Shown here: in pieces, positions 1 to 64,000 of the stretch
Layout of the letters: the number at the start of each line of letters is the position of its first letter
Numbering within the stretch: position 1 is the stretch's first letter
Source of the DNA: an uncultured Acidobacteriota bacterium
Lineage (GTDB): Bacteria > Acidobacteriota > Polarisedimenticolia > Polarisedimenticolales > JAIQFR01
Direction: 5' to 3'
Assembly: GCA_937864465.1 (NCBI GenBank)
Contig: CALMJU010000082.1
Location: 41,155-105,154 of the forward strand
Length of the DNA stretch: 64,000 nucleotides
Made by a program: the position numbers and the translations under genes
The notes under the pieces: generated by a model
Seen by the model: the letters and a program-made list of their open reading frames with translations, nothing else
Told to the model about the DNA's origin: nothing
The model's database searches: none

Positions 1-101
1 TGCTCCAGGCCCGGAAAATCCTCCGGGCCGGCCTCGAGCGGGAATACGGGCATCTGGTCCCGGGATCCGCCAAGGCGGCGGACCCCCAGGAGCGGTCGTG
101 A
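1..101 (+). CDS. Probable ECF sigma-70 family factor, C-terminal fragment (5' end outside window)
   Basis: ORF open at the window edge, codons from nt 3, ending TGA 99-101. The translation LQARKILRAGLEREYGHLVPGSAKAADPQERS looks like a region-4 tail. Its stop overlaps the GTG of the next gene (GTGA), which encodes an anti-sigma-like protein. Too short for a firm call. Confidence 0.4.
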   Translation, partial: LQARKILRAGLEREYGHLVPGSAKAADPQERS

Positions 102-553
102 GCCGCCACCCGGAGATCGAGGGCGCCGCGGGGTGCGGCCCACGGGATCGCGAGACGCTCGATCACGTCCGAAGATGTCCCGAGTGCCTCCGGGCGCTCG
201 CCGGGGAGGAGCCGTCGAGGCTCTTCGCGCTCCTCTCCTCCCGCCCGATCGACCCGGCGATCCTCGACGCGGTGTCGCGGGGCGTGCGCCGGGAGATTTC
301 GTCGGATGCGGCGCCGAGGCGCCCGGCCCGGAGCCGGGGGCTCGCGGTGGCGGCTGCGTGGGCGGCGGCCGCGGCGCTCGCGGGGCTCTTGCTGGTGCCG
401 CCGCGCCCGCCGGCGACGCGGGCATCCGTCGATCGCCCCGGGGGGCGGGCCGAGGTGGCGCTCGTGTCCTCGCCGGGGACGCCGGAGGTCGTGGACCTGT
501 CGGTGGGCGACGTGCAGCTCGTCATGATCTTCGATCGGGAGATGGATCTGTGA
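98..553 (+). CDS. Putative anti-sigma factor (zf-HC2-like motif, single TM helix)
   Basis: 151 aa ORF. It has an N-terminal H-x3-C-x2-C motif (HVRRCPEC) and a central hydrophobic helix (LAVAAAWAAAAALAGLLLV). It is translationally coupled on both sides (GTGA at 98-101 and 550-553). Confidence 0.6.
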   Translation: MSRHPEIEGAAGCGPRDRETLDHVRRCPECLRALAGEEPSRLFALLSSRPIDPAILDAVSRGVRREISSDAAPRRPARSRGLAVAAAWAAAAALAGLLLVPPRPPATRASVDRPGGRAEVALVSSPGTPEVVDLSVGDVQLVMIFDREMDL

Positions 554-1290
554 GCGGCCGGGGGGCGCGGCTTCTCGTCGCCGCCGCGGCGGCGCTCCTC
601 CTGGCGGGGTCGGCGGCCGTCGGGGCCGCGGCCGCGGGGCCGGAGGGGGCGGGGGCGATCCACGTTCGCGCGTACGAGGTCCGTCACCGGCCGCTCCGGG
701 ACGCGGCGGAGATCGTCGAGTCGGTCCTCTCCCCGGAGGGAACGCTGACCTTGAGGCCGAGGCTCCGGACCCTCGTGGTCCAGGACCGCGCCGACGTCCT
801 GGACCGGGTCGGCGAGCTGCTGGCAGGGTTCGACCTGCCTCCCCGGAACGTCGAGGTCACGTTCTCGCTCCTGCTGGGGACCGACCGCGCCGCGCGGGAG
901 CCCGGCCGCGAGCAAGCTCCGGCACCGCTGTCCCGGGAGGTCCGCGGGGTCACCGAGACCCTCGGCGACTTCACCAAGTGGACCTCCTACCAGCTGCTCG
1001 GGAGCCGCTCGGCCACGGGCAGCGAGGGGTCGGAGGTCGAGGCGCTCCTCTCGGAGGAGTACAGGGTTCGCTTCGAGGTCGAGTCGTACGACGAGGCGAG
1101 GGGGATCGTGAGGTTCCGCCGGCTGTCGCTGGAGCGGCTGGTCCCCGGGGAGGGCGGCGCGGCGCGGACGGAGGAGCTCTACACGGCGAGCGTCATCGTC
1201 GAGGCGGGGAAGATGCTGATGCTGGGATCGGCGAAGAGCCCGGGATCGCGCAACGCGCTGTTCCTGGCCCTCCAGGCGAGACCGAGGTAG
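550..1290 (+). CDS. Secretin-N (NolW-like) domain protein with N-terminal signal/TM segment and no secretin barrel
   Basis: GTG at 550 is in frame with track ORF 133..1290. The hydrophobic N-terminus is LLVAAAAALLLAGSAAVGAAAA. The segment IHVRAYEVRHRPLRDAAEIVESVLSPEGTLTLRPRLRTLVVQDRADVLDRVGELLAGFDLPP matches the secretin N-domain pattern (beta-alpha-beta-beta-alpha, ending near the D-x-P motif). Confidence 0.6.
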   Translation: MSGRGARLLVAAAAALLLAGSAAVGAAAAGPEGAGAIHVRAYEVRHRPLRDAAEIVESVLSPEGTLTLRPRLRTLVVQDRADVLDRVGELLAGFDLPPRNVEVTFSLLLGTDRAAREPGREQAPAPLSREVRGVTETLGDFTKWTSYQLLGSRSATGSEGSEVEALLSEEYRVRFEVESYDEARGIVRFRRLSLERLVPGEGGAARTEELYTASVIVEAGKMLMLGSAKSPGSRNALFLALQARPR

Positions 1291-1296
1291 GGGCCG

Positions 1297-2517
1297 ATGG
1301 CCGAATTCTTCTGCCGCGTGGCGGAGCCGACCGGGGAGATCGTCGAGCGCGTGTACAGCGCGGCGGACGAGGCCTCGCTCCGCCGCGACCTCGAGGACAA
1401 GGACCTTCTCGTCCTCGATCTCCGGCGCCGGAGCCGCGCCGTCCAGCTCCTGGCCCAGCTCGTCCGAATCCGCCCCCGGGTTTCGTCGCGGGAGTTCCTG
1501 TTCTTCAACCAGGAGCTCTCGGCGCTCATCCGTGCGGGGCTTCCGATCCTGACGAGCCTCGACATCCTCCTGGAGCGCCGGGGCAACCCGAGCTTCCGGC
1601 GGGCCCTCGCCGACATCCGCGAGCGGGTCAAGTCGGGGGAGATGCTCTCCGAGGCCTTCGCGGCGCAGGGCGACCTGTTCCCGCGGCTGTACGCCTCGAG
1701 CTTGGCCTCGGGCGAGCGCTCGGGCGAGCTGCCGACGGTGCTCAAGCGGTTCATCACCTACACGCAGACGGTCATGGCGGTGCGTCGCAAGGTGATCTCT
1801 GCGCTGATCTACCCGGCGATCCTGCTCTTCCTGTCGGTCGGCCTCGTCGTCCTCATGACCTTCTACATCATCCCGAAGTTCAAGGCGTTCCTCGACGACT
1901 TCGGGACGGAGCTCCCCGCCATCACGAAGGTGCTCATGGGGACGGCCTTCTTCGCCCGAGAGCACTGGCTCGTGCTCGTCGGGGGCGTCGTGGCGGCCTT
2001 CGTGGCCGCGGGGGCGTGGCAGCGGAGCGGGGCGGGCCGGATCGCCCTGGACCGCCTGAAGCTCAGGCTCCCGATCGTCGGGAGGGTGATCCACGACTAC
2101 GCGCAGAATCGCTTCACGAGGACGCTGGGGACGCTTGTGGCGGGAGGGATCCCGCTCGTCACGGCGCTCGAGCTCTCGGCCCGCGCGGTCGGCAACGCCC
2201 TCTTCGAGAGGGAGCTCCTGGCCGTTGCGGTGAAGGTCCGGGAGGGGCAGTCCCTCTGGGAGTCGCTCGAGCGCACGGGGCTGATCAGCGACATCACCGT
2301 CCAGATGATCAAGGTGGGGGAGTCGACGGGCTCCCTCGAGGAGATGCTCGAGAACGCGTCCACGTTCATGGACGAGGAGATCGACTACCGGCTCACCCGC
2401 GTGGTCGCGCTGATCGAGCCTCTGATGCTCGTGTTCATGGCGGTCATCGTCGGCGGGATGCTGCTGGCGATCTACCTCCCCTTGATCCGGACGTACGGCC
2501 AGTCGAGGATGGGCTGA
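1297..2517 (+). CDS. gspF: Type II secretion / type IV pilus platform protein (GspF/PilC family)
   Basis: 406 aa. It shows the duplicated GspF-type cytoplasmic domains and three TM segments, with typical motifs (FNQELSALIRAGLPIL, MIKVGESTGSLEEML). Confidence 0.93.
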   Translation: MAEFFCRVAEPTGEIVERVYSAADEASLRRDLEDKDLLVLDLRRRSRAVQLLAQLVRIRPRVSSREFLFFNQELSALIRAGLPILTSLDILLERRGNPSFRRALADIRERVKSGEMLSEAFAAQGDLFPRLYASSLASGERSGELPTVLKRFITYTQTVMAVRRKVISALIYPAILLFLSVGLVVLMTFYIIPKFKAFLDDFGTELPAITKVLMGTAFFAREHWLVLVGGVVAAFVAAGAWQRSGAGRIALDRLKLRLPIVGRVIHDYAQNRFTRTLGTLVAGGIPLVTALELSARAVGNALFERELLAVAVKVREGQSLWESLERTGLISDITVQMIKVGESTGSLEEMLENASTFMDEEIDYRLTRVVALIEPLMLVFMAVIVGGMLLAIYLPLIRTYGQSRMG

Positions 2518-2545
2518 GGCGGGGCGCCCGGGAGGAGAGCGGGAG

Positions 2546-4198
2546 ATGGCCGAGGAAGCGCGGGCGAAGGACGACAGGGCGGCGCCGCGGGTCGAGGCGG
2601 ACGCCGGCGAGGAGATCCTGTCCGAGGAGGTCCAGGCGCAGAAGCTGGCGGAGCGCCTCGAGATCGAGTACGTCGACCTCGAGCACTTCGCGATCGACCC
2701 GGAGCTGTTCCGCTCGCTGCCGGTCGACCTGATGTTCCGCTACAACTTCGTGCCGCGGCACCGGACCGAGACCGGGCTCACCGTCGTCGTGGCGGATCCC
2801 ACGGACGTCCTGATGATCGACGAGCTCGAGCTCCTCCTCGGATCCCCGATCGAGGTCTGCGTCGGGACGACGACGGCGATCCAGGAGATCCTCAAGAAGA
2901 GCGAGTCGTCGCAGCGGGTGCTCGAGGAGGCGACCGAGGAGTTCCGGATCCAGCTCGTCACCGAGGACGAGGAGACGGGGGAGGAGACCCTCTCCATCGA
3001 CAAGCTGACCTCGGACTCGTCGCCGATCATCAAGCTCGTGGACTCGACGATCTTCAACGCCCTGCAGCGGCGCGCCTCGGACATCCACATCGAGACGCGG
3101 GAGCGGGAGGTCGTGATCAAGTACCGGATCGACGGCGTCCTCTACCAGGCGATGGAGCCGATCGACAAGAAGTTCCACTCGACGATCATCTCGCGGATCA
3201 AGGTCATGTCGGAGCTCGACATCTCGGAGAAGCGCGTGCCGCAGGACGGCCGGTTCAAGCTCCGCGTGAAGGGACGGAACGTCGACTTCCGCGTCTCGAT
3301 CATGCCCAGCGTGCACGGAGAGGACTGCGTGATCCGCATCCTCGACAAGGAGTACACGAGCGAGGCGTTCGCCCACCTCAACCTCGACGTGTGCGGCTTC
3401 GAGGAGCGCGACCTGACGAGGATCCGGCGCTTCATCCGCGAGCCGTACGGGATGGTGCTCGTCACCGGGCCCACCGGCTCCGGAAAGACGACCACGCTCT
3501 ACGCGGCGGTGTCGGAGATCCGCACGGAGGAGGACAAGATCGTCACGATCGAGGACCCGGTCGAGTACCAGCTCCCCGGGATCACGCAGATCCCGGTCAA
3601 CGAGAAGAAGGGGCTGACGTTCGCCCGGGGCCTGCGCTCGATCCTCCGGCACGACCCCGACAAGATCATGGTCGGGGAGATCCGGGACGAGGAGACCGCG
3701 CAGATCGCGATCCAGTCCGCCCTGACGGGGCACCTCGTGTTCACGACGGTCCACGCGAACAACGTCGTGGACGTCGTCGGACGGTTCCTCAACATGAACG
3801 TCGAGCCGTACAACTTCGTCTCCGCGCTCAACTGCATCCTCGCGCAGCGGCTCGTCCGGCTGATCTGCGCGTCGTGCAAGCGTCCGGTGAAGGCGGACCG
3901 GGCGCTGCTGCAGGCCTCGGGGCTCGATCCGGCGCGCTACTCGGACTTCACGTTCCACGAGGGGAAGGGCTGCATCGACTGCAACGGGACCGGCTTCCGC
4001 GGCCGGACGGCGATCGCGGAGCTGCTGGACATGTCGGACCGGATCCGGGAGATGATCCTCCAGCGGAAGCCCGGGTCCGACATCAAGCGGGCGGCCAAGG
4101 AGGAGGGGATGACCTTCCTGCGCGAGGCGGCCCTGGCCAAGGTGTTCGCCGGGAAGACGTCGCTGCAAGAGATCAACAAGGTCACGTTCGTGGAGTGA
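2546..4198 (+). CDS. gspE: Type II secretion ATPase (GspE/PilB family)
   Basis: 550 aa with an N-terminal T2SSE_N-like domain. It carries Walker A GPTGSGKTT, Asp/His boxes and a tetracysteine motif (CASC...CIDC). The RBS GGAGGAGAG lies upstream. Confidence 0.95.
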   Translation: MAEEARAKDDRAAPRVEADAGEEILSEEVQAQKLAERLEIEYVDLEHFAIDPELFRSLPVDLMFRYNFVPRHRTETGLTVVVADPTDVLMIDELELLLGSPIEVCVGTTTAIQEILKKSESSQRVLEEATEEFRIQLVTEDEETGEETLSIDKLTSDSSPIIKLVDSTIFNALQRRASDIHIETREREVVIKYRIDGVLYQAMEPIDKKFHSTIISRIKVMSELDISEKRVPQDGRFKLRVKGRNVDFRVSIMPSVHGEDCVIRILDKEYTSEAFAHLNLDVCGFEERDLTRIRRFIREPYGMVLVTGPTGSGKTTTLYAAVSEIRTEEDKIVTIEDPVEYQLPGITQIPVNEKKGLTFARGLRSILRHDPDKIMVGEIRDEETAQIAIQSALTGHLVFTTVHANNVVDVVGRFLNMNVEPYNFVSALNCILAQRLVRLICASCKRPVKADRALLQASGLDPARYSDFTFHEGKGCIDCNGTGFRGRTAIAELLDMSDRIREMILQRKPGSDIKRAAKEEGMTFLREAALAKVFAGKTSLQEINKVTFVE

Positions 4199-4227
4199 GC
4201 CGGAGGCCTCCAGGAGACGCCGTTGCC

Positions 4228-5244
4228 ATGAACCCCGTTGCTTCCATCCTCGAGCCGCTGCGGCACCTCGACATCGAGCGCTGGGCGGGGCTGCGTCCGG
4301 CGTATCCGCCGGTCGCCGTCGAGTTCGGCCGCGGGGAGATCGTCCTCGCGAGGCTCAGGAGGAAGCGGCGCGCGGCGCCGGTCCTCGAGGCCCACGCCGT
4401 GCGCGGGCTCCCCGCGCAGGAGCCGCCCGGCCCCGCGCCGCACGCCGGTCCGACCCTCTCCGAGACGATCGGTTCGCGGCTGAGGGAGGTCCTCGAGGCG
4501 ACCGGGACCCGTCCGGGGAAGATCGCCCTCGTGCTCCCCGACAACCTGGCGCGCGTCTCCCTGATGAGCTTCCCCGAGCGGCCTCCGAACCGCAAGCACC
4601 TGGAGGAGATGATCCGGTTCAAGCTCCGGCGGGCCGTTCCGTTCCGGCTCGAGGAGGCCCTGCTGTCCTACCAGGTCCTGCCGGGGGACGGGCGCGGCGT
4701 GGACCTCGTCGTGGCGCTGATGCTGCGGTCGGCCGTGGAGCCGTACGAGCGGGCGGCGGAGGCCGCGGGAGCGCGGCCCGGCCTCGTGGATCTCAGCACC
4801 CTGGCCCTGTACAACCTGTGCCGCAGGGAGCTCGGTCGCGCCCGGTCGGGCGGGGAGGACGTCGCGCTCCTGAACTGCGCCGCTGGGTATTTCTCTCTGA
4901 TGATCGTCCGGGGATCGAGGCCCCTCTTCTACCGGTGCAAGTCGTTCGGGAGCGGGGAGGACGAGAGCGGCGCGGGGGCGGGAACTCTTTCGCGCGAGCT
5001 CGTGACCTCGCTGTCGTACTATCAGGAGAAGCTCGGGGGAGCGGGTATCGCCGCGACGATCGTGCGGACGGTCGCGGTGCCGTTCCCGGTCGTGGAGGAT
5101 CTCCTCGGCCGTCTGGGCCTCGGGGCGGTCGTCCCGCTGGATCTCGGGCGCTGTCTCGGGGCGGCGCCGGGGCCCGGGCTCGATCCGGAGGCGGCGCAGA
5201 GGATCGCGCCGGCCGTGGGCGCGGCGGTGGGCAGGGGCCTGTGA
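4228..5244 (+). CDS. pilM: PilM-like actin-fold pilus/T2SS assembly protein
   Basis: ATG at 4228 is in frame with track ORF 3391..5244. The sequence (ALVLPDNLARVSLMSFP...MIRFKLRRAVPF...ALYNLC) fits PilM/GspL-cytoplasmic-type proteins. Its position directly upstream of PilN/O-like genes supports the call. Confidence 0.75.
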   Translation: MNPVASILEPLRHLDIERWAGLRPAYPPVAVEFGRGEIVLARLRRKRRAAPVLEAHAVRGLPAQEPPGPAPHAGPTLSETIGSRLREVLEATGTRPGKIALVLPDNLARVSLMSFPERPPNRKHLEEMIRFKLRRAVPFRLEEALLSYQVLPGDGRGVDLVVALMLRSAVEPYERAAEAAGARPGLVDLSTLALYNLCRRELGRARSGGEDVALLNCAAGYFSLMIVRGSRPLFYRCKSFGSGEDESGAGAGTLSRELVTSLSYYQEKLGGAGIAATIVRTVAVPFPVVEDLLGRLGLGAVVPLDLGRCLGAAPGPGLDPEAAQRIAPAVGAAVGRGL

Positions 5245-6029
5245 TGCAAATCCTCGACCTGAACCTCGCCTCCCGGCCGTTCCGCAACAACACCATGCTG
5301 TGGCTCGGGCACGGCGTCGCGGTCCTGCTCCTCGTGGGGTTCTCGGCCTGGAATGCGCGGAGCTTCGTCTCCGAGGGGCGCCGCTACCGAGAGGCGAGGA
5401 ACGGCCTGCAGGGCGTGGAGCGGCGCCTTCAGGATCTCGACGAGCGGGAGCGGCGCGCCTCGGAGAGGACGGGGCGATTCGACCGGCGGGATCTCGAGGC
5501 GAGCACGGCGACGGCGAATGCGTTCATCGTGCGGAAGGCGCTCTCCTGGACCCGCTTGTTCAACCTGCTCGAGGCGGTCGTCCCGCCCGAGGTCCGGATG
5601 ACGGAGATCCGGCCGATCTTCCAGACGCAGCAGGGGGACGACGGGGCGCGGATCGCCGAGCGGGTCCCGATCGGCGTCGAGGGGAGAGCCCGCAGCCTCG
5701 AGGCGTTCCTGGAGCTCGAGCGGGCCCTGATCACGGACCGGCACTTCTCGCAGATCGAGCCCGAGAAGAGCGACGTGATCGAGGGCGGCGAGGTGCAGTT
5801 CGACGTACGTTTCCTCTACTTTCCCGAGGGGAAGCCCGTCGAAGGGGACGTGGTGGACCTTCCGCACGTCCTCGAGGCGGCGGCGGAGGAGGCCGCGAGT
5901 CCCCGTGATCTCGAGGCGCTCGAGCGCTCCAAGCAGGCGCTGCCCTCCCCGCAGCCTTCCGGCGCCTCGGCGCCGGAGGCGCCGCGGGGCCGGGCGACGC
6001 CGATCGCGCAACCGCGGAGGCCCCGATGA
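5244..6029 (+). CDS. pilN: PilN-like bitopic assembly protein
   Basis: ATG 5244 overlaps the pilM stop (TGATG). The N-terminus MQILDLNLASRPFRNN is followed by a TM helix and a coiled-coil. The C-terminus is Pro/Ala-rich. Confidence 0.7.
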   Translation: MQILDLNLASRPFRNNTMLWLGHGVAVLLLVGFSAWNARSFVSEGRRYREARNGLQGVERRLQDLDERERRASERTGRFDRRDLEASTATANAFIVRKALSWTRLFNLLEAVVPPEVRMTEIRPIFQTQQGDDGARIAERVPIGVEGRARSLEAFLELERALITDRHFSQIEPEKSDVIEGGEVQFDVRFLYFPEGKPVEGDVVDLPHVLEAAAEEAASPRDLEALERSKQALPSPQPSGASAPEAPRGRATPIAQPRRPR

Positions 6030-6646
6030 GCCGGCCGGGGAAGCTCCGGTTCGACGTCCGGCAGGCGGGCCGCTTCCTGCTGACGGCGTATCTCGCGGCG
6101 CTCGCCGCGAACGTGCTCGTGTACGTGGTGCTGGTCCGTCCTCGGGGGCAGGCGCTGCGGGAGATGCTGGACGAGGGCGGCACGGGGCAGGCGCGCGTCG
6201 AGGCGCGCGAGGCGGAGGTCGTCGCGAGGGAGACGTACGTCGCGGCGCTCGAAAAGGCGACCGAGGACCTGGAGACGCTGCGGACCGGCGTCCTGTCGAC
6301 GCGAGAGCGGCGGATGATCGAGGTCCAGCTCGAGCTGGCGCGCATCGCGAAGCAGTTCGGGATCAACCTGCAGCGGGTGAAGTACGAGAACGAGATCCTC
6401 GAGGACGGGGCGATCGAGCGCTTCGCGATGGTCGTGCCGCTCGAGGGCGGATACGCGAGCCTGCGGAAGTTCCTCCGGGCCGTGGAGGACTCGGACAAGT
6501 TCCTGGTCATCGAGCAGGTAGGGCTCGCGACGGCGCGCGACGGGGGCGCGCTGATCGAGCTGAACATCACGCTCGCGACCTACTTCGCGGACGAGTGGCT
6601 CCTCGGCGCTCCCGGGGCGGGACGCCGCGGATCGAGGAGGGCGTGA
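6026..6646 (+). CDS. pilO: PilO/GspM-like bitopic assembly protein
   Basis: 206 aa, joined to pilN by an ATGA overlap. It has a TM helix, a coiled-coil and a ferredoxin-like C-terminal region (FAMVVPLEGGYASLRKFLRAVEDSDKFLVIEQVGL), typical of PilO. Confidence 0.7.
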   Translation: MSRPGKLRFDVRQAGRFLLTAYLAALAANVLVYVVLVRPRGQALREMLDEGGTGQARVEAREAEVVARETYVAALEKATEDLETLRTGVLSTRERRMIEVQLELARIAKQFGINLQRVKYENEILEDGAIERFAMVVPLEGGYASLRKFLRAVEDSDKFLVIEQVGLATARDGGALIELNITLATYFADEWLLGAPGAGRRGSRRA

Positions 6647-7278
6647 TGGCCCGCAGGCTCTCGGTGCGCGAGGGAATCCTCCTCGGCCTCCTCGCGGCCG
6701 CGGGCGTCGGGTACGTCTGGTACGAGGCGAGGTCCACCGGCCCGGCTCGTCCCGGGAGGCGCGCCGGCGCCTCCAAGAAGGCGGGCGATCCGCTTCCGGA
6801 CCCGCCGAGGGTCCGGATGGACCTTCTGGCGGGCCGCGCGGAGAGCTACGACGGCGCAGGGAGGGACCTCTTCCAGTACTCGCAGCGCCCGCCGTCGGCG
6901 GCGGAGGTGCGGCGGCTTCGCGAGGAGGCGGAGCGCCGGCGGAAGGAGCTGGAGGAGGCGCAGCGGAGAGCCGCGGAGGAGGCGGAGCGCCGGCGCAAGG
7001 AGCAGGAGGAGGCGGCGAAGGTCGCGGTCCTCCACCCCGCGCCGCCCCCGCCGCCCCAGCCGCCGGCGATCACGCTGCGATATCTCGGATACCTCGGCCC
7101 CAAGGACGACCGGATCGTGATCCTCGAGGACGGGAAGGAGATGATCCTGGCCCGGAAGGGCGACGTCGTGAAGGGGCAGTTCCGAGTGGTCGACGTAAAG
7201 TGGGAGAGCGTCGTGATGGGATTCGTGCGGCCGGAGTTCAAGGGCCTGACCCGCGAACTGACGATGGGGCGCAAGTGA
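6646..7278 (+). CDS. PilP/GspC-like periplasmic protein (TM, charged coiled-coil, Pro-rich linker, small beta domain)
   Basis: ATG 6646 overlaps the pilO stop and is in frame with track ORF 5905..7278. The C-terminal segment ITLRYLGYLGPKDDRIVILEDGKEMILARKGDVVKGQFRVVDV resembles the PilP/GspC HR beta domain. Confidence 0.55.
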   Translation: MARRLSVREGILLGLLAAAGVGYVWYEARSTGPARPGRRAGASKKAGDPLPDPPRVRMDLLAGRAESYDGAGRDLFQYSQRPPSAAEVRRLREEAERRRKELEEAQRRAAEEAERRRKEQEEAAKVAVLHPAPPPPPQPPAITLRYLGYLGPKDDRIVILEDGKEMILARKGDVVKGQFRVVDVKWESVVMGFVRPEFKGLTRELTMGRK

Positions 7279-7300
7279 GACGGGCGCCGGGGGACCTGGC

Positions 7301-9742
7301 ATGATGAGGAAGCGGACGGCGGCGAAGGCGGCGGTGCTGGTCCTCGCCTGCGCGGCTCTGATCGGCTGCGCGGCGCAGAGCGCCTATCGGAAGGGCGAAT
7401 CGGCGTCGGGGCGGGAGGACTGGGACCAGGCCGTGATCGGCTACAGCAAGGCGCTCGCGCTCGACCCCGGAAACACGCGGTACGGGGTGGCTCTGGAGCG
7501 GGCCAAGCTGAAGGCCTCGGCGCTGCACTTCGAGAAGGGGAAGCGCTTCGCCTCGGCGAAGCAGTGGGAACTGGCCGCCGCCGAGTACCAGCAGACGCTT
7601 CTGCTGAACGCGGGGAACCAGTACGCCGCGAGCGAGCTCCAGCGAGCGCTGGCGGAGGTGCAGAAGCGCCAGCAGAGCCCCTCCGAGATCGAGCGGCTCA
7701 AGGCCAAGGCGAAACGGGAATCGCTGGAGCCTCCGAAGCTGTCCCCGAAGTCCAACATCCCGATCCTCCTGCAGTTCCGCGACCAGCCGATCGGGAAGAT
7801 CTTCGAGGCGATCGGGAAGGCGTCGGGGATCAACTTCATCTTCGACGACAAGACCGACCTCGCGAAGCCGATGACCGTCGACATCGGGAACGTGACGCTG
7901 GACAAGGCCCTCGACATCCTGATGCTCCAGACCAAGAACTTCTACAAGGTCATCGACGAGTCGACGCTCCTCGTGGCTCCCGACAACCGCCAGAAGCGGC
8001 AGGAGCTCGAGGACCAGGTCATCCGCACGTTCTATCTCTCGAACGGCGACGTGAAGCAGGTGCAGACGCTCCTCCGGACGCTCCTCAACACGCGGCAGAT
8101 CGCGGAGAACACGCCGCTCAACTCGGTGACGATCAAGGACACGCCCGACAAGGTCGCGATCGCGGAGAAGATCATCGAGGCGAACGACAAGGCGAAGGGC
8201 GAGATCGTGATCGACGTGGAGCTCCTGGAGATCAACCGCAACGTGGCGCGCAACTTGGGCATCGATCTCAGCTCGAAGGCGCTGAGCGTCGTCTACAGGG
8301 ACGGCGAGCAGAGCGTTCCCCTGAACAACTTGAGCGCGCTCCGGCAGCAGGGGAACTGGCTCCTCGGCCCGATCCCGAGCGTCGTGATGAACTTTCTCAA
8401 GAGCGACTCGGACAGCCGCACGATCGCCAAGCCGCAGCTGCGGGTGACGGAGGGGGAGAAGGCCGAGATCCTCATCGGCGAGCGGGTCCCGATCCCGACG
8501 ACGTCGTTCAACACGTCGACGACCGTGGGCAGCAACATCGTGCCGATCACTTCGTACACCTATCAGAACGTCGGGATCACGCTTCAGATCGAGCCGCGCG
8601 TCCATCACAACAAGGAAGTGACCCTCAAGATGGAGGTCGAGGTGTCGAGCATCACGGGAAGCGTGATCTCGACGGCGGGCCAGTCGCAGCCGATCATCGG
8701 CACGCGGCAGATCAAGTCGGTGATCCGGCTGAAGGACGGGGAGACCAATCTCCTCGCGGGACTCATCAAGCGCGAGGACACCGACTCGAGGTCCGGGGTC
8801 GTCGGGATCTCGGATATCCCGGGGATCGGACGGCTCTTCGGGAGCAACGAGCAGAGCAGGAAGGAGACGGACATCGTCCTGGCGCTGACCCCGTACATCA
8901 TCCGGATCCCGGACATCGGCGAGGAGGACCTGGCCGGCCTGTGGGTGGGCACCGAGGACAACATGCGTCTCAGGCTCCCGGCGAGGAACCCGTTCAACGA
9001 GTCGCCGTTCGGGAGCGGAGAGGAGCCCGAGCCTTCCGGGGCCGCTCCCGCAGGCGGCGAGAGCTCCTCGGGCGAGGCCGGGGGCTCGGCGGCCGCGGGG
9101 GCCGTCGCAGGCGGCGTCCTCGAGTCGTCCGACCGGGGGACCGGCGGCGGGGGGATCTCGAAGCGGGTCTCGAGCCCTGCCGACTCGGCGGAAGCGGCGG
9201 AGGCGCCCCCCGAGGAAGAGACGCCGCTGCCCGACGCCGGGGAGCCGGCGGCGGAGTCCCAGGAGGCGGCACCGCCCCCGGCTCCGGAGGGGGCGGACGA
9301 GGAGCGGGAGGAGCCGCTCACGCCCGCGATCGTCCGTCTCGTTCCGTCGGCGTCGTCGTACCGGGTGGGAGACCGGATCCTCGTGGACGTGCGGATCGAG
9401 AACGCGCAGGGGGTCGGCTCCGTCCCGTTCCACCTGACGTACAACCGGCAGGCGCTCGAGTGGATCCCGCCGGCGGCGCAGGGAACGTTCCTCGGCAGCG
9501 ACGGCATCGGGACGGTATTCCTGGCCAGCGACGCGTCCGGAGGCGGAGAGATCGTGGTCGGCCTGTCGCGGATGGGAGGGGGCGAGGGGGTCTCGGGCGC
9601 GGGATCGCTCGCGGCTTTCCAGTTCCAGGCGGTCGCGCCGGGCGACTGCGGCTTCGCGTTCACCGCGGCGAGCGTCAAGGACTCGCAGGCCCGGAACCTC
9701 CCGTCGACGTTCGTGACGGCGGCCGTGCCGGTCCAGCCCTGA
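7301..9742 (+). CDS. Secretin (GspD/PilQ family) with N-terminal TPR lipoprotein module and C-terminal cohesin-like module
   Basis: 813 aa. The lipobox is LACAALIGC. TPR-like repeats cover aa ~25-125, followed by secretin N-domains. The secretin core includes IAKPQLRVTEGEKAEILIGERVPIP...DIPGIGRLFGS...IVLALTPYIIR. An acidic Gly/Ser/Pro linker follows. The C-terminal ~140 aa (YRVGDRILVDVRIENAQGVGSVPFHLTYNRQALEW...) looks cohesin-like. Confidence 0.92.
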   Translation: MMRKRTAAKAAVLVLACAALIGCAAQSAYRKGESASGREDWDQAVIGYSKALALDPGNTRYGVALERAKLKASALHFEKGKRFASAKQWELAAAEYQQTLLLNAGNQYAASELQRALAEVQKRQQSPSEIERLKAKAKRESLEPPKLSPKSNIPILLQFRDQPIGKIFEAIGKASGINFIFDDKTDLAKPMTVDIGNVTLDKALDILMLQTKNFYKVIDESTLLVAPDNRQKRQELEDQVIRTFYLSNGDVKQVQTLLRTLLNTRQIAENTPLNSVTIKDTPDKVAIAEKIIEANDKAKGEIVIDVELLEINRNVARNLGIDLSSKALSVVYRDGEQSVPLNNLSALRQQGNWLLGPIPSVVMNFLKSDSDSRTIAKPQLRVTEGEKAEILIGERVPIPTTSFNTSTTVGSNIVPITSYTYQNVGITLQIEPRVHHNKEVTLKMEVEVSSITGSVISTAGQSQPIIGTRQIKSVIRLKDGETNLLAGLIKREDTDSRSGVVGISDIPGIGRLFGSNEQSRKETDIVLALTPYIIRIPDIGEEDLAGLWVGTEDNMRLRLPARNPFNESPFGSGEEPEPSGAAPAGGESSSGEAGGSAAAGAVAGGVLESSDRGTGGGGISKRVSSPADSAEAAEAPPEEETPLPDAGEPAAESQEAAPPPAPEGADEEREEPLTPAIVRLVPSASSYRVGDRILVDVRIENAQGVGSVPFHLTYNRQALEWIPPAAQGTFLGSDGIGTVFLASDASGGGEIVVGLSRMGGGEGVSGAGSLAAFQFQAVAPGDCGFAFTAASVKDSQARNLPSTFVTAAVPVQP

Positions 9743-9752
9743 GGAGGTTCGG

Positions 9753-10244
9753 ATGCTCCGGATCGGCGGGCGGGGAGGAGGACGGCGGGGCGTGACGCTC
9801 GTCGAGCTGGTGTGCGTCACCGCGATCGTGCTCGTCCTGGCCGGGATCGCCGTGCCCGTGGCCTCGACGGCCGTGAAGCGGCACAAGGAGCTCGAGCTCC
9901 GGCGCGCGCTCCGCGAGATCCGGGAGGCGATCGACCGTTTCCAGGCGGACGTCCAGCGGTTCCCGGGCATGCGCCAGACCGACATGAACGCGACGAACGA
10001 GGACGGCTACCCGGAGGAGCTGGAGTGGCTCTACCAGGGCTACGACATCGGCGACCAGAAGGGGACGAAGATCAAGTACCTGCGGAGGCTCCCGAGGGAC
10101 CCGATCACCGGAGCGCAGGACTGGGCGACCCGCTCCAGCCGGGACCGTCCCGACTCGACGTTCACGGACGGCATCAACATCTTCGACGTGCGGTCGACGA
10201 GCGAAGCGATCGCCCTCGACGGCACGCGGTACAGGGATTGGTGA
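9753..10244 (+). CDS. GspG-like pseudopilin (paralog 1)
   Basis: 163 aa. It has a prepilin-type leader and hydrophobic N-terminus (GRRG/VTLVELVCVTAIVLVLAGIAVP, Glu at +5). The GspG-like body includes ALREIREAIDRFQAD and PRDPITG. The RBS GAGGAGG lies upstream. Confidence 0.8.
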   Translation: MLRIGGRGGGRRGVTLVELVCVTAIVLVLAGIAVPVASTAVKRHKELELRRALREIREAIDRFQADVQRFPGMRQTDMNATNEDGYPEELEWLYQGYDIGDQKGTKIKYLRRLPRDPITGAQDWATRSSRDRPDSTFTDGINIFDVRSTSEAIALDGTRYRDW

Positions 10245-10257
10245 GGAGGGGCGACCG

Positions 10258-10680
10258 GTGAGGCTCGAGGGGGGAAGGATCCGGCGGAAGCCGGGCGGGG
10301 GGCTCGGGTTCACGCTCATCGAGCTGCTCGTCGTCGTGGCGATCATCGGGATCGTCGTCACGGTGGCGGCGGGCCAGTACATGCGGTCGATCCAGAAGGC
10401 GAAGGAGGCGGTGCTCCGGGAGGACCTGTACATCATGAGGACCGCGATCAACCAGTACTTCGCCGACAAGGGGAAGTACCCGTCGGACCTGCAGGCCCTC
10501 GTGGACGACAGCTACCTGAAGGCGGTCCCGACGGACCCGATCACGCAGAGCAGCAGCTCCTGGATCACGGAGCCCGCCTCGATGGACGATCGCGACATCT
10601 CCACGGAGCCCGGGATCGCCGACGTTCGAAGCGGCGCGACGGGTGAGGGATTGGACGGCACGAGCTATTCGGAATGGTGA
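10258..10680 (+). CDS. gspG: Major pseudopilin GspG
   Basis: 140 aa with a GTG start. The class III signal peptide is GGLG/FTLIELLVVVAIIGIV. The canonical GspG body is EDLYIMRTAINQYFADKGKYPSDLQALV...VPTDP. Confidence 0.88.
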   Translation: MRLEGGRIRRKPGGGLGFTLIELLVVVAIIGIVVTVAAGQYMRSIQKAKEAVLREDLYIMRTAINQYFADKGKYPSDLQALVDDSYLKAVPTDPITQSSSSWITEPASMDDRDISTEPGIADVRSGATGEGLDGTSYSEW

Positions 10681-10726
10681 GGCGGCGCCGCCGCGCGCCG
10701 CGCGCTCAGGGTCGAGGAGAAACGTC

Positions 10727-12145
10727 ATGAACAGCAGCTTCCGTCGTGCCGCCGCCGCGATCGCGGTCGCGGCGATCGCGCTCGTGTCGGGCTCTTGCGA
10801 GGACAACGACGTGTTGGCCCCCACCGGAACGACCATCGTCCTGTCCGCGAACCCGCCGCAGGCGGTGTTCGACGGCGAGGATCCGACGCCCGTCGAGGTG
10901 ACCCTGACGGCGCTGCTGCTGAGCGAGGACGGGTTCCCGCAAACCGGGATCGCGGTCGCCTTCTCGACGAGCGCCGGCACGCTGGCCTCCGGCGGGGCCA
11001 CGCTGGTCACGGACTCGACCAGCAAGGTGCAGGACGTTCTCACGGTCGAGGCCGACGCGCCGAGCTCGATCGAGGTGACGGCCCGGTCCGGATCGATCAC
11101 CGAGACGATCACGGTGACGAAGGTCGTCGGGGGAGTGGCGCCGACGGACGGGACGATCCAGGTGAGCGCGAATCCGGCGACGATCGTGATCGACCCGAAC
11201 GCGGGGGAGACGAGCGGCTCGGCGCAGATCGCGGCGGTCGTCTTCGACAGCCTCGGCGCGCCGCTGGCGGACATCGCGGTCCGCTTCCAGACGACCGCGG
11301 GGACGCTCGGCACGACGTCGCCGGTCCTCACGGACGCGGAGGGGATTGCGACGACCCTCCTGACGCTGAGGACCGAGGAGCCCGCCGAGGCGACGGTGAC
11401 CGCGACCTCCGGGGCCCTGTACTCGATCGTCGAGGTGACGAAGAGCGTGGTCGCGATGAACGAGGCCCCGGAGGCCTCGATCTCCGCGACCCCGCAGGAC
11501 GTCGTGCAGGCGGGGAGCCAGGTGATCTTCGACGGGAGCGGATCGGAGGACGCGGACGGCAGGATCGTCCGCTACACGTGGACGGTGACCTCCGACAGCG
11601 CGTGCTGCGGGTCCTCGCCCCCCGACAGCTGCGTCGATCCGTGCGCCGACGAGGTCGTGGTGAACACGTCGGCGCTCCCGCTCACCCGCATCTACCGCGA
11701 CGCTCCGCAGAACCTCTCGGTGACGCTCGAGGTCGAGGACGACGACGGGGCGACGGGAGTCCGGGTCCTCCCCTACCGGGTGGAGTGCTACAACCCGGCT
11801 CCCGTGGCCGACGCGGGCCCGAACCAGTCGCAGAACGCGGCGGCGCCGGGCGAGCCGGTGGAGATCGTCCTGAACGGGTCCTACACGACCGACAACCTGC
11901 CGATCGACGTGGACGAGACGCACTACCGTTGGAGCTGCGGCAACGGGACCGTGCCGGTCCCGCTCGTCGCGGGGGATTACCGTCGGGTGATCTGCAGCTA
12001 CACGCCTCTCGACGGGGCGTCCAACCAGTGGACCGCCACGCTGACGGTCTACGACAACGGCTCGACGGGGGCGCTGGTGGATGGCGTCTACCTCTGCCAG
12101 AAGTCGTCCTCGGACACCGCGGTGGTCACGCTGAACCTCCCGTGA
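10727..12145 (+). CDS. Lipoprotein with tandem bacterial Ig-like (Big_1-type) repeats and a PKD-like domain
   Basis: ATG 10727 is in frame with track ORF 10643..12145. The lipobox is LVSGSC. Three repeats follow the pattern ...A..SA/TTAGTL..... The PKD signature is FDGSGSEDADGRIVRYTWTV. Confidence 0.75.
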   Translation: MNSSFRRAAAAIAVAAIALVSGSCEDNDVLAPTGTTIVLSANPPQAVFDGEDPTPVEVTLTALLLSEDGFPQTGIAVAFSTSAGTLASGGATLVTDSTSKVQDVLTVEADAPSSIEVTARSGSITETITVTKVVGGVAPTDGTIQVSANPATIVIDPNAGETSGSAQIAAVVFDSLGAPLADIAVRFQTTAGTLGTTSPVLTDAEGIATTLLTLRTEEPAEATVTATSGALYSIVEVTKSVVAMNEAPEASISATPQDVVQAGSQVIFDGSGSEDADGRIVRYTWTVTSDSACCGSSPPDSCVDPCADEVVVNTSALPLTRIYRDAPQNLSVTLEVEDDDGATGVRVLPYRVECYNPAPVADAGPNQSQNAAAPGEPVEIVLNGSYTTDNLPIDVDETHYRWSCGNGTVPVPLVAGDYRRVICSYTPLDGASNQWTATLTVYDNGSTGALVDGVYLCQKSSSDTAVVTLNLP

Positions 12146-12175
12146 CGGGGGAAGAGGCGAGCGGGAGCCCGGCGC

Positions 12176-12916
12176 ATGCGGCGCGGAGACGATCGCGGAC
12201 ACCTGATGGTCGGACTGATGGTCGCGGTGGCCATCCTGGTGATCCTGTCCACCGTCGCGCTCCAGGCGTGGGAGGACATGAACCGCCGGGAGCTGGAAGC
12301 CGAGATGATCTTCCGCGCGCAGGACATCTGCCGGGCCCTCCGGCGCTACCGGCAGGACCACGGAGGGCAGCTTCCCCTGGAGTGGAAGCAGCTCGGCGAG
12401 CCGGGTACGAAGGGGCAGTACTACATCCGGAAGCTCTGGACCGACCCGCTCGTCAAGGACGGGAAGTGGGGGTTCCTCTACGCGACTCCGGGAGGCGGCG
12501 TCCTGGACCCGAATGCGCCGGTCGAGACGAGCCTGGTTCCGGGCGAGGAGCCGAAGAGCGAGCCGAAGTCGGCCTTCGGACCGTCCAAGCTGAACCCGGG
12601 CGAGGGGGGCGGCGCCGCGCAGGGCGAGGGAGGGCTTCCGATCGCGGGGGTCAAGTCGCTCTGCGCCAAGAAGCCCTTCCGCGTCCTGAACGACGAGTCC
12701 GATTACGCGAAGTGGCAGTTCACGGTCTTCGACCTGGACACCCCGGGCGGGGGCTTCCAGATCGGCGGGGGCAAGGGGCCGGGAAGCCGGGTCGGGCAAA
12801 CCGGGCCGGTCAGCCCGACCGGGCCCGCCGGCCTGACGCCGACCGGCCGGTCCGGCCAGGCCGGCCAGGGGTTCCCGGCGCGCCCGGGACAGAGGCGCAG
12901 CGGCGGCGGGCTCTGA
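12176..12916 (+). CDS. Atypical pseudopilin-like protein with Gly/Pro-rich C-terminal tail
   Basis: 246 aa. The N-terminal hydrophobic helix follows a Gly (RG/HLMVGLMVAVAILVILS) but has no Glu at +5. A GspG-like stretch (FRAQDICRALRRYRQDHGGQLP) follows. The last ~60 aa are G/P/Q-rich and low complexity. Confidence 0.55.
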   Translation: MRRGDDRGHLMVGLMVAVAILVILSTVALQAWEDMNRRELEAEMIFRAQDICRALRRYRQDHGGQLPLEWKQLGEPGTKGQYYIRKLWTDPLVKDGKWGFLYATPGGGVLDPNAPVETSLVPGEEPKSEPKSAFGPSKLNPGEGGGAAQGEGGLPIAGVKSLCAKKPFRVLNDESDYAKWQFTVFDLDTPGGGFQIGGGKGPGSRVGQTGPVSPTGPAGLTPTGRSGQAGQGFPARPGQRRSGGGL

Positions 12917-12946
12917 GCCCGGGGCGCGCACGCCGTCCGGCCGCGA

Positions 12947-12975
12947 TTGGCGGTCCCCTCCCGCCGCGCTATACT
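12947..12975 (+). promoter_or_regulatory. Sigma-70-type promoter candidate (TTGGCG-17-TATACT) for the M16 peptidase operon
   Basis: -35 TTGGCG at 12947-12952, a 17-nt spacer, and -10 TATACT at 12970-12975. It lies 66 nt upstream of ATG 13041. Confidence 0.45.
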
Positions 12976-13040
12976 CCGGCGCCCCGAGGGCGCGCGCGCA
13001 TCCGGCGGCGCGCCGGGCGGCTCCTACACCGGCGGCGGGG

Positions 13041-14303
13041 ATGATTCGCAAACAGACGCTCGAGAACGGGCTGACCCTGATCACCGAGTCGATGCCCCAG
13101 GTCCGCTCGGTGGCGATCGGGGTGTGGCTCAAGCGGGGGAGCCGCCACGAGCCCGCCCACCTGAACGGAGCTTCCCACTTCATCGAGCATCTGGTCTTCA
13201 AGGGGACGGAAACGCGCTCGGCCCGCGAGATCGCCCTGGCGATGGACACGGTCGGGGGGCAGATGGACGCCTTCACGTCGAAGGAGTACACCTGCTTCTA
13301 CGCCAGGGTCCTCGACGAGCACCTCCCGACCGCCGTGGACCTCCTCTCGGACATCGTCCTCCGCCCGAAGTTCGACCCCGACGAGATGAGCCGCGAGAAG
13401 AAGGTGATCGAGGAGGAGATCCGGATGGTCGAGGACGCTCCGGAGGAGCTCGTCTACGACCTGTTTTCGAGCCGGTTCTACCCGGGGAATCCTCTCGGAC
13501 GTCCGATCCAGGGCACGCTGAAGACGGTCCGGTCGTTCACGAGGAGATCGCTCCGGGGGTTCTTCCGGGGGGCATACCTCCCGCAGAACCTCCTGATCGT
13601 CGCCGCGGGCCACTTGCGGCACGACCGCTTCGCCGCGACGATCCGCGCCGCGTTCGGCTCGCTTCCGCGGGGGCCGCGAAGGAAGGCCGGACCGTCGGAG
13701 CCGGTGCCGCGGCCGGGGGTCGCTCTCAGGCCGAAGCGGGAGCTGGAGCAGCTCCACGTGGTGCTGGGGCTCCCTGGGTTTCCCGAGAACTTCCGGGAGC
13801 GCTACGAGCTGTTCGTCCTCAACGCGCTCCTCGGCGGGACGATGTCGTCGAGGCTGTTCCAGAAGATCCGGGAGGAGCGCGGGCTCGTCTACAGCGTCTA
13901 CTCGGCCGTGAACGCGTTCCGGGACGCGGGCCTCTTCCTCGTGTACGCGGCGATGAGCCCGGCCAAGGGGAACGAGGTGATCGGCCTGATCCTCGAGGAG
14001 CTGCGCGGCCTCGGGGAGAAGGGGCCGGACGCCGCGGAGACCGCCGTCGCGAAGGAGCACCTCAAGGGGAGCCTGACGCTGTCGCTCGAGTCGACGGTCA
14101 GCCGGATGTCCAACCTGGCGCGGCAGGAGATCTACTACGGCCGGCAGTTCTCTCCGGCAGAGATGATGCGCGGCATCGAGGCCGTCACCCCCGAAAAGGT
14201 CCACCGCCTGGCGCGCCGGCTCTTCCGGACCGGTCGGGTCGGTCTTGCCGCGGTCGGCCGCACGAGCCACCTTCGGACTTCCGGCGGGGCGCTGTCGCTG
14301 TGA
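13041..14303 (+). CDS. M16 family (pitrilysin/insulinase-like) zinc peptidase
   Basis: 420 aa with the inverted zinc motif [11 protein letters not shown] (HxxEH) and typical M16 N- and C-domains. Confidence 0.92.
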
Positions 14304-14761
14304 GCGCGAGGACGGAGGCGTCGGTCCGCGTGCTGCGGCTCCAAGGGGCGGAGGACCTGCCGCTGCCCGAGCCGGCGACGGCGCACGCCGCGGGCTTCGA
14401 CCTTCGCGCGAGGCTCGACGCGCCGCTGGAGCTGGCGCCGGGGGAGAGGGCGCTCGTGCCGACCGGGATCGCCGTCGCGGTGCCGGAAGGGTTCGAGGCG
14501 CAGATCCGGCCGCGGAGCGGTCTGGCGCTCCGCGAGGGCCTGACGCTCCTCAACACGCCCGGAACGATCGACGCGGACTACCGGGGCGAAGTCTCGGTGA
14601 TCGTCGTGAACCTCGGCGGCGGCCGCGTGACCCTCCGCCGGGGCGACCGCATCGCGCAGATGGTCGTACACGCGCTTCCTCGCGTCCGTCTCGAGGAGGC
14701 GGACGCGCTGCCGGAGACGGCCCGCGGGGCGGGCGGGTTCGGCCACACCGGAAGCCGCTAG
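14300..14761 (+). CDS. dut: dUTP diphosphatase
   Basis: GTG 14300 (GTGA overlap with the M16 stop) is in frame with track ORF 12947..14761. Motifs present are [34 protein letters not shown] and [10 protein letters not shown]. Confidence 0.92.
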
Positions 14762-14764
14762 ACG

Positions 14765-15544
14765 ATGGCGGTCCGGGTCCTTTCCCTCGGAAGCAGCTCG
14801 AGCGGCAACGCGCTCCTGATCGAGTTCGGAAGCCGGCGCGTGCTCGTGGACGCGGGGCTCTCGTCGCGCGAGATCGCGCTGCGGCTCGAGGCGGCGAGAT
14901 GCCCGCCCCGCTCGATCCGGTGCGTTCTCCTGACGCACGAGCACAGGGACCACGCCCGGGGAGCGGAGCGCTTCTCGGTCCGGCACGGGGTCCCGGTCGC
15001 GTGCGTCGCGGAGACCCTCGAGGCGATGGACCTCTCGCGGGCGCACCTCGCCGCTTGGTGTCCGATCGATCCGGGGAGGGAGATGGATCTCGACGGAGTC
15101 CGCGTCCTTCCGTTCCCGGTGCCCCACGATGCCGCGAGCCCGATCGGGTTCGTGCTCGAGGGCGAGGGGGTCCGGGTGGGGGTCGCGCTCGACCTCGGGC
15201 ACGCGACGGCGCTGGTGGAGCAGCGCCTCCGGGGCTGCCACGTGCTCGTCGTCGAGTCGAACCACGACGGCCGCATGCTACGGGAGGGTCCCTACCCGTG
15301 GCACCTGAAGCAGAGGATCGCGTCGAGGCTCGGGCACCTGAGCAACGAGGAGGCGGCCTCGCTGCTGGCGCGCTCGGCGGACGGCTCCTGCCGGGCGGTC
15401 GTGCTGGCGCACCTGTCGGAGAGGAACAACACGCAGGCGCTCGCACGGGCGGCGGCCTCCGCCGCGCTGGCGCGGGCGGGCCTGCGGCGCTTCGAGATGC
15501 GGGTGGCGGAGAGGAGACGGCCCAGCGTGCCGGTCGTTCTCTGA
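14765..15544 (+). CDS. MBL-fold metallo-hydrolase
   Basis: 259 aa with the HxHxDH motif (LLTHEHRDHARG) and downstream His/Asp ligands. Confidence 0.85.
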   Translation: MAVRVLSLGSSSSGNALLIEFGSRRVLVDAGLSSREIALRLEAARCPPRSIRCVLLTHEHRDHARGAERFSVRHGVPVACVAETLEAMDLSRAHLAAWCPIDPGREMDLDGVRVLPFPVPHDAASPIGFVLEGEGVRVGVALDLGHATALVEQRLRGCHVLVVESNHDGRMLREGPYPWHLKQRIASRLGHLSNEEAASLLARSADGSCRAVVLAHLSERNNTQALARAAASAALARAGLRRFEMRVAERRRPSVPVVL

Positions 15545-15583
15545 GGGGATCGGGGGGCCGAGGCCTCCCCGTCGAGGTGGGCC

Positions 15584-16942
15584 ATGATCGAGCGGTACAC
15601 GAGACCGGAGATGGGAGCCCTCTGGACCGACGAGGCGCGGTTCCGGACGTGGCTCGAGGTGGAGCTGGCCGTCTGTGAGGCGCTCGGCGAGAAGGGAGAG
15701 ATCCCCGCGGCCGACGTCGCGGAGATCCGCGCGCGGGCCGATTTCGACGTCGCGCGCATCGCCGAGATCGAGACCGAGGTCCGCCACGACGTGATCGCGT
15801 TCCTGACGAGCGTCGCCGAGAAGATCGGCCCGGCGTCACGCCACGTCCATTACGGACTCACGTCGTCCGACGTCCTCGACACGGCGCTCGCCCTGACCGT
15901 CGTGCGAGCTCTGGACCGGATCCTCGAGGGGCTCGACGGGCTGATGGGCGCTCTGAGGCGTCGGGCGCTCGAGCACCGGAGCACGGTGATGGCGGGGCGG
16001 ACCCACGGCATCCACGCGGAGCCGTACACGCTCGGGCTGAAGCTCGCCGGCTGGTACGCCGAGATGGGCCGGAACCGCTCGCGGATCGAGGCGGCCCGGG
16101 AGGAGATCCGGTTCGGGAAGATCTCGGGCGCCGTCGGAACCTACGCCCACCTCGGGCCCGAAGTCGAGACCCGGGTGCTCGAGAGGCTCGGTCTTCGGGC
16201 GGAGCCCCTGGCGACGCAGGTCGTCCCCAGGGACCGCCACGCGGCCGTGGTCTCGTCGCTCGGGATCCTCGGGTCCGGGATCGATCGGATCGCCACCGAG
16301 ATCCGCCACCTCCAGCGCACCGACGTCCGGGAGGTCGAGGAGCCGTTCGGAAAGGGGCAGAAGGGCTCGTCCGCGATGCCCCACAAGCGCAACCCGGTCG
16401 GATGCGAGAACCTCTCGGGGCTGGCCCGCCTGCTGCGGTCCTACGTCCAGGCGGCACTGGAGAACGTCCCGCTGTGGCACGAGAGGGACATCTCCCACTC
16501 CTCGGTGGAACGCGTGATCCTTCCCGACGCGACGATCCTGGCCGATTACATGCTCCACCGCCTGACGGGGATCGTGGACGGCCTCGTCGTCCACCCGGAG
16601 GCGATGCGGGAGAACCTGGCGAAGACCCGCGGGCTCGTCTTCTCGCAGCCGGTGCTGCTCGCTCTCACACGGGCCGGCATGACGAGGGAGGAGGCGTACG
16701 AGGCGGTCCAGCGCAACGCCATGAAGGTCTGGGAGGGGGGGGCGGGATTCCGCGATCTCCTCGCGGCCGATCCCGAGGTTCGGGCTCGTCTCTCCGAGCG
16801 GGCGCTCGACGAGGCGTTCGATCCGGAGCGGGCGCTCCGCCACGTGGACGCGGTCTTCGAGCGGGTGTTCGGCGGAGAATCGGAGGCGCCGCGTTCTGCT
16901 AGACTGGCGCCTCGCTCGGAGGACCGTTCCGGGCGGCGGTAG
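15584..16942 (+). CDS. purB: Adenylosuccinate lyase
   Basis: 452 aa with the fumarate-lyase signature [11 protein letters not shown] and the typical PurB N-terminus [10 protein letters not shown]. Confidence 0.95.
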
Positions 16943-16959
16943 GGAGCGGGGAAGAGCGC

Positions 16960-18342
16960 ATGTGCGGCATCGTCGGGGTCTTCGGACACCGGGACGCGTC
17001 GAGGCTCGCGTACCTGGGACTGTACGCCCTCCAGCACCGCGGGCAGGAGTCCGCCGGGATCGTGACGGCGGACGGGAGGAGCTTCCACCGGCGGGCCGGA
17101 ATGGGGCATGTCGCGGACGTCTTCGCTGAAGACCCGAGCGACCTTCCCGGGAGTTCCGCGCTCGGGCACGTGCGGTACTCGACCTACGGCGACTCGAACC
17201 CCGGAAACGCCCAGCCGTTCCTGATGCGGCACTACCGGGGACCGATCGCCGTCGCCCACAACGGGAACCTCGTCGACGCGCCGCTCGTTCGCTCGGACCT
17301 GGAGGGCGACGGGGCGATCTTCCAGACGACCACCGACACCGAGGCGGTGCTCCACCTGGTGGCGCGCTCGAGGGAGCCGGACGTCGTCGACGCGATCGTG
17401 GCGGCGCTACGCCAGGTCCGCGGCGCCTTCACGGCGGTTTTCCTCGTTCCGGGCCGTCTCGTGGCGGTCCGGGACCCGATGGGGTTCCGTCCGCTGTCCC
17501 TCGGCCGGCTGGAAGGCGGCTGGGTCGTCGCCAGCGAGACGTGCGCCTTCGATCTCCTAGGCGTCGAGCGGGTCCGCGATGTGGAGCGGGGCGAGGTCCT
17601 GGTGCTGGACGTGGCGGGGACGCACTCGTTCCGGCCGTTCCCGCCCGCCAGGCCGGCCCCCTGCGCCTTCGAGCACGTGTACTTCGCGCGTCCGGACAGC
17701 GCGGTCTTCGGAAGGTCGGTGCAGGCGGTCCGGAAGCGCCTGGGGGAGGAGTTGTGGCGGGAGCGGCCGGCGGACGCGGATCTCGTCGTGCCGGTCCCGG
17801 ACTCGGGCAACTTCGCCGCGCTCGGCTACTCTCGCGCGTCGGGGATCCCGTTCGAGATGGGCCTGACGCGGAACCACTACGTGGGGAGAACTTTCATCGA
17901 GCCGAGCGAGGCGATCCGGAGCTTCGGGGTCCGGGTGAAGCTGAACCCGGTGCGCGAGATCCTGGAGGGCAGGCGGATCGTCCTGATCGACGACTCGATC
18001 GTGCGCGGCACGACGAGCCGGTGGATCGTGGACCTGTGCCGCGACGCGGGAGCCTCGGAGGTGCATCTCCGGGTCTCCTGCCCGCCGACGGTCGGACCCT
18101 GCTACTACGGGATCGACACGCCGCGCCGCGACGAGCTGATCGCCTCGCGCCACACCCTCGACGAGATCCGCGCGCACGTCGGCTCGGACACGCTGGGGTA
18201 CCTGAGCCTGGAGGGGCTGTTCCGGGCGCTCGAGACGTCCGGCGACGCCTTCTGCGCGGCCTGCTGGACCGACGAGCACCCGGTGGCGATCCCGAGGGCG
18301 GAGGCGGACCAGCTCGGGCTCTTCGACCGGCCGCCGCGTTGA
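16960..18342 (+). CDS. purF: Amidophosphoribosyltransferase
   Basis: 460 aa with the N-terminal nucleophile MCGIVGVFG, the PRTase motif VLIDDSIVRGTT and C-terminal Cys ligands. Confidence 0.95.
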   Translation: MCGIVGVFGHRDASRLAYLGLYALQHRGQESAGIVTADGRSFHRRAGMGHVADVFAEDPSDLPGSSALGHVRYSTYGDSNPGNAQPFLMRHYRGPIAVAHNGNLVDAPLVRSDLEGDGAIFQTTTDTEAVLHLVARSREPDVVDAIVAALRQVRGAFTAVFLVPGRLVAVRDPMGFRPLSLGRLEGGWVVASETCAFDLLGVERVRDVERGEVLVLDVAGTHSFRPFPPARPAPCAFEHVYFARPDSAVFGRSVQAVRKRLGEELWRERPADADLVVPVPDSGNFAALGYSRASGIPFEMGLTRNHYVGRTFIEPSEAIRSFGVRVKLNPVREILEGRRIVLIDDSIVRGTTSRWIVDLCRDAGASEVHLRVSCPPTVGPCYYGIDTPRRDELIASRHTLDEIRAHVGSDTLGYLSLEGLFRALETSGDAFCAACWTDEHPVAIPRAEADQLGLFDRPPR

Positions 18343-18451
18343 CGGCGCGTTCGGCCCGGGTTGCCGGGACGGAACCGCGTTCCTGGCGGCGGGGGGTACG
18401 GGGCACGATGTTTCGGGCGGGACGTGGAGGTGACGGCTCGCGGGAGGCGCG

Positions 18452-19513
18452 ATGAGGGACGGGGAGGAAAGCGGGCCGGGGAGGGAAGGCCTCCGGTACC
18501 GGGACGCCGGCGTCGACATCGACGCTCAGGACGAGGCGCTCCGGAGGATCAAGGCGTCGCTCCGGGCGACGAGGACGCCCGGGGTCCTCGCCGATCTCGG
18601 CGCCTTCGGGGGGATGTTCGCGCCGGACCTATCGGGGATGGCGCAGCCGGTCCTCGTGGCTTCCTGCGACGGCGTCGGCACGAAGCTCAAGGTCGCCTTC
18701 GAGACCGGCGTGCACGACACGGTCGGGAGGGACCTCGTCAACCACTGCGTCGACGACATCCTTGTCCAGGGCGCGACGCCCCTGTTCTTCCTCGATTACG
18801 TCGCGACGGGGCGGCTCGATCCCGGGGTGCTCGCCGCGGTCGTCGAAGGGGTCGCGCGGGGCTGCCGCGAGAACGGGTGCGCGCTCCTGGGCGGCGAGAC
18901 GGCCGAGATGCCCGGCTTCTACGAAGCGGGCGAATACGACGTGGCGGGGTTCATCGTCGGCGTCGTCGACCGATCCCGAGTCCTCGACGGGAGCCGGGTC
19001 GCGGCGGGGGACGTCCTGGTCGGGCTCCCGTCCGCGGGACTCCACACGAACGGCTACTCGCTCGCCCGGAAGATCTTCTTCGAGGTGCTCGGCCTCCGCG
19101 CCGCCAGCTTCGTCGAGGAGCTGGGCGACACCGCGGGAGGCGTCCTGCTGCGGGAGCACCGGTCCTATCTCGCGATCCTCGAGAGGCCGGTTCGCGAGGG
19201 CTGGGTGAGCGCGCTCGCCCACGTCACCGGCGGCGGCCTCACGGACAATCTCCCCAGGGTGCTGCCCGCGGGGACCGCCGCGCGGGTCGACCGGGGCTCC
19301 TGGGAGGTCCCGGCGCTCTTCGGGTTCCTGCGGGAGAGGGGGAACGTGCCGGAGCCGGAGATGTTCCGGACGTTCAACATGGGGATCGGGATGGTCGCGT
19401 TCGTCCCGGCGTCCGGCCTCCGGGACCTCGAGGCCCATCTCGACGCGCTCGGCGAGCCGCACCACAGGATCGGGGCGGTGGTCGAGGGCGGCGGCGGCAC
19501 GATCTACGCATGA
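18452..19513 (+). CDS. purM: Phosphoribosylformylglycinamidine cyclo-ligase (AIR synthetase)
   Basis: 353 aa with DGVGTKLK, the DDILVQGA..LFFLDY motif and GLHTNGYSLARK. Confidence 0.93.
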   Translation: MRDGEESGPGREGLRYRDAGVDIDAQDEALRRIKASLRATRTPGVLADLGAFGGMFAPDLSGMAQPVLVASCDGVGTKLKVAFETGVHDTVGRDLVNHCVDDILVQGATPLFFLDYVATGRLDPGVLAAVVEGVARGCRENGCALLGGETAEMPGFYEAGEYDVAGFIVGVVDRSRVLDGSRVAAGDVLVGLPSAGLHTNGYSLARKIFFEVLGLRAASFVEELGDTAGGVLLREHRSYLAILERPVREGWVSALAHVTGGGLTDNLPRVLPAGTAARVDRGSWEVPALFGFLRERGNVPEPEMFRTFNMGIGMVAFVPASGLRDLEAHLDALGEPHHRIGAVVEGGGGTIYA

Positions 19514-19541
19514 GCGGAAGAAGGCGGGGAGAGAGACGGCG

Positions 19542-20180
19542 ATGACGGCGCGGCGGAAGCGGGTCGGCATCCTGATCTCCGGTCGCGGCAGCAACATGGT
19601 GGCGATCGTTCAGGCGATTCGGGACGGGCGGATCGCCGCCGATCCCGCGGTCGTGATCTCGAACGTCCCCGGAGCGGCGGGGCTCTCGCGCGCGGAGGCG
19701 ATGGGGGTGCCCACGGCCGTCGTGGACCACAGAGCGGTGAGGCCCCGCGAGGCACACGAGCGGGAGGTCGCGAGGATCCTGCGCGAGCGCGGGACGGACC
19801 TCGTCTGCCTCGCGGGCTACATGCGCTTGCTGTCGCCCTGGTTCGTCGGGGAGTTCCGGCGCCGGATCCTGAACGTCCACCCGGCGCTCCTCCCGGCCTT
19901 CCCCGGCCTCGACGCGCAGCGGCAGGCGATCGATCACGGCGCCAAGATCAGCGGCTGCACGGTGCACTTCGTCGACGATGAGTGCGACCACGGCCCGATC
20001 GTGCTGCAGGCGGCGGTGCCGGTGCTCGAGGACGACGACGAGGATTCGCTTGCGGCCCGGATCCTCGAGCAGGAGCACCGGATCTACGCCGAGGCGGTCG
20101 CGCTCTACTGCGCGGACCGCTTGACCTTCGAGGGGCGAAGGGTCCGGATCCGTCCGGGCCCCGTCCGCCCCGACCGCTGA
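19542..20180 (+). CDS. purN: Phosphoribosylglycinamide formyltransferase
   Basis: 212 aa with ILISGRGSN, NVHPALLP and GCTVHFVDDECDHGPI. Confidence 0.93.
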   Translation: MTARRKRVGILISGRGSNMVAIVQAIRDGRIAADPAVVISNVPGAAGLSRAEAMGVPTAVVDHRAVRPREAHEREVARILRERGTDLVCLAGYMRLLSPWFVGEFRRRILNVHPALLPAFPGLDAQRQAIDHGAKISGCTVHFVDDECDHGPIVLQAAVPVLEDDDEDSLAARILEQEHRIYAEAVALYCADRLTFEGRRVRIRPGPVRPDR

Positions 20181-20215
20181 AGCCCGGTCCCGCCCCGCCT
20201 CTCCTGGAGCGCCCC

Positions 20216-21004
20216 GTGAAGGGGAAAGAGCCTTCCCGCCCGGCTGGCGAGTCGGTCCCCGTGTGGGACGAGGAGAGCGCGCCGCCGTCGGCGGGCCGCG
20301 CGCGCACCGAGCCGCCGCCGGAGTTCTCCCCGGACCGGGGCCTCGCGAGACCTCTCGCGTACGGCCTCGTTCGGAGGCTCCGGCAGAGGGGGGCGGAGAG
20401 CCTGACCGCGGGCGAGCTCCTCGCCCTCGTCATCGGGGACGGCAAGGGGAGATCCTCCGCGCACCGCGCGGCGGACGACGTCGTCCGCAGGCGAGGCGTG
20501 CGCGACCTCGCCGGCCTCGGCGTCGACGAGTGGCTGCGCGAGCCCGGGATCTGCGGCCGGGCGGCCGCCGCCCTCGTCGCGGCGGTGGAGCTCGGGCGCA
20601 GGGTCCACGGGGCGGGGGGAGACGGCGAGCGCCCGCGCGTGGCCCGGCCTCGGGACGCCTTCGAGCTGACGCGGGATCTCGCGACTGCGAGGAAGGAGCA
20701 CCTCGTGGGCCTGTACCTCGACGCGCAAAACGGGCTGATCGCCCGAGAGACCGTCTCGATCGGCTCGCTCAACACGACCCGGACCCACCCGCGGGAGATC
20801 CTGTTCCCGGCGATCTCGCTCCTCGCGCTCGGCTTCGTGCTCGTCCACAACCACCCGTCGGGCTGCCTCGACCCGTCGGAAGAGGACGTCGAGTTCACCC
20901 GGTCGGTGCGGAGGGCGGGGGAGATGATCGGGGTCGAGCTCTACGACCACCTGATCGTCGCCGGGCGCGGCTTCACGAGCCTGAGGGAGCGGGGGCTCAT
21001 CTGA
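20216..21004 (+). CDS. radC: RadC-family JAMM domain protein
   Basis: In frame with track ORF 19982..21004. The JAMM motif is VLVHNHPSGCLDPSEEDVEFT and an HhH-like region precedes it. The start (GTG 20216) is the first candidate after the purN stop and is uncertain. Confidence 0.82.
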   Translation: MKGKEPSRPAGESVPVWDEESAPPSAGRARTEPPPEFSPDRGLARPLAYGLVRRLRQRGAESLTAGELLALVIGDGKGRSSAHRAADDVVRRRGVRDLAGLGVDEWLREPGICGRAAAALVAAVELGRRVHGAGGDGERPRVARPRDAFELTRDLATARKEHLVGLYLDAQNGLIARETVSIGSLNTTRTHPREILFPAISLLALGFVLVHNHPSGCLDPSEEDVEFTRSVRRAGEMIGVELYDHLIVAGRGFTSLRERGLI

Positions 21005-21049
21005 CCTCGCGCATCGAGCGAGCGGGAGGGATCTCCTCGGATCGAGGTC

Positions 21050-21295
21050 TCACGGCTTCGCAGGCGGGTCGCCCGACTCGCTCTCCTCGGCCTCGTCCCT
21101 CTTGCGCTCCTCCAGGACGTACCTCTTGGAGGGCTCGAGAATGGCGTGGACCTCGAGCAAGGCGTTGCCGAGCGCGGAGCCGGCTCCGCGGCTGTGGCGG
21201 TAGCGAATCCATCCGCGCCCCTCCGCGTGGACGGCGAGGCGGTGGAGGCCGTAGACGCACGCGGACGCCAGGATCGCGTAGAGGGCGTACCTCAT
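21050..21295 (-). CDS. Small membrane-anchored protein of unknown function (possibly DUF6191-like)
   Basis: Internal ATG at 21295 of track ORF 21050..21364. The N-terminal TM is MRYALYAILASACVYGL and the tail is acidic (EERKRDEAEESESGDPP). Resemblance to DUF6191 is from memory only. Its start overlaps the stop of an upstream 30-codon ORF (ATGA). Confidence 0.4.
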   Translation of the reverse strand: MRYALYAILASACVYGLHRLAVHAEGRGWIRYRHSRGAGSALGNALLEVHAILEPSKRYVLEERKRDEAEESESGDPPAKP

Positions 21296-21547
21296 GGGCG
21301 CCCCTCCCGGCTCCGGCCGTCCAGGTTCGCCAGGGCGGCGTTGATCAGCGCCAGCCCTCCCCAACCGACGAAGTAATGGGTCATGACGACCTTTGCGTCG
21401 CGGTCTCTCCGCCCGCCCTACCGCGGCATCGTCGCGACGTACAGGATCTCGGCCGCGTACACGACGAGGAAAGCGGCAAGGATGAGCTTCTCGTACACCG
21501 ACAGCGACTCGACGTACCGTCTCACGGTGGCCATGGCTCTGGCCATG

Positions 21548-22744
21548 CTACAGCATCTCCTCTCCCGCTCGCCCGGCTCCTCTCGTCGACAGCCGCAGAA
21601 GCCACGCGAGACACACGATCCACAGCAGGCTCAACCCCATCACCTCGCCGGTCAGGAGCGCCCGGAGCGGCGGTCGGACGACCGGGAACCGGCCGAACAG
21701 GATCTGCGGGTGATACAGCCAGTAGAAGTTGACGAGCGCCCAGGTCGCGGCGCCGACGTACAGCGAGGGCATCCTGCCCCGGATGAGGAACGCGAATGGC
21801 AGCAGCCAGAGGAGGTACTGCGACGAGATTCCCGCCACCACGCAGTAGAAGAGCAGCACGGTCGACGCGATGGAGACGATCAGTTGCCTCCTGGGAGCGA
21901 GAGCCAGGAGCACGGCGTAGGCGGCAAAGAAGACATACTTCGACACCCCGGAGAGCGCGACGTGGAGCCCTCCGGGAAGGCCGTAGAGAAGCGCGCTCCC
22001 CTTCAGGGAGTGGACCGCCCGAAGAAGGGCGACGAGTCCGTAGTCCGTGGCGCCGCTGTAGGTGAAGACCTCGCGGAGGAGGGCCCTCGGATCGAGCGCC
22101 AGGAAGGGCAGGAACGAGAGAGCGGTGGGGACGGTCGCGTGCAGAAGGTAGCTCATGCGCTTCCGGAAGGGGAGGCGCAGTCGGATGAGAAAGAACGGGA
22201 GGAAGAGCACCGGGTAGCTTCGGAACCCGATGCCGAGGCCGAGGAGGAGGGCGGAGAGCCTGTAGTGGCGCTCGACACCGAACAGGAGGACGGCGTACGC
22301 GAGGAAGCTCGAGAGGGTCGCAATCGAGATGATGTTGCCGTGGAACCCGGTGATGAGGATGGAGACGGGGTTGAGGGCGTAGAAGAGGCTCCACCCGCGG
22401 GCGTTCGCGTGCCCCTTCTTCGCGAGGACCAGGTAGAGAGCGGCGACGATGCAGACGTCGGCGGCGGCGCTCTGCAGCTTCATGAGGATCGAAAACGGCA
22501 CGTGCAGGAGGAGGGTGAGCTTCGCGCACAGAGCGGGCAAGAACATCGACACGGGAGAGTAGGGGAAGATGCTGCGCGTCACCTCGTAGATGTTCCGGTG
22601 CTCCAGAATCGGAATGGCCTGTTGGGCGTAGAGGTCCGTCCATCCCGTTCCGTTCAGGATCGGCGCAATGCGCGCGACCGAGGCGAGGGCGACGAGGAGG
22701 ATCAGATCCGTTCTTCGGAACGGGGCGTCCCGCTGGGGGGTCAT
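21548..22744 (-). CDS. Polytopic membrane protein, GT-C-like glycosyltransferase fold (DUF2029/PMT_2-like)
   Basis: ATG 22744 is in frame with track ORF 21548..24226, giving 398 aa. It has about 10 hydrophobic helices and an early loop motif typical of lipid-linked sugar transferases. The family assignment is tentative. Confidence 0.65.
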   Translation of the reverse strand: MTPQRDAPFRRTDLILLVALASVARIAPILNGTGWTDLYAQQAIPILEHRNIYEVTRSIFPYSPVSMFLPALCAKLTLLLHVPFSILMKLQSAAADVCIVAALYLVLAKKGHANARGWSLFYALNPVSILITGFHGNIISIATLSSFLAYAVLLFGVERHYRLSALLLGLGIGFRSYPVLFLPFFLIRLRLPFRKRMSYLLHATVPTALSFLPFLALDPRALLREVFTYSGATDYGLVALLRAVHSLKGSALLYGLPGGLHVALSGVSKYVFFAAYAVLLALAPRRQLIVSIASTVLLFYCVVAGISSQYLLWLLPFAFLIRGRMPSLYVGAATWALVNFYWLYHPQILFGRFPVVRPPLRALLTGEVMGLSLLWIVCLAWLLRLSTRGAGRAGEEML

Positions 22745-22957
22745 GGCGCGCGAGGGGTCGATCGGCGCGGCGGAACGGAGCGTTTCGCGGGCATCGTGGC
22801 CTTCCCCATCCTCGTCGCCGGGCGATCCGGCAGGCGGCGGGCGGCGGCGAGGGCGAGTATAGCGGGGGAGGGCGCTGGCCGGAAGGGGGGCCCGGGGGCG
22901 CTCGCGCGGGCGGCGGCGGCGAGGAGCGGCGTCTCGGACGATGAGGCGCCCGCGATT

Positions 22958-22966
22958 TGCTAGAAT
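22958..22966 (+). promoter_or_regulatory. Extended -10 promoter candidate (TGCTAGAAT) for tyrS
   Basis: TGC+TAGAAT at 22958-22966, 43 nt upstream of ATG 23009. There is no good -35. Confidence 0.35.
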
Positions 22967-23008
22967 CGCCCTCCGCGCGCCGGAAGGCGCGCGGCGCGAG
23001 GTGACTCG

Positions 23009-24259
23009 ATGGCGGAGAGCCGTACCGAATTCGTTCCGGTCGAGCGGCAGATGGAGATCCTCGGGCGGGGAGCCGTCGACCTCGTCACCGAGGCGGAGCT
23101 CACGAAGAAGCTCGAGCGGTCGAGGGAGACGGGGAAGCCGCTGACGGTCAAGGTCGGGTTCGACCCGACGGCGCCGGACATCCACCTCGGCCACACGGTC
23201 CTCCTCCGGAAGATGCGGCAGTTCCAGGACCTCGGGCACCGGGTGATCTTCGTGATCGGCGACTTCACCGGGCTGATCGGCGATCCGACGGGACGGTCGA
23301 AGACGCGGCCGGCGCTGACCCCCGAGGAGATCGCGAGGAACGCCGAGACGTACAAGCGGCAGTGCTTCAAGGTGCTCGACCCGCAGAGGACCGAGATCCG
23401 GTTCAACAGCGAGTGGCTCGGCGCGCTCGGCTCCGAGGGGTTCGTGCGCCTCGCGGCCCGTTACAACGTGGCCCGGATGCTCGAGCGGAAGGACTTCAGG
23501 ACGCGCTTCCAGTCGGGCCAGACGATCGCGATCCACGAGTTCCTGTACCCGCTCGCGCAGGCCTACGATTCGGTGGCGCTCCGGGCGGACGTGGAGCTGG
23601 GGGGGACCGACCAGCTGTTCAACCTGAACGTCGGCCGGGAGATCATGCCGGACTACGGCCTCGAGTCCCAGATCGTGCTCACTACCCCGCTCCTCGAGGG
23701 GCTCGACGGCTCGGAGAAGATGTCGAAGAGCCTCGGCAACTACGTCGGCGTCGAGGAGGAGCCCCGGGAGATATTCGGCAAGCTGATGTCGGTCTCCGAC
23801 GACCTGATGTGGAGGTATTACCTCCTGTGCACCGGCGTGTCCACCGAGGGGATCGAGCGGATGAAAGCGCTCGTCGTCTCCGGCGAGCTGCACCCGAAGA
23901 AGGCGAAGGAAGGGCTCGCGATGCGGATCGTCGCCGACTTCCACGGCGAAACGGCGGCGCGGACGGCGCTCGAGGAGTTCCAGCGGATCTTCCAGGCGGG
24001 CGGGGTCCCGGACGAGGTCGTCGAGCGCGAGATCCCGGTCGAGAAGGGGAAGGTCGCCCTCACGAAGATGCTCGTCGCCCTCGGCCTCGCCTCCTCGAAC
24101 AGCGAGGCGATGCGGCTCGTCCAGCAGGGCGGGGTCCGCCTCGACGACGCGAAGGTCCCCCCGGACACGCGGGAGATCGAGGCGAAGGTCGGGACGACGG
24201 TCCTCGTCAAGGTCGGGAAGCGCCACTTCGCCCGCGCGAGGTTCGTCGCGTCGTTCTGA
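23009..24259 (+). CDS. tyrS: Tyrosine--tRNA ligase
   Basis: 416 aa with the HIGH motif (DIHLGH), KMSKS, and a C-terminal S4-like domain. Confidence 0.96.
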   Translation: MAESRTEFVPVERQMEILGRGAVDLVTEAELTKKLERSRETGKPLTVKVGFDPTAPDIHLGHTVLLRKMRQFQDLGHRVIFVIGDFTGLIGDPTGRSKTRPALTPEEIARNAETYKRQCFKVLDPQRTEIRFNSEWLGALGSEGFVRLAARYNVARMLERKDFRTRFQSGQTIAIHEFLYPLAQAYDSVALRADVELGGTDQLFNLNVGREIMPDYGLESQIVLTTPLLEGLDGSEKMSKSLGNYVGVEEEPREIFGKLMSVSDDLMWRYYLLCTGVSTEGIERMKALVVSGELHPKKAKEGLAMRIVADFHGETAARTALEEFQRIFQAGGVPDEVVEREIPVEKGKVALTKMLVALGLASSNSEAMRLVQQGGVRLDDAKVPPDTREIEAKVGTTVLVKVGKRHFARARFVASF

Positions 24260-24271
24260 GGGCGCCGCGCC

Positions 24272-25015
24272 TCAGGGGAACACCTCCACGCGCTCGACGT
24301 CGACGTGCGACTCCAGGGGGTCGACGACGGGCGGCCCCACGCTTCCTGGATCGAGGTCGTACGTCCGGTCGTCCGCCGTGCGCACCGGCTCGCCGAGAGG
24401 ATCGAAGACGTGGTTCCCCGCCCCCGCGAACCGCTCCTCGGGAACTTCCGACGCCGCGACGCAGCAGCCGACGACCCAGACGGCGTTCTCGATCGCCCGG
24501 GCGCGCAGGAGCGTCGCCCAGACGTGATCGCGGCGCAGCGGCCACCAGGCGACGGCGACGAGGGCGTCGGCGCGGGCCTGCAGCCGGAGCGCGCGCGCCT
24601 GCTCGGGGAAGCGGACGTCGTTGCAGTTGACGAGGCCGATCGTGCGATCGGCGACCCGGACGGCGGCGTAGCGGTCCCCGGGCTTCCAGATCTCGCACTC
24701 GCCGTTCGGCCGGAAGAGGTGAACCTTGTCGTAGCGGGCGATCTCGGATCCTCCGCGCCAGACCGTCATCCGGTTCCGCCCCTCCTCGGAGTGGGAGCCG
24801 AAGAAGAACGCGATCCGGGGATGGCTCCGGGACGTCTCCGAGAAGACCGAGCGGACCCTGGCCGGGTCGACCGTCCGGCGGTAGCCGTGGAGAAAGCTCT
24901 CCGGGAAGACGCAGGCGTCGGCTCCCGACGCCGCGGAGGCTGCCGCTTCCTCGGCGACGCGCCGGAGGTTCGACTCCGGGTCGAGGGCGACCCACCGGGC
25001 GAGATGGAATCGCAT
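24272..25015 (-). CDS. Carbon-nitrogen hydrolase (nitrilase superfamily)
   Basis: ATG 25015 is in frame with track ORF 24272..26746, giving 247 aa. The catalytic triad context is FPE (Glu), K-VHLF (Lys) and VNCNDVRFPE (Cys). Confidence 0.85.
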   Translation of the reverse strand: MRFHLARWVALDPESNLRRVAEEAAASAASGADACVFPESFLHGYRRTVDPARVRSVFSETSRSHPRIAFFFGSHSEEGRNRMTVWRGGSEIARYDKVHLFRPNGECEIWKPGDRYAAVRVADRTIGLVNCNDVRFPEQARALRLQARADALVAVAWWPLRRDHVWATLLRARAIENAVWVVGCCVAASEVPEERFAGAGNHVFDPLGEPVRTADDRTYDLDPGSVGPPVVDPLESHVDVERVEVFP

Positions 25016-25026
25016 GCGACCTTCCC

Positions 25027-26454
25027 TCACCACCGCACGCGGACGCGGTAGGCGAGCTTGACCTCTTGCCCCTTCGGGACCGGAACCTCGAACTCGACCG
25101 TCCTCGCGTCGAGCTTCTTCCAGGGGAGGCTGGACTGGACGATCTCCCAGTCGCCGCCGACCGGCTCCCGCACGGTGACCGTGACGTCCTCCTCCTTCCG
25201 GTTCCGGATCGAGATCTCGTAGGCGGACTCGCTCTGCCGGCGGGAGATCGCCCGGTAGTCGGTCTGCGTCCGGTCGGCGACGACGTCGAAGGCGTCGCCG
25301 ACGTGGAGCTTCACGGTCTCGTCCTTCGGCGTGTGGTCGATCGAGTCCTCGCCGGCGAACTGCTCCGCGCCCGAGCGGTCCTTCTTGTAGACGCGCACGG
25401 TCCCCTTCGGGAGGGGGATTCCGAGCCCGCCCTCCTTGGCGTTCTTCAGCTCGAGGACGACGGCGACCTTCTGGTCGCTCGCGATCGTCCCGACCTGGCT
25501 CCGATACCAGTGCGGCTGTCCGACGAGGAGCAGGCGCTTGACGAGGGGGACCGACGGCGCCCGGAGGAGGGCGATCTGCTTCGTCTGGTTCTGCTTGAGC
25601 GTCGTCGGACGGTCGAGGGTGTAGAGGTGGTACTCGAAGAAGGCCTCCTCCTCGAAGTCCGCGTCGGCCTTCGCGACCCGCATGTCCGCGATTCCTCCGG
25701 CCATGCCAAGGACCGGGCCGACCCGCCGCACGTCTCCTGCGACGAGCTTGAGCTGTGCGTCCCGGAACGTCGCGCCGGAGTCGTTGACGACGGTGACCCA
25801 CCCGGACAGGCCCGCCGCGCGGTCGTCTGCGTCCACGACCGCGACGTAGTCGGCGGACCAGCTCATCCCGTCCGTGAGATACGAGGCCTCGATCTCCTGG
25901 GCGCCGGCCCTCGCGGCGTCGAGGGTCCACACGAGGGTCGGACGGGGGACGAGGTCGGGGGGGACCGAGGGGAGCGTCACCCTCCCGGTCTGCCCGAGGA
26001 CGATCCGGTCGCCGATCCGGTAGACCGGCCCGCGGTTGACGGAGAGAAGCTCCGCCCGCACGGTGCGCGTCGTCAGGTCCTCGGCCTGCTCGACGATCTC
26101 GACCTCCTTGCCGACGTACTTCTCGAGGAGCTTGTCGGGGGAGATCAGGTCGTACTCGTAGTTCTGCTCGAGGACGTCGAGGGCGCCGGGGCTCGTCAGC
26201 GACTCGAGGTGGACGGTCCTCGGGTTGATGGACGACGGCACGTCCATGAACCGTAGCGTCGAGATCCCCGCCGCGGGGATCTTCAGGCTCCTCGTCTCCC
26301 GGACGAGACCGAGGTTGACGTTGTAGACCGTCACCGAAACGGAGGTCCGGTCGGCGTCGGTGCTGTCCGGGAGGGCGCCTGCCTCTGCCGCGGGCTCGGC
26401 GGCGGGGGACAGGACGGCGAGGAAGATGCCGAGGACGGCAGGCGACGTGTTCAT
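25027..26454 (-). CDS. DUF4139 domain protein (secreted)
   Basis: 475 aa with a signal peptide. The N-terminus (VTVYNVNLGLVRETRSLKIPAG...LRFMDVP) and overall beta-rich pattern fit the DUF4139/MuiA-like family. The RBS GGAGGT lies upstream. Confidence 0.78.
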   Translation of the reverse strand: MNTSPAVLGIFLAVLSPAAEPAAEAGALPDSTDADRTSVSVTVYNVNLGLVRETRSLKIPAAGISTLRFMDVPSSINPRTVHLESLTSPGALDVLEQNYEYDLISPDKLLEKYVGKEVEIVEQAEDLTTRTVRAELLSVNRGPVYRIGDRIVLGQTGRVTLPSVPPDLVPRPTLVWTLDAARAGAQEIEASYLTDGMSWSADYVAVVDADDRAAGLSGWVTVVNDSGATFRDAQLKLVAGDVRRVGPVLGMAGGIADMRVAKADADFEEEAFFEYHLYTLDRPTTLKQNQTKQIALLRAPSVPLVKRLLLVGQPHWYRSQVGTIASDQKVAVVLELKNAKEGGLGIPLPKGTVRVYKKDRSGAEQFAGEDSIDHTPKDETVKLHVGDAFDVVADRTQTDYRAISRRQSESAYEISIRNRKEEDVTVTVREPVGGDWEIVQSSLPWKKLDARTVEFEVPVPKGQEVKLAYRVRVRW

Positions 26455-26571
26455 CGTGACCTCCGTGGGGCCCGACGCGGGCGGTCCGATTATAGGGCGG
26501 AGGAGGGGCGCGTCCGCCGGCCGGCGACGTCCGGCGGCCGGAGAGCCGGCGGAGCCGGACGCCCGGCAAGA

Positions 26572-26614
26572 ATCGTCGGATCCGATCTCCTCCCGGTAAA
26601 GATCGTCGCATCCG
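26572..26614. repeat. Two 13-nt direct repeats ATCGTCG(G/C)ATCCG with 30-nt period
   Basis: Copies at 26572-26584 and 26602-26614 match at 12 of 13 positions. They lie about 115-160 nt upstream of the sigma-54 promoter candidate. Function is unknown. Confidence 0.45.
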
Positions 26615-26729
26615 GGCCGGCCCTATCCGGTGCGATCGGCGGCTCGCGTGGTGACGCTCGCGCTCCGGAACGGCGCCGTCCGGCCGGAAATCCTTCCCCG
26701 GCGGTGTTTTCGCGCCGGAATCGGGAAGG

Positions 26730-26746
26730 TGGCCCGTGGCTTGCAT
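26730..26746 (+). promoter_or_regulatory. Sigma-54 (RpoN) -24/-12 promoter candidate
   Basis: TGGCCC-GTGGC-TTGCAT against the consensus TGGCAC-N5-TTGCW. The GG and GC dinucleotides are at exactly the canonical spacing. It lies about 190 nt upstream of ATG 26939, in an unusually A/T-rich patch. Confidence 0.55.
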
Positions 26747-26938
26747 TATTGTAAGTTCAATGCGACCTATCCATCAACGACTCGCAAAGCATGAGGAGGG
26801 AAGGACACGGAATCGTGGGTATGCGTCGGAAGATTCGACGGTGGGTTCGGTAGACCGAGGGACCCTGGCGAACGTCCGCTCAGGGAGGTCCCGTCCCACA
26901 GGGGGCAAGGTTACGCACAGCACAAGGAGGAGAGAGAG

Positions 26939-27625
26939 ATGGTAGGGAAGAAGGTCCTGTTTCTGACCGTGGTTTTCTGTGCAGTCATGGCCGCCGCGGC
27001 GACCCCGGCCCTTTCGGCCGAGTACCTCGCACCGTTGCCGGGCGACAAGGGGAACGCGCCGCCGGAGTACGCGGCGGTCCTCTCGGGAGAGGACTACCTG
27101 GTCAGCGGAGACGAGGGGGTCGTCTACACCGACGCCCTGGCCGACGGCGAGCTCTTCCTGGTGAAGAGGATCTCCGAGCTCAAGTCGGCGCTGTGGATTC
27201 CGGACGGCAACTCGGGCACCGTGTACACGAAGGTGGCGTACGCGGTCAACCTGAAGCTCAGGGACATCTCCGCGTTCGCCGGAGTGACGGGCATGGCCGT
27301 CTCGAACCTCGTCGTCGAGGGGTTCGGCTCGAAGGCGCCGACCCTCATCTCGGCGATCCTGTCGATCAACGGCGTGCCGGTGACCCTGAAGGACAGCACC
27401 GAGCTGCTGCCTGATTCGAACTACATGAGCCGGGAGTACGTGTACGACGCCGCCGCCGGTACGGGCGTTCTTTCGGTTCAGTTCTGGCTTCCGAGCCTCG
27501 ATGCGACCGTCGTCGGCGAGTACCTCGACGAGGACGCGGTCTCGATCTTCGTGATGTTCCGGACTCCGGAGCCGGTGACGATCACGGGCAGCGAGGTGGG
27601 GTTCCCGGACTACCAGACCCCGTAA
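26939..27625 (+). CDS. Secreted protein of unknown function
   Basis: 228 aa. The RBS AAGGAGGAGAG lies upstream and the signal peptide is MVGKKVLFLTVVFCAVMAAAATPALSA. I recognise no motif. Codon composition is visibly less GC-biased than in its neighbours. Confidence 0.7.
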   Translation: MVGKKVLFLTVVFCAVMAAAATPALSAEYLAPLPGDKGNAPPEYAAVLSGEDYLVSGDEGVVYTDALADGELFLVKRISELKSALWIPDGNSGTVYTKVAYAVNLKLRDISAFAGVTGMAVSNLVVEGFGSKAPTLISAILSINGVPVTLKDSTELLPDSNYMSREYVYDAAAGTGVLSVQFWLPSLDATVVGEYLDEDAVSIFVMFRTPEPVTITGSEVGFPDYQTP

Positions 27626-27671
27626 GCAGATTGGTCCGTCTTCTCGTGCGTTGACGGACTCCGAAACCCGA

Positions 27672-27710
27672 GCGGGCCCTGGGAGCCGATCCGCGGCTCT
27701 CGGGGCCCGC
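27672..27710. terminator. GC-rich compound hairpin between convergent genes (candidate bidirectional terminator)
   Basis: The structure is GCGGGCCC-tgg-GAGCCG-atccg-CGGCTC-tcg-GGGCCCGC. It sits between the 26939..27625 (+) gene and hypB (-). There is no clear U-tract. Confidence 0.4.
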
Positions 27711-27775
27711 GCACGAGAAGGCTTCGGTTCCCCCGCCGCCGGCCGCCGGGCGCTCGGCGCCCCTCGGCCGCCACG

Positions 27776-28561
27776 TCAAGGACGCGCCGGCGTGCCGCCT
27801 CCGTCCCCGGCCACCCATCGCAGCCACGGCTCCATCCCTTCTCCGGTGCGGGCGGAGAGGAGGAACAGGTGGGCTCCGGGGTTCAGGCCGCGGATCAGAC
27901 GGAGCGACTCCTCGACGTCGAAATCCACGTGGGGGAGGAGGTCGGTCTTGCACAGGACGACGGAGGTCGCGGTGCGGAAGGCGAGGGGGTACTTCGCCGG
28001 CTTGTCGGTCCCCTCGGTGACGGACAGGAGGACGACGCGCTCGCTCTCGCCGAGGTCGAACTCGGTGGGGCAGATGAGGTTGCCGACGTTCTCGACGAAG
28101 ACGAGAGAGCCTCGCTCGGGGGAGAGGTGCTCGAGAGCGTGGCGGATCTGGTGGGCGTCGAGATGGCAGGCCTTCCCGGTCTGGATCTGGCGGACGGGGG
28201 CGCCCGTCGTCGCGATCCTCCTGGCGTCGAGGTCGGTCTGCTGGTCCCCCTCTACGACGGAGCACTTCCGGCCGCGGGCCAAGAGGGCGGAGAGGGTTCT
28301 CTCGAGAAGGGTGGTCTTCCCGGATCCGGGGGCGCTGATCAGGTTGAAGGAGCGGATCCCCATGCCGGCGAAGAAGCCTCGCACGTAAGCGGCGTGCCGG
28401 TCGTTCTCCGCGAGGAGCGCCTGCTCGACCCGTACGATCCCGTGGAGGGCGTCGTCGTGGGAGTGCTCGCCGGGGCGTTTCCCCTCGCGGCCATGGTCGT
28501 GACCGTGGTCGCCGGCCTCGGGTTCGTCGCCCGGGCGGCCGCAGCCGCAGGTGGTGCACAT
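27776..28561 (-). CDS. hypB: Hydrogenase nickel incorporation GTPase HypB
   Basis: 261 aa with the N-terminal CTTCGC metal site, a His-rich stretch (GDHGHDHG), the P-loop SAPGSGKTTLL and the ENVGNLICP motif. Confidence 0.95.
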   Translation of the reverse strand: MCTTCGCGRPGDEPEAGDHGHDHGREGKRPGEHSHDDALHGIVRVEQALLAENDRHAAYVRGFFAGMGIRSFNLISAPGSGKTTLLERTLSALLARGRKCSVVEGDQQTDLDARRIATTGAPVRQIQTGKACHLDAHQIRHALEHLSPERGSLVFVENVGNLICPTEFDLGESERVVLLSVTEGTDKPAKYPLAFRTATSVVLCKTDLLPHVDFDVEESLRLIRGLNPGAHLFLLSARTGEGMEPWLRWVAGDGGGTPARP

Positions 28562-28562
28562 G

Positions 28563-28904
28563 TCAGGTGACCTCCAGGGAGTCGAGCTCCATCTCCCGGC
28601 CGCCCTCGACGGAGAGCGGCCATCCCCCGCACGCCGGGCAGGGCGCGAGGAGGTCGCGCACCTCGCTCCTTCCCCCGCACCGGGCGCAGCAGCCGCTCGC
28701 CGGGACGATCTCGAGCCGGAGCTCGGCCCCTTCGCAGATCGTGCCCTTGGCCACGACGGGGAAGCAGAACTCCAGGGACTCGGGTTCGACGCCGGCCAGT
28801 GCCCCGAGCCGCAGGTGGAGGCGGGTCACCGAGCAAGCCCCCGCCTTCTCCGCGCTGCGGACGGCCGTCTCGACCAGGCTCGTCGCGATGGAAAGCTCGT
28901 GCAA
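28563..28904 (-). CDS. hypA: Hydrogenase nickel insertion protein HypA
   Basis: 113 aa if started at TTG 28904 (the RBS GGGAGA lies 7 nt upstream), giving (M)HELSIA. The zinc site is CxxC...CxxC (CARCG...CPACG). Confidence 0.9.
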   Translation of the reverse strand: MHELSIATSLVETAVRSAEKAGACSVTRLHLRLGALAGVEPESLEFCFPVVAKGTICEGAELRLEIVPASGCCARCGGRSEVRDLLAPCPACGGWPLSVEGGREMELDSLEVT

Positions 28905-28984
28905 GAGGTTCTCCCGCCGTGGACGGCAGTCTAGCGGAACGGGGGCGGACGGACCAGGACGGCGCGGCCCGACGGCCCCCTCCC

Positions 28985-29491
28985 TCACGACGGGGGCCCG
29001 GCGCCCAGCAGGGCGAGGGCGTCGCGCCGCACCTCGCCGAGGATCTCCGGGTACGCCTCCTCGAGGGCCGGGGACAGGCGCTCCCCGAACGTGGCGTCGT
29101 CCTCCACCTCGACGGCGAAGACGTGGATCTCCTCGTCCGGCGGGAGGGGGTGGCCGAGGCGGCGGCCGAGGGCGAGGGCGGTCGCGAAGTTCACGTCGTG
29201 GACGTTCCGGAGGTTCCGCGTCTCCCGGAGGGAGCCGGCCGTGAACCGGTACCAGTCGCCCGGGCGCCCGCCCCGGGTGCGAACGGAGTCGAAGATGAGG
29301 ACGCGATCGTAGCCGGAGAGCACCTCGATGAGGTTCAGCCCGCCCACCGAGCACTCGGGGACGACCTCGAGTCCCGGGACGCCCTCGAGGTCGCGGGCCA
29401 GGTCGCGGGCGAGACGAACCCCCACGGAGTCGTCCGTGAGGATCGGGTTCCCCATGCCGAGGAGGAGGGTCCGCACGCGGGCGCTCAGCAC
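28985..29491 (-). CDS. [NiFe] hydrogenase maturation endopeptidase (HycI/FrhD/HoxW family)
   Basis: In frame with track ORF 28985..30760. The LLLGMGNPILTDDSVG motif and the conserved DxxH region (VHDVNF) are present. GTG 29491 overlaps the large-subunit stop, and the start is uncertain. Confidence 0.85.
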   Translation of the reverse strand: MLSARVRTLLLGMGNPILTDDSVGVRLARDLARDLEGVPGLEVVPECSVGGLNLIEVLSGYDRVLIFDSVRTRGGRPGDWYRFTAGSLRETRNLRNVHDVNFATALALGRRLGHPLPPDEEIHVFAVEVEDDATFGERLSPALEEAYPEILGEVRRDALALLGAGPPS

Positions 29492-30951
29492 CCCCTCCGG
29501 AACTCCCGGTGGGGCTCGCCCGCCTTGAAGATCCGGACCTCGAGCGGCATCTGGCCGGGGAGGCTGTGCGTCGCGCAGGAGAAGCACGGGTCGAAGGCGC
29601 GGAACGCCATCTCGATCATGTTGAGGATCCCCTGGGTCGGCTCCGCGCCCGGCCGGATCATCGCCTTCGCGACCTTCTTCGTCACCATGTGGATCGCGGC
29701 GTTGTTGTTCGTCGTCCCGACGATCAGGTTCGCGCTCGTGCAGACCCCCTTCTCGTCGCAGGTGTAGTGGTGGGTGAGCGTGCCGCGCATCGCCTCGACG
29801 ATCCCGACGCCCTCGCCGGTGATCCTGTCCGGGACGACGCGGAACGCGTCGCCGGTGATCTCGGGGTCGTCCCGGTACTTCCGCAGCATCTCGGCGTCGA
29901 ACACCATCTCGACGAGGCGGGCCCAGTGCTGGGCGAGCAGCGCGCGGCAGGGCTTCTGCCCCAGTGTCGAGAACATCTCCTCGTACGCCTCCTGCGCCGC
30001 GGGGGTGGCCATCCGGTCGGCCACGTTGAGCCTCGCGAGCGGGGTGGCGCAGTAGATGCTGGAGTCGATCCCCTCGACGAACCCCTTCCAGCCCCTCTTC
30101 TTGAGGTACGGGAACTTCAGGTACGTCCATGGCTCCACGTGCTCGGCGACGTTCTGGGTGTACTCCTCGGGAGCGTACTTGCAGATCTCGTTCCCCTGGA
30201 AGTCCACGACGCGGACCTTCCCGTCGTAGAAGTTCGGCGCGTTGTTCTCGTCCACGAGCCCCATCTGCTGGACGTCCAGCGTGTACGGGCCGTTCAGGAT
30301 CAGGTCGACGTAGGCGGGGTTCCCGAGGACGACGTCCTTGAAGAGCTTCAGGGAGAACTGCGTGAAGTCGTACAGCTCGTCCACCATCGGCCGGATCGCG
30401 TCGAGCTCCTCCTTCTTGATCCCCTTCGACACGCCGCCGGGCAGGCACCACACGAGGTGGGTCGTCCTTCCGCCGACGATCTGCTGGATCTTCTGGGCCT
30501 GGGCCCGCGCCCGCACGACCGCCCCCCCGATCTCGAGACCGACCTTGGCGACGACCCCGAGGACGTTGCGCGTCGCGGGGTCGGAGTCGGGACCGCACAC
30601 GAAGTCGGGGGCGGCGAGGGCGTAGAAGTGCGCGATGTGGCTGTGGATGTAGTGGGCGTGGTAGTAGAGGTCGCGGAGCTTCAGGGCGAGAGGGGCGATC
30701 TGGTGTCCGAAGCAGCCGTCCACCGCCTTGGCGCTCGCCATGTGGTGGCTCGCCGGGCACACGCCGCAGATCCGGGTGACGATCCGGGGCAGCTCCTCGA
30801 TCGGGCGCCCGACGACGAACCGCTCGAACCCGCGGAGCTCGGGGATCTGGAAGTAGCAGTCCTCGACGCCTCCGGCGTCGTCCAGGAAGATCGCGATCTT
30901 GCCGTGCCCCTCGAGCCTCGTGATCGGATCGATGCTGATCTTCTTGGCCAT
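29485..30951 (-). CDS. mvhA: [NiFe] hydrogenase large subunit, group 3c (MvhA-like), copy 1
   Basis: 488 aa from ATG 30951. The N-terminal Ni-binding motif is RICGVCPASH and the C-terminal motif is DPCFSCATH. It is adjacent to MvhG/MvhD/HdrA-like genes. Confidence 0.94.
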   Translation of the reverse strand: MAKKISIDPITRLEGHGKIAIFLDDAGGVEDCYFQIPELRGFERFVVGRPIEELPRIVTRICGVCPASHHMASAKAVDGCFGHQIAPLALKLRDLYYHAHYIHSHIAHFYALAAPDFVCGPDSDPATRNVLGVVAKVGLEIGGAVVRARAQAQKIQQIVGGRTTHLVWCLPGGVSKGIKKEELDAIRPMVDELYDFTQFSLKLFKDVVLGNPAYVDLILNGPYTLDVQQMGLVDENNAPNFYDGKVRVVDFQGNEICKYAPEEYTQNVAEHVEPWTYLKFPYLKKRGWKGFVEGIDSSIYCATPLARLNVADRMATPAAQEAYEEMFSTLGQKPCRALLAQHWARLVEMVFDAEMLRKYRDDPEITGDAFRVVPDRITGEGVGIVEAMRGTLTHHYTCDEKGVCTSANLIVGTTNNNAAIHMVTKKVAKAMIRPGAEPTQGILNMIEMAFRAFDPCFSCATHSLPGQMPLEVRIFKAGEPHREFRRGC

Positions 30952-31913
30952 CAGCGGATGCTCCTCTGCAGAAGGGACGCGGGGAGGCCGAAGCGATAGG
31001 CGTACCCGAGGATGTCCGGAATGTCGCCGAGGATCCTCTCGATCTCGCGCGGGTCCTTGCTGTCCACGATGGACGATACCGCCGAGACGAACTTCGCCCC
31101 CTGGTCGATCACGTTGGGGGCGGGTCCGTAGCAGCCGCGGCAGGGCATGCCGCTGTCGGGGCAGCGGACCCCGCATCCCGAACGGGTGGCGGAGCCCGCG
31201 CACAGGATTCCCTGCTCCATGAGGCACCTGTCCGGGTCCTGGAGGATCTCCCAGGGACGGTGGAACCGCGTGACCTTCTTCTCTTCCTTGCGGCGCCGGC
31301 AGTCGTCGCAGACCGTCCGGTTGGACGCGCCGATGACGCTTCGGGCGGGCGGAAGCGTGCCGTTGACGAGCGCCTGCAACGCCGCCTTGACCTGCTCCGG
31401 GGCCGGCGGGCAGCCGGGCACGTAATAGTCGACGGGGACGACGTCGTCGAGCCTGTAGACCCTGCGGTAGAAGCGCGGGATCTCGAGCTCCCCGGCATCC
31501 ACGCGCGTGGACGGAAGAGGCACCACGCGGTTCCCGGCCTCGATCGAAGGGTTGTCCAGGTAGACCCGCTCGAGGATCTCCTGCTTCGTGACCTGGTTGG
31601 CCAGCCCCGGGATCCCTCCCAGGTGAGCGCAGGAGCCGAGGGCGACGAGGACCTTGCTCTTCCGGCGCAGGAGCTTCGCGAGGTGCTCGTTCTCGCTGTT
31701 GCGGATCGCGCCGTGGAACAGGGTGCAGTCGAGCTCCCCGTCGGCCATCGCCTCCACGTCCCTGTACTTGCCGTCGGCGGCGATCGGCCAGAGCCGGATG
31801 TCGACGAGGAACCCCACGCCGATGACGAACTCGTTCGTGTCCAGGACGGCCACGTCGCAGCCGCCGCAGGCGGCGCCCCAGTAGAGAGCGATCTGAAGCT
31901 TCTTCTCGGGCAT
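30951..31913 (-). CDS. mvhG: [NiFe] hydrogenase small subunit (MvhG-like), copy 1
   Basis: 320 aa with no Tat signal. The proximal-cluster cysteines are GAACGGCDVA and further Cys motifs are GSCAHLGGIPG and PGCPP. Confidence 0.9.
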   Translation of the reverse strand: MPEKKLQIALYWGAACGGCDVAVLDTNEFVIGVGFLVDIRLWPIAADGKYRDVEAMADGELDCTLFHGAIRNSENEHLAKLLRRKSKVLVALGSCAHLGGIPGLANQVTKQEILERVYLDNPSIEAGNRVVPLPSTRVDAGELEIPRFYRRVYRLDDVVPVDYYVPGCPPAPEQVKAALQALVNGTLPPARSVIGASNRTVCDDCRRRKEEKKVTRFHRPWEILQDPDRCLMEQGILCAGSATRSGCGVRCPDSGMPCRGCYGPAPNVIDQGAKFVSAVSSIVDSKDPREIERILGDIPDILGYAYRFGLPASLLQRSIR

Positions 31914-31916
31914 GGC

Positions 31917-32351
31917 CTACCTCTCGACCCGGTCGGCCTCGAGCAGGGTCTTGACCCGGCTCGGCCCCAGGCGGCGAACGCGCTCCGTCATGTCGTCCAC
32001 GATCTCCGCGAACCGCTTCCCCTCGCTGGCGCTGACCCACTCGAGCCGGACCCGGTCCTCCTCGATCCCGTAATCTCGGAGGAGCCGGCCCAGCAGGGGA
32101 AACCGGCGCATCGCCTTGTAGTTCCCCTCGGAGTAGTGGCAGTCGCCCGGGTGGCAGCCGCAGATCAGCACCCCGTCGGCGCCCTCCGCGAGCGCCTTGA
32201 CGACGAAGGTGGGGTCCACGCGGGCCGAGCACATCACGCGGATCACCCGCACGTTCGGCGCGTAGTGGATGCGCGCGGTCCCCGCGAGGTCGGCGCCGGT
32301 GTACGAGCACCAGTTGCAGAGGAACCCGACTATCCTTGGCTCGAAGCCCAT
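31917..32351 (-). CDS. mvhD: MvhD/FlpD-type [2Fe-2S] hydrogenase delta subunit, copy 1
   Basis: ATG 32351 is in frame with track ORF 31917..34109, giving 144 aa. Motifs present are FLCNWCSY, VMCSARV and CGCHPGDCHY. Confidence 0.9.
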   Translation of the reverse strand: MGFEPRIVGFLCNWCSYTGADLAGTARIHYAPNVRVIRVMCSARVDPTFVVKALAEGADGVLICGCHPGDCHYSEGNYKAMRRFPLLGRLLRDYGIEEDRVRLEWVSASEGKRFAEIVDDMTERVRRLGPSRVKTLLEADRVER

Positions 32352-34060
32352 TCCAGCACCCCTTCGATCTGCGAGAAGATCTGTCGGTCGGTGAAATGCC
32401 GCCCCTGGATCGCTCCCGAGGGGCACGCCGCGACGCAGCAGCCGCAGGCCTTGCACACGGCGCTGATGACCCGGCTGCGCTTGGTGGCGGCGTCGTACTC
32501 GATCGCCGCGTAGGGGCAGAGCTCGTTGCACATCCGGCACCCCGAGCAGCGGGTCTCGTCCACCTCCGCGAACACGGCGTCCACCTCGATCTTGCCCCGG
32601 CTGATCTTGCCGAGGATCCTCGCCGCCGCCGCCTCGGCCTGGGCCACCGACCCCGGGATCCCCTTCGGCGCCTGGCAGGTCCCGGCGATGAACACTCCCT
32701 CCGTCGTGGTGGCGACCGGGTCCAGCTTCGGGTGGCTCTCGATGAACCAGCCGTCCTTGTCCTGGCTGATGCTGACGAGGTGGGCGACGTCGGCCGCGTC
32801 CTCCCGCGCCTCCATGCCCACCATGAGGACCACCAGGTCGGCCGGCACCTCGATCTCCTCGCCGGAGAGCACCTCGTGGACCTTGATCAGCATCTCGCAG
32901 TCGTCGTCGGGGCCCGACGGCACGATCTCCGGAGTCGTCCCCTTGGCGTACATCAGGAACATCGTCTTCATCTCGGCGGTGCGCCGGTAGAAGTCCTCGC
33001 ACCCCTTTCCGAAGGCGTGCATGTCGATGTACAGGTCGTAGACGTAGGCCCCCGGCAGGGCGGACTTGATCTCGTGGCCGTACTTCAGCGCGGTCATGCA
33101 GCAGACGCGGGAGCAGTAGCCGTGGTACTCGGGGTTCCGGCTCCCGACGCAGTGGATCATCGCGAAGTACTTCGGCACCCGCCCTCCGCGCGTCAGGATC
33201 CGCCCCTCGCGGAGCATCCGCTCGAGCTCGAACGAGGTGACGACGTTGGGGAGCCTGCCGTACCCGTAATGCTCGATCCTGCGTGCGTCGAACTCCCGGA
33301 AGCCGGTGGCGACGAGAACGCTTCCGACGTCCACGGTCCGCGCGCCGTCCGCCCCGACGCGGATCTCGGCCCGGAAGTTGCCGACGAACCCGGAGAGGGA
33401 CTGCAGGGTCGATCGGAGGAGGACCTCGATTTTCGGGCTCTCGAGGACACGGCGGATCCGGTCGGCGAGCATGTCCCGCGCGGAGTCGAGGTACGGGGCG
33501 GTCAGGTCCACCCGGGCCAGGTTCCCTCCCAGGTGGTCGTCCTTCTCCACGAGGAAGACAGGCTGGCCGGCGTCGGAGAGCTCCAGGGCGGCCGTCAGGC
33601 CCGCGATCCCACCGCCGAGCACGAGCGTGGCCGGGCACATGTCCACGAACCGCTTCTCGAGCGGCTCGTGGTGGACGACGCGCCGGACCGCGGCGTGGGC
33701 CAGGGCGAGGGCCTTGTCGGTCGCCGCGCGGGCGTCGTCGTGGACCCAGCTGCACTGCTCCCGGATGTTCGCCATCTCCAGGAAGTACGGGTTGATCCCG
33801 GCGGTCTGCAGCGCCTTGCGGAACGTCGGCTCGTGCATGCGGGGGCTGCACGCGGCGACGACCACGCGGTCGAGGGAGAGCTCCCGGATGTCCTGGATGA
33901 TCATCTCCTGTCCGGGGTTCGAGCACATGTACTTGTAGGAGCGCGCGACCGCCACGCCCGGCAGCTTCTTCGCGAAATCGGAAACCGCGTCGCAGTCGAC
34001 CACCTTGGCGATGTTCGTGCCGCAGTTGCAGACGTAGACGCCGATCCTCCGGTCTTCCAT
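32330..34060 (-). CDS. hdrA: HdrA-like flavoprotein (QmoB-like core): N-terminal Cys cluster + FAD domain + C-terminal 2x[4Fe-4S], lacks inserted ferredoxin domain
   Basis: 576 aa from ATG 34060 (RBS GGGAGG 5 nt upstream; alternative ATG 34072). Motifs present are GVYVCNCGTNIA, GGGIAGLTAALEL and CSRVCCM. The C-terminus has CSGCRMCNELCP...CKACGCCVAACP. Confidence 0.92.
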   Translation of the reverse strand: MEDRRIGVYVCNCGTNIAKVVDCDAVSDFAKKLPGVAVARSYKYMCSNPGQEMIIQDIRELSLDRVVVAACSPRMHEPTFRKALQTAGINPYFLEMANIREQCSWVHDDARAATDKALALAHAAVRRVVHHEPLEKRFVDMCPATLVLGGGIAGLTAALELSDAGQPVFLVEKDDHLGGNLARVDLTAPYLDSARDMLADRIRRVLESPKIEVLLRSTLQSLSGFVGNFRAEIRVGADGARTVDVGSVLVATGFREFDARRIEHYGYGRLPNVVTSFELERMLREGRILTRGGRVPKYFAMIHCVGSRNPEYHGYCSRVCCMTALKYGHEIKSALPGAYVYDLYIDMHAFGKGCEDFYRRTAEMKTMFLMYAKGTTPEIVPSGPDDDCEMLIKVHEVLSGEEIEVPADLVVLMVGMEAREDAADVAHLVSISQDKDGWFIESHPKLDPVATTTEGVFIAGTCQAPKGIPGSVAQAEAAAARILGKISRGKIEVDAVFAEVDETRCSGCRMCNELCPYAAIEYDAATKRSRVISAVCKACGCCVAACPSGAIQGRHFTDRQIFSQIEGVLEWASSQG

Positions 34061-34071
34061 CGTGCCTCCCA

Positions 34072-35223
34072 TCAGGCCGGCAGCGGGGCGCCCGCGGCGG
34101 CGACCGCACGCTCCCTCTCCCGGATCGCCTCGGCCTGGAGCTCCGAGAAGTACATGGCCAGGGGCCGATAGGCCAGGTGCGCCCACTTGCTGAAGGGGAC
34201 CTCGAGCCCGAGCATCGGCACCACGCCCATCATGTGGACGACGTAGACGACGTTCGCGGCCACGTCCAGGTGGAAGACGCGGTAGAGGACGTTCTGGAGG
34301 ATGCCGGTGCCGGCCACGAACACGAGCAGGATCAGGAAGATCCAGTCGGTCTCGTGGGAGTGCTTGTAATGGGTCTCCTCCTTGCGGATGCGGCCGCGCA
34401 GCGCGTAGATCGAGGTGCCCAGGAGCCCGATCGTCGCGAGGTACCCGAACCCGTGCGCCGCCCACACGGTCCGCTCGCTGTGCATGGCGTGCAGGAAGAA
34501 CATGATGAGGACGAGCATCGTCGTGTAGCTGAGCATGAGGGCGAGGTGGATCGCCCAGGGGCGCTTCTTCCCGCACTCCGCATACCGCTTTTGCGTGAAG
34601 AAGTGGACCGGCAGGAGGAACGCCTGCCGGAGATACGCCAGGGGTGGGATCCGGAGCGTGCGGTCCTTTCCGATGCTGAACCACCACATCCGCGCGCAGT
34701 TGATGCCCAGGAACGCCGCGAGGACGCAGCCCAGGATCCAGTCGAAGACGTGCACCGCCCCGGTCGTCAGAAACGCTCCCTCCCCGGCGTAGACCCCGAG
34801 GTGGCCCCCGCCCCAGCGGAATCCGAACAGCAGGAACCCCGCTCCCGTCAGCAGCGCGACGAGAAGGATGGCCGCGAGCTCGGCCTTCCACGATCGGTAG
34901 AAGAGCTTCGAGATCCCCGTGAAGTCGTAGCGCGACGTGAGCCACCGGCGCATGCTCATCATGGTCTCGCCCGGCTCCGCCTCCCTGGGGCACTCCTCCG
35001 AGCACTCCCCGCAGTAGTAGCAGAGCCAGGGCTCGAGATTCCCGAGCAGCTTCTCCTCGAGCCCCATCTGCAGGTAGCGCATCGACTTCCTCGGGAAGAG
35101 GAACGGCTCCCGCGAGAAGGGGCAGACGGCGCTGCAGTTGCCGCAGTGGTAGCACTTCGCGACGTCCTCCGCGCCGTAGTGCTCCAGCTCCTCGACCAGC
35201 CTGGGATTGGCCCGGATCGCCAT
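34072..35223 (-). CDS. QmoC-like fusion: HdrC-type 2x[4Fe-4S] domain + HdrE/NarI-like polytopic membrane domain
   Basis: 383 aa from ATG 35223. The N-terminus has CYHCGNCSAVCP and CYYCGECSEECP. About six hydrophobic helices with multiple conserved-looking His follow (HVFDW, AIHLAL, HAMH, VVHMMG, WAHLAY). Confidence 0.8.
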   Translation of the reverse strand: MAIRANPRLVEELEHYGAEDVAKCYHCGNCSAVCPFSREPFLFPRKSMRYLQMGLEEKLLGNLEPWLCYYCGECSEECPREAEPGETMMSMRRWLTSRYDFTGISKLFYRSWKAELAAILLVALLTGAGFLLFGFRWGGGHLGVYAGEGAFLTTGAVHVFDWILGCVLAAFLGINCARMWWFSIGKDRTLRIPPLAYLRQAFLLPVHFFTQKRYAECGKKRPWAIHLALMLSYTTMLVLIMFFLHAMHSERTVWAAHGFGYLATIGLLGTSIYALRGRIRKEETHYKHSHETDWIFLILLVFVAGTGILQNVLYRVFHLDVAANVVYVVHMMGVVPMLGLEVPFSKWAHLAYRPLAMYFSELQAEAIRERERAVAAAGAPLPA

Positions 35224-35237
35224 GCCGACTCCCTCCG

Positions 35238-37058
35238 TCACGCCCCCGCGAGGGCCCGTGCGCGAGATTCGATCTCCTCGACCGTCAGGCTCGCGCGCGA
35301 TCCCTGGCCGCGGCCGCTGACCACACTCTTGAGCACGCGGGCGGCGACGGCCGAGGCCTGCGCCACCGCGTCCGGGATGTCCTTCGGTCCCTGGCACACC
35401 CCCGCGACGTGGATCCCGCCGCGCTCGGTGCCCGTCGGGTCGATGTTGTAGTCCGTCTCGCGGAACCATCCGTCCTCGTCCCGGTCGATCCCGAGGATCC
35501 CGGCGAGCCGGTCGGAGGCGCACGCGGGCTCGAGGCCGACCGACAGGAGGACCATGTCCACGGGGAACTCCACGAGACGGTCCTTGAGGATGTCCTCGCC
35601 CTTGATCGTCATGCGGCCGTCCTTCTCGACGACCTTCGCCGAGCGGCCGCGAACGACGAAGACCTCCTCGAGGCGGATCCGCTCGAAGAACTCCTCGTAC
35701 CCCTTTCCGAACGCGCGCATGTCGATGTAGAACTCGTAGCAGACGGCGTCGGGGAGCTTCTCCTTGACCAGGTGGGCGAACTTCAAGGAGTACATGCAGC
35801 AGACCCTGCTGCAGTACGGGTTGTACTTCTTGTCCCGCGAGCCGACGCAGTGGACGATCGCGACGCTTCCGGGCCGGGGGCCCTCGGCGTCGAAGACCCA
35901 CTCGTCCTGCTTCGTGCGCTTGTTGCGCCGGAGCGTCTTCATGACGATCGCGCCGCCCGTCGGTCCGGACGCGTTCGTCAGCCGCTCGAACTCGAGGGCG
36001 GTGAGGACGTTGGGATGGACGCCGTAGCCGTAACGCTCGATCCTCCGGGCGTCGAAGACGTCGTAGCCCGTGGCCACGACGATGCTGCCCACCTCGATCT
36101 CGACCACCTCGTCGCGGTCGTCGAAATGGATCAGCTCCTTCGCGCACTTGCGGAGGCAGGCCCCGCACTTCTTGCCGCCGCTCAGGATGTACGTGCAGGC
36201 GGCGGCGTCGACCAGGTACGCGTTGGGCACCGCCTGGGGGAACGGCATGTAGATCGCCTTGCGCGTCGTGATCCCGCCGTCGAACTCGCTCGGGACCGCG
36301 ACGGGGCAGACCTCCATGCAGGCGTGGCACGCCACGCACGCGTCCGGGTCCACGAAGCGCGCCTTCTTCAGGACCTTCACGCGGTAGGCCCCCGGCTCCC
36401 CGGCGACGTCCTGCACCTCCGCGTAGGTCATCAGGTCGATCTTCTCGTGCTGCCCCACGGCCACCATCTTCGGCGTGAGGATGCAGGCCGCGCAGTCGAG
36501 CGTGGGGAACGTCTTGTCGAACATCGCCATGTGGCCGCCGATGGTGCCGGTCTTCTCGACGAGGTACACCTTCTGGCCCGCGTCGGCGATCTCGAGGGCC
36601 GCCTGGATGCCGGCCACCCCTCCGCCGATGACGAGCGTGGCCGGGTTCACCGCCGTGGGCCGGGGCGATGCCGCGAGGCCGAAGGGGACCCCGTGCACCG
36701 CGCAGGCGACGACGGCCTTCGCCCTCTCGGTGCCGTCGTCGGCGCCGGCCCCGTGCTGGCGGAACGAGGCGAGACGCACCTCCGTCGGCTCGCCGCCTGC
36801 GAGGGCGACGGCCCGGGTGAACGCCGGCTTGAAGTGACCGGGGGAATCGCCGGCCACGACGACGACCTTGAGGTCCCTCTTCTTGATCTCGTGAGCCAGG
36901 ACCTCCGGGTCCGGCGCGGGCCGCGGGGAGCGGACCTCGACGTGCGCGACACCGGGGAGCCCGCGCGCGTACTCCGCGACGGCGTCCCAGTCCACGGGCA
37001 TGGGAAGGGCCGCCTCCTTCTGGCAGAAGTAGACTCCGATCTTCTTCGGGACGCCCAT
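35238..37058 (-). CDS. HdrA-like flavoprotein (QmoA-like): degenerate N-terminal domain + FAD domain + inserted ferredoxin domain, no C-terminal ferredoxin
   Basis: 606 aa from ATG 37058. Motifs present are GGGVAGIQAALEI, FPTLDCAACILTPK, CSRVCCM and the inserted CVACHACMEVCP...CGACLRKC. The N-terminus reads IGVYFCQKE instead of the CxCGxN cluster motif. It ends after the FAD domain. Confidence 0.88.
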   Translation of the reverse strand: MGVPKKIGVYFCQKEAALPMPVDWDAVAEYARGLPGVAHVEVRSPRPAPDPEVLAHEIKKRDLKVVVVAGDSPGHFKPAFTRAVALAGGEPTEVRLASFRQHGAGADDGTERAKAVVACAVHGVPFGLAASPRPTAVNPATLVIGGGVAGIQAALEIADAGQKVYLVEKTGTIGGHMAMFDKTFPTLDCAACILTPKMVAVGQHEKIDLMTYAEVQDVAGEPGAYRVKVLKKARFVDPDACVACHACMEVCPVAVPSEFDGGITTRKAIYMPFPQAVPNAYLVDAAACTYILSGGKKCGACLRKCAKELIHFDDRDEVVEIEVGSIVVATGYDVFDARRIERYGYGVHPNVLTALEFERLTNASGPTGGAIVMKTLRRNKRTKQDEWVFDAEGPRPGSVAIVHCVGSRDKKYNPYCSRVCCMYSLKFAHLVKEKLPDAVCYEFYIDMRAFGKGYEEFFERIRLEEVFVVRGRSAKVVEKDGRMTIKGEDILKDRLVEFPVDMVLLSVGLEPACASDRLAGILGIDRDEDGWFRETDYNIDPTGTERGGIHVAGVCQGPKDIPDAVAQASAVAARVLKSVVSGRGQGSRASLTVEEIESRARALAGA

Positions 37059-37080
37059 GGGTCTAGACTCCGCTCCTCGG

Positions 37081-37098
37081 CAGGACGCGAGCGTCCTG
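37081..37098. repeat. Inverted repeat CAGGACGC-ga-GCGTCCTG (8-bp arms)
   Basis: Read directly from the sequence. It lies 23-40 nt upstream of the hdrA-like start at 37058, so it is in the 5' leader or operator region of the minus-strand operon. Function is unknown. Confidence 0.5.
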
Positions 37099-37125
37099 GA
37101 GACGGTTGGACGGTGGGGCGGGACG

Positions 37126-37143
37126 GCGACCGCGCGCGGTCGC
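37126..37143. repeat. Perfect 18-bp palindrome GCGACCGCGCGCGGTCGC
   Basis: Read directly from the sequence, in the 419-bp divergent intergenic region. Function is unknown, and GC-rich palindromes can arise by chance. Confidence 0.4.
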
Positions 37144-37400
37144 GGCGGTCCCCCTCGGGCCGGGAGCCCCGGCGCCGAAACGGAACGAGAACGAGGGCTG
37201 TCGGGATCGCATCCGGCCTCTTCGTCCGCCCACCCGGGAGGGGATCTCGTGGGGGACGTCGGCACGAGCCACGAACCGACCGCGGACCTCCTGGCCGCCG
37301 ATTCTACACCTTCTGGTCCGGAGTCAAGAGGCCCCTCAGGCCCCCGGCGAGAGGGCGCGAGACGTCTTCCCGACGGGCCGTTTCTCGACCGGCGGAGAGC

Positions 37401-37430
37401 TTGACACGGGTCTCGAGGGGGGGCTAGCGT
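37401..37430 (+). promoter_or_regulatory. Sigma-70-type promoter candidate (TTGACA-18-TAGCGT) for the receiver gene
   Basis: A perfect -35 TTGACA at 37401-37406, an 18-nt spacer, and a weak -10 TAGCGT at 37425-37430. It lies 48 nt upstream of ATG 37478. Confidence 0.3.
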
Positions 37431-37477
37431 ACCGGGCGGCATCGGTTTCGCCGCATCCGGCGTCACCCGAGGTGAAG

Positions 37478-37909
37478 ATGGAAGCCCCCAAGAAGCTCCT
37501 CATGATCGACGACGACAAGATCTTGCTCGATGTCTTCCGGGTCGTGTGCGAGGCGAAGGGGTACGAGTTCCACGGAGCGTGCTCCGCGGCCGAGGGGATG
37601 ACGAAGATCCTGGAGGTCGGACCGGACGCAATCATCCTGGACGTGATGATGGAGGACTTCGTCGCCGGGTACCGGGTGCTGAGCGAGCTCAGGACGCCCG
37701 GCCCCGGGTCCGAGTTCGCGCGGTTCTCCCGGGTCCCGATCATTCTCCTGACCGGCGTCGCGTCGAGGACGAACGCGTCGCTCCGCGACCGGGTCGGCAC
37801 GGCCCTCCTCCCCGTGGACGCGTACGTCGAGAAGCCGGTCGAGCCGGCGGAGATGCTGGCGGTGATCGACCGGGTCCTGGCCGCGAGGGGGCCGGACGCC
37901 GGGGCGTAG
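37478..37909 (+). CDS. Stand-alone response regulator receiver (CheY-like)
   Basis: 143 aa from ATG 37478. It has the acidic pocket MIDDD, the phospho-acceptor context AIILDVMM, and T/K positions (LLTGV, EKP). There is no output domain. Confidence 0.85.
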   Translation: MEAPKKLLMIDDDKILLDVFRVVCEAKGYEFHGACSAAEGMTKILEVGPDAIILDVMMEDFVAGYRVLSELRTPGPGSEFARFSRVPIILLTGVASRTNASLRDRVGTALLPVDAYVEKPVEPAEMLAVIDRVLAARGPDAGA

Positions 37910-37923
37910 GGCGGCAGGGAGCG

Positions 37924-38409
37924 TCAGCGTCCCGCGGAGGCCGCGAGCCAGTCGTCGAGGATCCCGGCGGCGGCCTCGACGAACCGGGGCATCGCCGAGG
38001 CGACCGCGGGGGAGAGCGCCTCGCGAATCGTGAAGGGGTCCTCGACCTCGATCGACAGCACGCGCAGTTCCCCCGGCATCTCGGATCCGAGGCGGCGGCC
38101 GAGCGCGAGCACCTCGGGGAGCCCGGCGTAGTGCGGGGACGGAGCCAGGACGCCGCGGAAGGATTCCGGAGCCATCTCACGTACCGTTCCGGGGGGGAAC
38201 GCCCCGGAGCGGATCGAATCGAGGATCAGGACGCGACGGCGTCCCTCGATCAGCTCGAGAAGCGCTAGCCCGGCCTCGCCCGACTCGACGATCGCCACGC
38301 GGTCCCGGTACCGGGAGGCGAGAGTCCGGGCGGCGAGGGGCCCGGCCGCGTCGTCGCCCAGCAGGTCGTTGCCGAGGGCGAGCACCAGATCCGCCGGGCC
38401 TCGCGTCAC
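37924..38409 (-). CDS. [NiFe] hydrogenase maturation endopeptidase, copy 2
   Basis: GTG 38409 forms a GTGA overlap with the large-subunit stop, giving 161 aa. The motif LALGNDLLGDDAAG and the conserved SPH region are present. Confidence 0.85.
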   Translation of the reverse strand: MTRGPADLVLALGNDLLGDDAAGPLAARTLASRYRDRVAIVESGEAGLALLELIEGRRRVLILDSIRSGAFPPGTVREMAPESFRGVLAPSPHYAGLPEVLALGRRLGSEMPGELRVLSIEVEDPFTIREALSPAVASAMPRFVEAAAGILDDWLAASAGR

Positions 38410-39869
38410 CGGCGGATCTCGTCGATCACGCGGCCGGCCCGGTCCAGGATCCGGAGGACGAGCGGCACCTGGCCCGGCAGCGAGTGCGTGGCGCAGCCGT
38501 GGCAGGGGTCGTAGGCGCGGAACGCCATCTCGACGCGGTTCAGGAGGCCCTCCCGCACCTCCCCGCCGCGGATCATCTCCTTGGCCGCCTTCTCGACCCC
38601 CATGGCCATCCGCGCGGAGTTGCCCTGGGTGGCGACGATCAGGTTCGCGCGGACGATCCGTCCGTCCCCGTCGGTCTCGTAGTGGTGAAAGAGCGTCCCT
38701 CGCGGCGCCTCGACGGCACCCACGCCGACCCGGGGCACGGCGGTCGGGAGATTCCGAAGATCCGCTCCCGCGATCTCCGGGTCCGCGAGCAGGTCCCGGA
38801 TCCTCTCCGCCGCTTGCACCATCTCGACGACGCGCGCCCAGTGGTTGGCGAGCGTGTAGTGGACCGGCTTCGGGCCGAGGGCCGCGTAGAGCTCGTCGTG
38901 AGCCGCCTGCGCCTCCTCGGTCGCCATCCCTTCGGAAGCGTTGAGGCGGGCCATCGGGGCGACGGAGTACACGCCGCTGTCCCGGCCGTCCACGAACCCC
39001 TTCCAGCCGACCGGCTTCAGGTAGCAGAACTTGACGTAGCTCCACGGCTCCACGTGCTCGGCGACGAAATCGAGGTAGCGGTGAGCGGGGAACTTCGCGT
39101 ACTCGCTTCCCTCGGGGTCGACCACCCGCAGATCGCCGTCGTAGAAGTCCACGCGGTTCCTCGCGTCGACCATTCCCATCGAGTAGGTGCGGTGCGTGTA
39201 TGCCTCGGCGGTGATCATCCTGAGGTAGGCGTCGTTTCCGAGAACGAGATCGCGGAAGACCCGGAGCGTGAAGCGGGCGAAGTCCACGGCTTCGTCGGCG
39301 AGCGCGCGGAATGCGGGGAGATCCTCGGGAGAGACCCCCTTCGCCACGCCGCCGGGGAGCCCGAGCACGGGGTGGATCGCCTTGCCGCCGATCCGGCCGA
39401 TCAGCTCCCGGAGCCGCCGCCGCATCGAGATCACGCGGCGCCCCGCGTCGGCGCCGACCTTGGCGATGACGCCGGAGACGTTGCGGAGCGAGGGGGGCGC
39501 GTCCGGCCCGACGATGAAGTCGGGACCGCCGAGGACGTAGACGTGCAGCGCATGGTCCTCGAGCATGAAGGCGTTGTATACGAGCTCGCGGACCTTTCGC
39601 GCCGTCGGCGTGGGCTCCACCGAGTACAGGGCGTCGAGCGCCTTGGTCGCGGCCATGTGGTGCGCCGTCGGGCAGACCCCGCAGATGCGGCTCGTGATCT
39701 GCGGCATGTCCTCCGCCGGGCGGCCGACGCTGAACACCTCGAACCCGCGCAGCTCGGGAACCTGGAAAAAGGCGCGCTCGACGTCCCCTCGCTCGTCCAG
39801 GAAGATGTCGATCTTTCCGTGTCCCTCGAGCCTCGTGATCGGGTCCACCGTGATTCTTCGCGTGTCCAT
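38406..39869 (-). CDS. mvhA: [NiFe] hydrogenase large subunit, group 3c (MvhA-like), copy 2
   Basis: 487 aa with the motifs RICGVCPTAH and DPCHGCATH. It is collinear with copy 1 along its full length by eye. Confidence 0.94.
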   Translation of the reverse strand: MDTRRITVDPITRLEGHGKIDIFLDERGDVERAFFQVPELRGFEVFSVGRPAEDMPQITSRICGVCPTAHHMAATKALDALYSVEPTPTARKVRELVYNAFMLEDHALHVYVLGGPDFIVGPDAPPSLRNVSGVIAKVGADAGRRVISMRRRLRELIGRIGGKAIHPVLGLPGGVAKGVSPEDLPAFRALADEAVDFARFTLRVFRDLVLGNDAYLRMITAEAYTHRTYSMGMVDARNRVDFYDGDLRVVDPEGSEYAKFPAHRYLDFVAEHVEPWSYVKFCYLKPVGWKGFVDGRDSGVYSVAPMARLNASEGMATEEAQAAHDELYAALGPKPVHYTLANHWARVVEMVQAAERIRDLLADPEIAGADLRNLPTAVPRVGVGAVEAPRGTLFHHYETDGDGRIVRANLIVATQGNSARMAMGVEKAAKEMIRGGEVREGLLNRVEMAFRAYDPCHGCATHSLPGQVPLVLRILDRAGRVIDEIRR

Positions 39870-39909
39870 CCGAACCTCGATCGCCGCCGCGGGGCGGCCG
39901 GAGGGCGCG

Positions 39910-40902
39910 TCAGCGGGCCTCTCGGGGATCGACCGGGAGGCCGGCCTTCCTCCTGAGGATCGAGCGCGCGAGACCGTAGCGGTAGAACGTCCCGATCGGG
40001 TCGGGAATCCCGTCGAGGACCCGGTCGATGGCGGCGTCGTCCGTGGGCTCGACCGACGAGGCGATCGCGGAGAGCGCCTTCGCGCCCTGGTCGCGCGCCC
40101 GCGACGTCGGCCCGAAGCATCCGGTGCACGGCATGTTCCCGCCGATGCAGGGCGCCTCGCAGCCGCCGCGCGTGGCGGGCCCCATGCAGACGATCCCCTG
40201 CGCGAGGAAGCACGTCGCGGGGTCGAGCGCCACGCGATGCGGGCGCCGGAACTCCTGGTAGGAGAGATCCGTCGGCTTCGAGTCCTTCCGGGGGCACGAC
40301 TCGCAGAGCGCGACGTCGGGGGCCAGGACCGATCCTCGTGGCGGCAGGGTCCCGGCGAGCAGCGCCCGGACGGCCTCGCCGAGGAGCTTCGGGGTCGGCG
40401 GGCAGCCCGGAAGGGAGTAGTCCACCGGCACCAGCTGATCGAGGGAGCGGACGACGTTGTGGAGGTCGGGCAACGTCACGCGGAAGCCGCCCTCGCGGTG
40501 GTCGGACCGCGGGCGGACCCCCTCGGCGTTGTTCGTCGAGGGGGAGTCGTCGTACACCCCGCGCAGGATCTCCTCCCTGGAGAACTGGTTCGCGAGGCCG
40601 GGGATGCCGCCCTGGTGCGCGCAGGAGCCGTAGGCGATGAGGATCCGGCTCTTCCTCCTCAGGAGCCGCGCCATCTCCTCGTGCTCGGAGGTCCGGATCG
40701 CGCCGTTCAGGAACGTCGCCGTGATCGACCCGTCGGCGAGCGATTCGACGTCCTTCTTCTTGAAGTCCATCGCCACCGGCCAGAGCACGAACTCGACGGC
40801 GTCGAGGAGTCCGAGGATCCCCTCGGCGAGGTCCACGGCCGATTCCTCGCATCCGCCGCAGGAGGCGCACCAGTAGAAGGCGATCTTCGGCTTCTCAGGC
40901 AT
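39910..40902 (-). CDS. mvhG: [NiFe] hydrogenase small subunit (MvhG-like), copy 2
   Basis: 330 aa with CASCGGCEES, GSCAHQGGIPG and PGCPP. There is no Tat signal. Confidence 0.9.
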   Translation of the reverse strand: MPEKPKIAFYWCASCGGCEESAVDLAEGILGLLDAVEFVLWPVAMDFKKKDVESLADGSITATFLNGAIRTSEHEEMARLLRRKSRILIAYGSCAHQGGIPGLANQFSREEILRGVYDDSPSTNNAEGVRPRSDHREGGFRVTLPDLHNVVRSLDQLVPVDYSLPGCPPTPKLLGEAVRALLAGTLPPRGSVLAPDVALCESCPRKDSKPTDLSYQEFRRPHRVALDPATCFLAQGIVCMGPATRGGCEAPCIGGNMPCTGCFGPTSRARDQGAKALSAIASSVEPTDDAAIDRVLDGIPDPIGTFYRYGLARSILRRKAGLPVDPREAR

Positions 40903-41347
40903 GGGCGGAGACCTCCTCGTCCCACTCGGCGGCGCGGCCGGGCAGGTCCAGGGGACCGAGCCTGCGGACCTCCTCGACCATCTCGTTGACGACTCGCCGC
41001 ACCTTCTCCCCCTCGGCTGCGGAGATCCACTCGAGGCGGCAGCGCGCCTCCTCGATCCCCATCTCCCGGAGCACCCGGCGGATCATCCGGAATCGCCGGA
41101 GGGCCTTGTAATTCCCCTCGATGTAGTGGCAGTCGCCGGGGTGGCATCCGCCGATGAGCACGCCGTCGGCGCCGCGGGCGAACGCGTCGTAGACGAACTG
41201 CGGGTCCATCCGGCCCGAGCACATGACGCGCACGACGCGGGTGTTGGGCGCGTACTTCATCCGGGACACGCCCGCGAGGTCGGCGGCCGTGTAGGTGCAC
41301 CAGTTGCAGAAGAACGCCACGATCCGCGGTTCCCAGGGTTCAGGCAT
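40895..41347 (-). CDS. mvhD: MvhD/FlpD-type delta subunit, copy 2
   Basis: 150 aa with FFCNWCTY, VMCSGRM and GGCHPGDCHY. Confidence 0.9.
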   Translation of the reverse strand: MPEPWEPRIVAFFCNWCTYTAADLAGVSRMKYAPNTRVVRVMCSGRMDPQFVYDAFARGADGVLIGGCHPGDCHYIEGNYKALRRFRMIRRVLREMGIEEARCRLEWISAAEGEKVRRVVNEMVEEVRRLGPLDLPGRAAEWDEEVSAHA

Positions 41348-43331
41348 GGACGAGGACCCCCTCGATCTCGCCGAAGATCTGATCGTCTTCGAACAGGTTC
41401 TGTCGAATCGCGCCGGAAGGGCAGGCGGCGACGCAGGTCCCGCACCCCTTGCACAGTGCCCCGTTGACGGCGGCCTTGCCGCGCTCCCGATCGTGCGAGA
41501 TCGCGGTGTAGGGACAGAGCGCGACGCAGGTCTTGCATCCCGAGCAGGCCTCGTCGACGACGCATGCCGTGTTCGGCTCCAGCTCGACGCGGCCCGCGTC
41601 GACGAGCGCGAGAGCCGCGGCGGCGGCGGCTCCCGCCTGCGCCACCGTGTCGGGGATGTCCTTCGGCCCCTGGCAGCAGCCGGCGAGGAAGATCCCCTCG
41701 GTGAAGGTCTCGACGGGAGCGAGCTTGGGGTGCCGCTCCATGAAGAAACCCTCGTTGGAGCATCCGATGTTGAGGACTCGCCTCACCTCCTGCGCGTCGT
41801 GGGCGGGCTCGAGGCCCACGGCGAGCACGACCATGTCCACAGGGATGCGGCGGACGAAGCCCGCGAGGGTGTCCTCGACGCGGATGACGAGCCTTCCCTC
41901 CTCCTCCGGAGTCATGGTCCAGTCCGTGATCTCCGCCACGCGTCCGCGGATGAAGTTGACGCCTTCCTCCCGGAGCCTGTCGAAGAACTCCTCGTATCCC
42001 TTCCCGGCCGCGCGGATGTCGATGTAGAAGTTGTAGACCTGGGCCCCCGTGTGCTCCTTGAGGAGGTGCGCGAGCTTGAGGGAGTACATGCAGCAGACGC
42101 GGGAGCACCAGCGGTTGGTCTTCTGGTCGCGGGAGCCGACGCAGTGGATGATCCCGATCGATCGCGGTGTCGATCCGTTCTTGAGCCGCACCTCTCCGAG
42201 CGTCGGGCCGGAGGAGTTGACCATTCTCTCGACCTGCAGGGAGGTGTAGACGTCGTCGTAGACCCCGAGGCCGTACTGCGGGATCCGCGCGGCGTCGAAG
42301 GTCTCGAAGCCGGTCGCGACGACGATCGCGCCCACCTCGATCTCCCGGATCTCCTCCTTCTGGTCGAAGACGATCGCGTCCCGGTCGCAGGCCTCGACGC
42401 AGGTGCTCTTGCACTTTCCGGTCTTGACGCGGATGCAGCTCGCGGGGTCGACGACGACCACCTGGGGCGTGGCCTGGGGGAACGGGATGTAGATCGGCTT
42501 GCGCTTCCCGAGCCCCGCGTTGAACTCGTCGGGGACGCGCCCTTCCTTGTACACGCAGGCGTCGATGCACTCCAGGCAGCCCACGCAGAGGTCCTCGCGG
42601 ACATACCGCGGGCGGCGGCGGACGACGACCTTGAAGTTGCCGACGTACCCGGAGACGCTCGTCACGTCCGAGTAGGTCCAGAGCGTGATGTTGGGATGGG
42701 CCTTCACGGAGGACATCTTCGGCGTGAGAATGCACGCGGCGCAGTCCAGGGTCGGGAAGGTCTTGTCGAACCTCGCCATGTGCCCGCCGATCGTGGGCTC
42801 CCGCTCGACGAGGTAGACCCTCTTGCCGGCGTCGGCCAGCGTGAGCGCGGCGTGAATGCCGGCGATCCCTCCCCCGACGACGAGCACGTCGGGGTGCACG
42901 GGGACCTCGGTCTTCTCGAGGGCCCTGTGGAAGCGGACCCTGCGCACCGCGGCGCGGACGAGGTCCACGGCCTTCTCGGTGGCGGCGTCGGCGTCCTCGT
43001 GCACCCAGGAGTCGTGCTCGCGAAGGTTGACCATCTGGAAGAAATACGGATTCAGGCCGCCGCGCTCCGTGGCCTTCCGGAAGGTCTCCTCGTGCAGCAG
43101 GGGAGAGCAGGACGCGACGACGATCCGGTTCAGCGCGTGCTCCCGGATGTCCTGCTGGATCATCTCCTGCCCCGGGTCGGAGCACATGTACTTGGAGTCG
43201 CGGGACACGACGACTCCCGGGAGGAGCGCGGCGGCCTCGGCGACGGCCGCGACCCGGACCTTCCCCGCGATGTTCGATCCGCAGTGGCAGACGTAGACCC
43301 CGATCCTGGGTTCGTCGGCACGGTGTTCCAC
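41340..43331 (-). CDS. hdrA: Heterodisulfide reductase subunit A (full-length architecture)
   Basis: 663 aa from GTG 43331 (the RBS AAGGAGG lies upstream). Motifs present are GVYVCHCGSNIAG, GGGIAGIHAAL, the inserted ferredoxin CVGCLECIDAC...CKSTCVEAC, CSRVCCM, and the C-terminal CSGCKTCVALCP...CKGCGTCVAACP. Confidence 0.93.
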   Translation of the reverse strand: MEHRADEPRIGVYVCHCGSNIAGKVRVAAVAEAAALLPGVVVSRDSKYMCSDPGQEMIQQDIREHALNRIVVASCSPLLHEETFRKATERGGLNPYFFQMVNLREHDSWVHEDADAATEKAVDLVRAAVRRVRFHRALEKTEVPVHPDVLVVGGGIAGIHAALTLADAGKRVYLVEREPTIGGHMARFDKTFPTLDCAACILTPKMSSVKAHPNITLWTYSDVTSVSGYVGNFKVVVRRRPRYVREDLCVGCLECIDACVYKEGRVPDEFNAGLGKRKPIYIPFPQATPQVVVVDPASCIRVKTGKCKSTCVEACDRDAIVFDQKEEIREIEVGAIVVATGFETFDAARIPQYGLGVYDDVYTSLQVERMVNSSGPTLGEVRLKNGSTPRSIGIIHCVGSRDQKTNRWCSRVCCMYSLKLAHLLKEHTGAQVYNFYIDIRAAGKGYEEFFDRLREEGVNFIRGRVAEITDWTMTPEEEGRLVIRVEDTLAGFVRRIPVDMVVLAVGLEPAHDAQEVRRVLNIGCSNEGFFMERHPKLAPVETFTEGIFLAGCCQGPKDIPDTVAQAGAAAAAALALVDAGRVELEPNTACVVDEACSGCKTCVALCPYTAISHDRERGKAAVNGALCKGCGTCVAACPSGAIRQNLFEDDQIFGEIEGVLVHA

Positions 43332-43353
43332 GAAGCTCCTCTCCTCCTTCGCC

Positions 43354-44232
43354 CTAGCCCGCCGTGGCGAGGCTGCGCGAAGCGAGCGCGGCGTGCGCCG
43401 AGACGATGTTGCGGTGGAGACCCAGCGACTTCTCCGAGTGCCCGAAGGCGAGGCCGAGAAGCTGCGTGAAGTAGACCGTCGGGACGGAGACCTTCTCGCA
43501 GGTCCGGGCGATCTTGTCCTGGTACGAGTCGAGATTGAAATGGCAGAGCGGGCACAGCGTGGCGATGACATCGGCGCCCCGCTTCTTGGCCTCTCGGATC
43601 AGGAACCACGCGAGACGCACGCCGACGTCGGGCTGCGTGCCGGTGAGGCTCCCGCCGCAGCACTTGGTCTTGAGGGGATAGCGGACGACCTTGGCCCCCG
43701 CCGCCTCCAGCAGCCGGTCCATGAGCACCGGGTAGGTCTGGTGATCGAAGGTGGAGTACGGCCGGACGACCTGGCAGCCGTAGTACGGCGCCACGGCGAG
43801 CCCGTCGAGGGGGCGCTTCACCTTCGCCCGAACGGCGTCGAGGCCGACGTCGTTGACGAGCACGTCCAGGGGATGGCGGACACGGACGTTCCCCTCGTAC
43901 CGGAGCCCCGCGGCCTGAAGCCCCCGCCGCACGCGCTCGTCGAGATGGGGGTGGTTCCGGATGTACCGCTTGGTCTTCTCCAGAACGAGATAGCAGGCGG
44001 CGCAGGGCGCGACGAGGTCCATGCGGAGCGGCTCGGCGAGCGCGAGGTTCCGCGCCGCGAGCGCGAATGCCGCGGAGTTGTGCACGGAGCTGTAGGAGGT
44101 GGCCCCGCAGCAGTTCCAGTCCTCGATCTCGTGGAGCTCCACGCCGAGCGTCCGGAAGACCGAGAGGAGGGACTCCTCGTACGCCTTTCCGGTTCCCTTG
44201 AGAGAGCAGCCGGGGTAGTACGCGTATCTCAT
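43354..44232 (-). CDS. hdrB: Heterodisulfide reductase subunit B (two CCG domains)
   Basis: 292 aa from ATG 44232. The CCG motifs are WNCCGATS and TKCCGGSL, with partner cysteines PCAACY and LCPLCH. Confidence 0.92.
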   Translation of the reverse strand: MRYAYYPGCSLKGTGKAYEESLLSVFRTLGVELHEIEDWNCCGATSYSSVHNSAAFALAARNLALAEPLRMDLVAPCAACYLVLEKTKRYIRNHPHLDERVRRGLQAAGLRYEGNVRVRHPLDVLVNDVGLDAVRAKVKRPLDGLAVAPYYGCQVVRPYSTFDHQTYPVLMDRLLEAAGAKVVRYPLKTKCCGGSLTGTQPDVGVRLAWFLIREAKKRGADVIATLCPLCHFNLDSYQDKIARTCEKVSVPTVYFTQLLGLAFGHSEKSLGLHRNIVSAHAALASRSLATAG

Positions 44233-44819
44233 TTCGCCATCCCTTTCTCGGCCTCGGCGGCCTCGAGGAGCCGCTGCAGCTCCCGCGTTTGGCGGATGGA
44301 GTCCGCCCGGAACGACATCCGGCCGGTGCGGAGCAGGTTGAGGCCGAGGCGGGCCATGCCCAGGATCTTGAGGATGTTCGTGCGCCAGAACAGGCGAATG
44401 ACGAGCCAGCTCTCCGTCGAGCGGCCGCGCTTGAGGACGAGCTTGTAGAACTCCTGGGCGAGGACGGGGATGGAGAAGCCCTTCGGGTAGACCTTCTCCC
44501 GGATCGCCCTCTGCTTGAGCGCGTACATGATGTTCGTGATCTGGATCTCCTTGGGGCACTCGACGGTGCAGGCGTAGCAGGAGGTGCAGAGCCAGATCGT
44601 CTGGCATCGCAGCGCCTCGTCCTTGAAGCCCGATCGGGTCAAGGCGATGACGCGGCGCGGCGTGTAGTCCATGAACGTGCTGACGAGGCACGCCGCGGAG
44701 CAGGTGCCGCACTGGAAGCAGCTCGGCAGGTTCTCGCACCCCGGGATCGCGGCGATCTCGCGGGCGAAGTTGGGGTCGCGTTCCGCCTCGTACTTGATCG
44801 TCTGCCGGACCGGTTTCAT
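44229..44819 (-). CDS. hdrC: Heterodisulfide reductase subunit C (2x[4Fe-4S])
   Basis: 196 aa with CFQCGTCSAACL and CTSCYACTVECP. It is joined to hdrB by an ATGA overlap. The RBS GGGAGGAG lies upstream. Confidence 0.9.
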   Translation of the reverse strand: MKPVRQTIKYEAERDPNFAREIAAIPGCENLPSCFQCGTCSAACLVSTFMDYTPRRVIALTRSGFKDEALRCQTIWLCTSCYACTVECPKEIQITNIMYALKQRAIREKVYPKGFSIPVLAQEFYKLVLKRGRSTESWLVIRLFWRTNILKILGMARLGLNLLRTGRMSFRADSIRQTRELQRLLEAAEAEKGMAK

Positions 44820-44888
44820 GGGGCTCCTCCCACCCGGGGCATGCTCTGGTACGCCTATAGGAACAGTAGGGTATTGGGCTCGGTGTTT

Positions 44889-44902
44889 CTTCGGGCCCGA
44901 AG
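44889..44902. repeat. Perfect 14-bp palindrome CTTCGGGCCCGAAG
   Basis: Read directly from the sequence. It lies 70-83 nt upstream of the hdrC start in the divergent hdrC/folB intergenic region. Confidence 0.4.
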
Positions 44903-45012
44903 GCCGGCTGGATCGTCCGCGTTACGCATCGGGGTTTCGTCCGTGGGCCGTATGGGTGTTCACGCTAGCATAGCCGCGCGGGGACCGCACGCCTGGCAGG
45001 GCGCCTCCTCGT

Positions 45013-45041
45013 TTGACACCCCGGAGCGAGGGTCCTAGACT
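45013..45041 (+). promoter_or_regulatory. Sigma-70-type promoter candidate (TTGACA-17-TAGACT) for folB-queD-folE
   Basis: A perfect -35 at 45013-45018, a 17-nt spacer, and -10 TAGACT at 45036-45041. It lies 25 nt upstream of GTG 45066, with the RBS GGGAGGAG in between. Confidence 0.55.
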
Positions 45042-45065
45042 CGCGCTCGCCCCACGGGAGGAGAC

Positions 45066-45443
45066 GTGCCCGATCGCATCTTCGTGGAAGGGATCAAGTT
45101 CCACGGCTACCACGGCTTGACGCGCCTCGAGCGCCAGGTGGGGGTGCGGCTGTCCGTGGACGTGATCCTCGAGAGGGACCTCGGGCAATCGAGCCGCTCG
45201 GACCGGATCTCGGAGACGGTCGACTACCGGAAGGTGCACGCTCGGGTGCTGGAGATCGGCCGGGGGCGATCCCACAAGCTCCTCGAGTCGTTCGCGGCGG
45301 AGGTCCTCGACGCCCTGATCGGCGAGTTCGAGGCGGTGTCGGTGACGGTGCGGGTCCGCAAGGAGACGCCCGTGCTCGACGGGATCGTGGACGCCGTCGG
45401 CGTGGAGATGACGCGGCGCCGCGGCGGGGAGATCCCGCGTTGA
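45066..45443 (+). CDS. folB: Dihydroneopterin aldolase
   Basis: 125 aa. The segment IFVEGIKFHGYHGLTRLERQVGVRLSVDV is typical of FolB. Confidence 0.86.
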   Translation: MPDRIFVEGIKFHGYHGLTRLERQVGVRLSVDVILERDLGQSSRSDRISETVDYRKVHARVLEIGRGRSHKLLESFAAEVLDALIGEFEAVSVTVRVRKETPVLDGIVDAVGVEMTRRRGGEIPR

Positions 45444-45787
45444 AGGTGCGGCGGGCGTTCGAGTTCGAGGCGGCGCACCGGCTGCCGCGCCACCCGGGGG
45501 CGTGCCGGCGCATGCACGGGCACTCGTACCGGCTCGTCGTGACGGTCGATCGCCCGGTGGACCCTGCGAGCGGCATGGCCATCGATTTCGGCGATCTCAA
45601 GGAGATCGTGCGGCGCGAGGCCGTGTCGAAGCTCGACCACCGCGACGTCGGCGAGATCCTGGAGAACCCGACGGCGGAGGCGATGGCCGTGTGGGTCTGG
45701 CAACAGCTCGTCGGCGCCCTGCCGGGGCTCTGCGAGGTCGAGATCTTCGAGACGAGGAGCTGCTCGGTCGTGTACCGGGGGGAGTGA
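45440..45787 (+). CDS. queD: 6-carboxy-5,6,7,8-tetrahydropterin synthase
   Basis: 115 aa with a TTG start (TTGA overlap with folB). Motifs present are FEFEAAHRL, CRRMHGHSY and DHRDV. Confidence 0.88.
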   Translation: MKVRRAFEFEAAHRLPRHPGACRRMHGHSYRLVVTVDRPVDPASGMAIDFGDLKEIVRREAVSKLDHRDVGEILENPTAEAMAVWVWQQLVGALPGLCEVEIFETRSCSVVYRGE

Positions 45788-45789
45788 CG

Positions 45790-46374
45790 ATGGACGCCGA
45801 ACGGATGGAGCGGGCGGTCCGCCTGTTCCTGGAGGGGATCGGGGAGACGTCTCCCGGAGACGAACTCGAGGAAACCCCCCGGCGCGTCGCGAAGGCCTGG
45901 GCCGAGGACCTCGTCTCGGGCTACGGGCGCGACCCGGCGGCCGAGCTGTCGTGGGTCCCGGCTCCCGCCGGAGCCGGGCCGGTTCTCGTCCGCGACGTTC
46001 GCTTCGCGTCGGTCTGCGCGCACCACCTGCTCCCGTTCGTCGGCCGGGCGCACGTCACCTACCTTCCCTCGCGGCGGCTCGCCGGTCTCAGCAAGATCGG
46101 GCGGGTGGTCGACGTGCTGGCCCGCCGCCTGCAGATCCAGGAGCGCCTGACGAGGGAGATCGCGGACGTCCTGGCGCACGTCCTGGAGCCCCGCGGCGTC
46201 CTCGTCGTCCTCGAGGCGGAGCACACGTGCATGACGCTCCGGGGGGTGCGCAAGGAGGGGAGCCGCCTGGTCACGCTCGCCTCCTCCGGCATCTTCGACG
46301 CCGACCCGGTAGCGCGAGGGGAGATCCTCACGCTCCTCGGGCGCGGGGCGGGGTCGTTTCCCACGGGGGCGTGA
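45790..46374 (+). CDS. folE: GTP cyclohydrolase I
   Basis: ATG 45790 is in frame with track ORF 45502..46374. Motifs present are FASVCAHHLLPF, LQIQERLT and EAEHTCMTLRGV. Confidence 0.93.
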   Translation: MDAERMERAVRLFLEGIGETSPGDELEETPRRVAKAWAEDLVSGYGRDPAAELSWVPAPAGAGPVLVRDVRFASVCAHHLLPFVGRAHVTYLPSRRLAGLSKIGRVVDVLARRLQIQERLTREIADVLAHVLEPRGVLVVLEAEHTCMTLRGVRKEGSRLVTLASSGIFDADPVARGEILTLLGRGAGSFPTGA

Positions 46375-46376
46375 CC

Positions 46377-48635
46377 ATGCGGGTCCTCGCGGCCCCGGCG
46401 AGGGCCTTCCTGGCGGCGGCGTTCGTCGCCTTCCCGGTCGGATCCGTCCCCCCCGGCGACGAGCGGGCCTCCTCGGTGCTGGCCTCGGGGGAGGTCGAGC
46501 CCGTCCTCAGGATCGGCCTCGAGGCGCGGCACCGCATCGCGCTCGATTCGGGAGGGCCGTACCGAATCGTGGATCCGGAGTCGGGAGCCGCGGTGTGGCG
46601 GGAGACGTACTCCGGGGAGACTCTCGCGATCGCGGAGGGGGGCCCCGAGGGGGAGCCGCCCTCGGTCTACCGGATCCAGGCCGGGGCGTTCTCGACCGAG
46701 GAGTCGGCGGAGGCGGAGCGCCGGCGTCTCGAGCAGGTCTACGGGGAGCCGGCGATCGTCCGCAGGAACCCGGATCGCGGCTCCTTCCGCGTGAGGCTCG
46801 GGCTCGCGACTTCGCGCGAGGAGCTCTCCCCGCTGCTCGCCCGCGTTCGCCGGGACGGGATGGCCTCCGCGTGGGTCGCGGAGGAGGCGGTGGAGGAGAA
46901 GGCGGGGGTCTCGATCCGTCTCGTGGACCGATCCTTCGAGAGCCTCGTGACCGGGGCGAGGCGGCTCGCGGTTCTTCCCTCTCCGGGAGCTTTCGTGTCG
47001 GTGGACGGCAAGAGATACCGGGGAACGATCGAGATCCGGGTGACCCCGGCCGGGCACGTCCGCGCCGTCAACTGGATCGGCCTCGAGGCGTACCTGCGCG
47101 GGGTGGTCCCGGCCGAGATGGGGCCGGAGGTGTGGCCGCAGATCGAGGCGCTGAAGGCGCAGGCGGTGGCGGCGCGGACCTACGCCTGGCGGAACCGTGG
47201 CCGGTTCGACGAGGAAGGGTTCGACGTCTGCGCGACGCCTCGCTGCCAGGTCTACGGCGGAGCTTCCGCGGAGCATCCGCTGACGGACCGCGCCGTCGCC
47301 GCGACGCGGGGCGAGATCGTGGTGTTCGACGGGGAGCCGATCTCGGCGCTGTACACCGCGACGTGCGGGGGGCACACGGAGGACGCGTCGGAAGTCTTTC
47401 CGGAGGAAGACGCACCGTACCTGAAGGGCGTGCCGTGCCGGGCCGAGGGGGCCCAGGCCGCCTCCCTCTTGACGGAGCTCTCCGGCCGTCCGCCCTTCGC
47501 GAGCGTGAGGGGCGAGGAGGACGCGGGACGCGACCTGGCCCTCCTCGTCGCCTCCGGTGTCCTCGGTCCAGGCGGGTCGGCGCCCGGGACGGCGGCGCAG
47601 GCGGGCTCGGCGGAGATCCGCGCAGCGACCACCGCCCTCGCGGCCCTCGCCGGGATCCCGGCGCCGCGGGGGGGGCCCCCGGACGCCGCCACGCTCGCGA
47701 GCGCTCTCCGGGCGATCGTCGAGGATCTCGGATGGGGCGAGCGGCTCGGCCTGCTCCTGAGCGACGCCGACGTCGAGGCGCTTCTGCGGGACGACCCGGA
47801 GCGCGCGTCGCTCGCGCCGCCGGAGGCGCGGGCGGTGGCGTACCTGGCCTCGCTGGGGGCGCTGCGACCGGGCGCCGACGGCAGGTTCCGGGCCGGGGCG
47901 CCTCCGACATGGGCCCGGCTCGCCCCGGTGCTGGTGCGGATCGGCGACAGCTACGAGGCGTTCGGGCTTCGCGAAGGGGTCGCGGGTGCGCCGGCGGGCG
48001 ACGGCCGCCTGCGGGTGATCTCCGGGAGGTCGGAGTCGGTCCTCCGGATGGCGGCCTCGCCGCACCTGTTCTCCACGAGCGGAGGCCGCGCGGTCTCCAG
48101 CGGGGGGCTCGTCCTCTGGCCGGGGGATCGGATCCGGTTCCGGACGGACCGCGCGGGCCGCGTGGACTTCGTCGAGCTGTGCCCTCCCGTGAAAGGGGCC
48201 TCGGACGATCGGAGCGCGGCGGTCCACTCGTGGGAGGTTCGCAAGACCCGCGACGAGCTGGAGCAGTCGCTCGGACGCCGCTTCTCCATCGGCGAGCCGC
48301 GGTCGTTCCGCGTGCTGCGCCGCGGCGTGTCGGGCCGGATCGTCGAGATGGAGATCACGGGCGGCGAAGGGGCGGTGATCCTCCGGGGCTTCGATGTCCG
48401 GACGGCGCTCGACCTGCGGGAGAGCCTGGTGTCGCTCGAGATCCAGCGGGACCCGGAGGGGAACCTCGAGGCGGTCGTCTTCGCGGGGAAGGGGTGGGGG
48501 CACGGGGTCGGCCTTTGCCAGGTCGGGGCCTACGGCATGGCGGTCCGGGGCGCGACGTACCGCGGGATTTTGGGCCATTACTACCGGGGGACCGAGGTTC
48601 GGCCCCTGGCGGTCGAAGGCCCCGCCGGCCCATGA
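46377..48635 (+). CDS. SpoIID/LytB-domain protein with N-terminal SPOR domain
   Basis: 752 aa from ATG 46377 with a signal peptide. The SPOR-like segment is YRIQAGAFSTEESAEAERRRLEQ...FRVRLG. The SpoIID motifs are LKAQAVAARTYA, TATCGGHTED and GKGWGHGVGLCQVGAYGMA. Confidence 0.88.
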   Translation: MRVLAAPARAFLAAAFVAFPVGSVPPGDERASSVLASGEVEPVLRIGLEARHRIALDSGGPYRIVDPESGAAVWRETYSGETLAIAEGGPEGEPPSVYRIQAGAFSTEESAEAERRRLEQVYGEPAIVRRNPDRGSFRVRLGLATSREELSPLLARVRRDGMASAWVAEEAVEEKAGVSIRLVDRSFESLVTGARRLAVLPSPGAFVSVDGKRYRGTIEIRVTPAGHVRAVNWIGLEAYLRGVVPAEMGPEVWPQIEALKAQAVAARTYAWRNRGRFDEEGFDVCATPRCQVYGGASAEHPLTDRAVAATRGEIVVFDGEPISALYTATCGGHTEDASEVFPEEDAPYLKGVPCRAEGAQAASLLTELSGRPPFASVRGEEDAGRDLALLVASGVLGPGGSAPGTAAQAGSAEIRAATTALAALAGIPAPRGGPPDAATLASALRAIVEDLGWGERLGLLLSDADVEALLRDDPERASLAPPEARAVAYLASLGALRPGADGRFRAGAPPTWARLAPVLVRIGDSYEAFGLREGVAGAPAGDGRLRVISGRSESVLRMAASPHLFSTSGGRAVSSGGLVLWPGDRIRFRTDRAGRVDFVELCPPVKGASDDRSAAVHSWEVRKTRDELEQSLGRRFSIGEPRSFRVLRRGVSGRIVEMEITGGEGAVILRGFDVRTALDLRESLVSLEIQRDPEGNLEAVVFAGKGWGHGVGLCQVGAYGMAVRGATYRGILGHYYRGTEVRPLAVEGPAGP

Positions 48636-48791
48636 CTGGGAATCGGACCTCCAGGAACCTATATTCCCGTTGCGGGAGAACTGGCGTCCCCCACACCGAT
48701 TCGGGGGCGCAAGGGGTCGGGGCGAGCGGGACCATCATCGGGACGGCACCCCCGGAGCGCGCGGCGCGAACGGGGGGCGGGATGGAGCATC

Positions 48792-49130
48792 ATGGGTGCC
48801 TGGCTCAGCTACGCAGGCCTCGCCGTTCTGGCGGCGACGGCCTGGCTCCTCCTCGCGGGAACCGCCGGGTGGGTTTCACAGGAGGTCGCGGACCCGTGCA
48901 TCCCGCGGGGCGCGACCCTCGGACTGGCGATGGTCGGCCTGGGTCTCCTCCTGCGGTTGCTCGCCCCCGTCGGCAGGGGGCTCGCCCGCGGCCGCTGCGA
49001 GCGCTGCGGGGCGCCGACGGACCTCGGCCAGACGCTCTGCCGGGATCACCTGAAGGTGAGCCTGGACCAGATGCGGGACCGGACGAGGGAGGTCCTGCTC
49101 CGCCGGGCCGGCCCCCGCGGATCCGCCTGA
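48792..49130 (+). CDS. Small two-TM protein with C-terminal Cys motif (CxxC...C)
   Basis: 112 aa ORF with a strong GC3 bias consistent with coding, two hydrophobic helices, and the motif CERCGAPTDLGQTLC. Function is unknown. Confidence 0.5.
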   Translation: MGAWLSYAGLAVLAATAWLLLAGTAGWVSQEVADPCIPRGATLGLAMVGLGLLLRLLAPVGRGLARGRCERCGAPTDLGQTLCRDHLKVSLDQMRDRTREVLLRRAGPRGSA

Positions 49131-50062
49131 TCGCCGTCGTCGGCCCCACCGGAACGGGGAAGTCCGCGCTGGCCCTTCGCGTCGCGGAGATCCTGGGGGG
49201 AGAGATCGTCGGCTGCGATGCGGTCCAGGTCTACCGCGGATTCGACGTGGCCACGGCCAAGCCCGCCCAGGACGAGCGCCGCAGGGTGCCGCACCACCTG
49301 ATCGACGTCGCCGATCCCCGGATCGATTTCTCGCTCGCCGACTACGCGGACCTCGCCAGGCGCGCGATCGAGGGGATCGCGGCCCGGGGGCGGGTGCCGG
49401 TCGTGGCGGGGGGGACCGGGCTCTACCTGCGAGGGCTCCTCCGCGGCGTGGTGCCCGCACCCCGGCGGAGCGAGGCGCTGCGGGCTCGCCTCCGGGGGAT
49501 GGCGGAGCGGTACGGGTCTCCGCGCCTGCACCGCTGGCTGCGCCGGCTCGACCCGGGTTCCGCCGCGAGGCTCCCCCCGCGCGACGTCCAGCGGATCGTG
49601 CGCGCCCTGGAGATCGCGATCGAGGGGGGGAGATCCTGGAGCGAGCGTCTCCTCGCGGAAGGGACCTGGGCGTCGGGGGCGGAGCGCTTCGACGCGCTGA
49701 AGATCGGACTCGACGTCGAGGCGCGGGCGCTCGCGGGCCGTCTCGACGCCCGCGTCGACCGGTTCTTCCGGGACGGTCTCGCGAAGGAGGTCCGGGGCCT
49801 TCTGGAGGAAGGCGTGCCGGTCACGGCGAACGCCTTCAAGGCGATCGGCTATCGGGAGGTGCTCCGGGCCGTGCTTTCCGGAGCCGACCCTGAGTCCGCG
49901 AGGGAAGAGGTCCGCCGCAACACGAGGCGGTACGCGAAAAGGCAGCGCACCTGGTTCCGGAAGGAGCCGGGGATCGTCTGGCTCGACGCCTCCGGCGACG
50001 AAGGCGCGCTCGCGGGCGAGGCGGTGCGGCTCTTTCGGGCGGGCGGACGATCGCGGGCCTGA
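49127..50062 (+). CDS. miaA: tRNA dimethylallyltransferase
   Basis: This is the last ~311 codons of track ORF 46595..50062. It has the P-loop VVGPTGTGKSALA, plus VPHHLID and GGTGLYL. There is no ATG or GTG just upstream of the P-loop. CTG 49127 overlaps the upstream stop (CTGA); ATC 49121 is the alternative. The start is uncertain. Confidence 0.85.
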   Translation: MIAVVGPTGTGKSALALRVAEILGGEIVGCDAVQVYRGFDVATAKPAQDERRRVPHHLIDVADPRIDFSLADYADLARRAIEGIAARGRVPVVAGGTGLYLRGLLRGVVPAPRRSEALRARLRGMAERYGSPRLHRWLRRLDPGSAARLPPRDVQRIVRALEIAIEGGRSWSERLLAEGTWASGAERFDALKIGLDVEARALAGRLDARVDRFFRDGLAKEVRGLLEEGVPVTANAFKAIGYREVLRAVLSGADPESAREEVRRNTRRYAKRQRTWFRKEPGIVWLDASGDEGALAGEAVRLFRAGGRSRA

Positions 50063-50087
50063 CGACGCCCGGAGGGCGCGGATCGCG

Positions 50088-50096
50088 TGCTATACT
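50088..50096 (+). promoter_or_regulatory. Extended -10 promoter candidate (TGCTATACT) for hfq
   Basis: TGC+TATACT at 50088-50096, 32 nt upstream of ATG 50128. Confidence 0.4.
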
Positions 50097-50127
50097 CCTT
50101 CGGAATCGACGGGATCCGGAGGGCGCG

Positions 50128-50424
50128 ATGGGCGACGACGGGGGCAACCTCCAGAACGACTTCTTCAATCACGCGAGGAAGGATCGCCGGGCCGTGACGA
50201 TCTTCCTGCTCAACGGCAAGAGGCTGACAGGGCGCATCAAGGGATTCGACAAGTTCACGCTGATGCTCGACGGACCGCAGGGCGAGCTGATGGTCTTCAA
50301 GCACGCGATCTCGAGCGTGAGCGCGTCGTCGGACGGCGAGGCATGGGCCCACGCCGACGACGAGGCGGTTCCCCGGGACGAGGCCGCGAGCCGATCGGAC
50401 CGGCCCGCGGCCGGGAAGTCCTGA
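50128..50424 (+). CDS. hfq: RNA chaperone Hfq
   Basis: 98 aa. The Sm1/Sm2 region is LQNDFFNHARKDRRAVTIFLLNGKRLTGRIKGFDKFTLML...VFKHAIS. It shows the classic miaA-hfq synteny. Confidence 0.92.
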   Translation: MGDDGGNLQNDFFNHARKDRRAVTIFLLNGKRLTGRIKGFDKFTLMLDGPQGELMVFKHAISSVSASSDGEAWAHADDEAVPRDEAASRSDRPAAGKS

Positions 50425-50433
50425 GCCGGAGCC

Positions 50434-51885
50434 TCAGCGCCGGAAGAACCCCTTCCTCTCACCTTCCCCGTTCGAGGGGCCCGCGGCGGGGGCGCCGGCG
50501 GTGAGCTCGCGGACCCGGGCGGTCAGCCGCTCGATCTTGGCCTCGTACTCCTGGCGCACCAGCTGGATCTGGCGGGTGAGCCGCTCGTTCTCCGCCTTCA
50601 GCGAGACGACCTCCTCCGCCGGCGAGGCCGCGCCGGACCGGCCCGCGATCTCGGCGCGCAGGCGCCCGATCTCCGAGTCCCGGTCCTCGATCTCGTGTCG
50701 ATAGCGCTCCTGGAGGTCGTCGTAGAGCTTCCGGATCTCCTGCAGCTCCACGATCCTGGAGAAGTCGCTCAACGGTTCGGCCATGGCGGATCCTTCCTCG
50801 GCACCCTTGTGCTCGGACGCGAACAGGAACTTCCGGAGCATCAGATCGAGATCGTTCGAGCGGGCGCTCGCCGCGAGGGCGCACTCCTTCGTGACCACGC
50901 CGTTCAGCACGAGCGCCGCCAGGGACTGGTTCATGGACTGCATCCTGTGGTAGGCGACGGAGCTCTCGATCTCCTCCTCCATCGCCTCGAGGTTCCCCTC
51001 CGTGATGAGCTTCGAGATCCTCGGCGTCTGGCGCAGGATCTCGACGGCCGCGACGAGCCCCTCGCCGTCGCGCCGCTCGACCAGCTTCATCGAGACGACC
51101 GCCTGGAGCACGAGGGCGAGCTGCTGGCGGATCTGGCGGTGGTGCCCCTCGGGAAACATGTCGACGATGCGGTCGATCGTCTGGGCGGCGCTGTTCGTGT
51201 GCAGGGTCGAGAAGATCAGATGCCCGGTCTCGGCCGCCGTCAGCACCGTCTGCACGGTCGTGAGATCGCGCATCTCGCCGACCATGATCACGTCGGGATC
51301 CTGCCGGAGGACGTTGCGGAGGGCTTCCGAGAAGCTCGGCGTGTCGGTGCCGACCTCGCGCTGCGTGATCGCGCCGAGGTTGTCGCGGAGCAGGAACTCG
51401 ATCGGGTCCTCGATCGTCACGATGTGCGCGAGGCGCGTGTTGGCGATGAGGCGCAGGAGCGCCGCGAGGGTGGAGGACTTTCCGGATCCCGTGGGCCCCG
51501 TGATGAGCACGAGCCCCTGCGGGAGCTGCGCGAACTCCGCGAGGACCGGAGGCAGTCCCCAGTCCTCGATCGTCGGGAAATCGAAGGGCACGCGGCGGAA
51601 GATCGCGGACCGGGTTCCCCTCTGCTGGAAGACGGAGGCGCGGAAGCGGGAGACGCCGGGAAGGCTGTAGCCGAAGTCGACCGCCATCCGCTCCTCGAGG
51701 GTGCGCGTCTGCGCGTCGGTCAGGATCGACGCGATCATCTCCCGGATGAGGTCCGGCTGGAGCGGGTCGGTCTTGAGGGGCAGGAGCTTCCCGTAGACCC
51801 GGACGAGCGGCGGCCTCATCGGCTTGATGTGGAGGTCCGAGGCCTGCTGCTTCACCATGAACCGGAGCAGGTCGTCGATCTTCAT
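50434..51885 (-). CDS. pilT: PilT-family retraction-type ATPase with ~130-aa C-terminal coiled-coil extension
   Basis: 483 aa with Walker A GPTGSGKSSTLAA, Asp and His boxes (MVGEMRD, TGHLIFSTLHT) and a PilT-like AIRNLIRE-type region. A heptad-rich tail follows (IEDRDSEIGRLRAEI...LKAENERLTRQIQLVRQEYEAKIERLTARVREL). Confidence 0.9.
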   Translation of the reverse strand: MKIDDLLRFMVKQQASDLHIKPMRPPLVRVYGKLLPLKTDPLQPDLIREMIASILTDAQTRTLEERMAVDFGYSLPGVSRFRASVFQQRGTRSAIFRRVPFDFPTIEDWGLPPVLAEFAQLPQGLVLITGPTGSGKSSTLAALLRLIANTRLAHIVTIEDPIEFLLRDNLGAITQREVGTDTPSFSEALRNVLRQDPDVIMVGEMRDLTTVQTVLTAAETGHLIFSTLHTNSAAQTIDRIVDMFPEGHHRQIRQQLALVLQAVVSMKLVERRDGEGLVAAVEILRQTPRISKLITEGNLEAMEEEIESSVAYHRMQSMNQSLAALVLNGVVTKECALAASARSNDLDLMLRKFLFASEHKGAEEGSAMAEPLSDFSRIVELQEIRKLYDDLQERYRHEIEDRDSEIGRLRAEIAGRSGAASPAEEVVSLKAENERLTRQIQLVRQEYEAKIERLTARVRELTAGAPAAGPSNGEGERKGFFRR

Positions 51886-51938
51886 CGTCTCGGAAATGGC
51901 GGATCCCTCCTCCGGCGTCCCGCGGCCGCGCCGCCTTC

Positions 51939-51967
51939 AACATAAAAGCCGGTCCTCGCCGAGTCAA
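51939..51967 (-). promoter_or_regulatory. Sigma-70-type promoter candidate (TTGACT-17-TATGTT) for pilT
   Basis: On the minus strand, -35 TTGACT lies at 51967-51962, followed by a 17-nt spacer and -10 TATGTT at 51944-51939. It is about 54 nt upstream of ATG 51885. Confidence 0.5.
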
Positions 51968-51988
51968 TCGAAAAAGGGAGGCCCGCGT

Positions 51989-52017
51989 TTGACCGCGCGG
52001 GGGGGGTGGGCTATAAC
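51989..52017 (+). promoter_or_regulatory. Sigma-70-type promoter candidate (TTGACC-17-TATAAC) for mutS2
   Basis: -35 at 51989-51994, a 17-nt spacer, and -10 at 52012-52017. It lies 60 nt upstream of ATG 52077. Confidence 0.55.
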
Positions 52018-52076
52018 GCCGCCGCCGTCTCCCCGGGTATCGTCGGGGCCCCAGAGGGGCGCGGCGGGAGGATCGG

Positions 52077-54491
52077 ATGGCTGGCGTCGCGCCGAGGCTC
52101 GATCTCGACGCGGAGTCGCGGCGGGCGCTGGAGTTCGATGCCGTCCTCGATGCCGTGGCGGGGCATGCGGTCACGGGGATAGGCGCTTCGCGGGTTCGGG
52201 CGCTCGAGCCTGTCGCGGACGCCGCGGCGCTCCGGGCGGCCCACGGAGCGGTCGAGGAGGCGTCCCGGCACGTCGCCCGCCTGGGGCGGCTGCTCCCGGG
52301 GGGCCTTCCGGATCCGGAGCCGGCCCTTCGCGCCCTGGCGGTCGAGGGTCTCGCCGTCGAGGCCCTCGCGCTCCGGGATCTGGCCTCGGTGCTCCACGCC
52401 GCGGCGGATGTCCGCGCCGCCCTCTCGCGGCTGCCCGCCGACGAGTACCCGGCCCTTCGCGCCCTGGGGGCGTCGGTGCCGGACCTGCGCTCGGAGGCGG
52501 GCCTGGTGCTCGCCGGCATCGGACCCGAGGGGAGGCTCGCGGACGACGCGAGTCCCGAGCTGCGGCGCATCCGGCGCGCGATCGCGCGCGTCGGCGAGCA
52601 TCTGCGCCGCATGCTGGAGTCTCGCCTGCGCGAGCCGGGCGCCGAGGCGGTGATCCGGGACGAGTTCGTGACCCAGCGGAACGGGAGGTTCGTGATCCCC
52701 GTCCGGGCGGACGCGCCCAGGGCCGTGAGGGGGATCGTGCACGCCGCGTCCTCGTCCGGCGCGACGCTGTTCGTCGAGCCCCTCGACTCCGTGGAGCCGA
52801 ACAACGAGCTGGTCCGGCTGACCGAGGAGGAGACGGCGGAGAGCGGGCGCGTGCTCGAGGGGTGGGCGCGGCGGCTCCGGGACCGAGGGGAGGAGGTGTT
52901 CCGGGCCGTCGAGCGGCTCTCGGAGGCGGACTCGCTGCAGGCGCGGGCCCTGTTCGCCGCCGCGACGGGAGCGGTGCGGCCCGAGGTCGAAGAGGGGCGA
53001 CCGCTGCTGCTCCGGGACGCGCGGCACCCGCTCCTCGAGCGCCGGCTGCGCGAGCAGGGGAAGGACTGCGTGCCCGTCTCCTTCGCGCTCGACCCGGCGG
53101 ACCAGGTCCTCGTCGTGTCGGGGCCGAACGCCGGCGGGAAGACGGTCGCGCTGAAAACCTTCGGCCTCGCCGCGCTGATGGCGCACGCGGGGCTCCCCGT
53201 GCTGGCGGCGGAGGCGAGGCTCCCGCTCTTCCGCCAGGCCCGGGCGGACATCGGGGACCACCAGTCGATCGAGGCCGACCTCTCGACTTTCACGGCTCAC
53301 GTGAAGGCGGTGGGGAGCTTCCTCGCGGGGCTCGCGCCTCCCGCACTCCTGCTGTTCGACGAGATCGGGACCGGCACCGAGCCGACCGAGGGGGGATCGC
53401 TGGCGCAGGCCGTTCTCGAGAAGCTGCGGCGGTCCGGCGTGACGGCGGTCGCGACGACGCACCTGGCCGCCCTGAAGGCGTGGGCCTTCACGACCCCGGG
53501 CGCCGCGAGCGCGGCGATGGAATTCGACGAGGAGACGCTGCGGCCGACGTTCCGGATCCTGATGGGAGCGGCGGGCGTGTCGGCGGGGATCGAGATCGCC
53601 TCGCGCCTCGGCCTTTCGGGGGAGATCGTCGCGCGAGCGCGCGCCCTGATGGGGGAAGGAGGACGCCGCGCCGAGTCGTTCCTCGCGAGGATCCGGGACC
53701 TGACGGCGGAGATCGAGGAGCGCCGCTCGGCGCTCGTCGCCGACGGGGAGGCGCTGAGGGAGGAGCGGAGGAGGATCGCGGCGCGCGCCGAGGCCGACGC
53801 GGAGAGGATTCGGCGAGAGGCCGCCCGCGAGCTCGAGGAGGCGCTTGCGGAGTTCCGCGAGCAGAGCTTGAGGGAGATCCGGGCGATCCGGGACAGGCGG
53901 GAGCGGCTGCGAGCCGAGAAGGACCAGGTGCGGTCCGAGATGCGGCTGCGCGCGGAGCTGTCGAGAAAGGTCGGCCGGCTCGCGCCGCCGGCAGCGGACG
54001 GGCCCCCGGCCCTCTCCGGGCCGTTCGAGCCCAGGCGGGGAGCGCCGGTCCTCGTGCGCTCCCTCGACCGGGAGGGAATCGTCGCCGACGTGAAGGGGGA
54101 GAGAGTCGAGGTGCGGTTCGGGAGCGTGGGGCTGACCGTGCGGAGGAGCGACCTGCGGCCCGCCGGGGAGGCGGCGAAGGAGGGGGCTCGGGGCGCGGGC
54201 TCCCCTCGGCCCGCGGGCGCGGCGAGGGGACCCGGCCTCGACGACGACGTCCCGCTCGAGATCGTCGTGATCGGCAAGACCGTGGACGAGGCGCTGCCGG
54301 AGATCGACCGTTTCCTCGACCGGGCCGCGATGGCCGGGAGGAACGAGGTCCGGATCGTCCACGGCCACGGGACGGGAAGGCTGCGCTCGGCGGTGCGCCG
54401 GTTCCTCGCGGGCCACGCGCACGTCGCCTCGCACCGGCCGGGTGCGCCGCGCGAGGGGGGCGACGGGGCGACGGTCGTGGAGGTGCGCTGA
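52077..54491 (+). CDS. mutS2: Endonuclease MutS2 (MutS domain + C-terminal Smr)
   Basis: 804 aa with Walker A GPNAGGKT, the MutS family motif DEIGTGTEPTEG, a coiled-coil linker, and a C-terminal Smr domain (IVHGHGTGRLRSAV). Confidence 0.95.
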   Translation: MAGVAPRLDLDAESRRALEFDAVLDAVAGHAVTGIGASRVRALEPVADAAALRAAHGAVEEASRHVARLGRLLPGGLPDPEPALRALAVEGLAVEALALRDLASVLHAAADVRAALSRLPADEYPALRALGASVPDLRSEAGLVLAGIGPEGRLADDASPELRRIRRAIARVGEHLRRMLESRLREPGAEAVIRDEFVTQRNGRFVIPVRADAPRAVRGIVHAASSSGATLFVEPLDSVEPNNELVRLTEEETAESGRVLEGWARRLRDRGEEVFRAVERLSEADSLQARALFAAATGAVRPEVEEGRPLLLRDARHPLLERRLREQGKDCVPVSFALDPADQVLVVSGPNAGGKTVALKTFGLAALMAHAGLPVLAAEARLPLFRQARADIGDHQSIEADLSTFTAHVKAVGSFLAGLAPPALLLFDEIGTGTEPTEGGSLAQAVLEKLRRSGVTAVATTHLAALKAWAFTTPGAASAAMEFDEETLRPTFRILMGAAGVSAGIEIASRLGLSGEIVARARALMGEGGRRAESFLARIRDLTAEIEERRSALVADGEALREERRRIAARAEADAERIRREAARELEEALAEFREQSLREIRAIRDRRERLRAEKDQVRSEMRLRAELSRKVGRLAPPAADGPPALSGPFEPRRGAPVLVRSLDREGIVADVKGERVEVRFGSVGLTVRRSDLRPAGEAAKEGARGAGSPRPAGAARGPGLDDDVPLEIVVIGKTVDEALPEIDRFLDRAAMAGRNEVRIVHGHGTGRLRSAVRRFLAGHAHVASHRPGAPREGGDGATVVEVR

Positions 54492-54502
54492 GGCCGGCGC
54501 CC

Positions 54503-54928
54503 TCAGGGCTCCCGGAACACGTCCGACCAGTACGCGAGGTCCTCGTCGCCGCGGGGCTTCTCGTCCGCTCGCCCGGCCAGGAGGCGCTCCCGGAAGCGGT
54601 CGCATCTCTCGACCCGCGCGCCCAGGTGACGGCAGCGCTCGGCCAGGGCGCGATCGTTCGTGACGACCGTGAATCCCCTCCGGTCCGCCTCCGCGCGGAG
54701 CCTCTCGAGGATCAGGTCGTCCGCGGCGCGGCCCGGTCCCGCGTAGAGCGCGTCGCTCCCCGCCGAGGCGCCGGCGGGGGCGGAGCCGTCGAAGACGACG
54801 AGGATGCTCCGCCGATCGCGGAGCGCGAGGCGGGCGATCTCCCGCCCGAGGAGCCGGCGCTCCTCGTCGGTGCGGGAGCGACCCGGCCAGGAGCCGAGCA
54901 GGTTGTCGCCGTCCACGATCCTGGGCAC
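54503..54928 (-). CDS. NYN/PIN-like domain protein (YacP/Rae1-like)
   Basis: 141 aa. The pattern IVDGDNLL...VVFDG...TVVTNDRAL matches the acidic residues of YacP-like NYN nucleases. Confidence 0.78.
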   Translation of the reverse strand: MPRIVDGDNLLGSWPGRSRTDEERRLLGREIARLALRDRRSILVVFDGSAPAGASAGSDALYAGPGRAADDLILERLRAEADRRGFTVVTNDRALAERCRHLGARVERCDRFRERLLAGRADEKPRGDEDLAYWSDVFREP

Positions 54929-54938
54929 GGCGATCCCT

Positions 54939-56408
54939 TCACCCCTGGAAGAGGCCGCGGAGGATCCCCTCCGAGGGCGGCTCCGGGACGACGTTTCCCA
55001 TCTCCTCGGCGGCCGCGGCGGCTTCGCGGCTCGACGGGTCCCAGCGGAGCGCCTCCCGGAACAGCCCGGCGGCCTCGGCCTTGCGCCCCGTCTTCCGGCA
55101 CAGCTGCCCGAGCGCGAGATAGGCGGACGTCAGCGAGGGATCGATCGCCAGGGCGGCGATCAGGTGGCGCTCCGCCTCCTGCCGTCGGCGGGGCAGCCTG
55201 GCGAGGGCGACCGCGTACTCGAGATGGTGGGCCGCGACCGTGTCGTCGAGGCGCACGGCATTCTCGAGGAACGTGAGGGCCTCCGTATAGTGCCGCCGGT
55301 CGGCGAGCTGCTTCCCCTTCAGATAGTTCTGCCTCGCGATGTGCGCCTGGTCCGAGGCCGCGCGGACCGCCGCCGCGCGCTCGGGCGACGCGACGGCGAT
55401 CTGCTGGTCGTACTCCGCCCGCTGCGCCGGGTTCCCCAGCGTGTTGTACGCCTCGGTGACCTTGGTGAAGTACCGCTCGACGCGGCCGAGGAGATCCTGG
55501 AGCGGCCCGGACCGGAACCGGTCGGGGTGGTAGCGGCGGGCGAGGGCGTAGTAGGCGTCGCGGATCCGGTCGCGTGGGGCCCCCTGGCTCAGCCCGAGCA
55601 CCCCATAGTAGTCCGCGTCGAGCGCGATCGCCAGCCGGGACTCGACCTCCTCGCGTGAGAGCGGCGCGTCCGCCGCGACCGACGACATGTCGGCGATCCG
55701 GCTGCCTCCCGGATCGAGGATCCCCGCGAGCAGGAGGCCGTAGATGGCGCGCAGGGTCCTCTCCTCTCCCGCCGGAGAGGACCGGGCGATCTCCGCGACC
55801 GACCGGGAGCCGTCGGCCCGGGCGAGAACGTCGCTCGTCGCCTCGTCGAGATCGAGGGAGTGCCGGAGCTCGCCGCCTTGCGGGGCCGGGAGGGGGCGGA
55901 GGTCCGGGCGGCCGATGCGCGCGCGCACCGTCTCGAGGGAGGAGGGATAACGCTTGGCGTGCGAGAGGATGGCCGCCACCGGGGAGATCCGGACGGTCGT
56001 CTCCCCCTCGAGGTTCGGCTGCCCCTCGGAGAACTCGATCCTCCCGTCCGGCCACTCGAGGCACGAGGAGAGGAGCGTCTCGACGTGCCGCTGCATCGCG
56101 GCGCGCAGCGCCTCGGGCGCCGCGAAGCTCTTCTCGAGCACGACGACGGAGATCCCCGACCGGCGGGTCTTCGCCTCGCAGTCGGCCGCGACCCGGTCGG
56201 AGGGGGAGAGATCGCCGGACCGGACCAGAACCTCGGCGAACTGCTCCTCGAGCAGGTTCGAGGCCGCGAACGTCAGCCAGCCGCGCTCCATGCAGAACAG
56301 GCGCCGGAGCTTCCCCCGCGTGGCGGTCACGATCCCCGACCCCCGCTCCCGGGCGACCCGGGTGAGGGTGGCCGCGAGGTCCGAGAACGGTCGGCCGGTC
56401 CCCGTCAT
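54939..56408 (-). CDS. DUF4388-like N-domain / J-domain / TPR protein
   Basis: 489 aa from ATG 56408. The central J-domain is DYYGVLGLSQGAPRDRIRDAYYALARRYHPDRF. TPR-like repeats are C-terminal. The N-terminal ~230 aa resembles DUF4388 (PatA-N-like). Confidence 0.78.
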   Translation of the reverse strand: MTGTGRPFSDLAATLTRVARERGSGIVTATRGKLRRLFCMERGWLTFAASNLLEEQFAEVLVRSGDLSPSDRVAADCEAKTRRSGISVVVLEKSFAAPEALRAAMQRHVETLLSSCLEWPDGRIEFSEGQPNLEGETTVRISPVAAILSHAKRYPSSLETVRARIGRPDLRPLPAPQGGELRHSLDLDEATSDVLARADGSRSVAEIARSSPAGEERTLRAIYGLLLAGILDPGGSRIADMSSVAADAPLSREEVESRLAIALDADYYGVLGLSQGAPRDRIRDAYYALARRYHPDRFRSGPLQDLLGRVERYFTKVTEAYNTLGNPAQRAEYDQQIAVASPERAAAVRAASDQAHIARQNYLKGKQLADRRHYTEALTFLENAVRLDDTVAAHHLEYAVALARLPRRRQEAERHLIAALAIDPSLTSAYLALGQLCRKTGRKAEAAGLFREALRWDPSSREAAAAAEEMGNVVPEPPSEGILRGLFQG

Positions 56409-57520
56409 CGCCGGTCTTCGGACGAGATCTCCGCCGCGAAGCGACGGCAGAGATCCGTGAGGTCCGCGCTGAAGGCGAACCGGAGCGCGGGATCGAGGTC
56501 GTCCCCCTCCCCGAGACGCTCGAGCGCGTTCTGGAGCGCCCCGAACCCCCTCTCGCGCTCGAGGAACGCCACGAAGGCGAGGGCGGCCGGGTAGGAGAGC
56601 TCCTCCCGGCGCGTCCAGGAGGAGGGGTCCGCTCCCGCGATCGCCGCGGCGACGCGCGCGCGGTCCTCGCGCCCGATCGTCCGGCCCTCGAACCTCTGGG
56701 CGAGCCCCTCTTGGAGCCAGCGCGGGCAGTTGCCGCGTGTCTTCGAGTGGACGACGGCGTGGGTCAGCTCGTGAGTCAGGATCGCCTGGGCGCGCGGATC
56801 GAGGCGGCGGATCCCGCCGAGCGGAACCCGGATCTTCCCGTCGTAGATCCCCCCGACCCTCTCCGGCGCCTGGGTCACGTCGCGGAACTCGCGGTTGGGA
56901 TAGAGGAGCACCGTGATCGGCTGGGGCGCGCCGTGGCGGAAGGCGTCGGAGAGGTCCCGGTAGCGGTCCTCCAGCCATCTCGCGATCTCCGCCGCCAGGT
57001 CGGGATCGAGGTCCCCGTCGTGCCGGAGATTGAAGTGGGGCGTGGCCGAGAACGTGTAGCCGCGCCCGGCCTGGAGCTCCCGCTCGGCCTTGACGATCTT
57101 CTCCCGGAGCCGGTCGTTCGGCGCCAGCCGGAACGCTTCGCTCCAGGCCCGGAGCGCTCCGTCCACGTCCTCCTGCCGGTTCCGGAGATCGCCGAAGATC
57201 TCGAGGAGGCCGGAGCTCTCCGGCTCCGCGGCCAGCCCGTCCAGGACGACCGAGAGCGCCGACTCGTCCCGTCCGAGGCGGATCTCCGCGAGGGCCAGCC
57301 CCACCCGCGCGTCGTTCGAGGAGGGGACCAGGTCCAGCGCCGCCCGGAAGAAGGAGGCGGCGGACTCGAAGTCGCTCGCCCGGAGCGCAGCCGAGCCCTT
57401 CTCGAGCTTCGCCGCGGCCTCTTCCTCCCGGCCGGGCGCGCCCGTGGTCGGGAGCGCGACCGAAGCCGCCGCGAGGAGGAAGGCCGCGAGCGCGAGACGG
57501 CGCTCCGGAGCTCGGGTCAT
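56405..57520 (-). CDS. Secreted TPR + MA-clan metallopeptidase-like protein (HExxH)
   Basis: 371 aa from ATG 57520 with a signal peptide and N-terminal TPR-like repeats. It has the HELTH motif (ILTHELTHAVV) followed by a WLQEGLAQ glutamate. Confidence 0.68.
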   Translation of the reverse strand: MTRAPERRLALAAFLLAAASVALPTTGAPGREEEAAAKLEKGSAALRASDFESAASFFRAALDLVPSSNDARVGLALAEIRLGRDESALSVVLDGLAAEPESSGLLEIFGDLRNRQEDVDGALRAWSEAFRLAPNDRLREKIVKAERELQAGRGYTFSATPHFNLRHDGDLDPDLAAEIARWLEDRYRDLSDAFRHGAPQPITVLLYPNREFRDVTQAPERVGGIYDGKIRVPLGGIRRLDPRAQAILTHELTHAVVHSKTRGNCPRWLQEGLAQRFEGRTIGREDRARVAAAIAGADPSSWTRREELSYPAALAFVAFLERERGFGALQNALERLGEGDDLDPALRFAFSADLTDLCRRFAAEISSEDRR

Positions 57521-58098
57521 CGGAGGACCTCGTCGATCTTCTTCGGCAGGGGCCCGCGGCCGGAAGGGCGGAGAGGTGCGGGAAGGTCCGCCGCCTCCGA
57601 GGCCAGGCGGGACGTGCCGTACGAGCCCCAGCAGATCCGGTAGCAGCCGTCGCCGCGCTCCGGCGCGGAGAGCACGTAGAGCGAGCCGCCGCGCTCTCTT
57701 CGGAGGAGGCGCCGGACGTTCTCCGCGGAGCACGCGACCAGGATCTGCGCGGTGAACTTTCCGGAGGACCGCCGGAGGCGGGCCCCGTCCTCCGAGGCGC
57801 GCCGGGACAGGTCCTCCTCCGCCGGCGCCGGCGGGGGCTCCGTGGCGGGTGCGGGGCGCTCCTCGACCGGCACCGGCCTCGGAGGGAGGATCTGCGGCTC
57901 CGTCCTCTCGGCGGGCGCCTGCCGCGCCTGCGGCGCGCGCGGCGCGGGCTCGTGCGGGGCGGAGCGGAGCGCGAGCCCCGCCACGAGGATGCAGGCGACG
58001 GTGGCGAACAGGACCCCGGTTGCGACGCCGCTCCCGGCGCCTCCTCCGGTCCCGGCCTCGTCACGCGCGCCCGCCGGCTCCCGCTCGCGATCCGCCAC
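57517..58098 (-). CDS. Bitopic membrane protein with Pro-rich linker and C-terminal SPOR-like domain
   Basis: GTG 58098 has the RBS GGGAGGGAG upstream; the track start TTG 58128 is the alternative. The TM helix is VATGVLFATVACILVAGLAL. The C-terminal segment FTAQILVACSAENVRRLL...YRICWGSYGTSRLA is SPOR-like. Confidence 0.6.
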   Translation of the reverse strand: MADREREPAGARDEAGTGGGAGSGVATGVLFATVACILVAGLALRSAPHEPAPRAPQARQAPAERTEPQILPPRPVPVEERPAPATEPPPAPAEEDLSRRASEDGARLRRSSGKFTAQILVACSAENVRRLLRRERGGSLYVLSAPERGDGCYRICWGSYGTSRLASEAADLPAPLRPSGRGPLPKKIDEVLR

Positions 58099-58174
58099 GT
58101 CTCCCTCCCTGCGCCCGTTCGACGTCAATATAGTCCCGTCGCCGGGCGCACGGCATTGTACCCGGGGGCTGCGC

Positions 58175-58180
58175 TACAAT
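58175..58180 (+). promoter_or_regulatory. -10 element candidate (TACAAT) for nadB
   Basis: TACAAT lies 40 nt upstream of GTG 58220. The nearby TTGTAC is only 13 nt away, which is the wrong spacing, so only the -10 is supported. Confidence 0.3.
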
Positions 58181-58219
58181 CGCGGCGCTCCTTCGCGGAG
58201 AGCATCGAGAGGGTCGAGC

Positions 58220-59890
58220 GTGCCTCGCCGGTTGCCGGAGCGAACGGATTTCGTCGTCGTCGGAAGCGGCGTCGCGGGACTGCGCGCGGCGATCTCGCTG
58301 GCCGAGGCGGGCGCCGAGGTCCTCGTCCTCACGAAGGACGCGCCGAGGGACTCGACGAGCGATCGCGCGCAGGGAGGGATCGCCGTCGCGCTGTCCGACG
58401 ACGACGAGATCGCGCTCCACTACGAGGACACGCTGCGGGCGGGCGCCGGCCTGTCGGAGCCGGCCGCGGCGAGGGCGCTCGTCGAGGACGGCCCCAGGCG
58501 GATTCTCGAGCTGATCGAGTGGGGAGCGGAGTTCGACCGGCAGGGAGTGCGCCTCGCGTTCACGCTGGAGGCCGCCCACAGCGCGCGGCGCGTGCTGCAC
58601 GCGGGGGGGGACGCCACGGGGCGCGAGATCGTCCGGGCGCTGCTCGCCAAGTCCTCGACGTACCCGCGGCTGATCGTGGCCGGGGCGAGCGTGGCGCGGG
58701 ACCTCTGGGCACCGGAAGGAGCGTGCCGCGGAGTGTTCTCCCTCGACGAGACCGACGGGGCGACGTGGCTCGTCGAGGCCCGCGCGGTCCTCCTCGCCAC
58801 GGGGGGCGCTTGCCGTGTGTACCGGGAGAACACGAACCCTCCGCAGGCGACCGGCGACGGGATCGCGATGGCCTGGCTCGCCGGCGCGGAGCTGATGGAC
58901 ATGGAGTTCGTGCAGTTCCATCCGACGACGCTTCACGTCCCCGGCCAGCCGCGCTGGCTGCTGACCGAGGCGCTCCGCGGGGAAGGCGGGATCCTCACCG
59001 ACGCGGCCGGGCGCCGCTTCATGAAGGAGTGCCACCCCGACGCGGAGCTCGCCCCGCGGGACGTCGTCAGCCGGGGGATCACGCGCGAGCTCGCGCGGTC
59101 GGGCGAGAGCCACGTCCGCCTGCACGTGTCTCACCTCGATCCGTCCTTCCTGCGGGCGCGCTTCCCGGGGATCGACACGCTGTGCCGGCGCTTCGGAATC
59201 GATTTCACGCGCGATCCGATCCCGGTCGTCCCGGCCGCGCACTACTGCATGGGAGGGGTGCGCACCGATCTCGACGGACGCTCGAGCCTGCCCGGCCTCT
59301 ACGCGGCCGGGGAGACCGCGTGCACGGGGGTGCACGGGGCGAACCGGCTGGCGAGCAACTCGCTCCTCGAGGGGCTCGTGTTCGGCGCGCGAGTCGCCGC
59401 CGCGATGCGGCTCGGCCGCGGCGGGCTCGGAGAGGAGGGGACGCCCGCGGAGCCGCCCCCCGTCGTATCGCGGGAGGTGGCGGCCGAGGTCTCGCGGAGG
59501 GTCGAGGAGATCGCCTGGGAGCGGCTCGGGATCGTCCGGGACGGCGAGGGCCTGGAGGGGGCGGCTCGCGGCCTCGACGCCCTGGCCGGGGCCTGCCTCG
59601 CGCCGGAGGCGAGCCGGGAGGGGATCGAGGCGAGAAACCGCTGGATCGTGGCGCGGGCCATCGCGGACGCGGCGCTGCTGCGCGAGGAGAGCCGCGGGGC
59701 GCACTACCGCGGCGATCGTCCGGCGCCGGACGACGCCCGGTTCCTGGCCCACACGGTGCAGAGGGCTCGCGAGGAGCCGCGGCTCGTTCCGGTCGGGCAG
59801 GGCCCCCTGGGGCTCAGCGAATCGCCCGGAAGCAGCGCTCCCAGCGGGAGCGCGTCACGAAATGGACGATCTTCCCCGCGATCGACTTGA
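58220..59890 (+). CDS. nadB: L-aspartate oxidase
   Basis: GTG 58220 is in frame with track ORF 57752..59890. Motifs present are the FAD motif VVVGSGVAGLRAA, AQGGIAVAL, RLASNSLLEG and ESRGAHYR. The C-terminal ~25 codons overlap lepB on the opposite strand. Confidence 0.92.
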   Translation: MPRRLPERTDFVVVGSGVAGLRAAISLAEAGAEVLVLTKDAPRDSTSDRAQGGIAVALSDDDEIALHYEDTLRAGAGLSEPAAARALVEDGPRRILELIEWGAEFDRQGVRLAFTLEAAHSARRVLHAGGDATGREIVRALLAKSSTYPRLIVAGASVARDLWAPEGACRGVFSLDETDGATWLVEARAVLLATGGACRVYRENTNPPQATGDGIAMAWLAGAELMDMEFVQFHPTTLHVPGQPRWLLTEALRGEGGILTDAAGRRFMKECHPDAELAPRDVVSRGITRELARSGESHVRLHVSHLDPSFLRARFPGIDTLCRRFGIDFTRDPIPVVPAAHYCMGGVRTDLDGRSSLPGLYAAGETACTGVHGANRLASNSLLEGLVFGARVAAAMRLGRGGLGEEGTPAEPPPVVSREVAAEVSRRVEEIAWERLGIVRDGEGLEGAARGLDALAGACLAPEASREGIEARNRWIVARAIADAALLREESRGAHYRGDRPAPDDARFLAHTVQRAREEPRLVPVGQGPLGLSESPGSSAPSGSASRNGRSSPRST

Positions 59891-60515
59891 CGCTCCCCAG
59901 GAGGCTCTCGGGGTTCGCCTCCGCCGACGACTCCGCGTAGGACCACCAGACGAAGAGCGCGCGCCCTTTGAGCAGCGCGCGGGGCACGAATCCCCAGACC
60001 CGGCTGTCGGCCGAGCGGTTCCTGTGGTCGCCCAGGGCGAAGTAGCTGTTGTCGGGAACCCGGCGCGGGCCGAAGGAGTCGGCCGGGCGGTAGTCGCTCC
60101 GGACGTACGGCTCCTCCTGGCGGACCCCGTTGACGTAGAGGTACCCCTGCCGCATCTCGACGGTGTCCCCGGGCAGGCCGACGATCCTCTTGATGTAGTC
60201 GACCTCCGGGGAATCGGGATACTTGAAGACGACGATGTCCCCGCGCCGCACGTCTCGCACGGGGAGGAGGCTCCTCTCCCAGTCGAACGACGTCGGGGCG
60301 TAGACGAAGCGGTTGACCATGATGTAGTCGCCGATGAGCAGCGTGTCCTCCATGGAGCCGCTCGGGATCTTCGACTGCTGGAACGCGAAGGCGCGCGAGA
60401 AGACGACGAAGATGACGCAGACCAGGATCGTCTCCACGTAATCGCGCAGGACCCCCTTCTGGTGCGGGGGTCGATCCTTCCCCTCCGGCGCGGGCGCCCC
60501 GGTCCTGCCTCCCAC
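59814..60515 (-). CDS. lepB: Signal peptidase I
   Basis: In frame with track ORF 59814..61502. The catalytic Ser box is IPSGSMEDTL and the Lys box is YIKRIVGLPGD, plus GDHRNRSADSR. GTG 60515 is favoured as the start (GGGAGG 7 nt upstream); TTG 60522 is the alternative. Confidence 0.9.
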   Translation of the reverse strand: MGGRTGAPAPEGKDRPPHQKGVLRDYVETILVCVIFVVFSRAFAFQQSKIPSGSMEDTLLIGDYIMVNRFVYAPTSFDWERSLLPVRDVRRGDIVVFKYPDSPEVDYIKRIVGLPGDTVEMRQGYLYVNGVRQEEPYVRSDYRPADSFGPRRVPDNSYFALGDHRNRSADSRVWGFVPRALLKGRALFVWWSYAESSAEANPESLLGSVKSIAGKIVHFVTRSRWERCFRAIR

Positions 60516-60517
60516 GG

Positions 60518-61069
60518 TCAAACCTCCCGCACGCCCGCGAGGAAGCTCTCGATCGCCTCGAGCGCCTCCTCGGGCGTGTCGACGACTCGCGCGACGTCGA
60601 ATCGCTCCGGCTCGATCATCCCCTCTTGCGCCAGATGGCGCAGAAGGGGTCGGAACGCGCCTCCGACGATCACGACGGGGCGGAGGCCGAGGCACCCCGC
60701 ACGGTGGAGCGCGAAGAGCCAGAAGAGCTCCGCCAGCGTGCCCGATTTCCCCGGGAGGACGACGAAGCCGTCCGCCCGCTCGACGAGCTGCCGGGTCCTC
60801 TCGTGGAGATCGGCCGTCTCGACGACCTCGGTGAGGAAACGGTTGGGGGCCCGCTCGGGGAAGACCCGGCTGACGATCCCGACGGCCGTCCCGCCGGTCT
60901 CGACCGCCCCGCGGCTCGCGGCCTCCATCACCCCTCCGTACCCTCCCGTGACGATCCGGTACCCCGCCTTCGCGAGAAGCGCTCCCACGCGGCGGGCATC
61001 TTCGTACGGAGGCTCCCCCTCGCGCAGCTCCGAGGAGCCGAAGACCGCGATGGATCGCTCGTTCCCCAT
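60518..61069 (-). CDS. LOG-family / TIGR00725-type Rossmann-fold protein
   Basis: Internal ATG 61069 of track ORF 60518..61117 gives MGNERSIAVFGSS. Motifs present are TGGYGGVMEA and LPGKSGTLAEL. Confidence 0.83.
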   Translation of the reverse strand: MGNERSIAVFGSSELREGEPPYEDARRVGALLAKAGYRIVTGGYGGVMEAASRGAVETGGTAVGIVSRVFPERAPNRFLTEVVETADLHERTRQLVERADGFVVLPGKSGTLAELFWLFALHRAGCLGLRPVVIVGGAFRPLLRHLAQEGMIEPERFDVARVVDTPEEALEAIESFLAGVREV

Positions 61070-61163
61070 GCCTTCCGTCCCCGTCCGGCAGCCCGGCGAC
61101 GGGGAAGCATAGCGCACGCCCCGGGCGCCGTCGAAGGCGGGAGAGCGGGGACGCTCCCCCGCT

Positions 61164-61172
61164 TGCTACAAT
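61164..61172 (+). promoter_or_regulatory. Extended -10 promoter candidate (TGCTACAAT) for the tlpA-like gene
   Basis: TGC+TACAAT at 61164-61172, 62 nt upstream of ATG 61234. Confidence 0.4.
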
Positions 61173-61233
61173 CGGAGGTCCGCCGGCCGGGCGGCGCCAG
61201 GACGGCTCGCGACGGCCGGGGGGAGAGCCTCGC

Positions 61234-61788
61234 ATGGAGCATCGCCGCGGATTCGCGACCGTCGCGCTCCTCGTCTTCGCCCTCGCGGCTTCCGCGTGCG
61301 GGGGGAGGCCCTCGGACGACGGCGGCGCCGGGAAGGCCGCGCCGAAGCCGGCGTCCGGCGCCCTCCGGCCCGCCCCCGATCTCGCGCTCCGGAACCTGGA
61401 GGGGGAGACGGTCCGCCTCTCGGACTTCGCGGGGAAGGTCCGCCTGGTGGATTTCTGGGCGACCTGGTGCGCCCCGTGCCGCGAGGCGATCCCGGGCTTC
61501 AAGGACCTGTACGCGCGCTACCGCGACCGGGGGCTCGAGATCATCGCGATCTCGATGGACGAGGACGGCCCCGCGGTCGTCAAGCCGTTCGTCGAGCGGG
61601 AGAAGATCCCGTACACGAACCTCATGGGGACCGAGGAGGCGGCGGAGGCGTTCGGCGGCGTGCTCGGCCTTCCCGCGACGTTCCTGATCGACGGGAACGG
61701 GATGATCCTCGAGTCCTGGGTCGGCGGCGTGCCGAAGCGGGTCTTCGAGGAGAAGATCCGCGAGGCGCTGGGGGTGGGGCCCGCCTGA
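61234..61788 (+). CDS. TlpA/ResA-like periplasmic thiol:disulfide oxidoreductase (lipoprotein)
   Basis: 184 aa with the lipobox LAASAC and the thioredoxin motif FWATWCAPCREA. Confidence 0.9.
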   Translation: MEHRRGFATVALLVFALAASACGGRPSDDGGAGKAAPKPASGALRPAPDLALRNLEGETVRLSDFAGKVRLVDFWATWCAPCREAIPGFKDLYARYRDRGLEIIAISMDEDGPAVVKPFVEREKIPYTNLMGTEEAAEAFGGVLGLPATFLIDGNGMILESWVGGVPKRVFEEKIREALGVGPA

Positions 61789-61791
61789 CGC

Positions 61792-61956
61792 CTACGGGGC
61801 GCCCGCGCCCCCGGTCCGCGTTTCCGCCCGCCGCTCCAGCCCGTCCAGCCTTCGCCCCACCTTCCTGAGGCCGAGCGCCAGGAAGGCGACGTAGGCGGCC
61901 AGGGCGATCCAGACCACGTTGTAGGCCCAGAACACGAACTCGCAGCTTCGCTCCAC
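61792..61956 (-). CDS. ccmD: Possible heme exporter protein CcmD
   Basis: A 54-codon ORF not in the track, translated by hand: VERSCEFVFWAYNVVWIALAAYVAFLALGLRKVGRRLDGLERRAETRTGGAGAP. It has a single TM followed by a basic tail. The RBS GGGGAGA lies upstream of GTG 61956. It sits just downstream of ccmC. Confidence 0.4.
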   Translation of the reverse strand: MERSCEFVFWAYNVVWIALAAYVAFLALGLRKVGRRLDGLERRAETRTGGAGAP

Positions 61957-62016
61957 GTTCGGTCTCCCCGAGCCGTCCGTCTCCCCCGGGCGGGGAAGAG
62001 CGGCGGCAGATCCGGC

Positions 62017-62706
62017 TCAACGCTCTCCGAGAAGGTCCGACAGATCCCGCGCCCGCTCCCGGAGATCGAGCAGCCTCACGCGGAGGCAGAGGAGCGAGGC
62101 GTAGAGCAGGAAGAAGACGACCAGGCAGAACAAGAACGCGACGAGCATCCCGGGGGCGAGAGCAGCCTCTCGCCCGCGTCCGAAGACCACGGGGTGCTGC
62201 CCGCGCCACCAGTCGACCGCCTTGTAGACGATCGGGACGTCGAGCGCGGCGACGATCCCGAGCACGGCGGCCAGGCGCGCCGCCTGCTCGCGGCTCTCGG
62301 CGTAGCCCCGGACCATGAGGATCGCCGCGAGGAGGAGCCACAGGACGAGCGTCGTGGTGAGCCGGGCCTCCCACGTCCACCAGGCGCCCCAGGCGGACTT
62401 CGCCCAGATCGGTCCCGTGACGAGCACGATCGTGCAGAAGACGAGCCCGATCTCCGTCGCGGCGAGCGCCACGTGGTCCCAGATCCTGCGCCGCGTCGTC
62501 AGATGGGCGACGGAGGCGACGGCGAGCACCAGGACGGAGGCGAACGTTACGGCCGCGGAGGGGACGTGGAAGTAGAAGATGCGCTGCACCGGCCCCATCA
62601 CCTTCTCCTCGGGGGCGTACACGAACGCCATCCACAGGGCCGCCGGCATGAGTGCGGCCGTGGCGAGCAGAAGGGCGGGGCAGGGAAGGCGGCCGGCGGC
62701 TTTCAT
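62017..62706 (-). CDS. ccmC: Heme exporter protein CcmC
   Basis: 229 aa with the WWD-type motif WGAWWTWEARLT and conserved His residues. Confidence 0.93.
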   Translation of the reverse strand: MKAAGRLPCPALLLATAALMPAALWMAFVYAPEEKVMGPVQRIFYFHVPSAAVTFASVLVLAVASVAHLTTRRRIWDHVALAATEIGLVFCTIVLVTGPIWAKSAWGAWWTWEARLTTTLVLWLLLAAILMVRGYAESREQAARLAAVLGIVAALDVPIVYKAVDWWRGQHPVVFGRGREAALAPGMLVAFLFCLVVFFLLYASLLCLRVRLLDLRERARDLSDLLGER

Positions 62707-62725
62707 CGGCGTCGTCTCCGTTCCG

Positions 62726-63439
62726 TCAGTCCTCGAGGACGTGCTCGAAGGTCAGGAGGGCCACGAAGAAGAAGAGCCCGTCGAATCCTGCGGTCACGAG
62801 CATCCAGCGCGACGCGCTCGCGAGGTCGCTCCCGTCGAGCACCGCGGACGTGCACCGGACGGCCGCGATGAGCACAGGGGAGGCGGCGGGGAAGAGCAGC
62901 GTGGCCAGGAGCGCTTCCCCCCGGCCGACGCGGGCCGCCACGGCGGCGAACAGCGTCCCGAGCTCCGCCAGGCCGATCGTGTGGAGGCCGACGACGAGCA
63001 GCATCGGCCCGAGGACCGCGAGGAGGTCGTAGTCGAAGAAGACCGCGGAGAGCGGGAGGACCAGGGCCTCGAGCGCCAGGAGGGCGGCGAGATTGGCGAG
63101 CGCCTTCCCCGCGAACAGGGCGCCCCGGTCCACGGGGGCGAGCAGGAGGGCGGTCAGGGAATCGCGGCGCCGCTCGATCTGGAACGACCTCGCGAAGCCG
63201 ACGATTCCCGAGAACGAGAACGTGATCCAGAGGACGCCGGGCACGAGTCGCGCGGCGCCGAGGCGGCGCACCGTCGAGAGATCGAATGCGAAGTTGAAGA
63301 CGACGAGGACGATCAGGGAGAAGAGGGCCATCGCGGAGAGGGCCTCGAGGGTCCTCCACTCGAGGCGGAGGTCCTTGGCGGCGACGGCGAGAGCGCCGCG
63401 GAGGAAGCCCGGTCCGGCGGGCGCGCCGGGGGCTCTCAC
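62726..63439 (-). CDS. ccmB: Heme exporter protein CcmB
   Basis: GTG 63439 forms a GTGA overlap with the ccmA stop and is in frame with track ORF 62726..63571. It is a six-TM protein with the typical FSFSGIVGFARSF and LLFPAASPVLIA segments. Confidence 0.9.
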   Translation of the reverse strand: MRAPGAPAGPGFLRGALAVAAKDLRLEWRTLEALSAMALFSLIVLVVFNFAFDLSTVRRLGAARLVPGVLWITFSFSGIVGFARSFQIERRRDSLTALLLAPVDRGALFAGKALANLAALLALEALVLPLSAVFFDYDLLAVLGPMLLVVGLHTIGLAELGTLFAAVAARVGRGEALLATLLFPAASPVLIAAVRCTSAVLDGSDLASASRWMLVTAGFDGLFFFVALLTFEHVLED

Positions 63440-64000
63440 GCGACGGCTCCCGGAGAGCGCGGCTTGCCGACGCGCAGGAAGTACTCCCGCTCGAGGGCCG
63501 CGCGGTCCGTCTCCTCGGAGCGCCCGCGGGCGGCGATCCTTCCGGCGGACAGGATCGTCCAGCGCTCGCACAGCTCGAGCCCCTCGGCGAGGCTGTGGGT
63601 GACGAGGAACAGCGTCCGCCCCTCGCTCCGGATCCTGCCGAGGGCGGCCCGGAAGAGCGAGGCGGCGTGGGGGTCGAGGCCGGTGAACGGCTCGTCGAGG
63701 AAGACGATCTCAGGGTCGTGGACGAGGCACCGGGCGAGAGCGAGGCGCTGCTGCATCCCGCGCGAGAAGGTTCCCGCGGGATCGTCGGCGCGCTCGCCGA
63801 GGCCGACCGAGGCGAGCAGGGCGTCGGCGCGTTCTCTCGCGTCGCGGAGACCGTGCATCCGCGCGAAGAACACGAGGTTCTCCCTCGCCGAGAGGTCGTC
63901 GTAGAGAAACGTCTGGTGCGAGATCAGGCCCAGGATCCGCCGGGACCGCAGCTCGTCTTCGCGGGGGTCCCTGCCCGCGATCCGGAGCGTTCCCGACGTC
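63436..64000 (-). CDS. ccmA: Heme ABC exporter ATPase CcmA (N-terminus beyond window)
   Basis: The reading frame stays open to the window edge. It has the ABC signature FSRGMQQRLALAR and Walker B IVFLDEPFTGLD. The track lists only the internal-Met version 63436..63873. Confidence 0.9.
   Translation of the reverse strand, partial: TSGTLRIAGRDPREDELRSRRILGLISHQTFLYDDLSARENLVFFARMHGLRDARERADALLASVGLGERADDPAGTFSRGMQQRLALARCLVHDPEIVFLDEPFTGLDPHAASLFRAALGRIRSEGRTLFLVTHSLAEGLELCERWTILSAGRIAARGRSEETDRAALEREYFLRVGKPRSPGAVA

Follow-up and report, generated by a model that had tools for sequence, protein, structure and literature searches.

ORF 7301-9742, in a 64,000-nucleotide stretch of DNA (hereafter, the window), encodes in one uninterrupted frame an 813-aa protein in which a lipobox is followed, in order, by a TPR-like module, an N0/STN domain, an N1 domain, a secretin core, an acidic motif, a disordered tether and a cohesin (Table 1). 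We put at about one half the probability that a divergent T2SS-like (type IV filament) machine has this protein as its outer-membrane channel, a self-anchored 'liposecretin' with tethered docking cohesins. The GC3 of the frame is 0.94, and a GGGGGA motif lies 5' of its ATG. The original prediction had assigned three modules to this one protein (a pilotin-like TPR lipoprotein, a secretin and a cohesin-like domain); Pfam, AF2 and the alignment of homologues show that the combination is real and conserved, and the positions proposed for its parts were correct to within a few codons.

Table 1. Features of the secretin gene and of its operon, in nucleotide positions of the window.
Feature	Position	Strand	Basis
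Anti-sigma-like membrane protein, 151 aa	98..553	+	synteny with L001, L003; zf-HC2 on equivalent gene in L031, L027
Secreted 246-aa protein, Secretin_N-like domain	550..1290	+	Pfam; kept in operon
GspF/PilC-type platform protein	1297..2517	+	Pfam T2SSF; NCBIfam best match GspF
GspE-type ATPase, MshEN N-domain	2546..4198	+	Pfam T2SSE, MshEN; NCBIfam GspE score similar to PilB score
PilM-like protein	4228..5244	+	Pfam PilM_2
PilN-like bitopic protein, 261 aa	5244..6029	+	frame from GC3 profile; weak PilN match in L031 homologue
GspM/PilO-like protein	6026..6646	+	Pfam T2SSM_b; NCBIfam GspM
GspC/PilP-like protein, 210 aa	6646..7278	+	weak NCBIfam GspC_delta match
Secretin: signal peptide with lipobox, aa 1-23, L-I-G-C23	7301..7369	+	sequence; Cys23 and ..GC|AAQ kept in homologues
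Secretin: TPR-like helical module, aa 24-142, about three repeats and a capping helix	7370..7726	+	Pfam, AF2, PDB sequence matches
Secretin: N0/STN domain, aa 158-227	7772..7981	+	Pfam STN 177-227, FecR_C-like 157-222; AF2 beta-alpha-beta fold
Secretin: single N1-type ring domain, aa 230-300	7988..8200	+	Pfam Secretin_N 242-299, E 4.5e-9
Secretin: core, aa 301-535	8201..8905	+	Pfam Secretin 366-535; PDB sequence and Foldseek matches
Secretin: acidic motif IPDIxEEDLxxLWVGTEDNMRLR, aa 536-558	8906..8974	+	alignment, 78 sequences
Secretin: disordered acidic Pro/Ala/Gly/Glu-rich tether, aa 559-674	8975..9322	+	AF2; statistics over 111 homologues
Secretin: cohesin, aa 675-813	9323..9739	+	AF2, Foldseek, profile against PDB sequences; stop codon 9740-9742 next
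GspG-like pseudopilin, 163 aa	9753..10244	+	N_methyl motif, GspG match
GspG-like pseudopilin, 140 aa	10258..10680	+	N_methyl, T2SSG matches
Big_1/PKD lipoprotein, 472 aa, candidate cargo or partner	10727..12145	+	Pfam Big_1, PKD; lipobox VSGSC
Conserved 246-aa protein, pilin-like hydrophobic N-terminus	12176..12916	+	sequence; synteny

At the N-terminus, a K/R-rich n-region and a hydrophobic stretch precede L-I-G-C23, fitting the lipobox pattern, and Cys23 is invariant across 78 aligned homologues, within the motif ..GC|AAQ. The signal peptidase II site is present, and the secretin is predicted to be lipidated at Cys23. The claim of an N-terminal TPR region also holds: the full-length AF2 model has six helices over aa 24-142 (pLDDT 94-98); designed consensus-TPR proteins are sequence matches of the module among PDB sequences; and Pfam TPR_2 matches aa 27-58 of the window protein at E 2e-4, under the cut-off, with TPR_1, TPR_2 and TPR_11 on record for many homologues. 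The likeness that had been drawn to the stand-alone pilotins PilF, PilW and Tgl stands as one of architecture (a lipoprotein with TPR repeats) but not as one of specific sequence similarity: the module has no specific homology to a known pilotin family, its matches being generic or designed TPR proteins and sub-threshold TraC. Pfam and NCBIfam scans recognized no separate pilotin gene in the operon. Self-piloting of this secretin is plausible, the analogues being HxcQ and the TPR pilotins PilF and TadD.

The central region matches Pfam Secretin (PF00263) at aa 366-535 with 140.8 bits versus a cut-off of 27.5 (E 4e-41) and ends at ...TPYIIR535, at about nt 8905; its best PDB sequence matches are T2SS GspD-type secretins, and its Foldseek matches are secretins. 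The GspD equivalog of NCBIfam (TIGR02517) reaches 163 bits, below its cut-off of 351. Ahead of the core, Secretin_N (aa 242-299) scores 36.8 bits, over its cut-off, and STN (aa 177-227) scores 24.3 bits, just under its cut-off of 28.4, with a consistent AF2 fold; Pfam and AF2 detect only N0 and one N-domain, whereas GspD has N0-N1-N2-N3 and an S-domain. The post-core motif (aa 536-558) stands where the S-domain would be, and its columns are nearly invariant among the 78 aligned sequences; in relatives that lack the cohesin, the alignment to the query stops at about aa 552 and so takes in most of this motif. By analogy, we infer that the protein forms a 12-15-mer outer-membrane channel, the oligomer number, like lipidation, the rules of outer-membrane sorting and topology, being carried over from Proteobacteria to uncultured Acidobacteriota.

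Beyond the core, the acidic flexible linker of the original prediction is recovered as a region with pLDDT of 30-46 (aa 547-668), and in 111 homologues the tether spans 72-150 aa (median 112), is made up of 22% Pro, 15% Ala, 13% Gly and 10% Glu among other residues, has a median net charge of -12 and is not conserved in sequence. The C-terminal domain has a true cohesin fold rather than a generic Ig/FN3 fold: AF2 models it with pLDDT 92.8 as a nine-stranded jelly-roll beta-sandwich of cohesin topology; the best 50 PDB matches by Foldseek are cohesins only, with E-values down to 3e-9 and 2xdh as the best (TM 0.75-0.80); and a family profile compared with PDB sequences places cohesins at the top (3l8q, 3.8e-5; 5g5d, 1.5e-3; 2xdh, 8e-3). 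Pfam Cohesin (PF00963) scores 21.7 bits in the window protein versus a cut-off of 24.1; relatives scanned with the same model pass at 29-39 bits, and the domain is on record for 101 of the 120 best homologues. The more specific label of type I cohesin was right as to the cohesin; type I itself is one possibility, the domain being of compact, type I-like size and TM normalized to the target being somewhat higher for type I, but the best match is the non-cellulosomal archaeal 2xdh, and types I and II score alike, with similar E-values for type II. Conservation within the domain is highest in strands 3 and 6 and the VKD loop and lowest in strands 2, 4 and 9, the mapping of strands to faces being taken from strand order, not coordinates. 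The cohesin (55-84% identity) and the TPR module (56-82%) are about equally conserved.

The fusion of secretin and cohesin recurs in public sequences. The whole architecture is common to at least 120 homologue clusters from many lineages of uncultured Acidobacteriota, those of Ca. Polarisedimenticolaceae and their relatives, with the cohesin at the extreme C-terminus in all 120 of the 120 best homologues, and it is kept at 47% identity (P0219), at 30% identity (P0253) and in P0273-P0275, P0279 and P0280 (27-37% identical to P0253). The host of the window is itself an uncultured Acidobacteriota bacterium, of soil or sediment. Some family members are already labelled 'cohesin domain-containing protein' in databases; literature searches for a paper describing a secretin-cohesin fusion found none, returning cellulosome-display papers and one review. 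Because relatives without a cohesin exist (P0276, P0277, P0282-P0288), the cohesin is an accessory, outside the basic function of the secretin; C-terminal appendages differ across the wider TPR-secretin family, some members having none, some a cohesin and some a Pro-rich tail that carries a Cys motif. Multi-cohesin proteins rank high among the relatives because domain scores are summed. The closest single-domain cohesin relatives are also tethered to the envelope, some as lipoproteins of 170-200 aa (for example, L022 9911-10438, from the same MAG as operon L026) and others as proteins with an N-in membrane anchor and a linker of about 200 aa, which points to a general role as tethered binders in the cell envelope.

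The operon has identical synteny in about 20 species-level MAGs, and its proteins score best against T2SS components in NCBIfam. The GspC/PilP-like protein encoded immediately upstream of the secretin combines a transmembrane segment with a coiled coil and, at its C-terminus, a beta domain. A Big_1/PKD lipoprotein gene adjoins the operon conservedly and is found also in the distant locus L033. In the window, the 3' end of an ECF sigma gene precedes the anti-sigma-like gene.

In characterized secretins the C-terminus lies on the periplasmic side, outside the barrel, and fusion of mNeon to it is tolerated; the pilotins that S-domains bind have their anchor in the inner leaflet; and the groove of TadD, a TPR lipoprotein, holds the C-terminal tail of RcpA (PMC10499894). 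The docking of partners by the cohesin at the secretion pore, as first proposed, conflicts with this known topology; since the secretin C-terminus is periplasmic, the cohesin of ORF 7301-9742 is, by analogy, most likely a periplasmic tethered module and not an external dock. Once Cys23 is lipidated, the Lol pathway would carry the protein to the outer membrane and its inner leaflet. The TPR module would lie beside the barrel as a pilotin in cis and may clasp the conserved post-core motif much as the TadD groove clasps the RcpA tail. As each C-terminus would leave the barrel periplasmically, 12-15 cohesins would crown each 12-15-mer channel, every one on a flexible tether some 30-40 nm in contour length. 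The cohesins could dock via the canonical 8-3-6-5 face and so keep a captured partner near the secretin entrance; this partner might be cargo or an accessory envelope protein, and could either be the Big_1/PKD lipoprotein of the operon or bear a dockerin whose gene lies elsewhere in the genome. We propose tentatively, as a possibility with the odds against it, that the crown is a built-in receptor, which captures specific envelope proteins in the periplasm (cargo tagged with a dockerin, or the Big_1/PKD lipoprotein) and hands them to the T2SS-like machine, or else reports the state of cargo or secretin to the ECF anti-sigma.

A structural or assembly role is conceivable but rather unlikely. 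The cohesins would bind each other, the TPR or N-domains of their own protein or the cell wall, and an extra periplasmic ring or clasp would stabilize or position the secretin in place of the pair of S-domain and pilotin. Pilotins usually bind the C-terminal region of secretins, and here a TPR module is available in cis; however, the full-length AF2 model (pTM 0.35) shows no confident contact of the cohesin with the remaining protein, and a poorly conserved, disordered tether of such variable length would be odd in a fixed ring. The variation of the C-terminal appendage within the wider TPR-secretin family would suit this role, but nearly identical cohesins exist as stand-alone lipoproteins away from secretins.

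In a surface-anchor version of the original prediction, which we judge improbable, the cohesin would reach the cell surface, for instance threaded through its own channel, and hold dockerin-bearing secreted proteins at the pore mouth in the manner of an anchoring scaffoldin. A tether of about 112 residues is long enough in principle, but secretin structures and pilotin biology keep the C-terminus periplasmic and outside the barrel (PMC10499894), and there is no precedent for a folded domain, here measuring about 3 x 4 nm, rounding the N-rings and crossing two gates. Cellulosomal cohesins do hold proteins at the surface, all of the closest folds are dockerin-binding modules, and the Big_1/PKD lipoprotein of the operon is possibly surface-displayed; yet close relatives of the window cohesin are held at the inner membrane through an N-in transmembrane helix and are therefore periplasmic, and a dockerin was not found near any operon examined. 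The window and 31 related loci, 535 kb in all, were translated in six frames and searched with a Ca-loop regular expression and by phmmer with a Clostridium thermocellum dockerin; this yielded no dockerin partner and no dockerin-type Ca-loop motif in any frame. One classic dockerin was seen overall, adjoining a distant multi-cohesin protein (L038), and this link is weak because the cohesins of that protein are only 28-32% identical to the window cohesin. The plan of a scaffoldin is likewise absent, the window having one cohesin and no dockerins, and the operon no carbohydrate-active enzymes.

Another lipoprotein, P0123, combines a Big_1 domain 48% identical to that of the operon lipoprotein with a cohesin 71% identical to that of the window. 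It was considered as a within-operon domain swap ('Rosetta stone') and rejected, its gene having a tRNA gene as neighbour on a contig of 1.5 kb; a metagenome scan found a fusion of this type on just one more short contig. The fusion of Big_1 and cohesin is a hint at most.

Least probable of all is a signalling role, in which the cohesin or the STN-like N0 would touch the short periplasmic tail of the anti-sigma, so that the ECF sigma would respond to how the secretin is loaded or to its state, as in cell-surface signalling by FecA/FecR: the sigma/anti-sigma pair lies directly upstream in Polarisedimenticolia operons and is present at the orphan secretin::cohesin loci L027 and L034, where GspE/F are absent within 10 kb, and N0 has STN and FecR_C-like matches, but the cohesin-bearing operons L032 and L033 are without the pair, the periplasmic parts of the anti-sigmas are poorly conserved between clades, and the N0 of any secretin normally resembles STN.

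The window protein resembles the T2SS secretins GspD, PulD and XcpQ (PF00263; PDB 5wln, 6hcg, 5wq7) in its secretin core, N0/STN and N1 ring domain, and its operon resembles the T2SS in encoding GspE, GspF, GspM-like and GspC-like proteins and GspG-like pseudopilins. In contrast to these secretins, it has N0 and one N-domain only and no recognizable S-domain, and it has predicted lipidation, an N-terminal TPR module and a C-terminal tether with a cohesin. The recognition of folded cargo by T2SS-type machines is a long-standing open question, on which a tethered, conserved docking domain on a secretin would give a direct handle. Myxococcus xanthus GspD has a long C-terminal region, aa 710-863 (PMC12475490). 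HxcQ, cited in PMC10499894 and PMC12475490 as a self-piloted lipidated secretin, likewise has its own lipobox, and with a lipobox on the secretin itself a separate pilotin may be unnecessary. PilF, PilW and Tgl of T4aP and TadD of Tad (PDB 8odn) also consist of a lipobox and then TPR repeats, and the window module, like them, would adjoin the secretin at the inner leaflet of the outer membrane, but it is joined to its secretin in cis and, with about three repeats, is shorter. One polypeptide would join functions that are usually split among a secretin, a TPR pilotin and an S-domain or partner, which bears on secretin targeting and assembly outside Proteobacteria. HxcQ is not known to have a TPR module or a C-terminal cohesin.

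The non-cellulosomal cohesin of Archaeoglobus fulgidus (2xdh) and the type I and type II cohesins share with the window cohesin a nine-strand beta-sandwich (TM 0.75-0.80) and profile similarity, and 2xdh and the cellulosomal cohesins resemble it in being single compact modules of about 140 aa. In contrast to these cohesins, it is joined to the secretin of a diderm bacterium and is probably periplasmic, and no dockerin partner, scaffoldin or carbohydrate-active enzymes were found near its gene. The stand-alone lipoprotein and membrane-anchored cohesins hint at a wider network of envelope-tethered cohesins in Acidobacteriota and other environmental bacteria. If the proposal of a receptor crown is true, it would be the first cohesin-based recruitment system inside a diderm envelope and also the first case of a secretin that carries in cis a module for docking substrates or signals.

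Four agreeing lines of evidence from sequence and predicted structure identify the C-terminal domain of the 813-aa secretin as a cohesin, an assignment already present in automated annotation: PF00963 is recorded in 101 of the 120 best homologue clusters, and some homologues carry the NCBI name 'cohesin domain-containing protein [Candidatus Polarisedimenticolaceae bacterium]'. Searching with the whole protein recovers at least 120 clusters of 60-99% identity, nearly all of 780-840 aa, and the cohesin occupies the extreme C-terminus in all 120 best homologues (phmmer E 1e-51 to 1e-75). The best PDB sequence matches of a 30-sequence profile of the domain are cohesins (3l8q, 3.8e-5; 5g5d, 1.5e-3; 2xdh, 8e-3); AlphaFold2 predicts a beta-sandwich from the same alignment (mean pLDDT 92.8); and the best 50 Foldseek matches of this model in the PDB are all cohesins, led by 2xdh from Archaeoglobus fulgidus, which is non-cellulosomal (E 3e-9, TM 0.75/0.80), ruling out a generic Ig/FN3 fold. 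The original prediction of a type-I cohesin stands as to the cohesin by profile, model and Foldseek, the assignment to type I being insecure. Conservation is strongest in strands 3 and 6 and the VKD loop that follows, and weakest in strands 2, 4 and 9, a pattern consistent with the canonical dockerin-binding face being under selection, with strands mapped to faces from strand order rather than coordinates.

The secretin is encoded by one uninterrupted frame (third-position G+C 0.94; window G+C 71%) with a purine-rich motif upstream of its ATG. Pfam placements recover every module originally predicted, at essentially the predicted coordinates, and the N-terminal lipobox is borne out by the homologue alignment (..GC followed by AAQ, Cys23 invariant). 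A full-length AlphaFold2 model built on a 78-sequence alignment contains six confident helices (aa 24-142), N0 (aa 158-227), a single N1-type domain (aa 230-300), the secretin core up to aa 535, a disordered stretch (aa 547-668, pLDDT 30-46) and the cohesin (aa 669-813, pLDDT above 90). A nearly invariant acidic motif, IPDIxEEDLxxLWVGTEDNMRLR, immediately follows the core, and the linker among homologues is without sequence conservation (72-150 aa, median 112; Pro 22%, Ala 15%, Gly 13%, Glu 10%; median net charge -12). The nearest sequence matches of the core are T2SS GspD-type secretins; the protein scores far under the GspD equivalog threshold.

The surrounding operon encodes a type IV filament machine, T2SS-like but divergent, its components scoring best as T2SS proteins in NCBIfam, every score under the equivalog cut-off. 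About 20 species-level Acidobacteriota MAGs, as well as metagenome contigs, share one and the same gene order: ECF sigma factor, anti-sigma factor and secreted Secretin_N-domain protein (1-3); GspF and GspE with its MshEN N-domain (4-5); PilM-like, PilN-like, GspM/PilO-like and GspC/PilP-like proteins (6-9); the cohesin-bearing secretin and two GspG-like pseudopilins (10-11); and a Big_1/PKD lipoprotein, a conserved 246-aa protein and an M16 peptidase (12-14). Reading frames at 4.2-7.3 kb were assigned by GC3 phase. No GspH/I/J/K-type minor pseudopilins were recognised. The Secretin_N-type protein might form an extra ring beneath the short secretin. MshEN domains are c-di-GMP binders, and the one on the GspE-type ATPase is a hint that a second messenger may control the machine. 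In Polarisedimenticolia-type operons, a short beta-like tail (VVDLSVGDVQLVMIFDREMDL) is conserved at the end of the anti-sigma factors. Elsewhere in the window, the hydrogenase gene set resembles an electron-bifurcating module of the Mvh/Hdr type, here in the genome of an acidobacterium.

Features of the window and of related loci (L numbers)
Sequence	Position	Strand	Feature
Window	1-553		ECF sigma/anti-sigma pair, immediately upstream of operon
Window	550-1290		Secreted 246-aa protein; sole recognisable feature a Secretin_N-type ring domain; position kept, first before GspF
Window	2546-4198		GspE-type ATPase with N-terminal MshEN domain
Window	7301-9742	+	Secretin, 813 codons
Secretin	aa 27-58		TPR_2 (Pfam, E 2e-4)
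Secretin	aa 177-227		STN (Pfam)
Secretin	aa 242-299		Secretin_N (Pfam)
Secretin	aa 366-535		Secretin (Pfam, E 4e-41)
Secretin	aa 681-777		Cohesin, PF00963 (Pfam, 21.7 bits; cut-off 24.1)
Window	9293-9739		C-terminal domain used as query
Window	9753-10680		Tandem GspG-like pseudopilins, common C-terminal end ...DGT(R/S)Y..W
Window	12176-12916		246-aa protein, the only other pilin-like hydrophobic N-terminus
Window	35238-43571	-	NiFe hydrogenase large and small subunits between two HdrA-like FAD/Fe-S proteins (~740 aa each)
Window	45951-48635		894-aa protein, SPOR and SpoIID domains (peptidoglycan binding and remodelling)
Window	50434-51885	-	Second T2SSE/PilT-family ATPase (483-aa ORF), distant from operon
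L022	9911-10438		175-aa stand-alone lipoprotein cohesin, sharing 54% identity with that of the secretin, beside transposase
L027	7402-8635		ECF sigma/anti-sigma pair
L028	722-1801		P0170 family (~340-390 aa): N-terminal membrane anchor, Pro/Ala/Gly linker (~200 aa), C-terminal cohesin; adjoining 217-aa lipoprotein weakly cohesin-like
L030	47-125		tRNA gene just upstream of next entry
L030	331-1167		278-aa lipoprotein, Big_1 domain and cohesin 71% identical to the secretin's
L031	1400-2788		ECF sigma/anti-sigma pair
L034	6965-8180		ECF sigma/anti-sigma pair
L036	10001-12055		Orphan TPR-secretin gene adjoining multicopper oxidases (one P0282-P0288 locus viewed)
L038	5537-9160	-	1207-aa protein, terminal textbook dockerin (DVDGNGAVDNTDLL...DVDKSNAIDNTDLL)
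L038	10001-12934		Neighbouring five-cohesin membrane-anchored scaffoldin-like protein

The three-part architecture recurs in P0219 (47% identity to the query, same operon), in P0253 (30% full-length identity) and in P0273-P0275, P0279 and P0280, which share 27-37% identity with P0253 and 29-36% with the query. Distant cohesin-bearing secretins are encoded either in other T2SS-like operons (L032, L033) or as 'orphan' genes behind an ECF sigma/anti-sigma pair and the gene of a separate TPR protein (L027, L034). The sigma/anti-sigma pair lies 5' of two such orphans, with GspE/F absent within 10 kb. Cohesin-less TPR-secretins comprise lipoproteins of ~600 aa (40% identity) and P0282-P0288 of ~684 aa, with a Pro-rich tail and a terminal Cys motif (…DPCPYGMHSIGSQYGVLNCAFD); hence the TPR-secretin is a wider family, in which the cohesin is an accessory of a subset. 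P0282-P0288 are from Acidobacteriia and have an ordinary signal peptide without a lipobox. Our literature searches found no description of a secretin-cohesin or TPR-secretin fusion. Two unusual modules are appended to this secretin, which is conserved across an uncultured clade and whose putative role in partner recruitment is testable.

A profile search run exhaustively through 1.84 billion representative proteins returned 6063 at E <= 1e-3. Among single-domain relatives, the nearest are of two kinds: lipoprotein cohesins of 170-200 aa that stand alone, and proteins in which a low-complexity linker of ~200 aa joins an N-in transmembrane helix to a C-terminal cohesin; multi-cohesin proteins that rank high through summed scores are only 22-34% identical. 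The L022 lipoprotein cohesin and a full operon (L026) belong to the same MAG. The L038 genes, on a contig of 63% G+C, look like a non-cellulosomal cohesin-dockerin pair. No dockerin-type calcium-loop motif was found in any frame of the window and 31 loci (535 kb in total), and the window encodes only one cohesin. One candidate partner is the Big_1/PKD lipoprotein of the operon: it recurs near one distant cohesin-bearing operon (L033), and in a stand-alone lipoprotein a similar Big_1 domain is fused with a near-identical cohesin, although the gene of that lipoprotein lies outside any T2SS operon.

Architecture, cohesin fold, conservation and operon are what the analysis shows; for the mechanism beyond these we draw on known secretin biology. 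Secretin and pilotin precedents, together with the conservation pattern of the cohesin, lead us to favour, with a probability of about 0.5, a cohesin that serves as a tethered periplasmic docking module. A channel of 12-15 subunits would bear 12-15 cohesins, each on a long and flexible acidic tether; that the cohesins instead close into a structural clasp or ring is unlikely. On the periplasmic side, the groove of TadD accommodates the C-terminal tail of the secretin RcpA, which also tolerates having a fluorescent protein fused to its C-terminus (PMC10499894); by this precedent the cohesin would most likely lie in the periplasm, hanging outside the barrel, and its display at the cell surface appears quite improbable. 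Signalling from the cohesin to the operon's anti-sigma factor is the most doubtful of these readings. In the favoured docking arrangement, the N-terminal lipobox and TPR module would act as a pilotin in cis. PilF and TadD are TPR lipoproteins that pilot secretins. Such a cis-pilotin is plausible because of these proteins and because HxcQ, as cited in PMC12475490, is a lipidated secretin able to pilot itself.

What the first reader, a model, noticed from the sequence alone, without database searches (positions are those of the whole stretch)
27776..37058. Operon fusing a Qmo-like membrane module (QmoA-like / QmoC-like / HdrA+MvhD) to a group-3c [NiFe] hydrogenase
Nine minus-strand genes are packed with gaps or overlaps of 0-22 nt. 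In order they are an HdrA-like protein (606 aa), a 383-aa HdrC-type 2x[4Fe-4S] domain fused to a six-helix His-rich membrane domain, a second HdrA-like protein (576 aa), MvhD, MvhG, MvhA, an endopeptidase, HypA and HypB. Two HdrA paralogs, an MvhD module and an HdrC-HdrE-type fusion make up the defining subunit set of the quinone-interacting QmoABC complex of sulfate reducers. In that complex QmoB equals HdrA plus MvhD, and QmoC equals an HdrC-like domain plus a cytochrome-b-like domain. Here the set lacks HdrB and any CCG-domain catalytic subunit, and it is transcriptionally welded to an Mvh-type hydrogenase rather than to aprAB/sat. That predicts a membrane-anchored complex linking H2 oxidation or production, a flavin-based bifurcating HdrA core, and the quinone pool. 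I do not know this wiring as a characterised system. It is the strongest candidate for something new in this window.
Basis: partly seen in the sequence, partly recalled or inferred. Interest (0 to 1): 0.8.

Follow-up and report, generated by a model that had tools for sequence, protein, structure and literature searches.

The report
Membrane-anchored hydrogenase with split HdrA core
This is a real nine-gene operon that joins a cytoplasmic nickel-iron hydrogenase to two complementary HdrA flavoproteins and a QmoC-type membrane cytochrome, probably splitting electrons from hydrogen between membrane quinone and ferredoxin; it is widespread in uncultured bacteria, has been noted before in two archaea, and has never been tested biochemically.

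Summary
Nine tightly packed minus-strand genes (27776-37058) encode HdrA-like, QmoC-type, HdrA-like, MvhD, MvhG, MvhA, protease, HypA and HypB.

- **Conservation.** The first seven genes recur as one cassette in 61 of 69 informative loci from about ten bacterial phyla, all MAGs.
- **HdrA pair.** The two flavoproteins are HdrA-type, not QmoA/QmoB orthologues. They carry complementary cofactor sites, the published signature of an obligate HdrA heterodimer.
- **Membrane subunit.** It falls in one tight clade with an aprBA/sat-linked QmoC. Its model resembles HdrC plus the haem-b/menaquinone protein EtfD.
- **Modularity.** Other loci replace Mvh with a selenocysteine formate dehydrogenase or a Flx-like NAD(P)H module.

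The best reading is H2 oxidation bifurcated to menaquinone and ferredoxin, possibly reversible.

The wiring is also not unknown. The same gene set and hypothesis were published for Ca. Methanoglobus in 2023-24, without biochemistry. I rate it a new, bacterial member of a recognised but uncharacterised kind, of moderate interest.

The parts
35238..37058 (-). g1: HdrA-like flavoprotein, the 'Cys197-donor / ferredoxin-output' half of the predicted heterodimer. It has an FAD site, a TrxR-domain [4Fe-4S] (C404, C416, C420, C421), an inserted 2x[4Fe-4S] ferredoxin domain (C241-C251, C288-C305) and a DCxxC motif (C189, C192). It has no N-terminal cluster cysteines and no C-terminal ferredoxin domain.
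   Evidence: 473 bits to 5odc_A over residues 6-581. Cysteine conservation is 97-100% in 68 orthologues. ELER and CCMxxxK motifs are present.
34072..35223 (-). g2: QmoC-type subunit. An N-terminal HdrC-like 2x[4Fe-4S] domain (C24-C34, C68-C78) is fused to a six-helix membrane domain with His residues conserved in 98-100% of orthologues. It is the predicted haem-b and quinone site.
   Evidence: NCBIfam qmoC 176.9 bits over the full length. AF2 model pLDDT 84, pTM 0.83. Foldseek hits: HdrC prob 1.0, EtfD 9ojn prob 0.93, NarI prob 0.60. His/Cys conservation. Clade shared with the apr/sat-linked QmoC of L072.
32330..34060 (-). g3: HdrA-like flavoprotein, the 'input / N-terminal-cluster' half. It has N-terminal cluster cysteines (C11, C13, C46, C71, C103), an FAD site, a TrxR-domain cluster (C304, C316, C320, C321) and a C-terminal 2x[4Fe-4S] ferredoxin domain (C505-C546). 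It lacks the Cys197 motif and the inserted ferredoxin domain.
   Evidence: 499 bits to 5odc_A in two blocks that skip HdrA residues ~236-318. The cited cysteines are 100% conserved in 66 orthologues.
31917..32351 (-). MvhD, the [2Fe-2S] adaptor between hydrogenase and HdrA. Its start overlaps the end of g3 by 22 nt.
   Evidence: PF02662 at 185.5 bits. Cysteines conserved 94-100%.
30951..31913 (-). MvhG, the [NiFe] hydrogenase small subunit. It has no signal or Tat motif, so it is cytoplasmic.
   Evidence: VhuG 215 bits. Sequence shown.
29485..30951 (-). MvhA, a Mvh/Vhu-type (group 3c-like) [NiFe] hydrogenase large subunit.
   Evidence: VhuA 370.5 bits. RICGVC and DPCFSCATH motifs plus a 26-aa cleavable tail. 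Orthologues in other phyla are mostly 77-86% identical (a few acidobacterial loci 65-67%); the paralogue in the neighbouring operon is 52% identical.
28985..29491 (-). Hydrogenase maturation endopeptidase.
   Evidence: TIGR00072, 90.9 bits, above the cutoff.
28563..28904 (-). HypA nickel metallochaperone. The revised start is TTG 28904 (MHELSI...).
27776..28561 (-). HypB nickel-insertion GTPase.
   Evidence: TIGR00073, 248.5 bits, above the cutoff.
37472..37909 (+). Stand-alone response-regulator receiver, divergently transcribed from the operon. It is a possible regulator.
   Evidence: A response regulator lies next to the cassette in 7 of 80 related loci.
37924..44819 (-). Context: a paralogous canonical operon encoding HdrC, HdrB (2xCCG), HdrA (663 aa), MvhD, MvhG, MvhA and a protease.
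   Evidence: The same tandem arrangement occurs in L008; HdrB lies within 10 kb in 11 of 80 loci.

Best explanation
The operon encodes one membrane-anchored, cytoplasm-facing complex: MvhAG-MvhD, an HdrA heterodimer (g3+g1), and QmoC.

**Proposed path (inferred).**
1. H2 is oxidised at MvhA.
2. Electrons pass through MvhG and the MvhD [2Fe-2S] cluster into the C-terminal ferredoxin domain of g3.
3. They reach a bifurcating FAD.
4. The high-potential electron leaves through a TrxR-domain [4Fe-4S]. It then crosses the two HdrC-type clusters and the haem(s) b of QmoC to menaquinone.
5. The low-potential electron leaves through the N-terminal cluster of g3, whose ligand set is completed by Cys192 of g1. 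It then passes through the inserted ferredoxin domain of g1 to soluble ferredoxin.

The net reaction is 2 H2 + MK + 2 Fd(ox) -> MKH2 + 2 Fd(red) + 2 H+, with quinone replacing the heterodisulfide of methanogen Mvh-HdrABC. The reaction may run in reverse.

**Shown here:** gene content, cofactor-ligand motifs and their conservation, cassette conservation, and module swapping.

**Inferred:** physical complex formation, haem and quinone binding, bifurcation, and direction.
For: 1. **Gene content and coupling.** The nine genes are translationally coupled.
2. **Cassette conservation.** The cassette g1-g2-g3-MvhD-MvhG-MvhA(-protease) is conserved in 61 of 69 informative loci. These span Acidobacteriota, Actinomycetota, Myxococcota/'delta', Eisenbacteria, Krumholzibacteriota, Latescibacterota, Sumerlaeota, Planctomycetota, Spirochaetota and Bdellovibrionota.
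[quoted passage not shown] The cited ligand cysteines are 97-100% conserved in 66-68 orthologues. This is the published signature of obligate HdrA heterodimers (Chadwick 2022).
4. **FAD and output sites.** Both proteins keep the TrxR-domain cluster cysteines and the ELER and CCMxxxK motifs around FAD.
5. **QmoC type.** g2 matches the qmoC profile over its full length. It is 61-63% identical to, and in the same clade as, the QmoC of an aprBA-qmoAB-sat cluster.
6. **Haem/quinone precedent.** The confident g2 model resembles HdrC, EtfD and NarI. EtfD is a solved wire from Fe-S clusters to haem b to menaquinone. H226, H330, H349 and C217 are conserved across the wider superfamily.
7. **Module swapping.** The g1-QmoC-g3-MvhD core also occurs with a selenocysteine formate dehydrogenase (L031, L043; TGA in the context HCARL*HS) or a Flx-like NAD(P)H module (L057, L066, L069) in place of Mvh. 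This mirrors the known inputs of HdrABC.
8. **Self-sufficiency.** Only 11 of 80 loci have any HdrB within 10 kb.
9. **Independent proposal.** The literature reached the same hypothesis for the archaeal cluster, which is highly expressed.
Against: - There is no biochemical, transcript or structural evidence for the complex here or, as far as I found, anywhere.
- Haem and quinone binding are inferred from fold and conserved His only. I could not measure His-His geometry in the model.
- Foldseek E-values for the membrane domain are weak (best 0.065; EtfD 1.3), although probabilities are high.
- Both HdrA-like subunits retain FAD and a TrxR-domain cluster. It is unclear which flavin bifurcates and which cluster contacts QmoC.
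- g2 scores below the NCBIfam QmoC cutoff (176.9 against 300).
- An HdrCB pair is encoded next door in this genome and could in principle also dock.
- If the quinone site lies on the outer face, H2-to-quinone electron flow would consume membrane potential.
- All 80 related loci retrieved are MAGs, so no physiology is available.
Confidence: 0.55

Rival explanations
1. Same complex, opposite physiological direction. Reduced ferredoxin and menaquinol are confurcated to evolve H2. This would dispose of quinol-level electrons (for example from succinate or acyl-CoA oxidation) during fermentation or syntrophy. Electron flow inward through QmoC would conserve energy.
For: Group 3 hydrogenases are regarded as bidirectional (papers). 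Ramos 2012 proposed confurcation for Qmo with a hydrogenase as possible partner. The carriers come from anoxic peat, wet soil and sediment. The architecture is symmetric with respect to direction.
Against: Quinol plus ferredoxin to H2 is only feasible at very low H2. Dedicated HypA/HypB and a response regulator say nothing about direction. The archaeal papers favour H2 uptake. Sequence data cannot settle this.
Confidence: 0.2
2. A non-bifurcating, cytoplasm-facing H2:quinone oxidoreductase. The HdrA-like pair would be only an electron wire or adaptor between MvhD and QmoC.
For: The driving force from H2 to menaquinone is large and needs no coupling. Many HdrA homologues have unproven bifurcation.
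Against: The whole ferredoxin-output branch is 100% conserved in 66-68 orthologues across phyla: the g3 N-terminal cluster, g1 Cys192 and the g1 inserted 2x[4Fe-4S] domain. Two FAD sites with HdrA-type motifs are also conserved. Keeping about 1,180 residues of flavoprotein as a plain wire is unparsimonious.
Confidence: 0.12
3. As in sulfate reducers, QmoC serves as a quinol entry point. H2 and quinol electrons would be combined to reduce a third, soluble acceptor not encoded in the operon, such as an APS-reductase-like enzyme, DsrC or another protein disulfide, or the HdrBC of the neighbouring operon.
For: The same QmoC clade serves an aprBA/sat-linked QmoAB in L072. A DsrE2-like gene follows QmoC in L077. 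HdrCB is encoded 0.9-7.8 kb upstream in this window.
Against: No apr, sat or dsr gene was found among the window genes scanned. Only 11 of 80 loci have HdrB nearby. The cassette carries its own HdrC-type domain within QmoC. No conserved extra partner gene accompanies the cassette.
Confidence: 0.08

Closest known systems
'Mvh-Qmo-Hdr' gene cluster of Ca. Methanoglobus nevadensis and Ca. M. hypatiae (Buessecker et al., ISME J 2023; Lynes et al. 2024)
   Same: The stated composition is the same: [NiFe] hydrogenase MvhAGD, two HdrA homologues and an HdrC-QmoC cytochrome b fusion, with no AprAB. The hypothesis is also the same: H2 electrons bifurcated to menaquinone and ferredoxin.
   Different: That cluster is archaeal and thermophilic, known from genome and transcriptome only. 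Here the host is a ~70% GC bacterium whose closest relatives are Terriglobia MAGs. The operon also carries the protease, hypA and hypB, and lies next to a canonical HdrCBA-Mvh operon. I could not test sequence-level orthology or gene order against the archaeal cluster. The broad bacterial distribution and the Fdh and Flx variants are not mentioned in the passages I read.
QmoABC of sulfate reducers (Pires 2003; Ramos 2012)
   Same: The QmoC-type subunit is shared: an HdrC-like 2x[4Fe-4S] domain plus a haem-b membrane domain. g2 is in the same clade as an apr/sat-linked QmoC. Both have two HdrA-related flavoproteins and an MvhD module, and both interact with quinone.
   Different: g1 and g3 are HdrA-type, with 28-31% identity to the QmoA/QmoB of L072. 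MvhD is a separate protein rather than fused. The partner is a hydrogenase, not AprAB. g2 scores below the NCBIfam QmoC cutoff. No apr or sat gene lies in the window.
MvhAGD-HdrABC of hydrogenotrophic methanogens (PDB 5ODC; Wagner 2017)
   Same: The MvhA, MvhG and MvhD subunits are shared. So is HdrA chemistry: FAD, TrxR-domain cluster, N-terminal cluster with a trans Cys197 ligand, and inserted and C-terminal ferredoxin domains. Output goes to ferredoxin.
   Different: The HdrA homodimer is replaced by two complementary paralogues, giving a single electron track. HdrB, with its CCG non-cubane clusters and disulfide site, is absent. HdrC is fused to a membrane cytochrome. The predicted high-potential acceptor is quinone, and the complex is membrane-bound.
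Tandem or fused HdrA heterodimers of ANME archaea and Moorella MetFV-HdrABC-MvhD (Chadwick 2022)
   Same: The same complementarity holds between Cys197 and the N-terminal cluster, and between the ferredoxin domains of the two HdrA copies.
   Different: The partner modules differ. Here g1 retains a degenerate N-terminal domain without cysteines rather than losing the domain.
Mycobacterial EtfD (PDB 9OJN)
   Same: It is the best solved structural match covering the membrane domain of g2. It forms a wire from HdrC-like Fe-S clusters to haem b to menaquinone.
   Different: The domain order differs. EtfD also has an HdrB-like CCG domain and takes electrons from ETF. The match is at fold level only (15% identity).

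Membership tests
QmoABC complex | QmoC: an HdrC-like 2x[4Fe-4S] domain fused to a multi-helix cytochrome-b-type membrane domain | tested here: met
   Two CxxCxxCxxxC motifs are 100% conserved. Six transmembrane helices are predicted (AF2 pLDDT 84). The match to the qmoC profile covers the full length. g2 falls in the same NJ clade as, and is 61-63% identical to, the QmoC of an aprBA-qmoAB-sat cluster.
QmoABC complex | Score at or above the curated NCBIfam QmoC equivalog cutoff (300 bits) | tested here: not met
   176.9 bits. The apr/sat-linked QmoC of L072 also fails at 181.6 bits, and only the P0236 clade passes at 350.8 bits. The cutoff therefore defines a narrower subgroup.
QmoABC complex | QmoA (short, FAD-only HdrA relative) and QmoB (HdrA relative fused to MvhD) as the two flavoproteins | tested here: not met
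   g1 and g3 are 606 and 576 aa with HdrA-type Fe-S domains. They are 45-55% identical to true HdrA and 28-31% identical to L072 QmoA/QmoB. MvhD is a separate gene.
QmoABC complex | Genetic linkage to aprBA and sat, with AprAB as functional partner | tested here: not met
   No apr, sat or dsr domain was found among the window genes scanned. The rest of the genome could not be tested.
QmoABC complex | Two haems b and menaquinol reactivity | not testable with these tools
   The support is indirect. H226, H330 and H349 are conserved across the superfamily, and H158, H207, H257 and H290 within the close family. The fold resembles EtfD and NarI.
MvhAGD-HdrABC (group 3c [NiFe] hydrogenase with heterodisulfide reductase) | Mvh/Vhu-type large, small and delta subunits with intact metal ligands | tested here: met
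   Best NCBIfam matches are VhuA (370.5 bits), VhuG (215.1 bits) and VhuD (132.9 bits), all below the narrow archaeal cutoffs. The NiFe motifs are intact and the MvhD cysteines are conserved. HydDB classification was not available.
MvhAGD-HdrABC (group 3c [NiFe] hydrogenase with heterodisulfide reductase) | HdrB with two CCG domains as the disulfide-reducing catalytic subunit | tested here: not met
   It is absent from the nine-gene operon. It is present only in the separate upstream operon at 43354-44232. It lies within 10 kb in only 11 of 80 related loci.
MvhAGD-HdrABC (group 3c [NiFe] hydrogenase with heterodisulfide reductase) | A homodimeric HdrA carrying all four domains in one polypeptide | tested here: not met
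   The domains and ligands are split between g1 and g3.
Tandem HdrA heterodimer (Chadwick et al. 2022) | [quoted passage not shown] | tested here: met
   g3 has C11, C13, C46, C71 and C103 and lacks the DCxxC motif. g1 has C189 and C192 and lacks the N-terminal cysteines. These ligand cysteines are conserved in 100% of 66-68 orthologues.
Mvh-Qmo-Hdr cluster of Ca. Methanoglobus | MvhAGD plus two HdrA homologues plus an HdrC-QmoC cytochrome b fusion in one cluster, without AprAB | tested here: met
   The composition matches the published description.
Mvh-Qmo-Hdr cluster of Ca. Methanoglobus | Sequence orthology and the same gene order as the archaeal cluster | not tested
   No archaeal sequence was available. 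All 80 loci retrieved are bacterial MAGs.

The most novel reading that the evidence does not exclude
The g1-QmoC-g3-MvhD unit may be a general, membrane-integral, quinone-coupled flavin-based bifurcation platform. It would accept interchangeable donor modules: Mvh hydrogenase, selenocysteine formate dehydrogenase, or Flx-like NAD(P)H dehydrogenase. The Mvh form would be a widespread route by which soil and sediment Acidobacteriota, Actinomycetota and others make low-potential ferredoxin from scarce H2, using the respiratory quinone pool as the high-potential sink. That would be a first quinone-dependent bifurcating hydrogenase. It would also be a tractable model for the long-unresolved mechanism of Qmo-type complexes.
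Probability: 0.4. Interest if true: 0.75.

Novelty: new member of a known kind. Interest (0 to 1): 0.55.

Why it matters
**A test bed for an old question.** Whether Qmo-type complexes bifurcate or confurcate electrons, and what docks on the HdrA/MvhD-like part, has been open since QmoABC was described. Here the docking partner is written into the operon. H2, quinone and ferredoxin are all assayable. This family is therefore a cleaner test system than QmoABC-AprAB.

**Annotation and ecology.** Metagenome papers routinely label these genes as 'group 3c MvhADG, HdrABC-linked'. For this widespread cassette that label is probably wrong. The predicted acceptor is the quinone pool, which changes inferred H2 metabolism and energy budgets for many uncultured soil, peat and sediment bacteria.

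**Evolution.** The Fdh and Flx variants and the shared QmoC clade suggest a modular family parallel to HdrABC.

Tried and rejected
- **Model geometry.** Model coordinates are not exposed, so His-His and haem geometry could not be measured.
- **Source of the window.** An exact-sequence look-up of g2 found no record, so the sample remains unknown.
- **Taxonomy of distant clades.** The listing of cluster members on ten QmoC-superfamily representatives gave almost no taxonomy.
- **Promoters and terminators.** The consensus scan was uninformative in this 70% GC DNA, with counts at or below shuffle expectation.
- **First gene filter.** My initial strict GC3 filter missed most genes. A log-odds frame score replaced it.
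- **First synteny pass.** It under-counted genes because stop-to-stop ORFs overlap in high-GC DNA. I redid it on HSP coordinates.
- **Literature dead ends.** One search failed on a two-character term. 'QmoC-like' returned nothing. The Sporomusa 'third way' paper, Chadwick 2022, the SRB-partner paper, the HdrA diversity paper and the Desulfobacterium genome paper do not describe this cluster.
- **Rejected: g1 = QmoA and g3+g4 = QmoB.** Identities and domain content are HdrA-type.
- **Rejected: failing the NCBIfam QmoC cutoff excludes QmoC function.** An apr/sat-linked QmoC fails it too.
- **Rejected: the complex depends on the neighbouring HdrBC.** HdrB is near the cassette in only 11 of 80 loci.

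Full report
**1. Observation**

The window is about 70% GC, so raw ORF lists are full of spurious frames. A codon-position log-odds score gave a clean gene map.

Nine minus-strand genes fill 27776-37058. Pfam and NCBIfam confirm each assignment:
- g1, HdrA-like, 606 aa.
- g2, 383 aa, with an HdrC-type 2x[4Fe-4S] domain. It matches the NCBIfam qmoC profile over positions 5-360 of 360 at 176.9 bits.
- g3, HdrA-like, 576 aa.
- MvhD (PF02662, 185 bits).
- MvhG (VhuG, 215 bits).
- MvhA (VhuA, 370 bits).
- A maturation protease.
- HypA and HypB.

MvhA has intact RICGVC and DPCFSCATH motifs and a 26-residue cleavable tail. MvhG has no export signal.

Gene junctions are +14, +11, -22, +3, -1, -7 and +1 nt. 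The exception is HypA, whose profile match and MHELSI N-terminus place its start at TTG 28904, 80 nt after the protease.

**2. Context the finding left out**

A canonical operon lies directly upstream on the same strand. It encodes HdrC (44229-44819), HdrB with two CCG domains (43354-44232), HdrA (41340-43331), MvhD, MvhG, MvhA and a protease (37924-38385). A plus-strand receiver-domain gene (37472-37909) separates the two operons.

The paralogues are old. MvhA is 52% identical between the operons, MvhG 46% and MvhD 66%. Orthologues of the Qmo-linked MvhA in other phyla are mostly 77-86% identical, with a few acidobacterial loci at 65-67%.

The rest of the window is housekeeping: pilus and secretion genes, purine and pterin synthesis, TyrRS, MutS2, and Ccm. 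No apr, sat or dsr domain appeared among the genes scanned.

**3. The cassette is conserved and widespread**

- g2 has more than 2,800 relatives at E<=1e-5. The top 120 are 65-92% identical and about 380 aa long.
- A scan of one genome per species found 371 matching stretches. The best 80 loci are all MAGs. They come from Acidobacteriota (several classes), Actinomycetota (Thermoleophilia, Gaiellales), Myxococcota/'delta', Eisenbacteria, Krumholzibacteriota, Latescibacterota, Sumerlaeota, Pirellulales, Leptospirales and Bdellovibrionales.
- The closest loci are Terriglobia MAGs. L008 has both operons in the same tandem order. L022 has the response regulator plus all nine genes.
- Of 69 loci with enough flank, 61 carry g1-g2-g3-MvhD-MvhG-MvhA in order, usually followed by the protease.
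- HdrB lies within 10 kb in only 11 of 80 loci, so the cassette does not depend on HdrBC.

**4. The two HdrA-like proteins form a complementary pair**

Both score far better against crystallised HdrA (5odc_A: 473 and 499 bits) than against a genuine QmoA/QmoB pair. They are 45-55% identical to the neighbouring HdrA. They are 28-31% identical to the QmoA/QmoB of L072.

| Feature | g3 | g1 |
|---|---|---|
| N-terminal cluster cysteines | present (C11, C13, C46, C71, C103) | lost |
| DCxxC motif containing the Cys197 equivalent | absent | present (C189, C192) |
| Inserted 2x[4Fe-4S] ferredoxin domain | absent | present |
| C-terminal 2x[4Fe-4S] ferredoxin domain | present | absent |
| TrxR-domain cluster cysteines | present | present |
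| ELER and CCMxxxK motifs | present | present |

The ELER and CCMxxxK motifs align with E356 and K409 of HdrA. My knowledge, not a tool result, is that these residues flank the FAD.

Every ligand cysteine in the table is conserved in 100% of 66-68 orthologues.

Chadwick et al. 2022 describe this complementarity as the mark of obligate HdrA heterodimers. They also summarise the HdrA electron paths:
- MvhD passes electrons to the C-terminal ferredoxin domain and then to FAD.
- FAD passes electrons to the TrxR-domain cluster and then to HdrC.
- FAD also passes electrons to the N-terminal cluster (completed by Cys197 in trans), then to the inserted ferredoxin domain, then to ferredoxin.

The g1/g3 pair therefore encodes one complete input path and one complete ferredoxin-output path.

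**5. The membrane subunit**

- AlphaFold2 on 120 homologues gave a confident model: pLDDT 84, pTM 0.83, with the membrane part mostly above 90. It shows six long helices and a C-terminal amphipathic helix.
- Foldseek against PDB returned HdrC (prob 1.0), M. smegmatis EtfD 9ojn (prob 0.93, 252 aligned columns) and NarI (prob 0.60). The E-values are weak.
- EtfD is a solved wire from Fe-S clusters to haem b to menaquinone.
- By sequence, PDB holds only HdrC-domain relatives.
- Within the close family, H158, H207, H226, H257, H290, H330, H349 and C217 are 98-100% conserved.
- Across 62 members of the wider superfamily, only H226, H330, H349 and C217 stay at or above 95%. H158 is at 58%.
- From the helix topology I infer a cytoplasm-side pair (H226/H349) and an outer-side pair (H158/H330). 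I could not measure this geometry.

**6. Is it QmoC?**

- The wider family has 162 clusters (at 50% identity) with E<=1e-30.
- In a neighbour-joining tree, the window protein groups tightly with four others. These are the Fdh-linked L031, the Flx-linked L069, L077, and the QmoC of L072.
- L072 sits in an aprB-aprA-...-qmoA-qmoB-sat-...-qmoC cluster.
- The L072 QmoC also scores below the NCBIfam cutoff (181.6 bits). Only a distinct clade, represented by P0236, passes (350.8 bits).
- g2 is therefore QmoC-type in the functional sense, but outside the narrow curated equivalog.

**7. Module swapping**

- **L031 and L043 (Thermoanaerobaculia).** g1-g2-g3-MvhD is followed by an Fe-S protein and a molybdopterin oxidoreductase. 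That enzyme is interrupted by an in-frame TGA in the context HCARL*HS, which fits a selenocysteine formate dehydrogenase.
- **L057, L066 and L069 (Terriglobia).** A Fer4_22 protein and an NAD/FAD-binding protein with a DHODB-type Fe-S domain (Flx- or HydBG-like) precede g1-g2-g3, with MvhD upstream. No hydrogenase is present.
- **L077.** MvhD, a 909-aa HdrA/GltD-like fusion, a second HdrA-like protein, QmoC and a DsrE2-like protein.

Hydrogenase, formate dehydrogenase and Flx are the same donor modules known for HdrABC. This argues that g1-QmoC-g3-MvhD is a functional core.

**8. Mechanism**

Best-supported reading: H2 is oxidised by MvhAG. [quoted passage not shown]
- One branch runs through a TrxR-domain cluster and the QmoC Fe-S clusters and haem(s) to menaquinone.
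- The other runs through the g3 N-terminal cluster (with g1 Cys192) and the g1 inserted ferredoxin domain to ferredoxin.

Standard potentials make this feasible, from established values rather than tool results:
- H2: -414 mV.
- Menaquinone: about -74 mV.
- Ferredoxin: -420 to -500 mV.

The reaction is exergonic, more so than with heterodisulfide, and could work at low H2.

What is shown: genes, ligand motifs, conservation and module logic. What is inferred: complex formation, haem and quinone binding, bifurcation and direction.

Rivals are reverse operation (confurcating H2 evolution), a plain H2:quinone oxidoreductase, and delivery to an unencoded third acceptor.

**9. Comparison with the literature**

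Several metagenome papers simply annotate 'group 3c MvhADG, HdrABC-linked'.

Ramos et al. 2012 argued that QmoB's similarity to HdrA and MvhD implies a third partner. They listed a hydrogenase or formate dehydrogenase first.

The exact gene set has been reported.
- Buessecker, Chadwick et al. describe 'a fascinating gene cluster' in Ca. Methanoglobus nevadensis: MvhABG, two HdrA homologues and a QmoC-HdrC fusion. AprAB is absent. They speculate on electron flow between H2, ferredoxin and menaquinone.
- Lynes et al. find the cluster highly expressed (995-2,431 RPKM) in Ca. M. hypatiae. They call it an Mvh-Qmo-Hdr complex and hypothesise bifurcation to MQ and Fd.

I found no biochemical or structural characterisation. 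In the passages I read, I found no mention of the broad bacterial distribution or the Fdh and Flx variants.

**10. Verdict**

The feature is real, conserved and functionally coherent. Three of its points need correction: the QmoA/QmoB labelling, the neighbouring operon it omitted, and the claim that the wiring is unknown.

I rate it a new (bacterial) member of a recognised but uncharacterised kind. Interest is moderate at 0.55. It is not surprising to a specialist. It is a good handle on the unresolved Qmo mechanism, and it corrects a common annotation of bacterial 'group 3c' hydrogenases.

Noticed in passing
window 37924-44819 (minus strand): A complete canonical HdrC-HdrB-HdrA-MvhD-MvhG-MvhA-protease operon lies directly upstream of the finding. 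It gives two paralogous Mvh hydrogenases in tandem (MvhA 52% identical). The same tandem arrangement occurs in the Terriglobia MAG locus L008.
   Followed up: partly
window 37472-37909 (plus strand): A stand-alone response-regulator receiver gene sits between the two hydrogenase operons, divergent from the Qmo-type operon. A response regulator also lies next to the cassette in L022, L031, L033, L043, L051, L054 and L070.
   Followed up: partly
L031 13320-16182; L043 13371-16158: In two Thermoanaerobaculia MAGs the g1-QmoC-g3-MvhD core is followed by an Fe-S protein and a molybdopterin oxidoreductase instead of MvhGA. That enzyme has an in-frame TGA in the context HCARL*HS, so it is a probable selenocysteine formate dehydrogenase.
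   Followed up: partly
L069 6181-12879; L066 209-8051; L057 7267-12877: Three Terriglobia loci have g1-QmoC-g3 preceded by a Fer4_22 protein and an NAD/FAD-binding protein with a DHODB-type Fe-S domain (Flx- or HydBG-like). MvhD lies upstream and there is no hydrogenase. This is a putative NAD(P)H-fed variant.
   Followed up: partly
L072 1040-11089: A 'delta proteobacterium' MAG has aprB, aprA, a QmoA-like protein (357 aa), a QmoB-like protein (709 aa, HdrA+MvhD fused), sat, a 147-aa ORF and then a QmoC. That QmoC is 61-63% identical to the window protein and in the same tight clade. The same QmoC lineage therefore serves both APS-reductase-linked and hydrogenase-linked complexes.
   Followed up: partly
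L077 4758-11614: An Actinomycetes MAG has MvhD, a 909-aa HdrA fused to a GltD-like NAD(P)H/Fe-S module, a 608-aa HdrA-like protein, an 82-aa ORF, a QmoC-type protein (63% identical) and a DsrE2-like protein. It appears to be another member of the QmoC-anchored HdrA family.
   Followed up: no
window 36142-36196 (g1 residues 288-305): The second cluster motif of g1's inserted ferredoxin domain has unusual spacing (C288-x9-C298-x2-C301-x3-C305). It carries a 7-residue insertion relative to HdrA of 5ODC. The spacing is conserved in all 68 orthologues.
   Followed up: no
window 27776-28904: Only hypA and hypB accompany the hydrogenase. No hypC, hypD, hypE or hypF domain was seen among the window genes scanned. 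HypA uses a TTG start, so the longer GTG ORF is probably not translated.
   Followed up: partly
window 45066-46374 (plus strand): A compact pterin-synthesis trio lies directly upstream of the Hdr operon: FolB dihydroneopterin aldolase, 6-pyruvoyl-tetrahydropterin synthase and GTP cyclohydrolase I. A 754-aa SpoIID/SPOR protein follows it.
   Followed up: no
L024 and L034 (same Actinomycetota MAG, JAPLCM01): Two separate contigs of one MAG each carry a copy of the QmoC-type gene with g3 and MvhD. This suggests duplicate cassettes or strain heterogeneity in the bin.
   Followed up: no

Follow-up and report, generated by a model that had tools for sequence, protein, structure and literature searches.

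Two HdrA paralogs encoded on either side of a QmoC-like gene, within an operon that also encodes an Mvh-type hydrogenase, divide the accessory iron-sulfur clusters of a canonical HdrA between them, and this complementary pattern, invariant in 70 orthologous pairs, is not due to chance. The paralogs, termed HdrA-1 and HdrA-2, lie in a 64,000-nt window (the whole stretch of DNA analysed) from an uncultured Acidobacteriota bacterium. That they pair as one asymmetric unit is almost certain, and they are judged rather likely to be the halves of one dimer within a membrane-anchored complex that bifurcates electrons from H2 to menaquinone and ferredoxin. The pattern is real and shared by many bacterial phyla; the idea of such a pair had been put forward earlier for related archaeal enzymes.

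The operon reads hdrA2-qmoC-hdrA1-mvhD-mvhG-mvhA-hycI on the minus strand and is tightly packed, with gaps of 11–14 nt and overlapping starts, the start of mvhD overlapping the end of hdrA-1 by 22 nt. A sequence-only reading had placed two HdrA paralogs in one operon and a third copy nearby; the arrangement holds, with qmoC between hdrA2 and hdrA1, and all three hdrA genes are intact minus-strand ORFs at the positions given for them. The features are as follows.

27776 to 28561, minus strand: hypB, nickel-insertion gene, which with hypA closes the cluster (27776 to 28934)
28563 to 28934, minus strand: hypA, nickel-insertion gene
28985 to 29482 (start approximate), minus strand: HycI-type hydrogenase maturation protease
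29485 to 30951, minus strand: MvhA-like [NiFe]-hydrogenase large subunit, 488 aa (VhuA, E = 8.6e-111)
30951 to 31913, minus strand: MvhG-like [NiFe]-hydrogenase small subunit, 320 aa
31917 to 32351, minus strand: MvhD, 144 aa, FlpD domain, [2Fe-2S] adaptor (PF02662, E = 4e-55)
32330 to 34060, minus strand: HdrA-1, ‘arm-type’ paralog, 576 aa, intact ORF aligned to 5odc
32420 to 32548, minus strand: Cys motifs of the HdrA-1 C-terminal ferredoxin, CSGCRMCNELCP and CKACGCCVAACP, kept in 70/70 orthologs
33299 to 33382, minus strand: HdrA-1 deletion junction GNFRAEIRVGADGARTVDVGSVLVATGF, 8 residues at the site of the canonical 83-residue inserted ferredoxin
34072 to 35223, minus strand: QmoC-like subunit, 383 aa (NF038018, full length, E = 7.6e-52, 177 bits against a cut-off of 300)
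35238 to 37058, minus strand: HdrA-2, ‘core-type’ paralog, 606 aa, intact ORF aligned to 5odc
36144 to 36338, minus strand: Cys motifs of the HdrA-2 inserted ferredoxin, CVACHACMEVCP ... CTYILSGGKKCGACLRKC, 8/8 Cys kept in 70/70 orthologs
36477 to 36500, minus strand: HdrA-2 LDCAACIL, equivalent to 5odc Cys194/Cys197, in 70/70 HdrA-2 and 0/70 HdrA-1 orthologs
36669 to 37058, minus strand: HdrA-2 N-terminal domain, about residues 1–130, beta-alpha-beta, fold kept and confident in AlphaFold2
37924 to 44819, minus strand: adjoining canonical operon hdrC-hdrB-hdrA3-mvhD-mvhG-mvhA-hycI, a symmetric reference system in the same genome

HdrA-3 (663 aa, 41340–43331, minus strand, intact ORF) matched the solved methanogen HdrA end to end (8rvu, E = 2e-216; 5odc, E = 6e-213), which bears out its description as the copy with the full domain set. 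HdrA-1 aligned to residues 1–235 and 319–650 of 5odc, with an 8-residue bridge in place of the 83-residue inserted ferredoxin. The four N-terminal cluster cysteines, the FAD motif GGGIAG, the four-Cys cluster motif and a C-terminal 2x[4Fe-4S] ferredoxin are all carried by HdrA-1, in agreement with what had been read from the letters. Its flavin domain keeps 63 of the 112 columns that are invariant in canonical HdrA, and its FAD motif and four-Cys cluster predict a second, non-canonical flavin site in the pair. The LDCxxC pair (Cys194/Cys197 of 5odc) is gone from HdrA-1, where LDSARD (LDSARDML) stands instead, a loss that had been overlooked.

HdrA-2 aligned to 5odc residues 5–567 and stops 25 residues past the flavin domain, without a C-terminal ferredoxin. 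It carries the FAD motif GGGVAG, the Cys pair LDCAACIL, the inserted 2x[4Fe-4S] ferredoxin domain and the four-Cys cluster motif, and 91 of the 112 invariant columns are kept in its flavin domain. The N-terminal domain is present with three of its four cluster cysteines gone (VYFCQKE / VRSPRPAPDP / VAGDSP); the earlier account of this copy, including the degenerate VYFCQKE motif, was confirmed by alignment. The AlphaFold2 model of HdrA-2 (pLDDT 84.4), in which the N-terminal domain is still confidently folded, had 5odc_A as its top structural match (Foldseek E = 1.4e-58). Given the 5odc alignments and this model, the parts missing from each paralog are truly absent rather than diverged.

Conservation was counted over the 70 loci whose flanking DNA sufficed for evaluation; they come from species genomes in more than ten phyla, among them Acidobacteriota, Actinomycetota, Eisenbacteria, Krumholzibacteriota, Myxococcota/Desulfobacterota, Sumerlaeota, Latescibacterota, Planctomycetota and Spirochaetota. 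Both paralogs flank qmoC in 68 of these, the remaining two carry a different but equally complementary HdrA pair, and a single paralog was found in none; all six genes occur in 56/64 loci. A cysteine census was 100% complementary in the 70 orthologous pairs, and the N-terminal cluster ligands and the Cys194/Cys197 pair never occur in the same copy, the ligands residing in HdrA-1 and the pair in HdrA-2 (Cys at the four N-terminal positions of HdrA-2 orthologs, 74%, 0, 0 and 0%). The partitioning of the Cys194/Cys197 pair goes beyond the complementarity first described. The GxGxxG FAD motif and the four-Cys cluster CxGSR...CSRVCC are present in both paralogs; thus the proposal that the two partial copies sum to one cofactor set applies to the accessory clusters alone, which are shared out, the flavin core being duplicated. 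An independent actinomycete HdrA pair, about 38% identical and adjoining an orthologous QmoC (loci L079 and L084), obeys the same rule. Some related loci have another module (Fdh-like, Flx-like NAD(P)H or HdrL-type) in place of the hydrogenase, yet retain HdrA1, HdrA2, QmoC and MvhD as a core; this is what a bifurcating core able to exchange its donors would be expected to show.

The QmoC-like gene at 34072–35223 had been missed in the sequence-only reading. Its product consists of an N-terminal HdrC-like 2x[4Fe-4S] domain followed by a multi-helix membrane domain with conserved histidines, which point to a putative quinone-interacting, di-haem cytochrome b. Across 81 orthologs the eight FeS cysteines are conserved at 100% and seven histidines at at least 98%. 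The high-potential partner here is a QmoC-like quinone module and not HdrBC. The MvhA-like large subunit carries the metal-site motifs RICGVCPASHH and DPCFSCATH.

Domain absence, the lack of single-paralog loci and the cysteine complementarity together support, by inference, an obligate asymmetric HdrA-1/HdrA-2 heterodimer in place of the HdrA homodimer. Neither of the two outcomes that the sequence-only reading had named as refuting it was seen: the missing domains did not prove to be diverged, and no related operon had one of the two paralogs alone. According to Chadwick et al. (2022, PMC9012536), each protomer in the methanogen structure borrows Cys197 from its partner to complete its N-terminal cluster, which an HdrA-1 homodimer could not do. 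An HdrA-2 homodimer, without N-terminal cluster ligands and C-terminal ferredoxin, would be left with no arm for input. The low-potential route includes both the N-terminal A3 cluster and the Cys/Sec197 pair (PMC13518236), and in the 2026 cryo-EM work residue 197 forms a Cys-Sec bridge and is not a cluster ligand (PMC13518236). The HdrA-2 pair may complete, or relay to, the N-terminal cluster of its partner.

Within the proposed MvhAG-MvhD-HdrA1/HdrA2-QmoC complex, anchored to the membrane and connecting hydrogen with the quinone pool and, probably, with ferredoxin, HdrA-1 would act as the ‘arm’ subunit, contributing the C-terminal ferredoxin and N-terminal [4Fe-4S] domains that in methanogen Hdr form the mobile input arm with MvhD. 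HdrA-2 would be the ‘core’, contributing the canonical flavin site, the four-Cys cluster and the inserted ferredoxin domain as low-potential exit. Hydrogen would be oxidised by MvhAG, with electrons passing through MvhD and HdrA-1 to the HdrA-2 flavin, the presumed site of bifurcation. From there one branch would lead to menaquinone by way of the four-Cys cluster and of the FeS clusters and haems b of QmoC; the other would reach ferredoxin via the N-terminal cluster and the inserted ferredoxin domain. The overall reaction is possibly reversible. A single complete input-flavin-output chain could form, needing both polypeptides, which would make the pair an obligate heterodimer and a half-of-sites counterpart of the symmetric (HdrA)2 core. 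A different geometry of electron routing, as had been suggested, is not indicated, since the parts make up one of the two routes that the homodimer has by symmetry.

The same heterodimeric complex might instead run in reverse, confurcating electrons from reduced ferredoxin and menaquinol into H2 and so disposing of fermentative reducing equivalents. Flavin-based bifurcation is reversible in principle, Qmo was first proposed as confurcating (PMC3333476), most carriers belong to facultative or fermentative lineages of soil and sediment that are represented by MAGs alone, and the canonical Mvh-HdrABC next door could handle uptake. Menaquinol (about -75 mV) is however ill suited as co-reductant for making H2 except where H2 is kept very low, group 3c Mvh enzymes are characterised for uptake, and direction is not readable from sequence; reverse operation is considered unlikely. 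The gene neighbourhood gives neither a ferredoxin partner nor a physiological direction. That no ferredoxin gene is linked to the operon, together with the strongly diverged flavin domain of HdrA-1, would suit a non-bifurcating, cytoplasm-facing H2:quinone oxidoreductase in which the HdrA pair is only an electron wire and the inserted ferredoxin domain a structural leftover or internal relay. Yet none of the 70 HdrA-2 orthologs, from whichever phylum, departs from the eight cysteines of that domain, the Cys pair or the canonical flavin-site residues, and such constancy speaks for a working third branch. The L079/L084 variants have an NfnB/GltD-like NAD(P)H module placed exactly at the inserted ferredoxin domain, so that the site serves as a third substrate port, and the electron-wire alternative is given only a small chance.

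That the paralogs act in separate complexes or as homodimers, their co-location reflecting co-regulation only, draws on the FAD motif and four-Cys cluster in each, which make either a plausible flavoprotein alone. It is nonetheless highly improbable, as homodimers of HdrA-1 would be missing the Cys pair and any low-potential exit and those of HdrA-2 the arm on which MvhD docks, no locus of the 70 has a single paralog, each pair is accompanied by one mvhD and one qmoC, and published fused HdrA-HdrA proteins are complementary within one chain (PMC9012536). Scarcely credible is a genuine QmoABC serving APS reductase in dissimilatory sulfur metabolism. The two HdrA-like subunits and the QmoC-like subunit fit it, and DiSCo names one such Archaeoglobi HdrA copy QmoB; against it, the QmoC score (177 bits) falls below the NCBIfam qmoC (NF038018) equivalog cut-off of 300 bits, MvhD is encoded separately rather than fused as in QmoB, the hydrogenase is joined to the cluster in 56/64 loci, and the scanned ORFs of the window contained no apr, sat or dsr domains.

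Several known systems are closely related. The canonical MvhAGD-HdrABC of methanogens (5ODC, 7BKB, 8RVU; Wagner et al. 2017; PMC13518236), a copy of which lies at 37924–44819, shares the HdrA fold (42% identity, Foldseek E = 1e-58), the FeS motifs and the MvhD/MvhG/MvhA input module. Its core is however a full-length HdrA homodimer with two symmetric routes and an HdrBC disulfide-reducing module; in the present system the homodimer gives way to two paralogs, each half equipped, and HdrBC to a QmoC quinone module. QmoABC of sulfate reducers (Pires et al. 2003; Ramos et al. 2012, PMC3333476) has been purified as a membrane complex in which QmoC (HdrC-like FeS and HdrE-like cytochrome b) is joined by two different flavoproteins related to HdrA, and so provides experimental precedent for two HdrA paralogs and QmoC in one complex. 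It serves APS reductase, is linked to aprBA/sat and has an MvhD-like domain fused to QmoB, unlike the present operon, which encodes its own MvhD and hydrogenase. An HdrA-like ‘alternative Qmo’ is mentioned (Chernyh et al. 2020, as cited in PMC8477390), and a hydrogenase has been suggested as a possible third partner of Qmo.

The idea of complementary HdrA heterodimers is not new, having been proposed for tandem or fused paralogs of ANME (HdrA5/6, HdrA12/13 and fused HdrA3/4) and for MetFV-HdrABC-MvhD of Moorella thermoacetica (Chadwick et al. 2022, PLoS Biol, PMC9012536), and the bacterial system matches that rule. There too the genes are adjacent in one cluster, the Cys197 copy lacks the N-terminal cluster, like HdrA-2, and we infer, as was done for those pairs, an asymmetric dimer that breaks two-fold symmetry. 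The present hosts differ in being bacterial and spanning many phyla; HdrA-2 retains a cysteine-less N-terminal domain that Chadwick-type Cys197 copies delete, the inserted ferredoxin is also partitioned, and the partner is a QmoC-type membrane subunit with a complete Mvh hydrogenase rather than HdrBC, HdrD or FdhAB. The parts list is also that of the ‘Mvh-Qmo-Hdr’ cluster of the Archaeoglobi Ca. Methanoglobus nevadensis / hypatiae (Buessecker et al. 2022, bioRxiv 10.1101/2022.12.01.518715; Lynes et al. 2024, 10.1101/2023.09.08.556235), with a [NiFe] Mvh hydrogenase, two HdrA homologues and an HdrC-QmoC cytochrome b protein in an archaeal host. The accessible text of these papers describes no domain complementarity of the two HdrA copies; it proposes bifurcation of H2 electrons to menaquinone and ferredoxin, the same hypothesis as here, and reports the cluster to be highly transcribed.

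The window has a GC content of 70% and its open reading frame (ORF) lists are crowded with artefacts. The gene map was drawn from a third-position GC frame plot together with translations, with families assigned by Pfam and NCBIfam. Two operons were resolved on the minus strand, a canonical operon and, downstream of it, the operon of interest containing the split HdrA pair.

Genes of the two hydrogenase operons and their immediate surroundings.
44229-44819, minus strand, hdrC, canonical operon
43354-44232, minus strand, hdrB, canonical operon
41340-43331, minus strand, hdrA-3, canonical operon
40895-41347, minus strand, mvhD, canonical operon
39910-40902, minus strand, mvhG, canonical operon
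38406-39869, minus strand, mvhA, canonical operon
37924-38421, minus strand, hycI, canonical operon
37478-37909, plus strand, receiver-only response regulator of 143 aa, divergent, between both hydrogenase operons
35238-37058, minus strand, hdrA-2, split-HdrA operon
34072-35223, minus strand, QmoC-like gene, split-HdrA operon, between hdrA-2 and hdrA-1
32330-34060, minus strand, hdrA-1, split-HdrA operon
31917-32351, minus strand, mvhD, split-HdrA operon
30951-31913, minus strand, mvhG, split-HdrA operon
29485-30951, minus strand, mvhA, split-HdrA operon
about 28985-29482, minus strand, hycI, split-HdrA operon
27776-28934, minus strand, hypA and hypB, 3' of the split-HdrA operon genes

Within the split-HdrA operon the genes are separated by 11-14 nt or overlap, with the start of mvhD lying 22 nt within hdrA-1, a spacing typical of a single translationally coupled operon. 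No HdrB is encoded in this operon, HdrB and HdrC being found in the neighbouring canonical operon only. The canonical operon (37924-44819, minus strand) lies directly upstream, each operon possessing its own hydrogenase and protease, and the genome thus has a symmetric soluble-type system next to an asymmetric one of membrane type. The same adjacency recurs in the related loci L001 and L012, and several Thermoleophilia loci (L025, L030, L039 and L042) have the canonical operon in divergent orientation. The response regulator is also present in L085, a 99%-identical contig, and absent from L001. Among the window ORFs annotated, hypA and hypB are the only hyp genes 3' of the split-HdrA operon; in the related locus L004, genes with HypF and HypD domains lie just downstream, with an additional HupF/HypC domain on the HypF product. 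Long antisense ORFs (for example 32336-34171, plus strand) were dismissed by the frame plot as artefacts of the 70% GC content, and a promoter and terminator scan of 27000-45500 returned nothing exceeding shuffled expectation. Type II secretion or type IV pilus genes at 1291-9742 and 50434-51936 (T2SSF, T2SSE with an MshEN domain, secretin and a second T2SSE ATPase) are unrelated to the split HdrA pair.

Searches against solved structures confirmed the domain content that a sequence-only reading had proposed for the three HdrA copies, namely a full set in HdrA-3 and complementary losses in HdrA-1 and HdrA-2. [quoted passage not shown] Alignment to the solved HdrA of M. thermolithotrophicus (5ODC, whose residue numbering is used here) showed that the missing domains are absent rather than diverged. 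HdrA-1 covers residues 1-235 and 319-650, with eight residues standing for the 83-residue inserted ferredoxin, and lacks the Cys pair (LDCxxC). HdrA-2 covers residues 5-567, ends 25 residues beyond the flavin domain, and retains the Cys pair but has neither the N-terminal cluster ligands nor the C-terminal ferredoxin. Both paralogs keep the FAD motif of the thioredoxin-reductase-like domain (GxGxxG; GGGIAG in HdrA-1 and GGGVAG in HdrA-2) and a four-Cys motif, CxGSRDx(6-8)CSxxCC, seen as HCVGSR...CSRVCCM. These shared features, together with the loss of the Cys pair from HdrA-1 and the QmoC-like gene, had been overlooked in the sequence-only reading. Matches to NCBIfam HdrA models scored 599, 561 and 859 bits, all below the cut-off of 1100. 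An AlphaFold2 model of HdrA-2 (pLDDT 84.4) showed a confident beta-alpha-beta fold for the N-terminal domain, and its best Foldseek match was 5odc_A (E 1.4e-58).

At least 120 clusters of HdrA-2 homologues were found (600-617 aa, 68-80% identity), and the three that were inspected in their own contigs all lie in the same operon. Relatives of the locus were collected by a QmoC alignment scan with one genome per species, which found 210 relatives, of which the best 80 were fetched. All are metagenome-assembled genomes (MAGs), with taxonomy following the depositors' labels. Carriers include Acidobacteriota (Terriglobia, Vicinamibacterales, Thermoanaerobaculia, Holophagae and Aminicenantes), Actinomycetota (mostly Thermoleophilia and Gaiellales) and 'Deltaproteobacteria' (Anaeromyxobacteraceae, Polyangiaceae and Geobacteraceae), as well as Eisenbacteria, Krumholzibacteriota, Sumerlaeota, Latescibacterota, Pirellulales, Leptospirales and Bdellovibrionales. 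Synteny was determined from alignment coordinates in the 70 loci with enough flanking DNA. In 68 of these qmoC is immediately flanked by an HdrA-2 type gene on its upstream side and an HdrA-1 type gene on its downstream side. None of the 70 has only one HdrA paralog, an arrangement that would have counted against the sequence-only reading. All six genes are present in 56/64 loci. Apparent HdrA-1::MvhD fusions were rejected: the QmoB-like call in L004 (13005-15162), in which the N-terminal domain is split, is, from its translation, a frameshift in a long-read MAG, and the split or fused calls in L031 break in the same manner and represent no real QmoB-like fusion. A census of the cysteine columns showed perfectly complementary content in 70/70 pairs.

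Cysteine ligands in 70 HdrA-1 and 70 HdrA-2 orthologues.
N-terminal cluster, four positions: HdrA-1, 100% at all four; HdrA-2, 74%, 0, 0 and 0
Cys194/Cys197 pair: HdrA-1, 0/70; HdrA-2, 70/70
Inserted ferredoxin, eight Cys: HdrA-1, deleted in 70/70; HdrA-2, present in 70/70
C-terminal ferredoxin, eight Cys: HdrA-1, 70/70; HdrA-2, absent in 70/70
Four-Cys cluster: HdrA-1, all four in 70/70; HdrA-2, all four in 70/70

The two remaining loci, L079 and L084 (both actinomycete), hold a different HdrA pair, consisting of an arm-type HdrA of ~38% identity and an HdrL-like protein of 980 aa whose inserted ferredoxin domain contains an NfnB/GltD-like insertion. This pair follows the same rule of cysteine complementarity and lends it independent support.

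In the methanogen structure the N-terminal [4Fe-4S] cluster (A3) has Cys197 of the other protomer as one of its ligands and belongs to the low-potential branch that runs from the flavin into the inserted ferredoxin domain (Chadwick et al. 2022, PMC9012536). A 2026 cryo-EM study (PMC13518236) likewise places A3 on the low-potential path, with the Cys/Sec197 pair between A3 and the FAD, and calls the role of the pair unresolved. On both published accounts the A3 ligands act in concert with the Cys pair, and in the split-HdrA system the two never occur on one polypeptide. An HdrA-1 homodimer would possess arms but neither the Cys pair nor a low-potential exit, and an HdrA-2 homodimer would possess exits while lacking an arm that could accept electrons from MvhD. 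HdrA-1:HdrA-2 is the only pairing expected to yield one complete chain. The presence of one mvhD and one qmoC per HdrA pair is compatible with a one-armed complex. Chadwick et al. described tandem (HdrA5/6 and HdrA12/13) and fused (HdrA3/4 and that of Moorella) HdrAs that are complementary in the N-terminal cluster, Cys197 and the C-terminal ferredoxin, and proposed that these form symmetry-breaking heterodimers. The split pair shares these characteristics, the two hdrA genes being adjacent with only qmoC between them at gaps of 11-14 nt, and the N-terminal cluster and Cys197 being mutually exclusive and the C-terminal ferredoxin complementary in all 70 pairs and in L079/L084. The earlier suggestion of a heterodimer replacing the HdrA homodimer is therefore supported by a strong comparative argument. 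The accompanying suggestion of a different geometry for electron routing is not indicated, as the parts present are those of one half of the symmetric enzyme. Searches of the PDB with the HdrA-1 and HdrA-2 sequences, and by Foldseek with the HdrA-2 model, gave no solved structure of such a pair, the hits being limited to methanogen HdrA and a single HdrA-like protein from a sulfur oxidiser.

The two flavin domains are unequally conserved. HdrA-2 retains 91 of the 112 columns that are invariant in canonical HdrA, against 63 in HdrA-1, whose losses include the surroundings of the Cys-pair loop and the GGH and SGPT motifs, among other sites. We therefore infer that HdrA-2 probably holds the bifurcating flavin, with HdrA-1 serving mainly as input arm and scaffold.

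The QmoC-like protein combines an HdrC-like 2x[4Fe-4S] domain with a membrane domain containing hydrophobic segments. It matched the NF038018 qmoC model over positions 5-360 of 360 (E 7.6e-52) with 177 bits, below the curated cut-off of 300. Its eight FeS cysteines are invariant, and seven histidines in or near the hydrophobic segments are at least 98% conserved, as would be expected for a quinone-interacting Qmo subunit of HdrC/HdrE type (PMC3333476). The MvhA large subunit has intact [NiFe] motifs, RICGVCPASHH and DPCFSCATH (RxCGxCxxxH and DPCxxCxxH), and the features of a group 3c (Mvh-type) hydrogenase are present, comprising large and small subunits, an MvhD (FlpD) adaptor and a HycI protease. 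Matches to VhuA (E 8.6e-111), VhuG (E 1.1e-63) and VhuD (E 7e-39) all fell below the exception or equivalog cut-offs; MvhD matched FlpD with E 4e-55.

In the simplest mechanism proposed, MvhAG would oxidise H2 and deliver electrons to the HdrA-2 flavin by way of MvhD and the HdrA-1 arm. [quoted passage not shown] It is replaced by a molybdopterin oxidoreductase (Fdh-like) in L035 (13349-16179) and L047, and by a FocA formate transporter and FeS protein in L083 (11788-14043). In L061 (4753-8094) and L075 (4674-7943) the module comprises MvhD, a Fer4_22 protein and an FAD/NAD-binding protein (NAD(P)H-type), which may be read as Flx-like. In L079 (4743-9759) and L084 the place of the hydrogenase is taken by the HdrL-like HdrA with its NfnB/GltD insertion. 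A core acting as a plain electron wire was considered as an alternative to bifurcation. The exchange of donor modules around a constant core, which parallels methanogen Hdr, favours a bifurcating core over such a wire. A tentative reading, to which we give somewhat less than an even chance, is that the operon encodes a membrane-bound electron-bifurcating hydrogenase with an obligately asymmetric HdrA1/HdrA2 pair, coupling H2 oxidation to reduction of both menaquinone and ferredoxin, or operating in reverse, and that this enzyme is widespread and so far unstudied. Judged by the relatives found, it would extend over about 210 species-level genomes from more than 10 bacterial phyla, with Thermoleophilia and the Acidobacteriota of soil and peat standing out.

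A comparable arrangement is known from archaea. As described in two preprints (10.1101/2022.12.01.518715; 10.1101/2023.09.08.556235), the 'Mvh-Qmo-Hdr' cluster of Ca. Methanoglobus encodes MvhAGD and an HdrC-QmoC protein together with two copies of HdrA, and is proposed to bifurcate electrons from H2 to menaquinone and ferredoxin. This parts list (MvhA, MvhG, MvhD, two HdrA and HdrC-QmoC) is matched in the window in terms of gene content. An 'alternative Qmo' in which both A and B subunits are HdrA-like has also been noted (Chernyh et al. 2020, as cited in PMC8477390). QmoABC (PMC3333476) provides biochemical precedent for two HdrA paralogs and QmoC in one complex. However, QmoB carries a fused C-terminal MvhD-like domain whereas MvhD is a separate gene here, and QmoABC is linked to aprBA/sat whereas none of the window ORFs scanned carries an Apr, Sat or Dsr domain, the remainder of the window being housekeeping. 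Methanogen-type HdrA partners with HdrB (CCG domains) and HdrC, whereas in the split-HdrA operon the HdrC-like domain is provided by the QmoC-like protein. In the literature searched only the archaeal cluster is described, with no description found of a bacterial hdrA-qmoC-hdrA-mvhDGA operon, and a bioRxiv survey of HdrA evolution mentions neither Qmo nor heterodimers.

Both the heterodimer idea and the hypothesis of H2-dependent reduction of menaquinone and ferredoxin are thus already published for archaeal relatives, and the split-HdrA operon is a widely distributed bacterial addition to a known, still hypothetical kind. New here is the quantitative cross-phylum demonstration of the complementarity rule, including the partition of the inserted ferredoxin and the Cys pair; the gain is one of wider range, quantitative backing and a target in bacteria, the principle itself not being new. 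If the reading is true, many non-methanogenic soil and sediment bacteria would use H2 to generate low-potential ferredoxin, paid for by the reduction of quinone, or vent electrons as H2, and the respiratory chain would be linked directly to the turnover of hydrogen. The division of A3 and Cys194/197 between polypeptides would likewise demonstrate action across the dimer interface. The pair would represent a natural 'half-of-sites' HdrA with each accessory cofactor present once on a defined chain, free of the symmetry that makes methanogen Hdr difficult to study by spectroscopy and mutagenesis. The identity of the input-arm protomer, that of the bifurcating-flavin protomer and the role of the Cys194/Cys(Sec)197 pair become directly testable.

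Several smaller features distinguish the two chains. In the otherwise confident AlphaFold2 monomer model of HdrA-2 the only segment with pLDDT <50 is the loop DKTFPTLDC (residues 181-189, ~36492-36518), which carries the Cys pair, and its low score would fit a loop ordered only by a partner or cluster. After the SGPTGG motif HdrA-2 has an insertion of ~17 residues, LRRNKRTKQDEWVFDAEG (residues 376-393, 35880-35933), that is missing in canonical HdrA and HdrA-1; its 'EWVF' core is at least 90% conserved among 66 homologues and the insertion may contact QmoC or HdrA-1. HdrA-2 also has 'DYNI' (35436-35456) in place of the canonical 'HPKL' kept by HdrA-1, and in HdrA-1 a 5-residue deletion (33191-33229) takes out the canonical 'NASGPT', both changes being conserved in orthologues.
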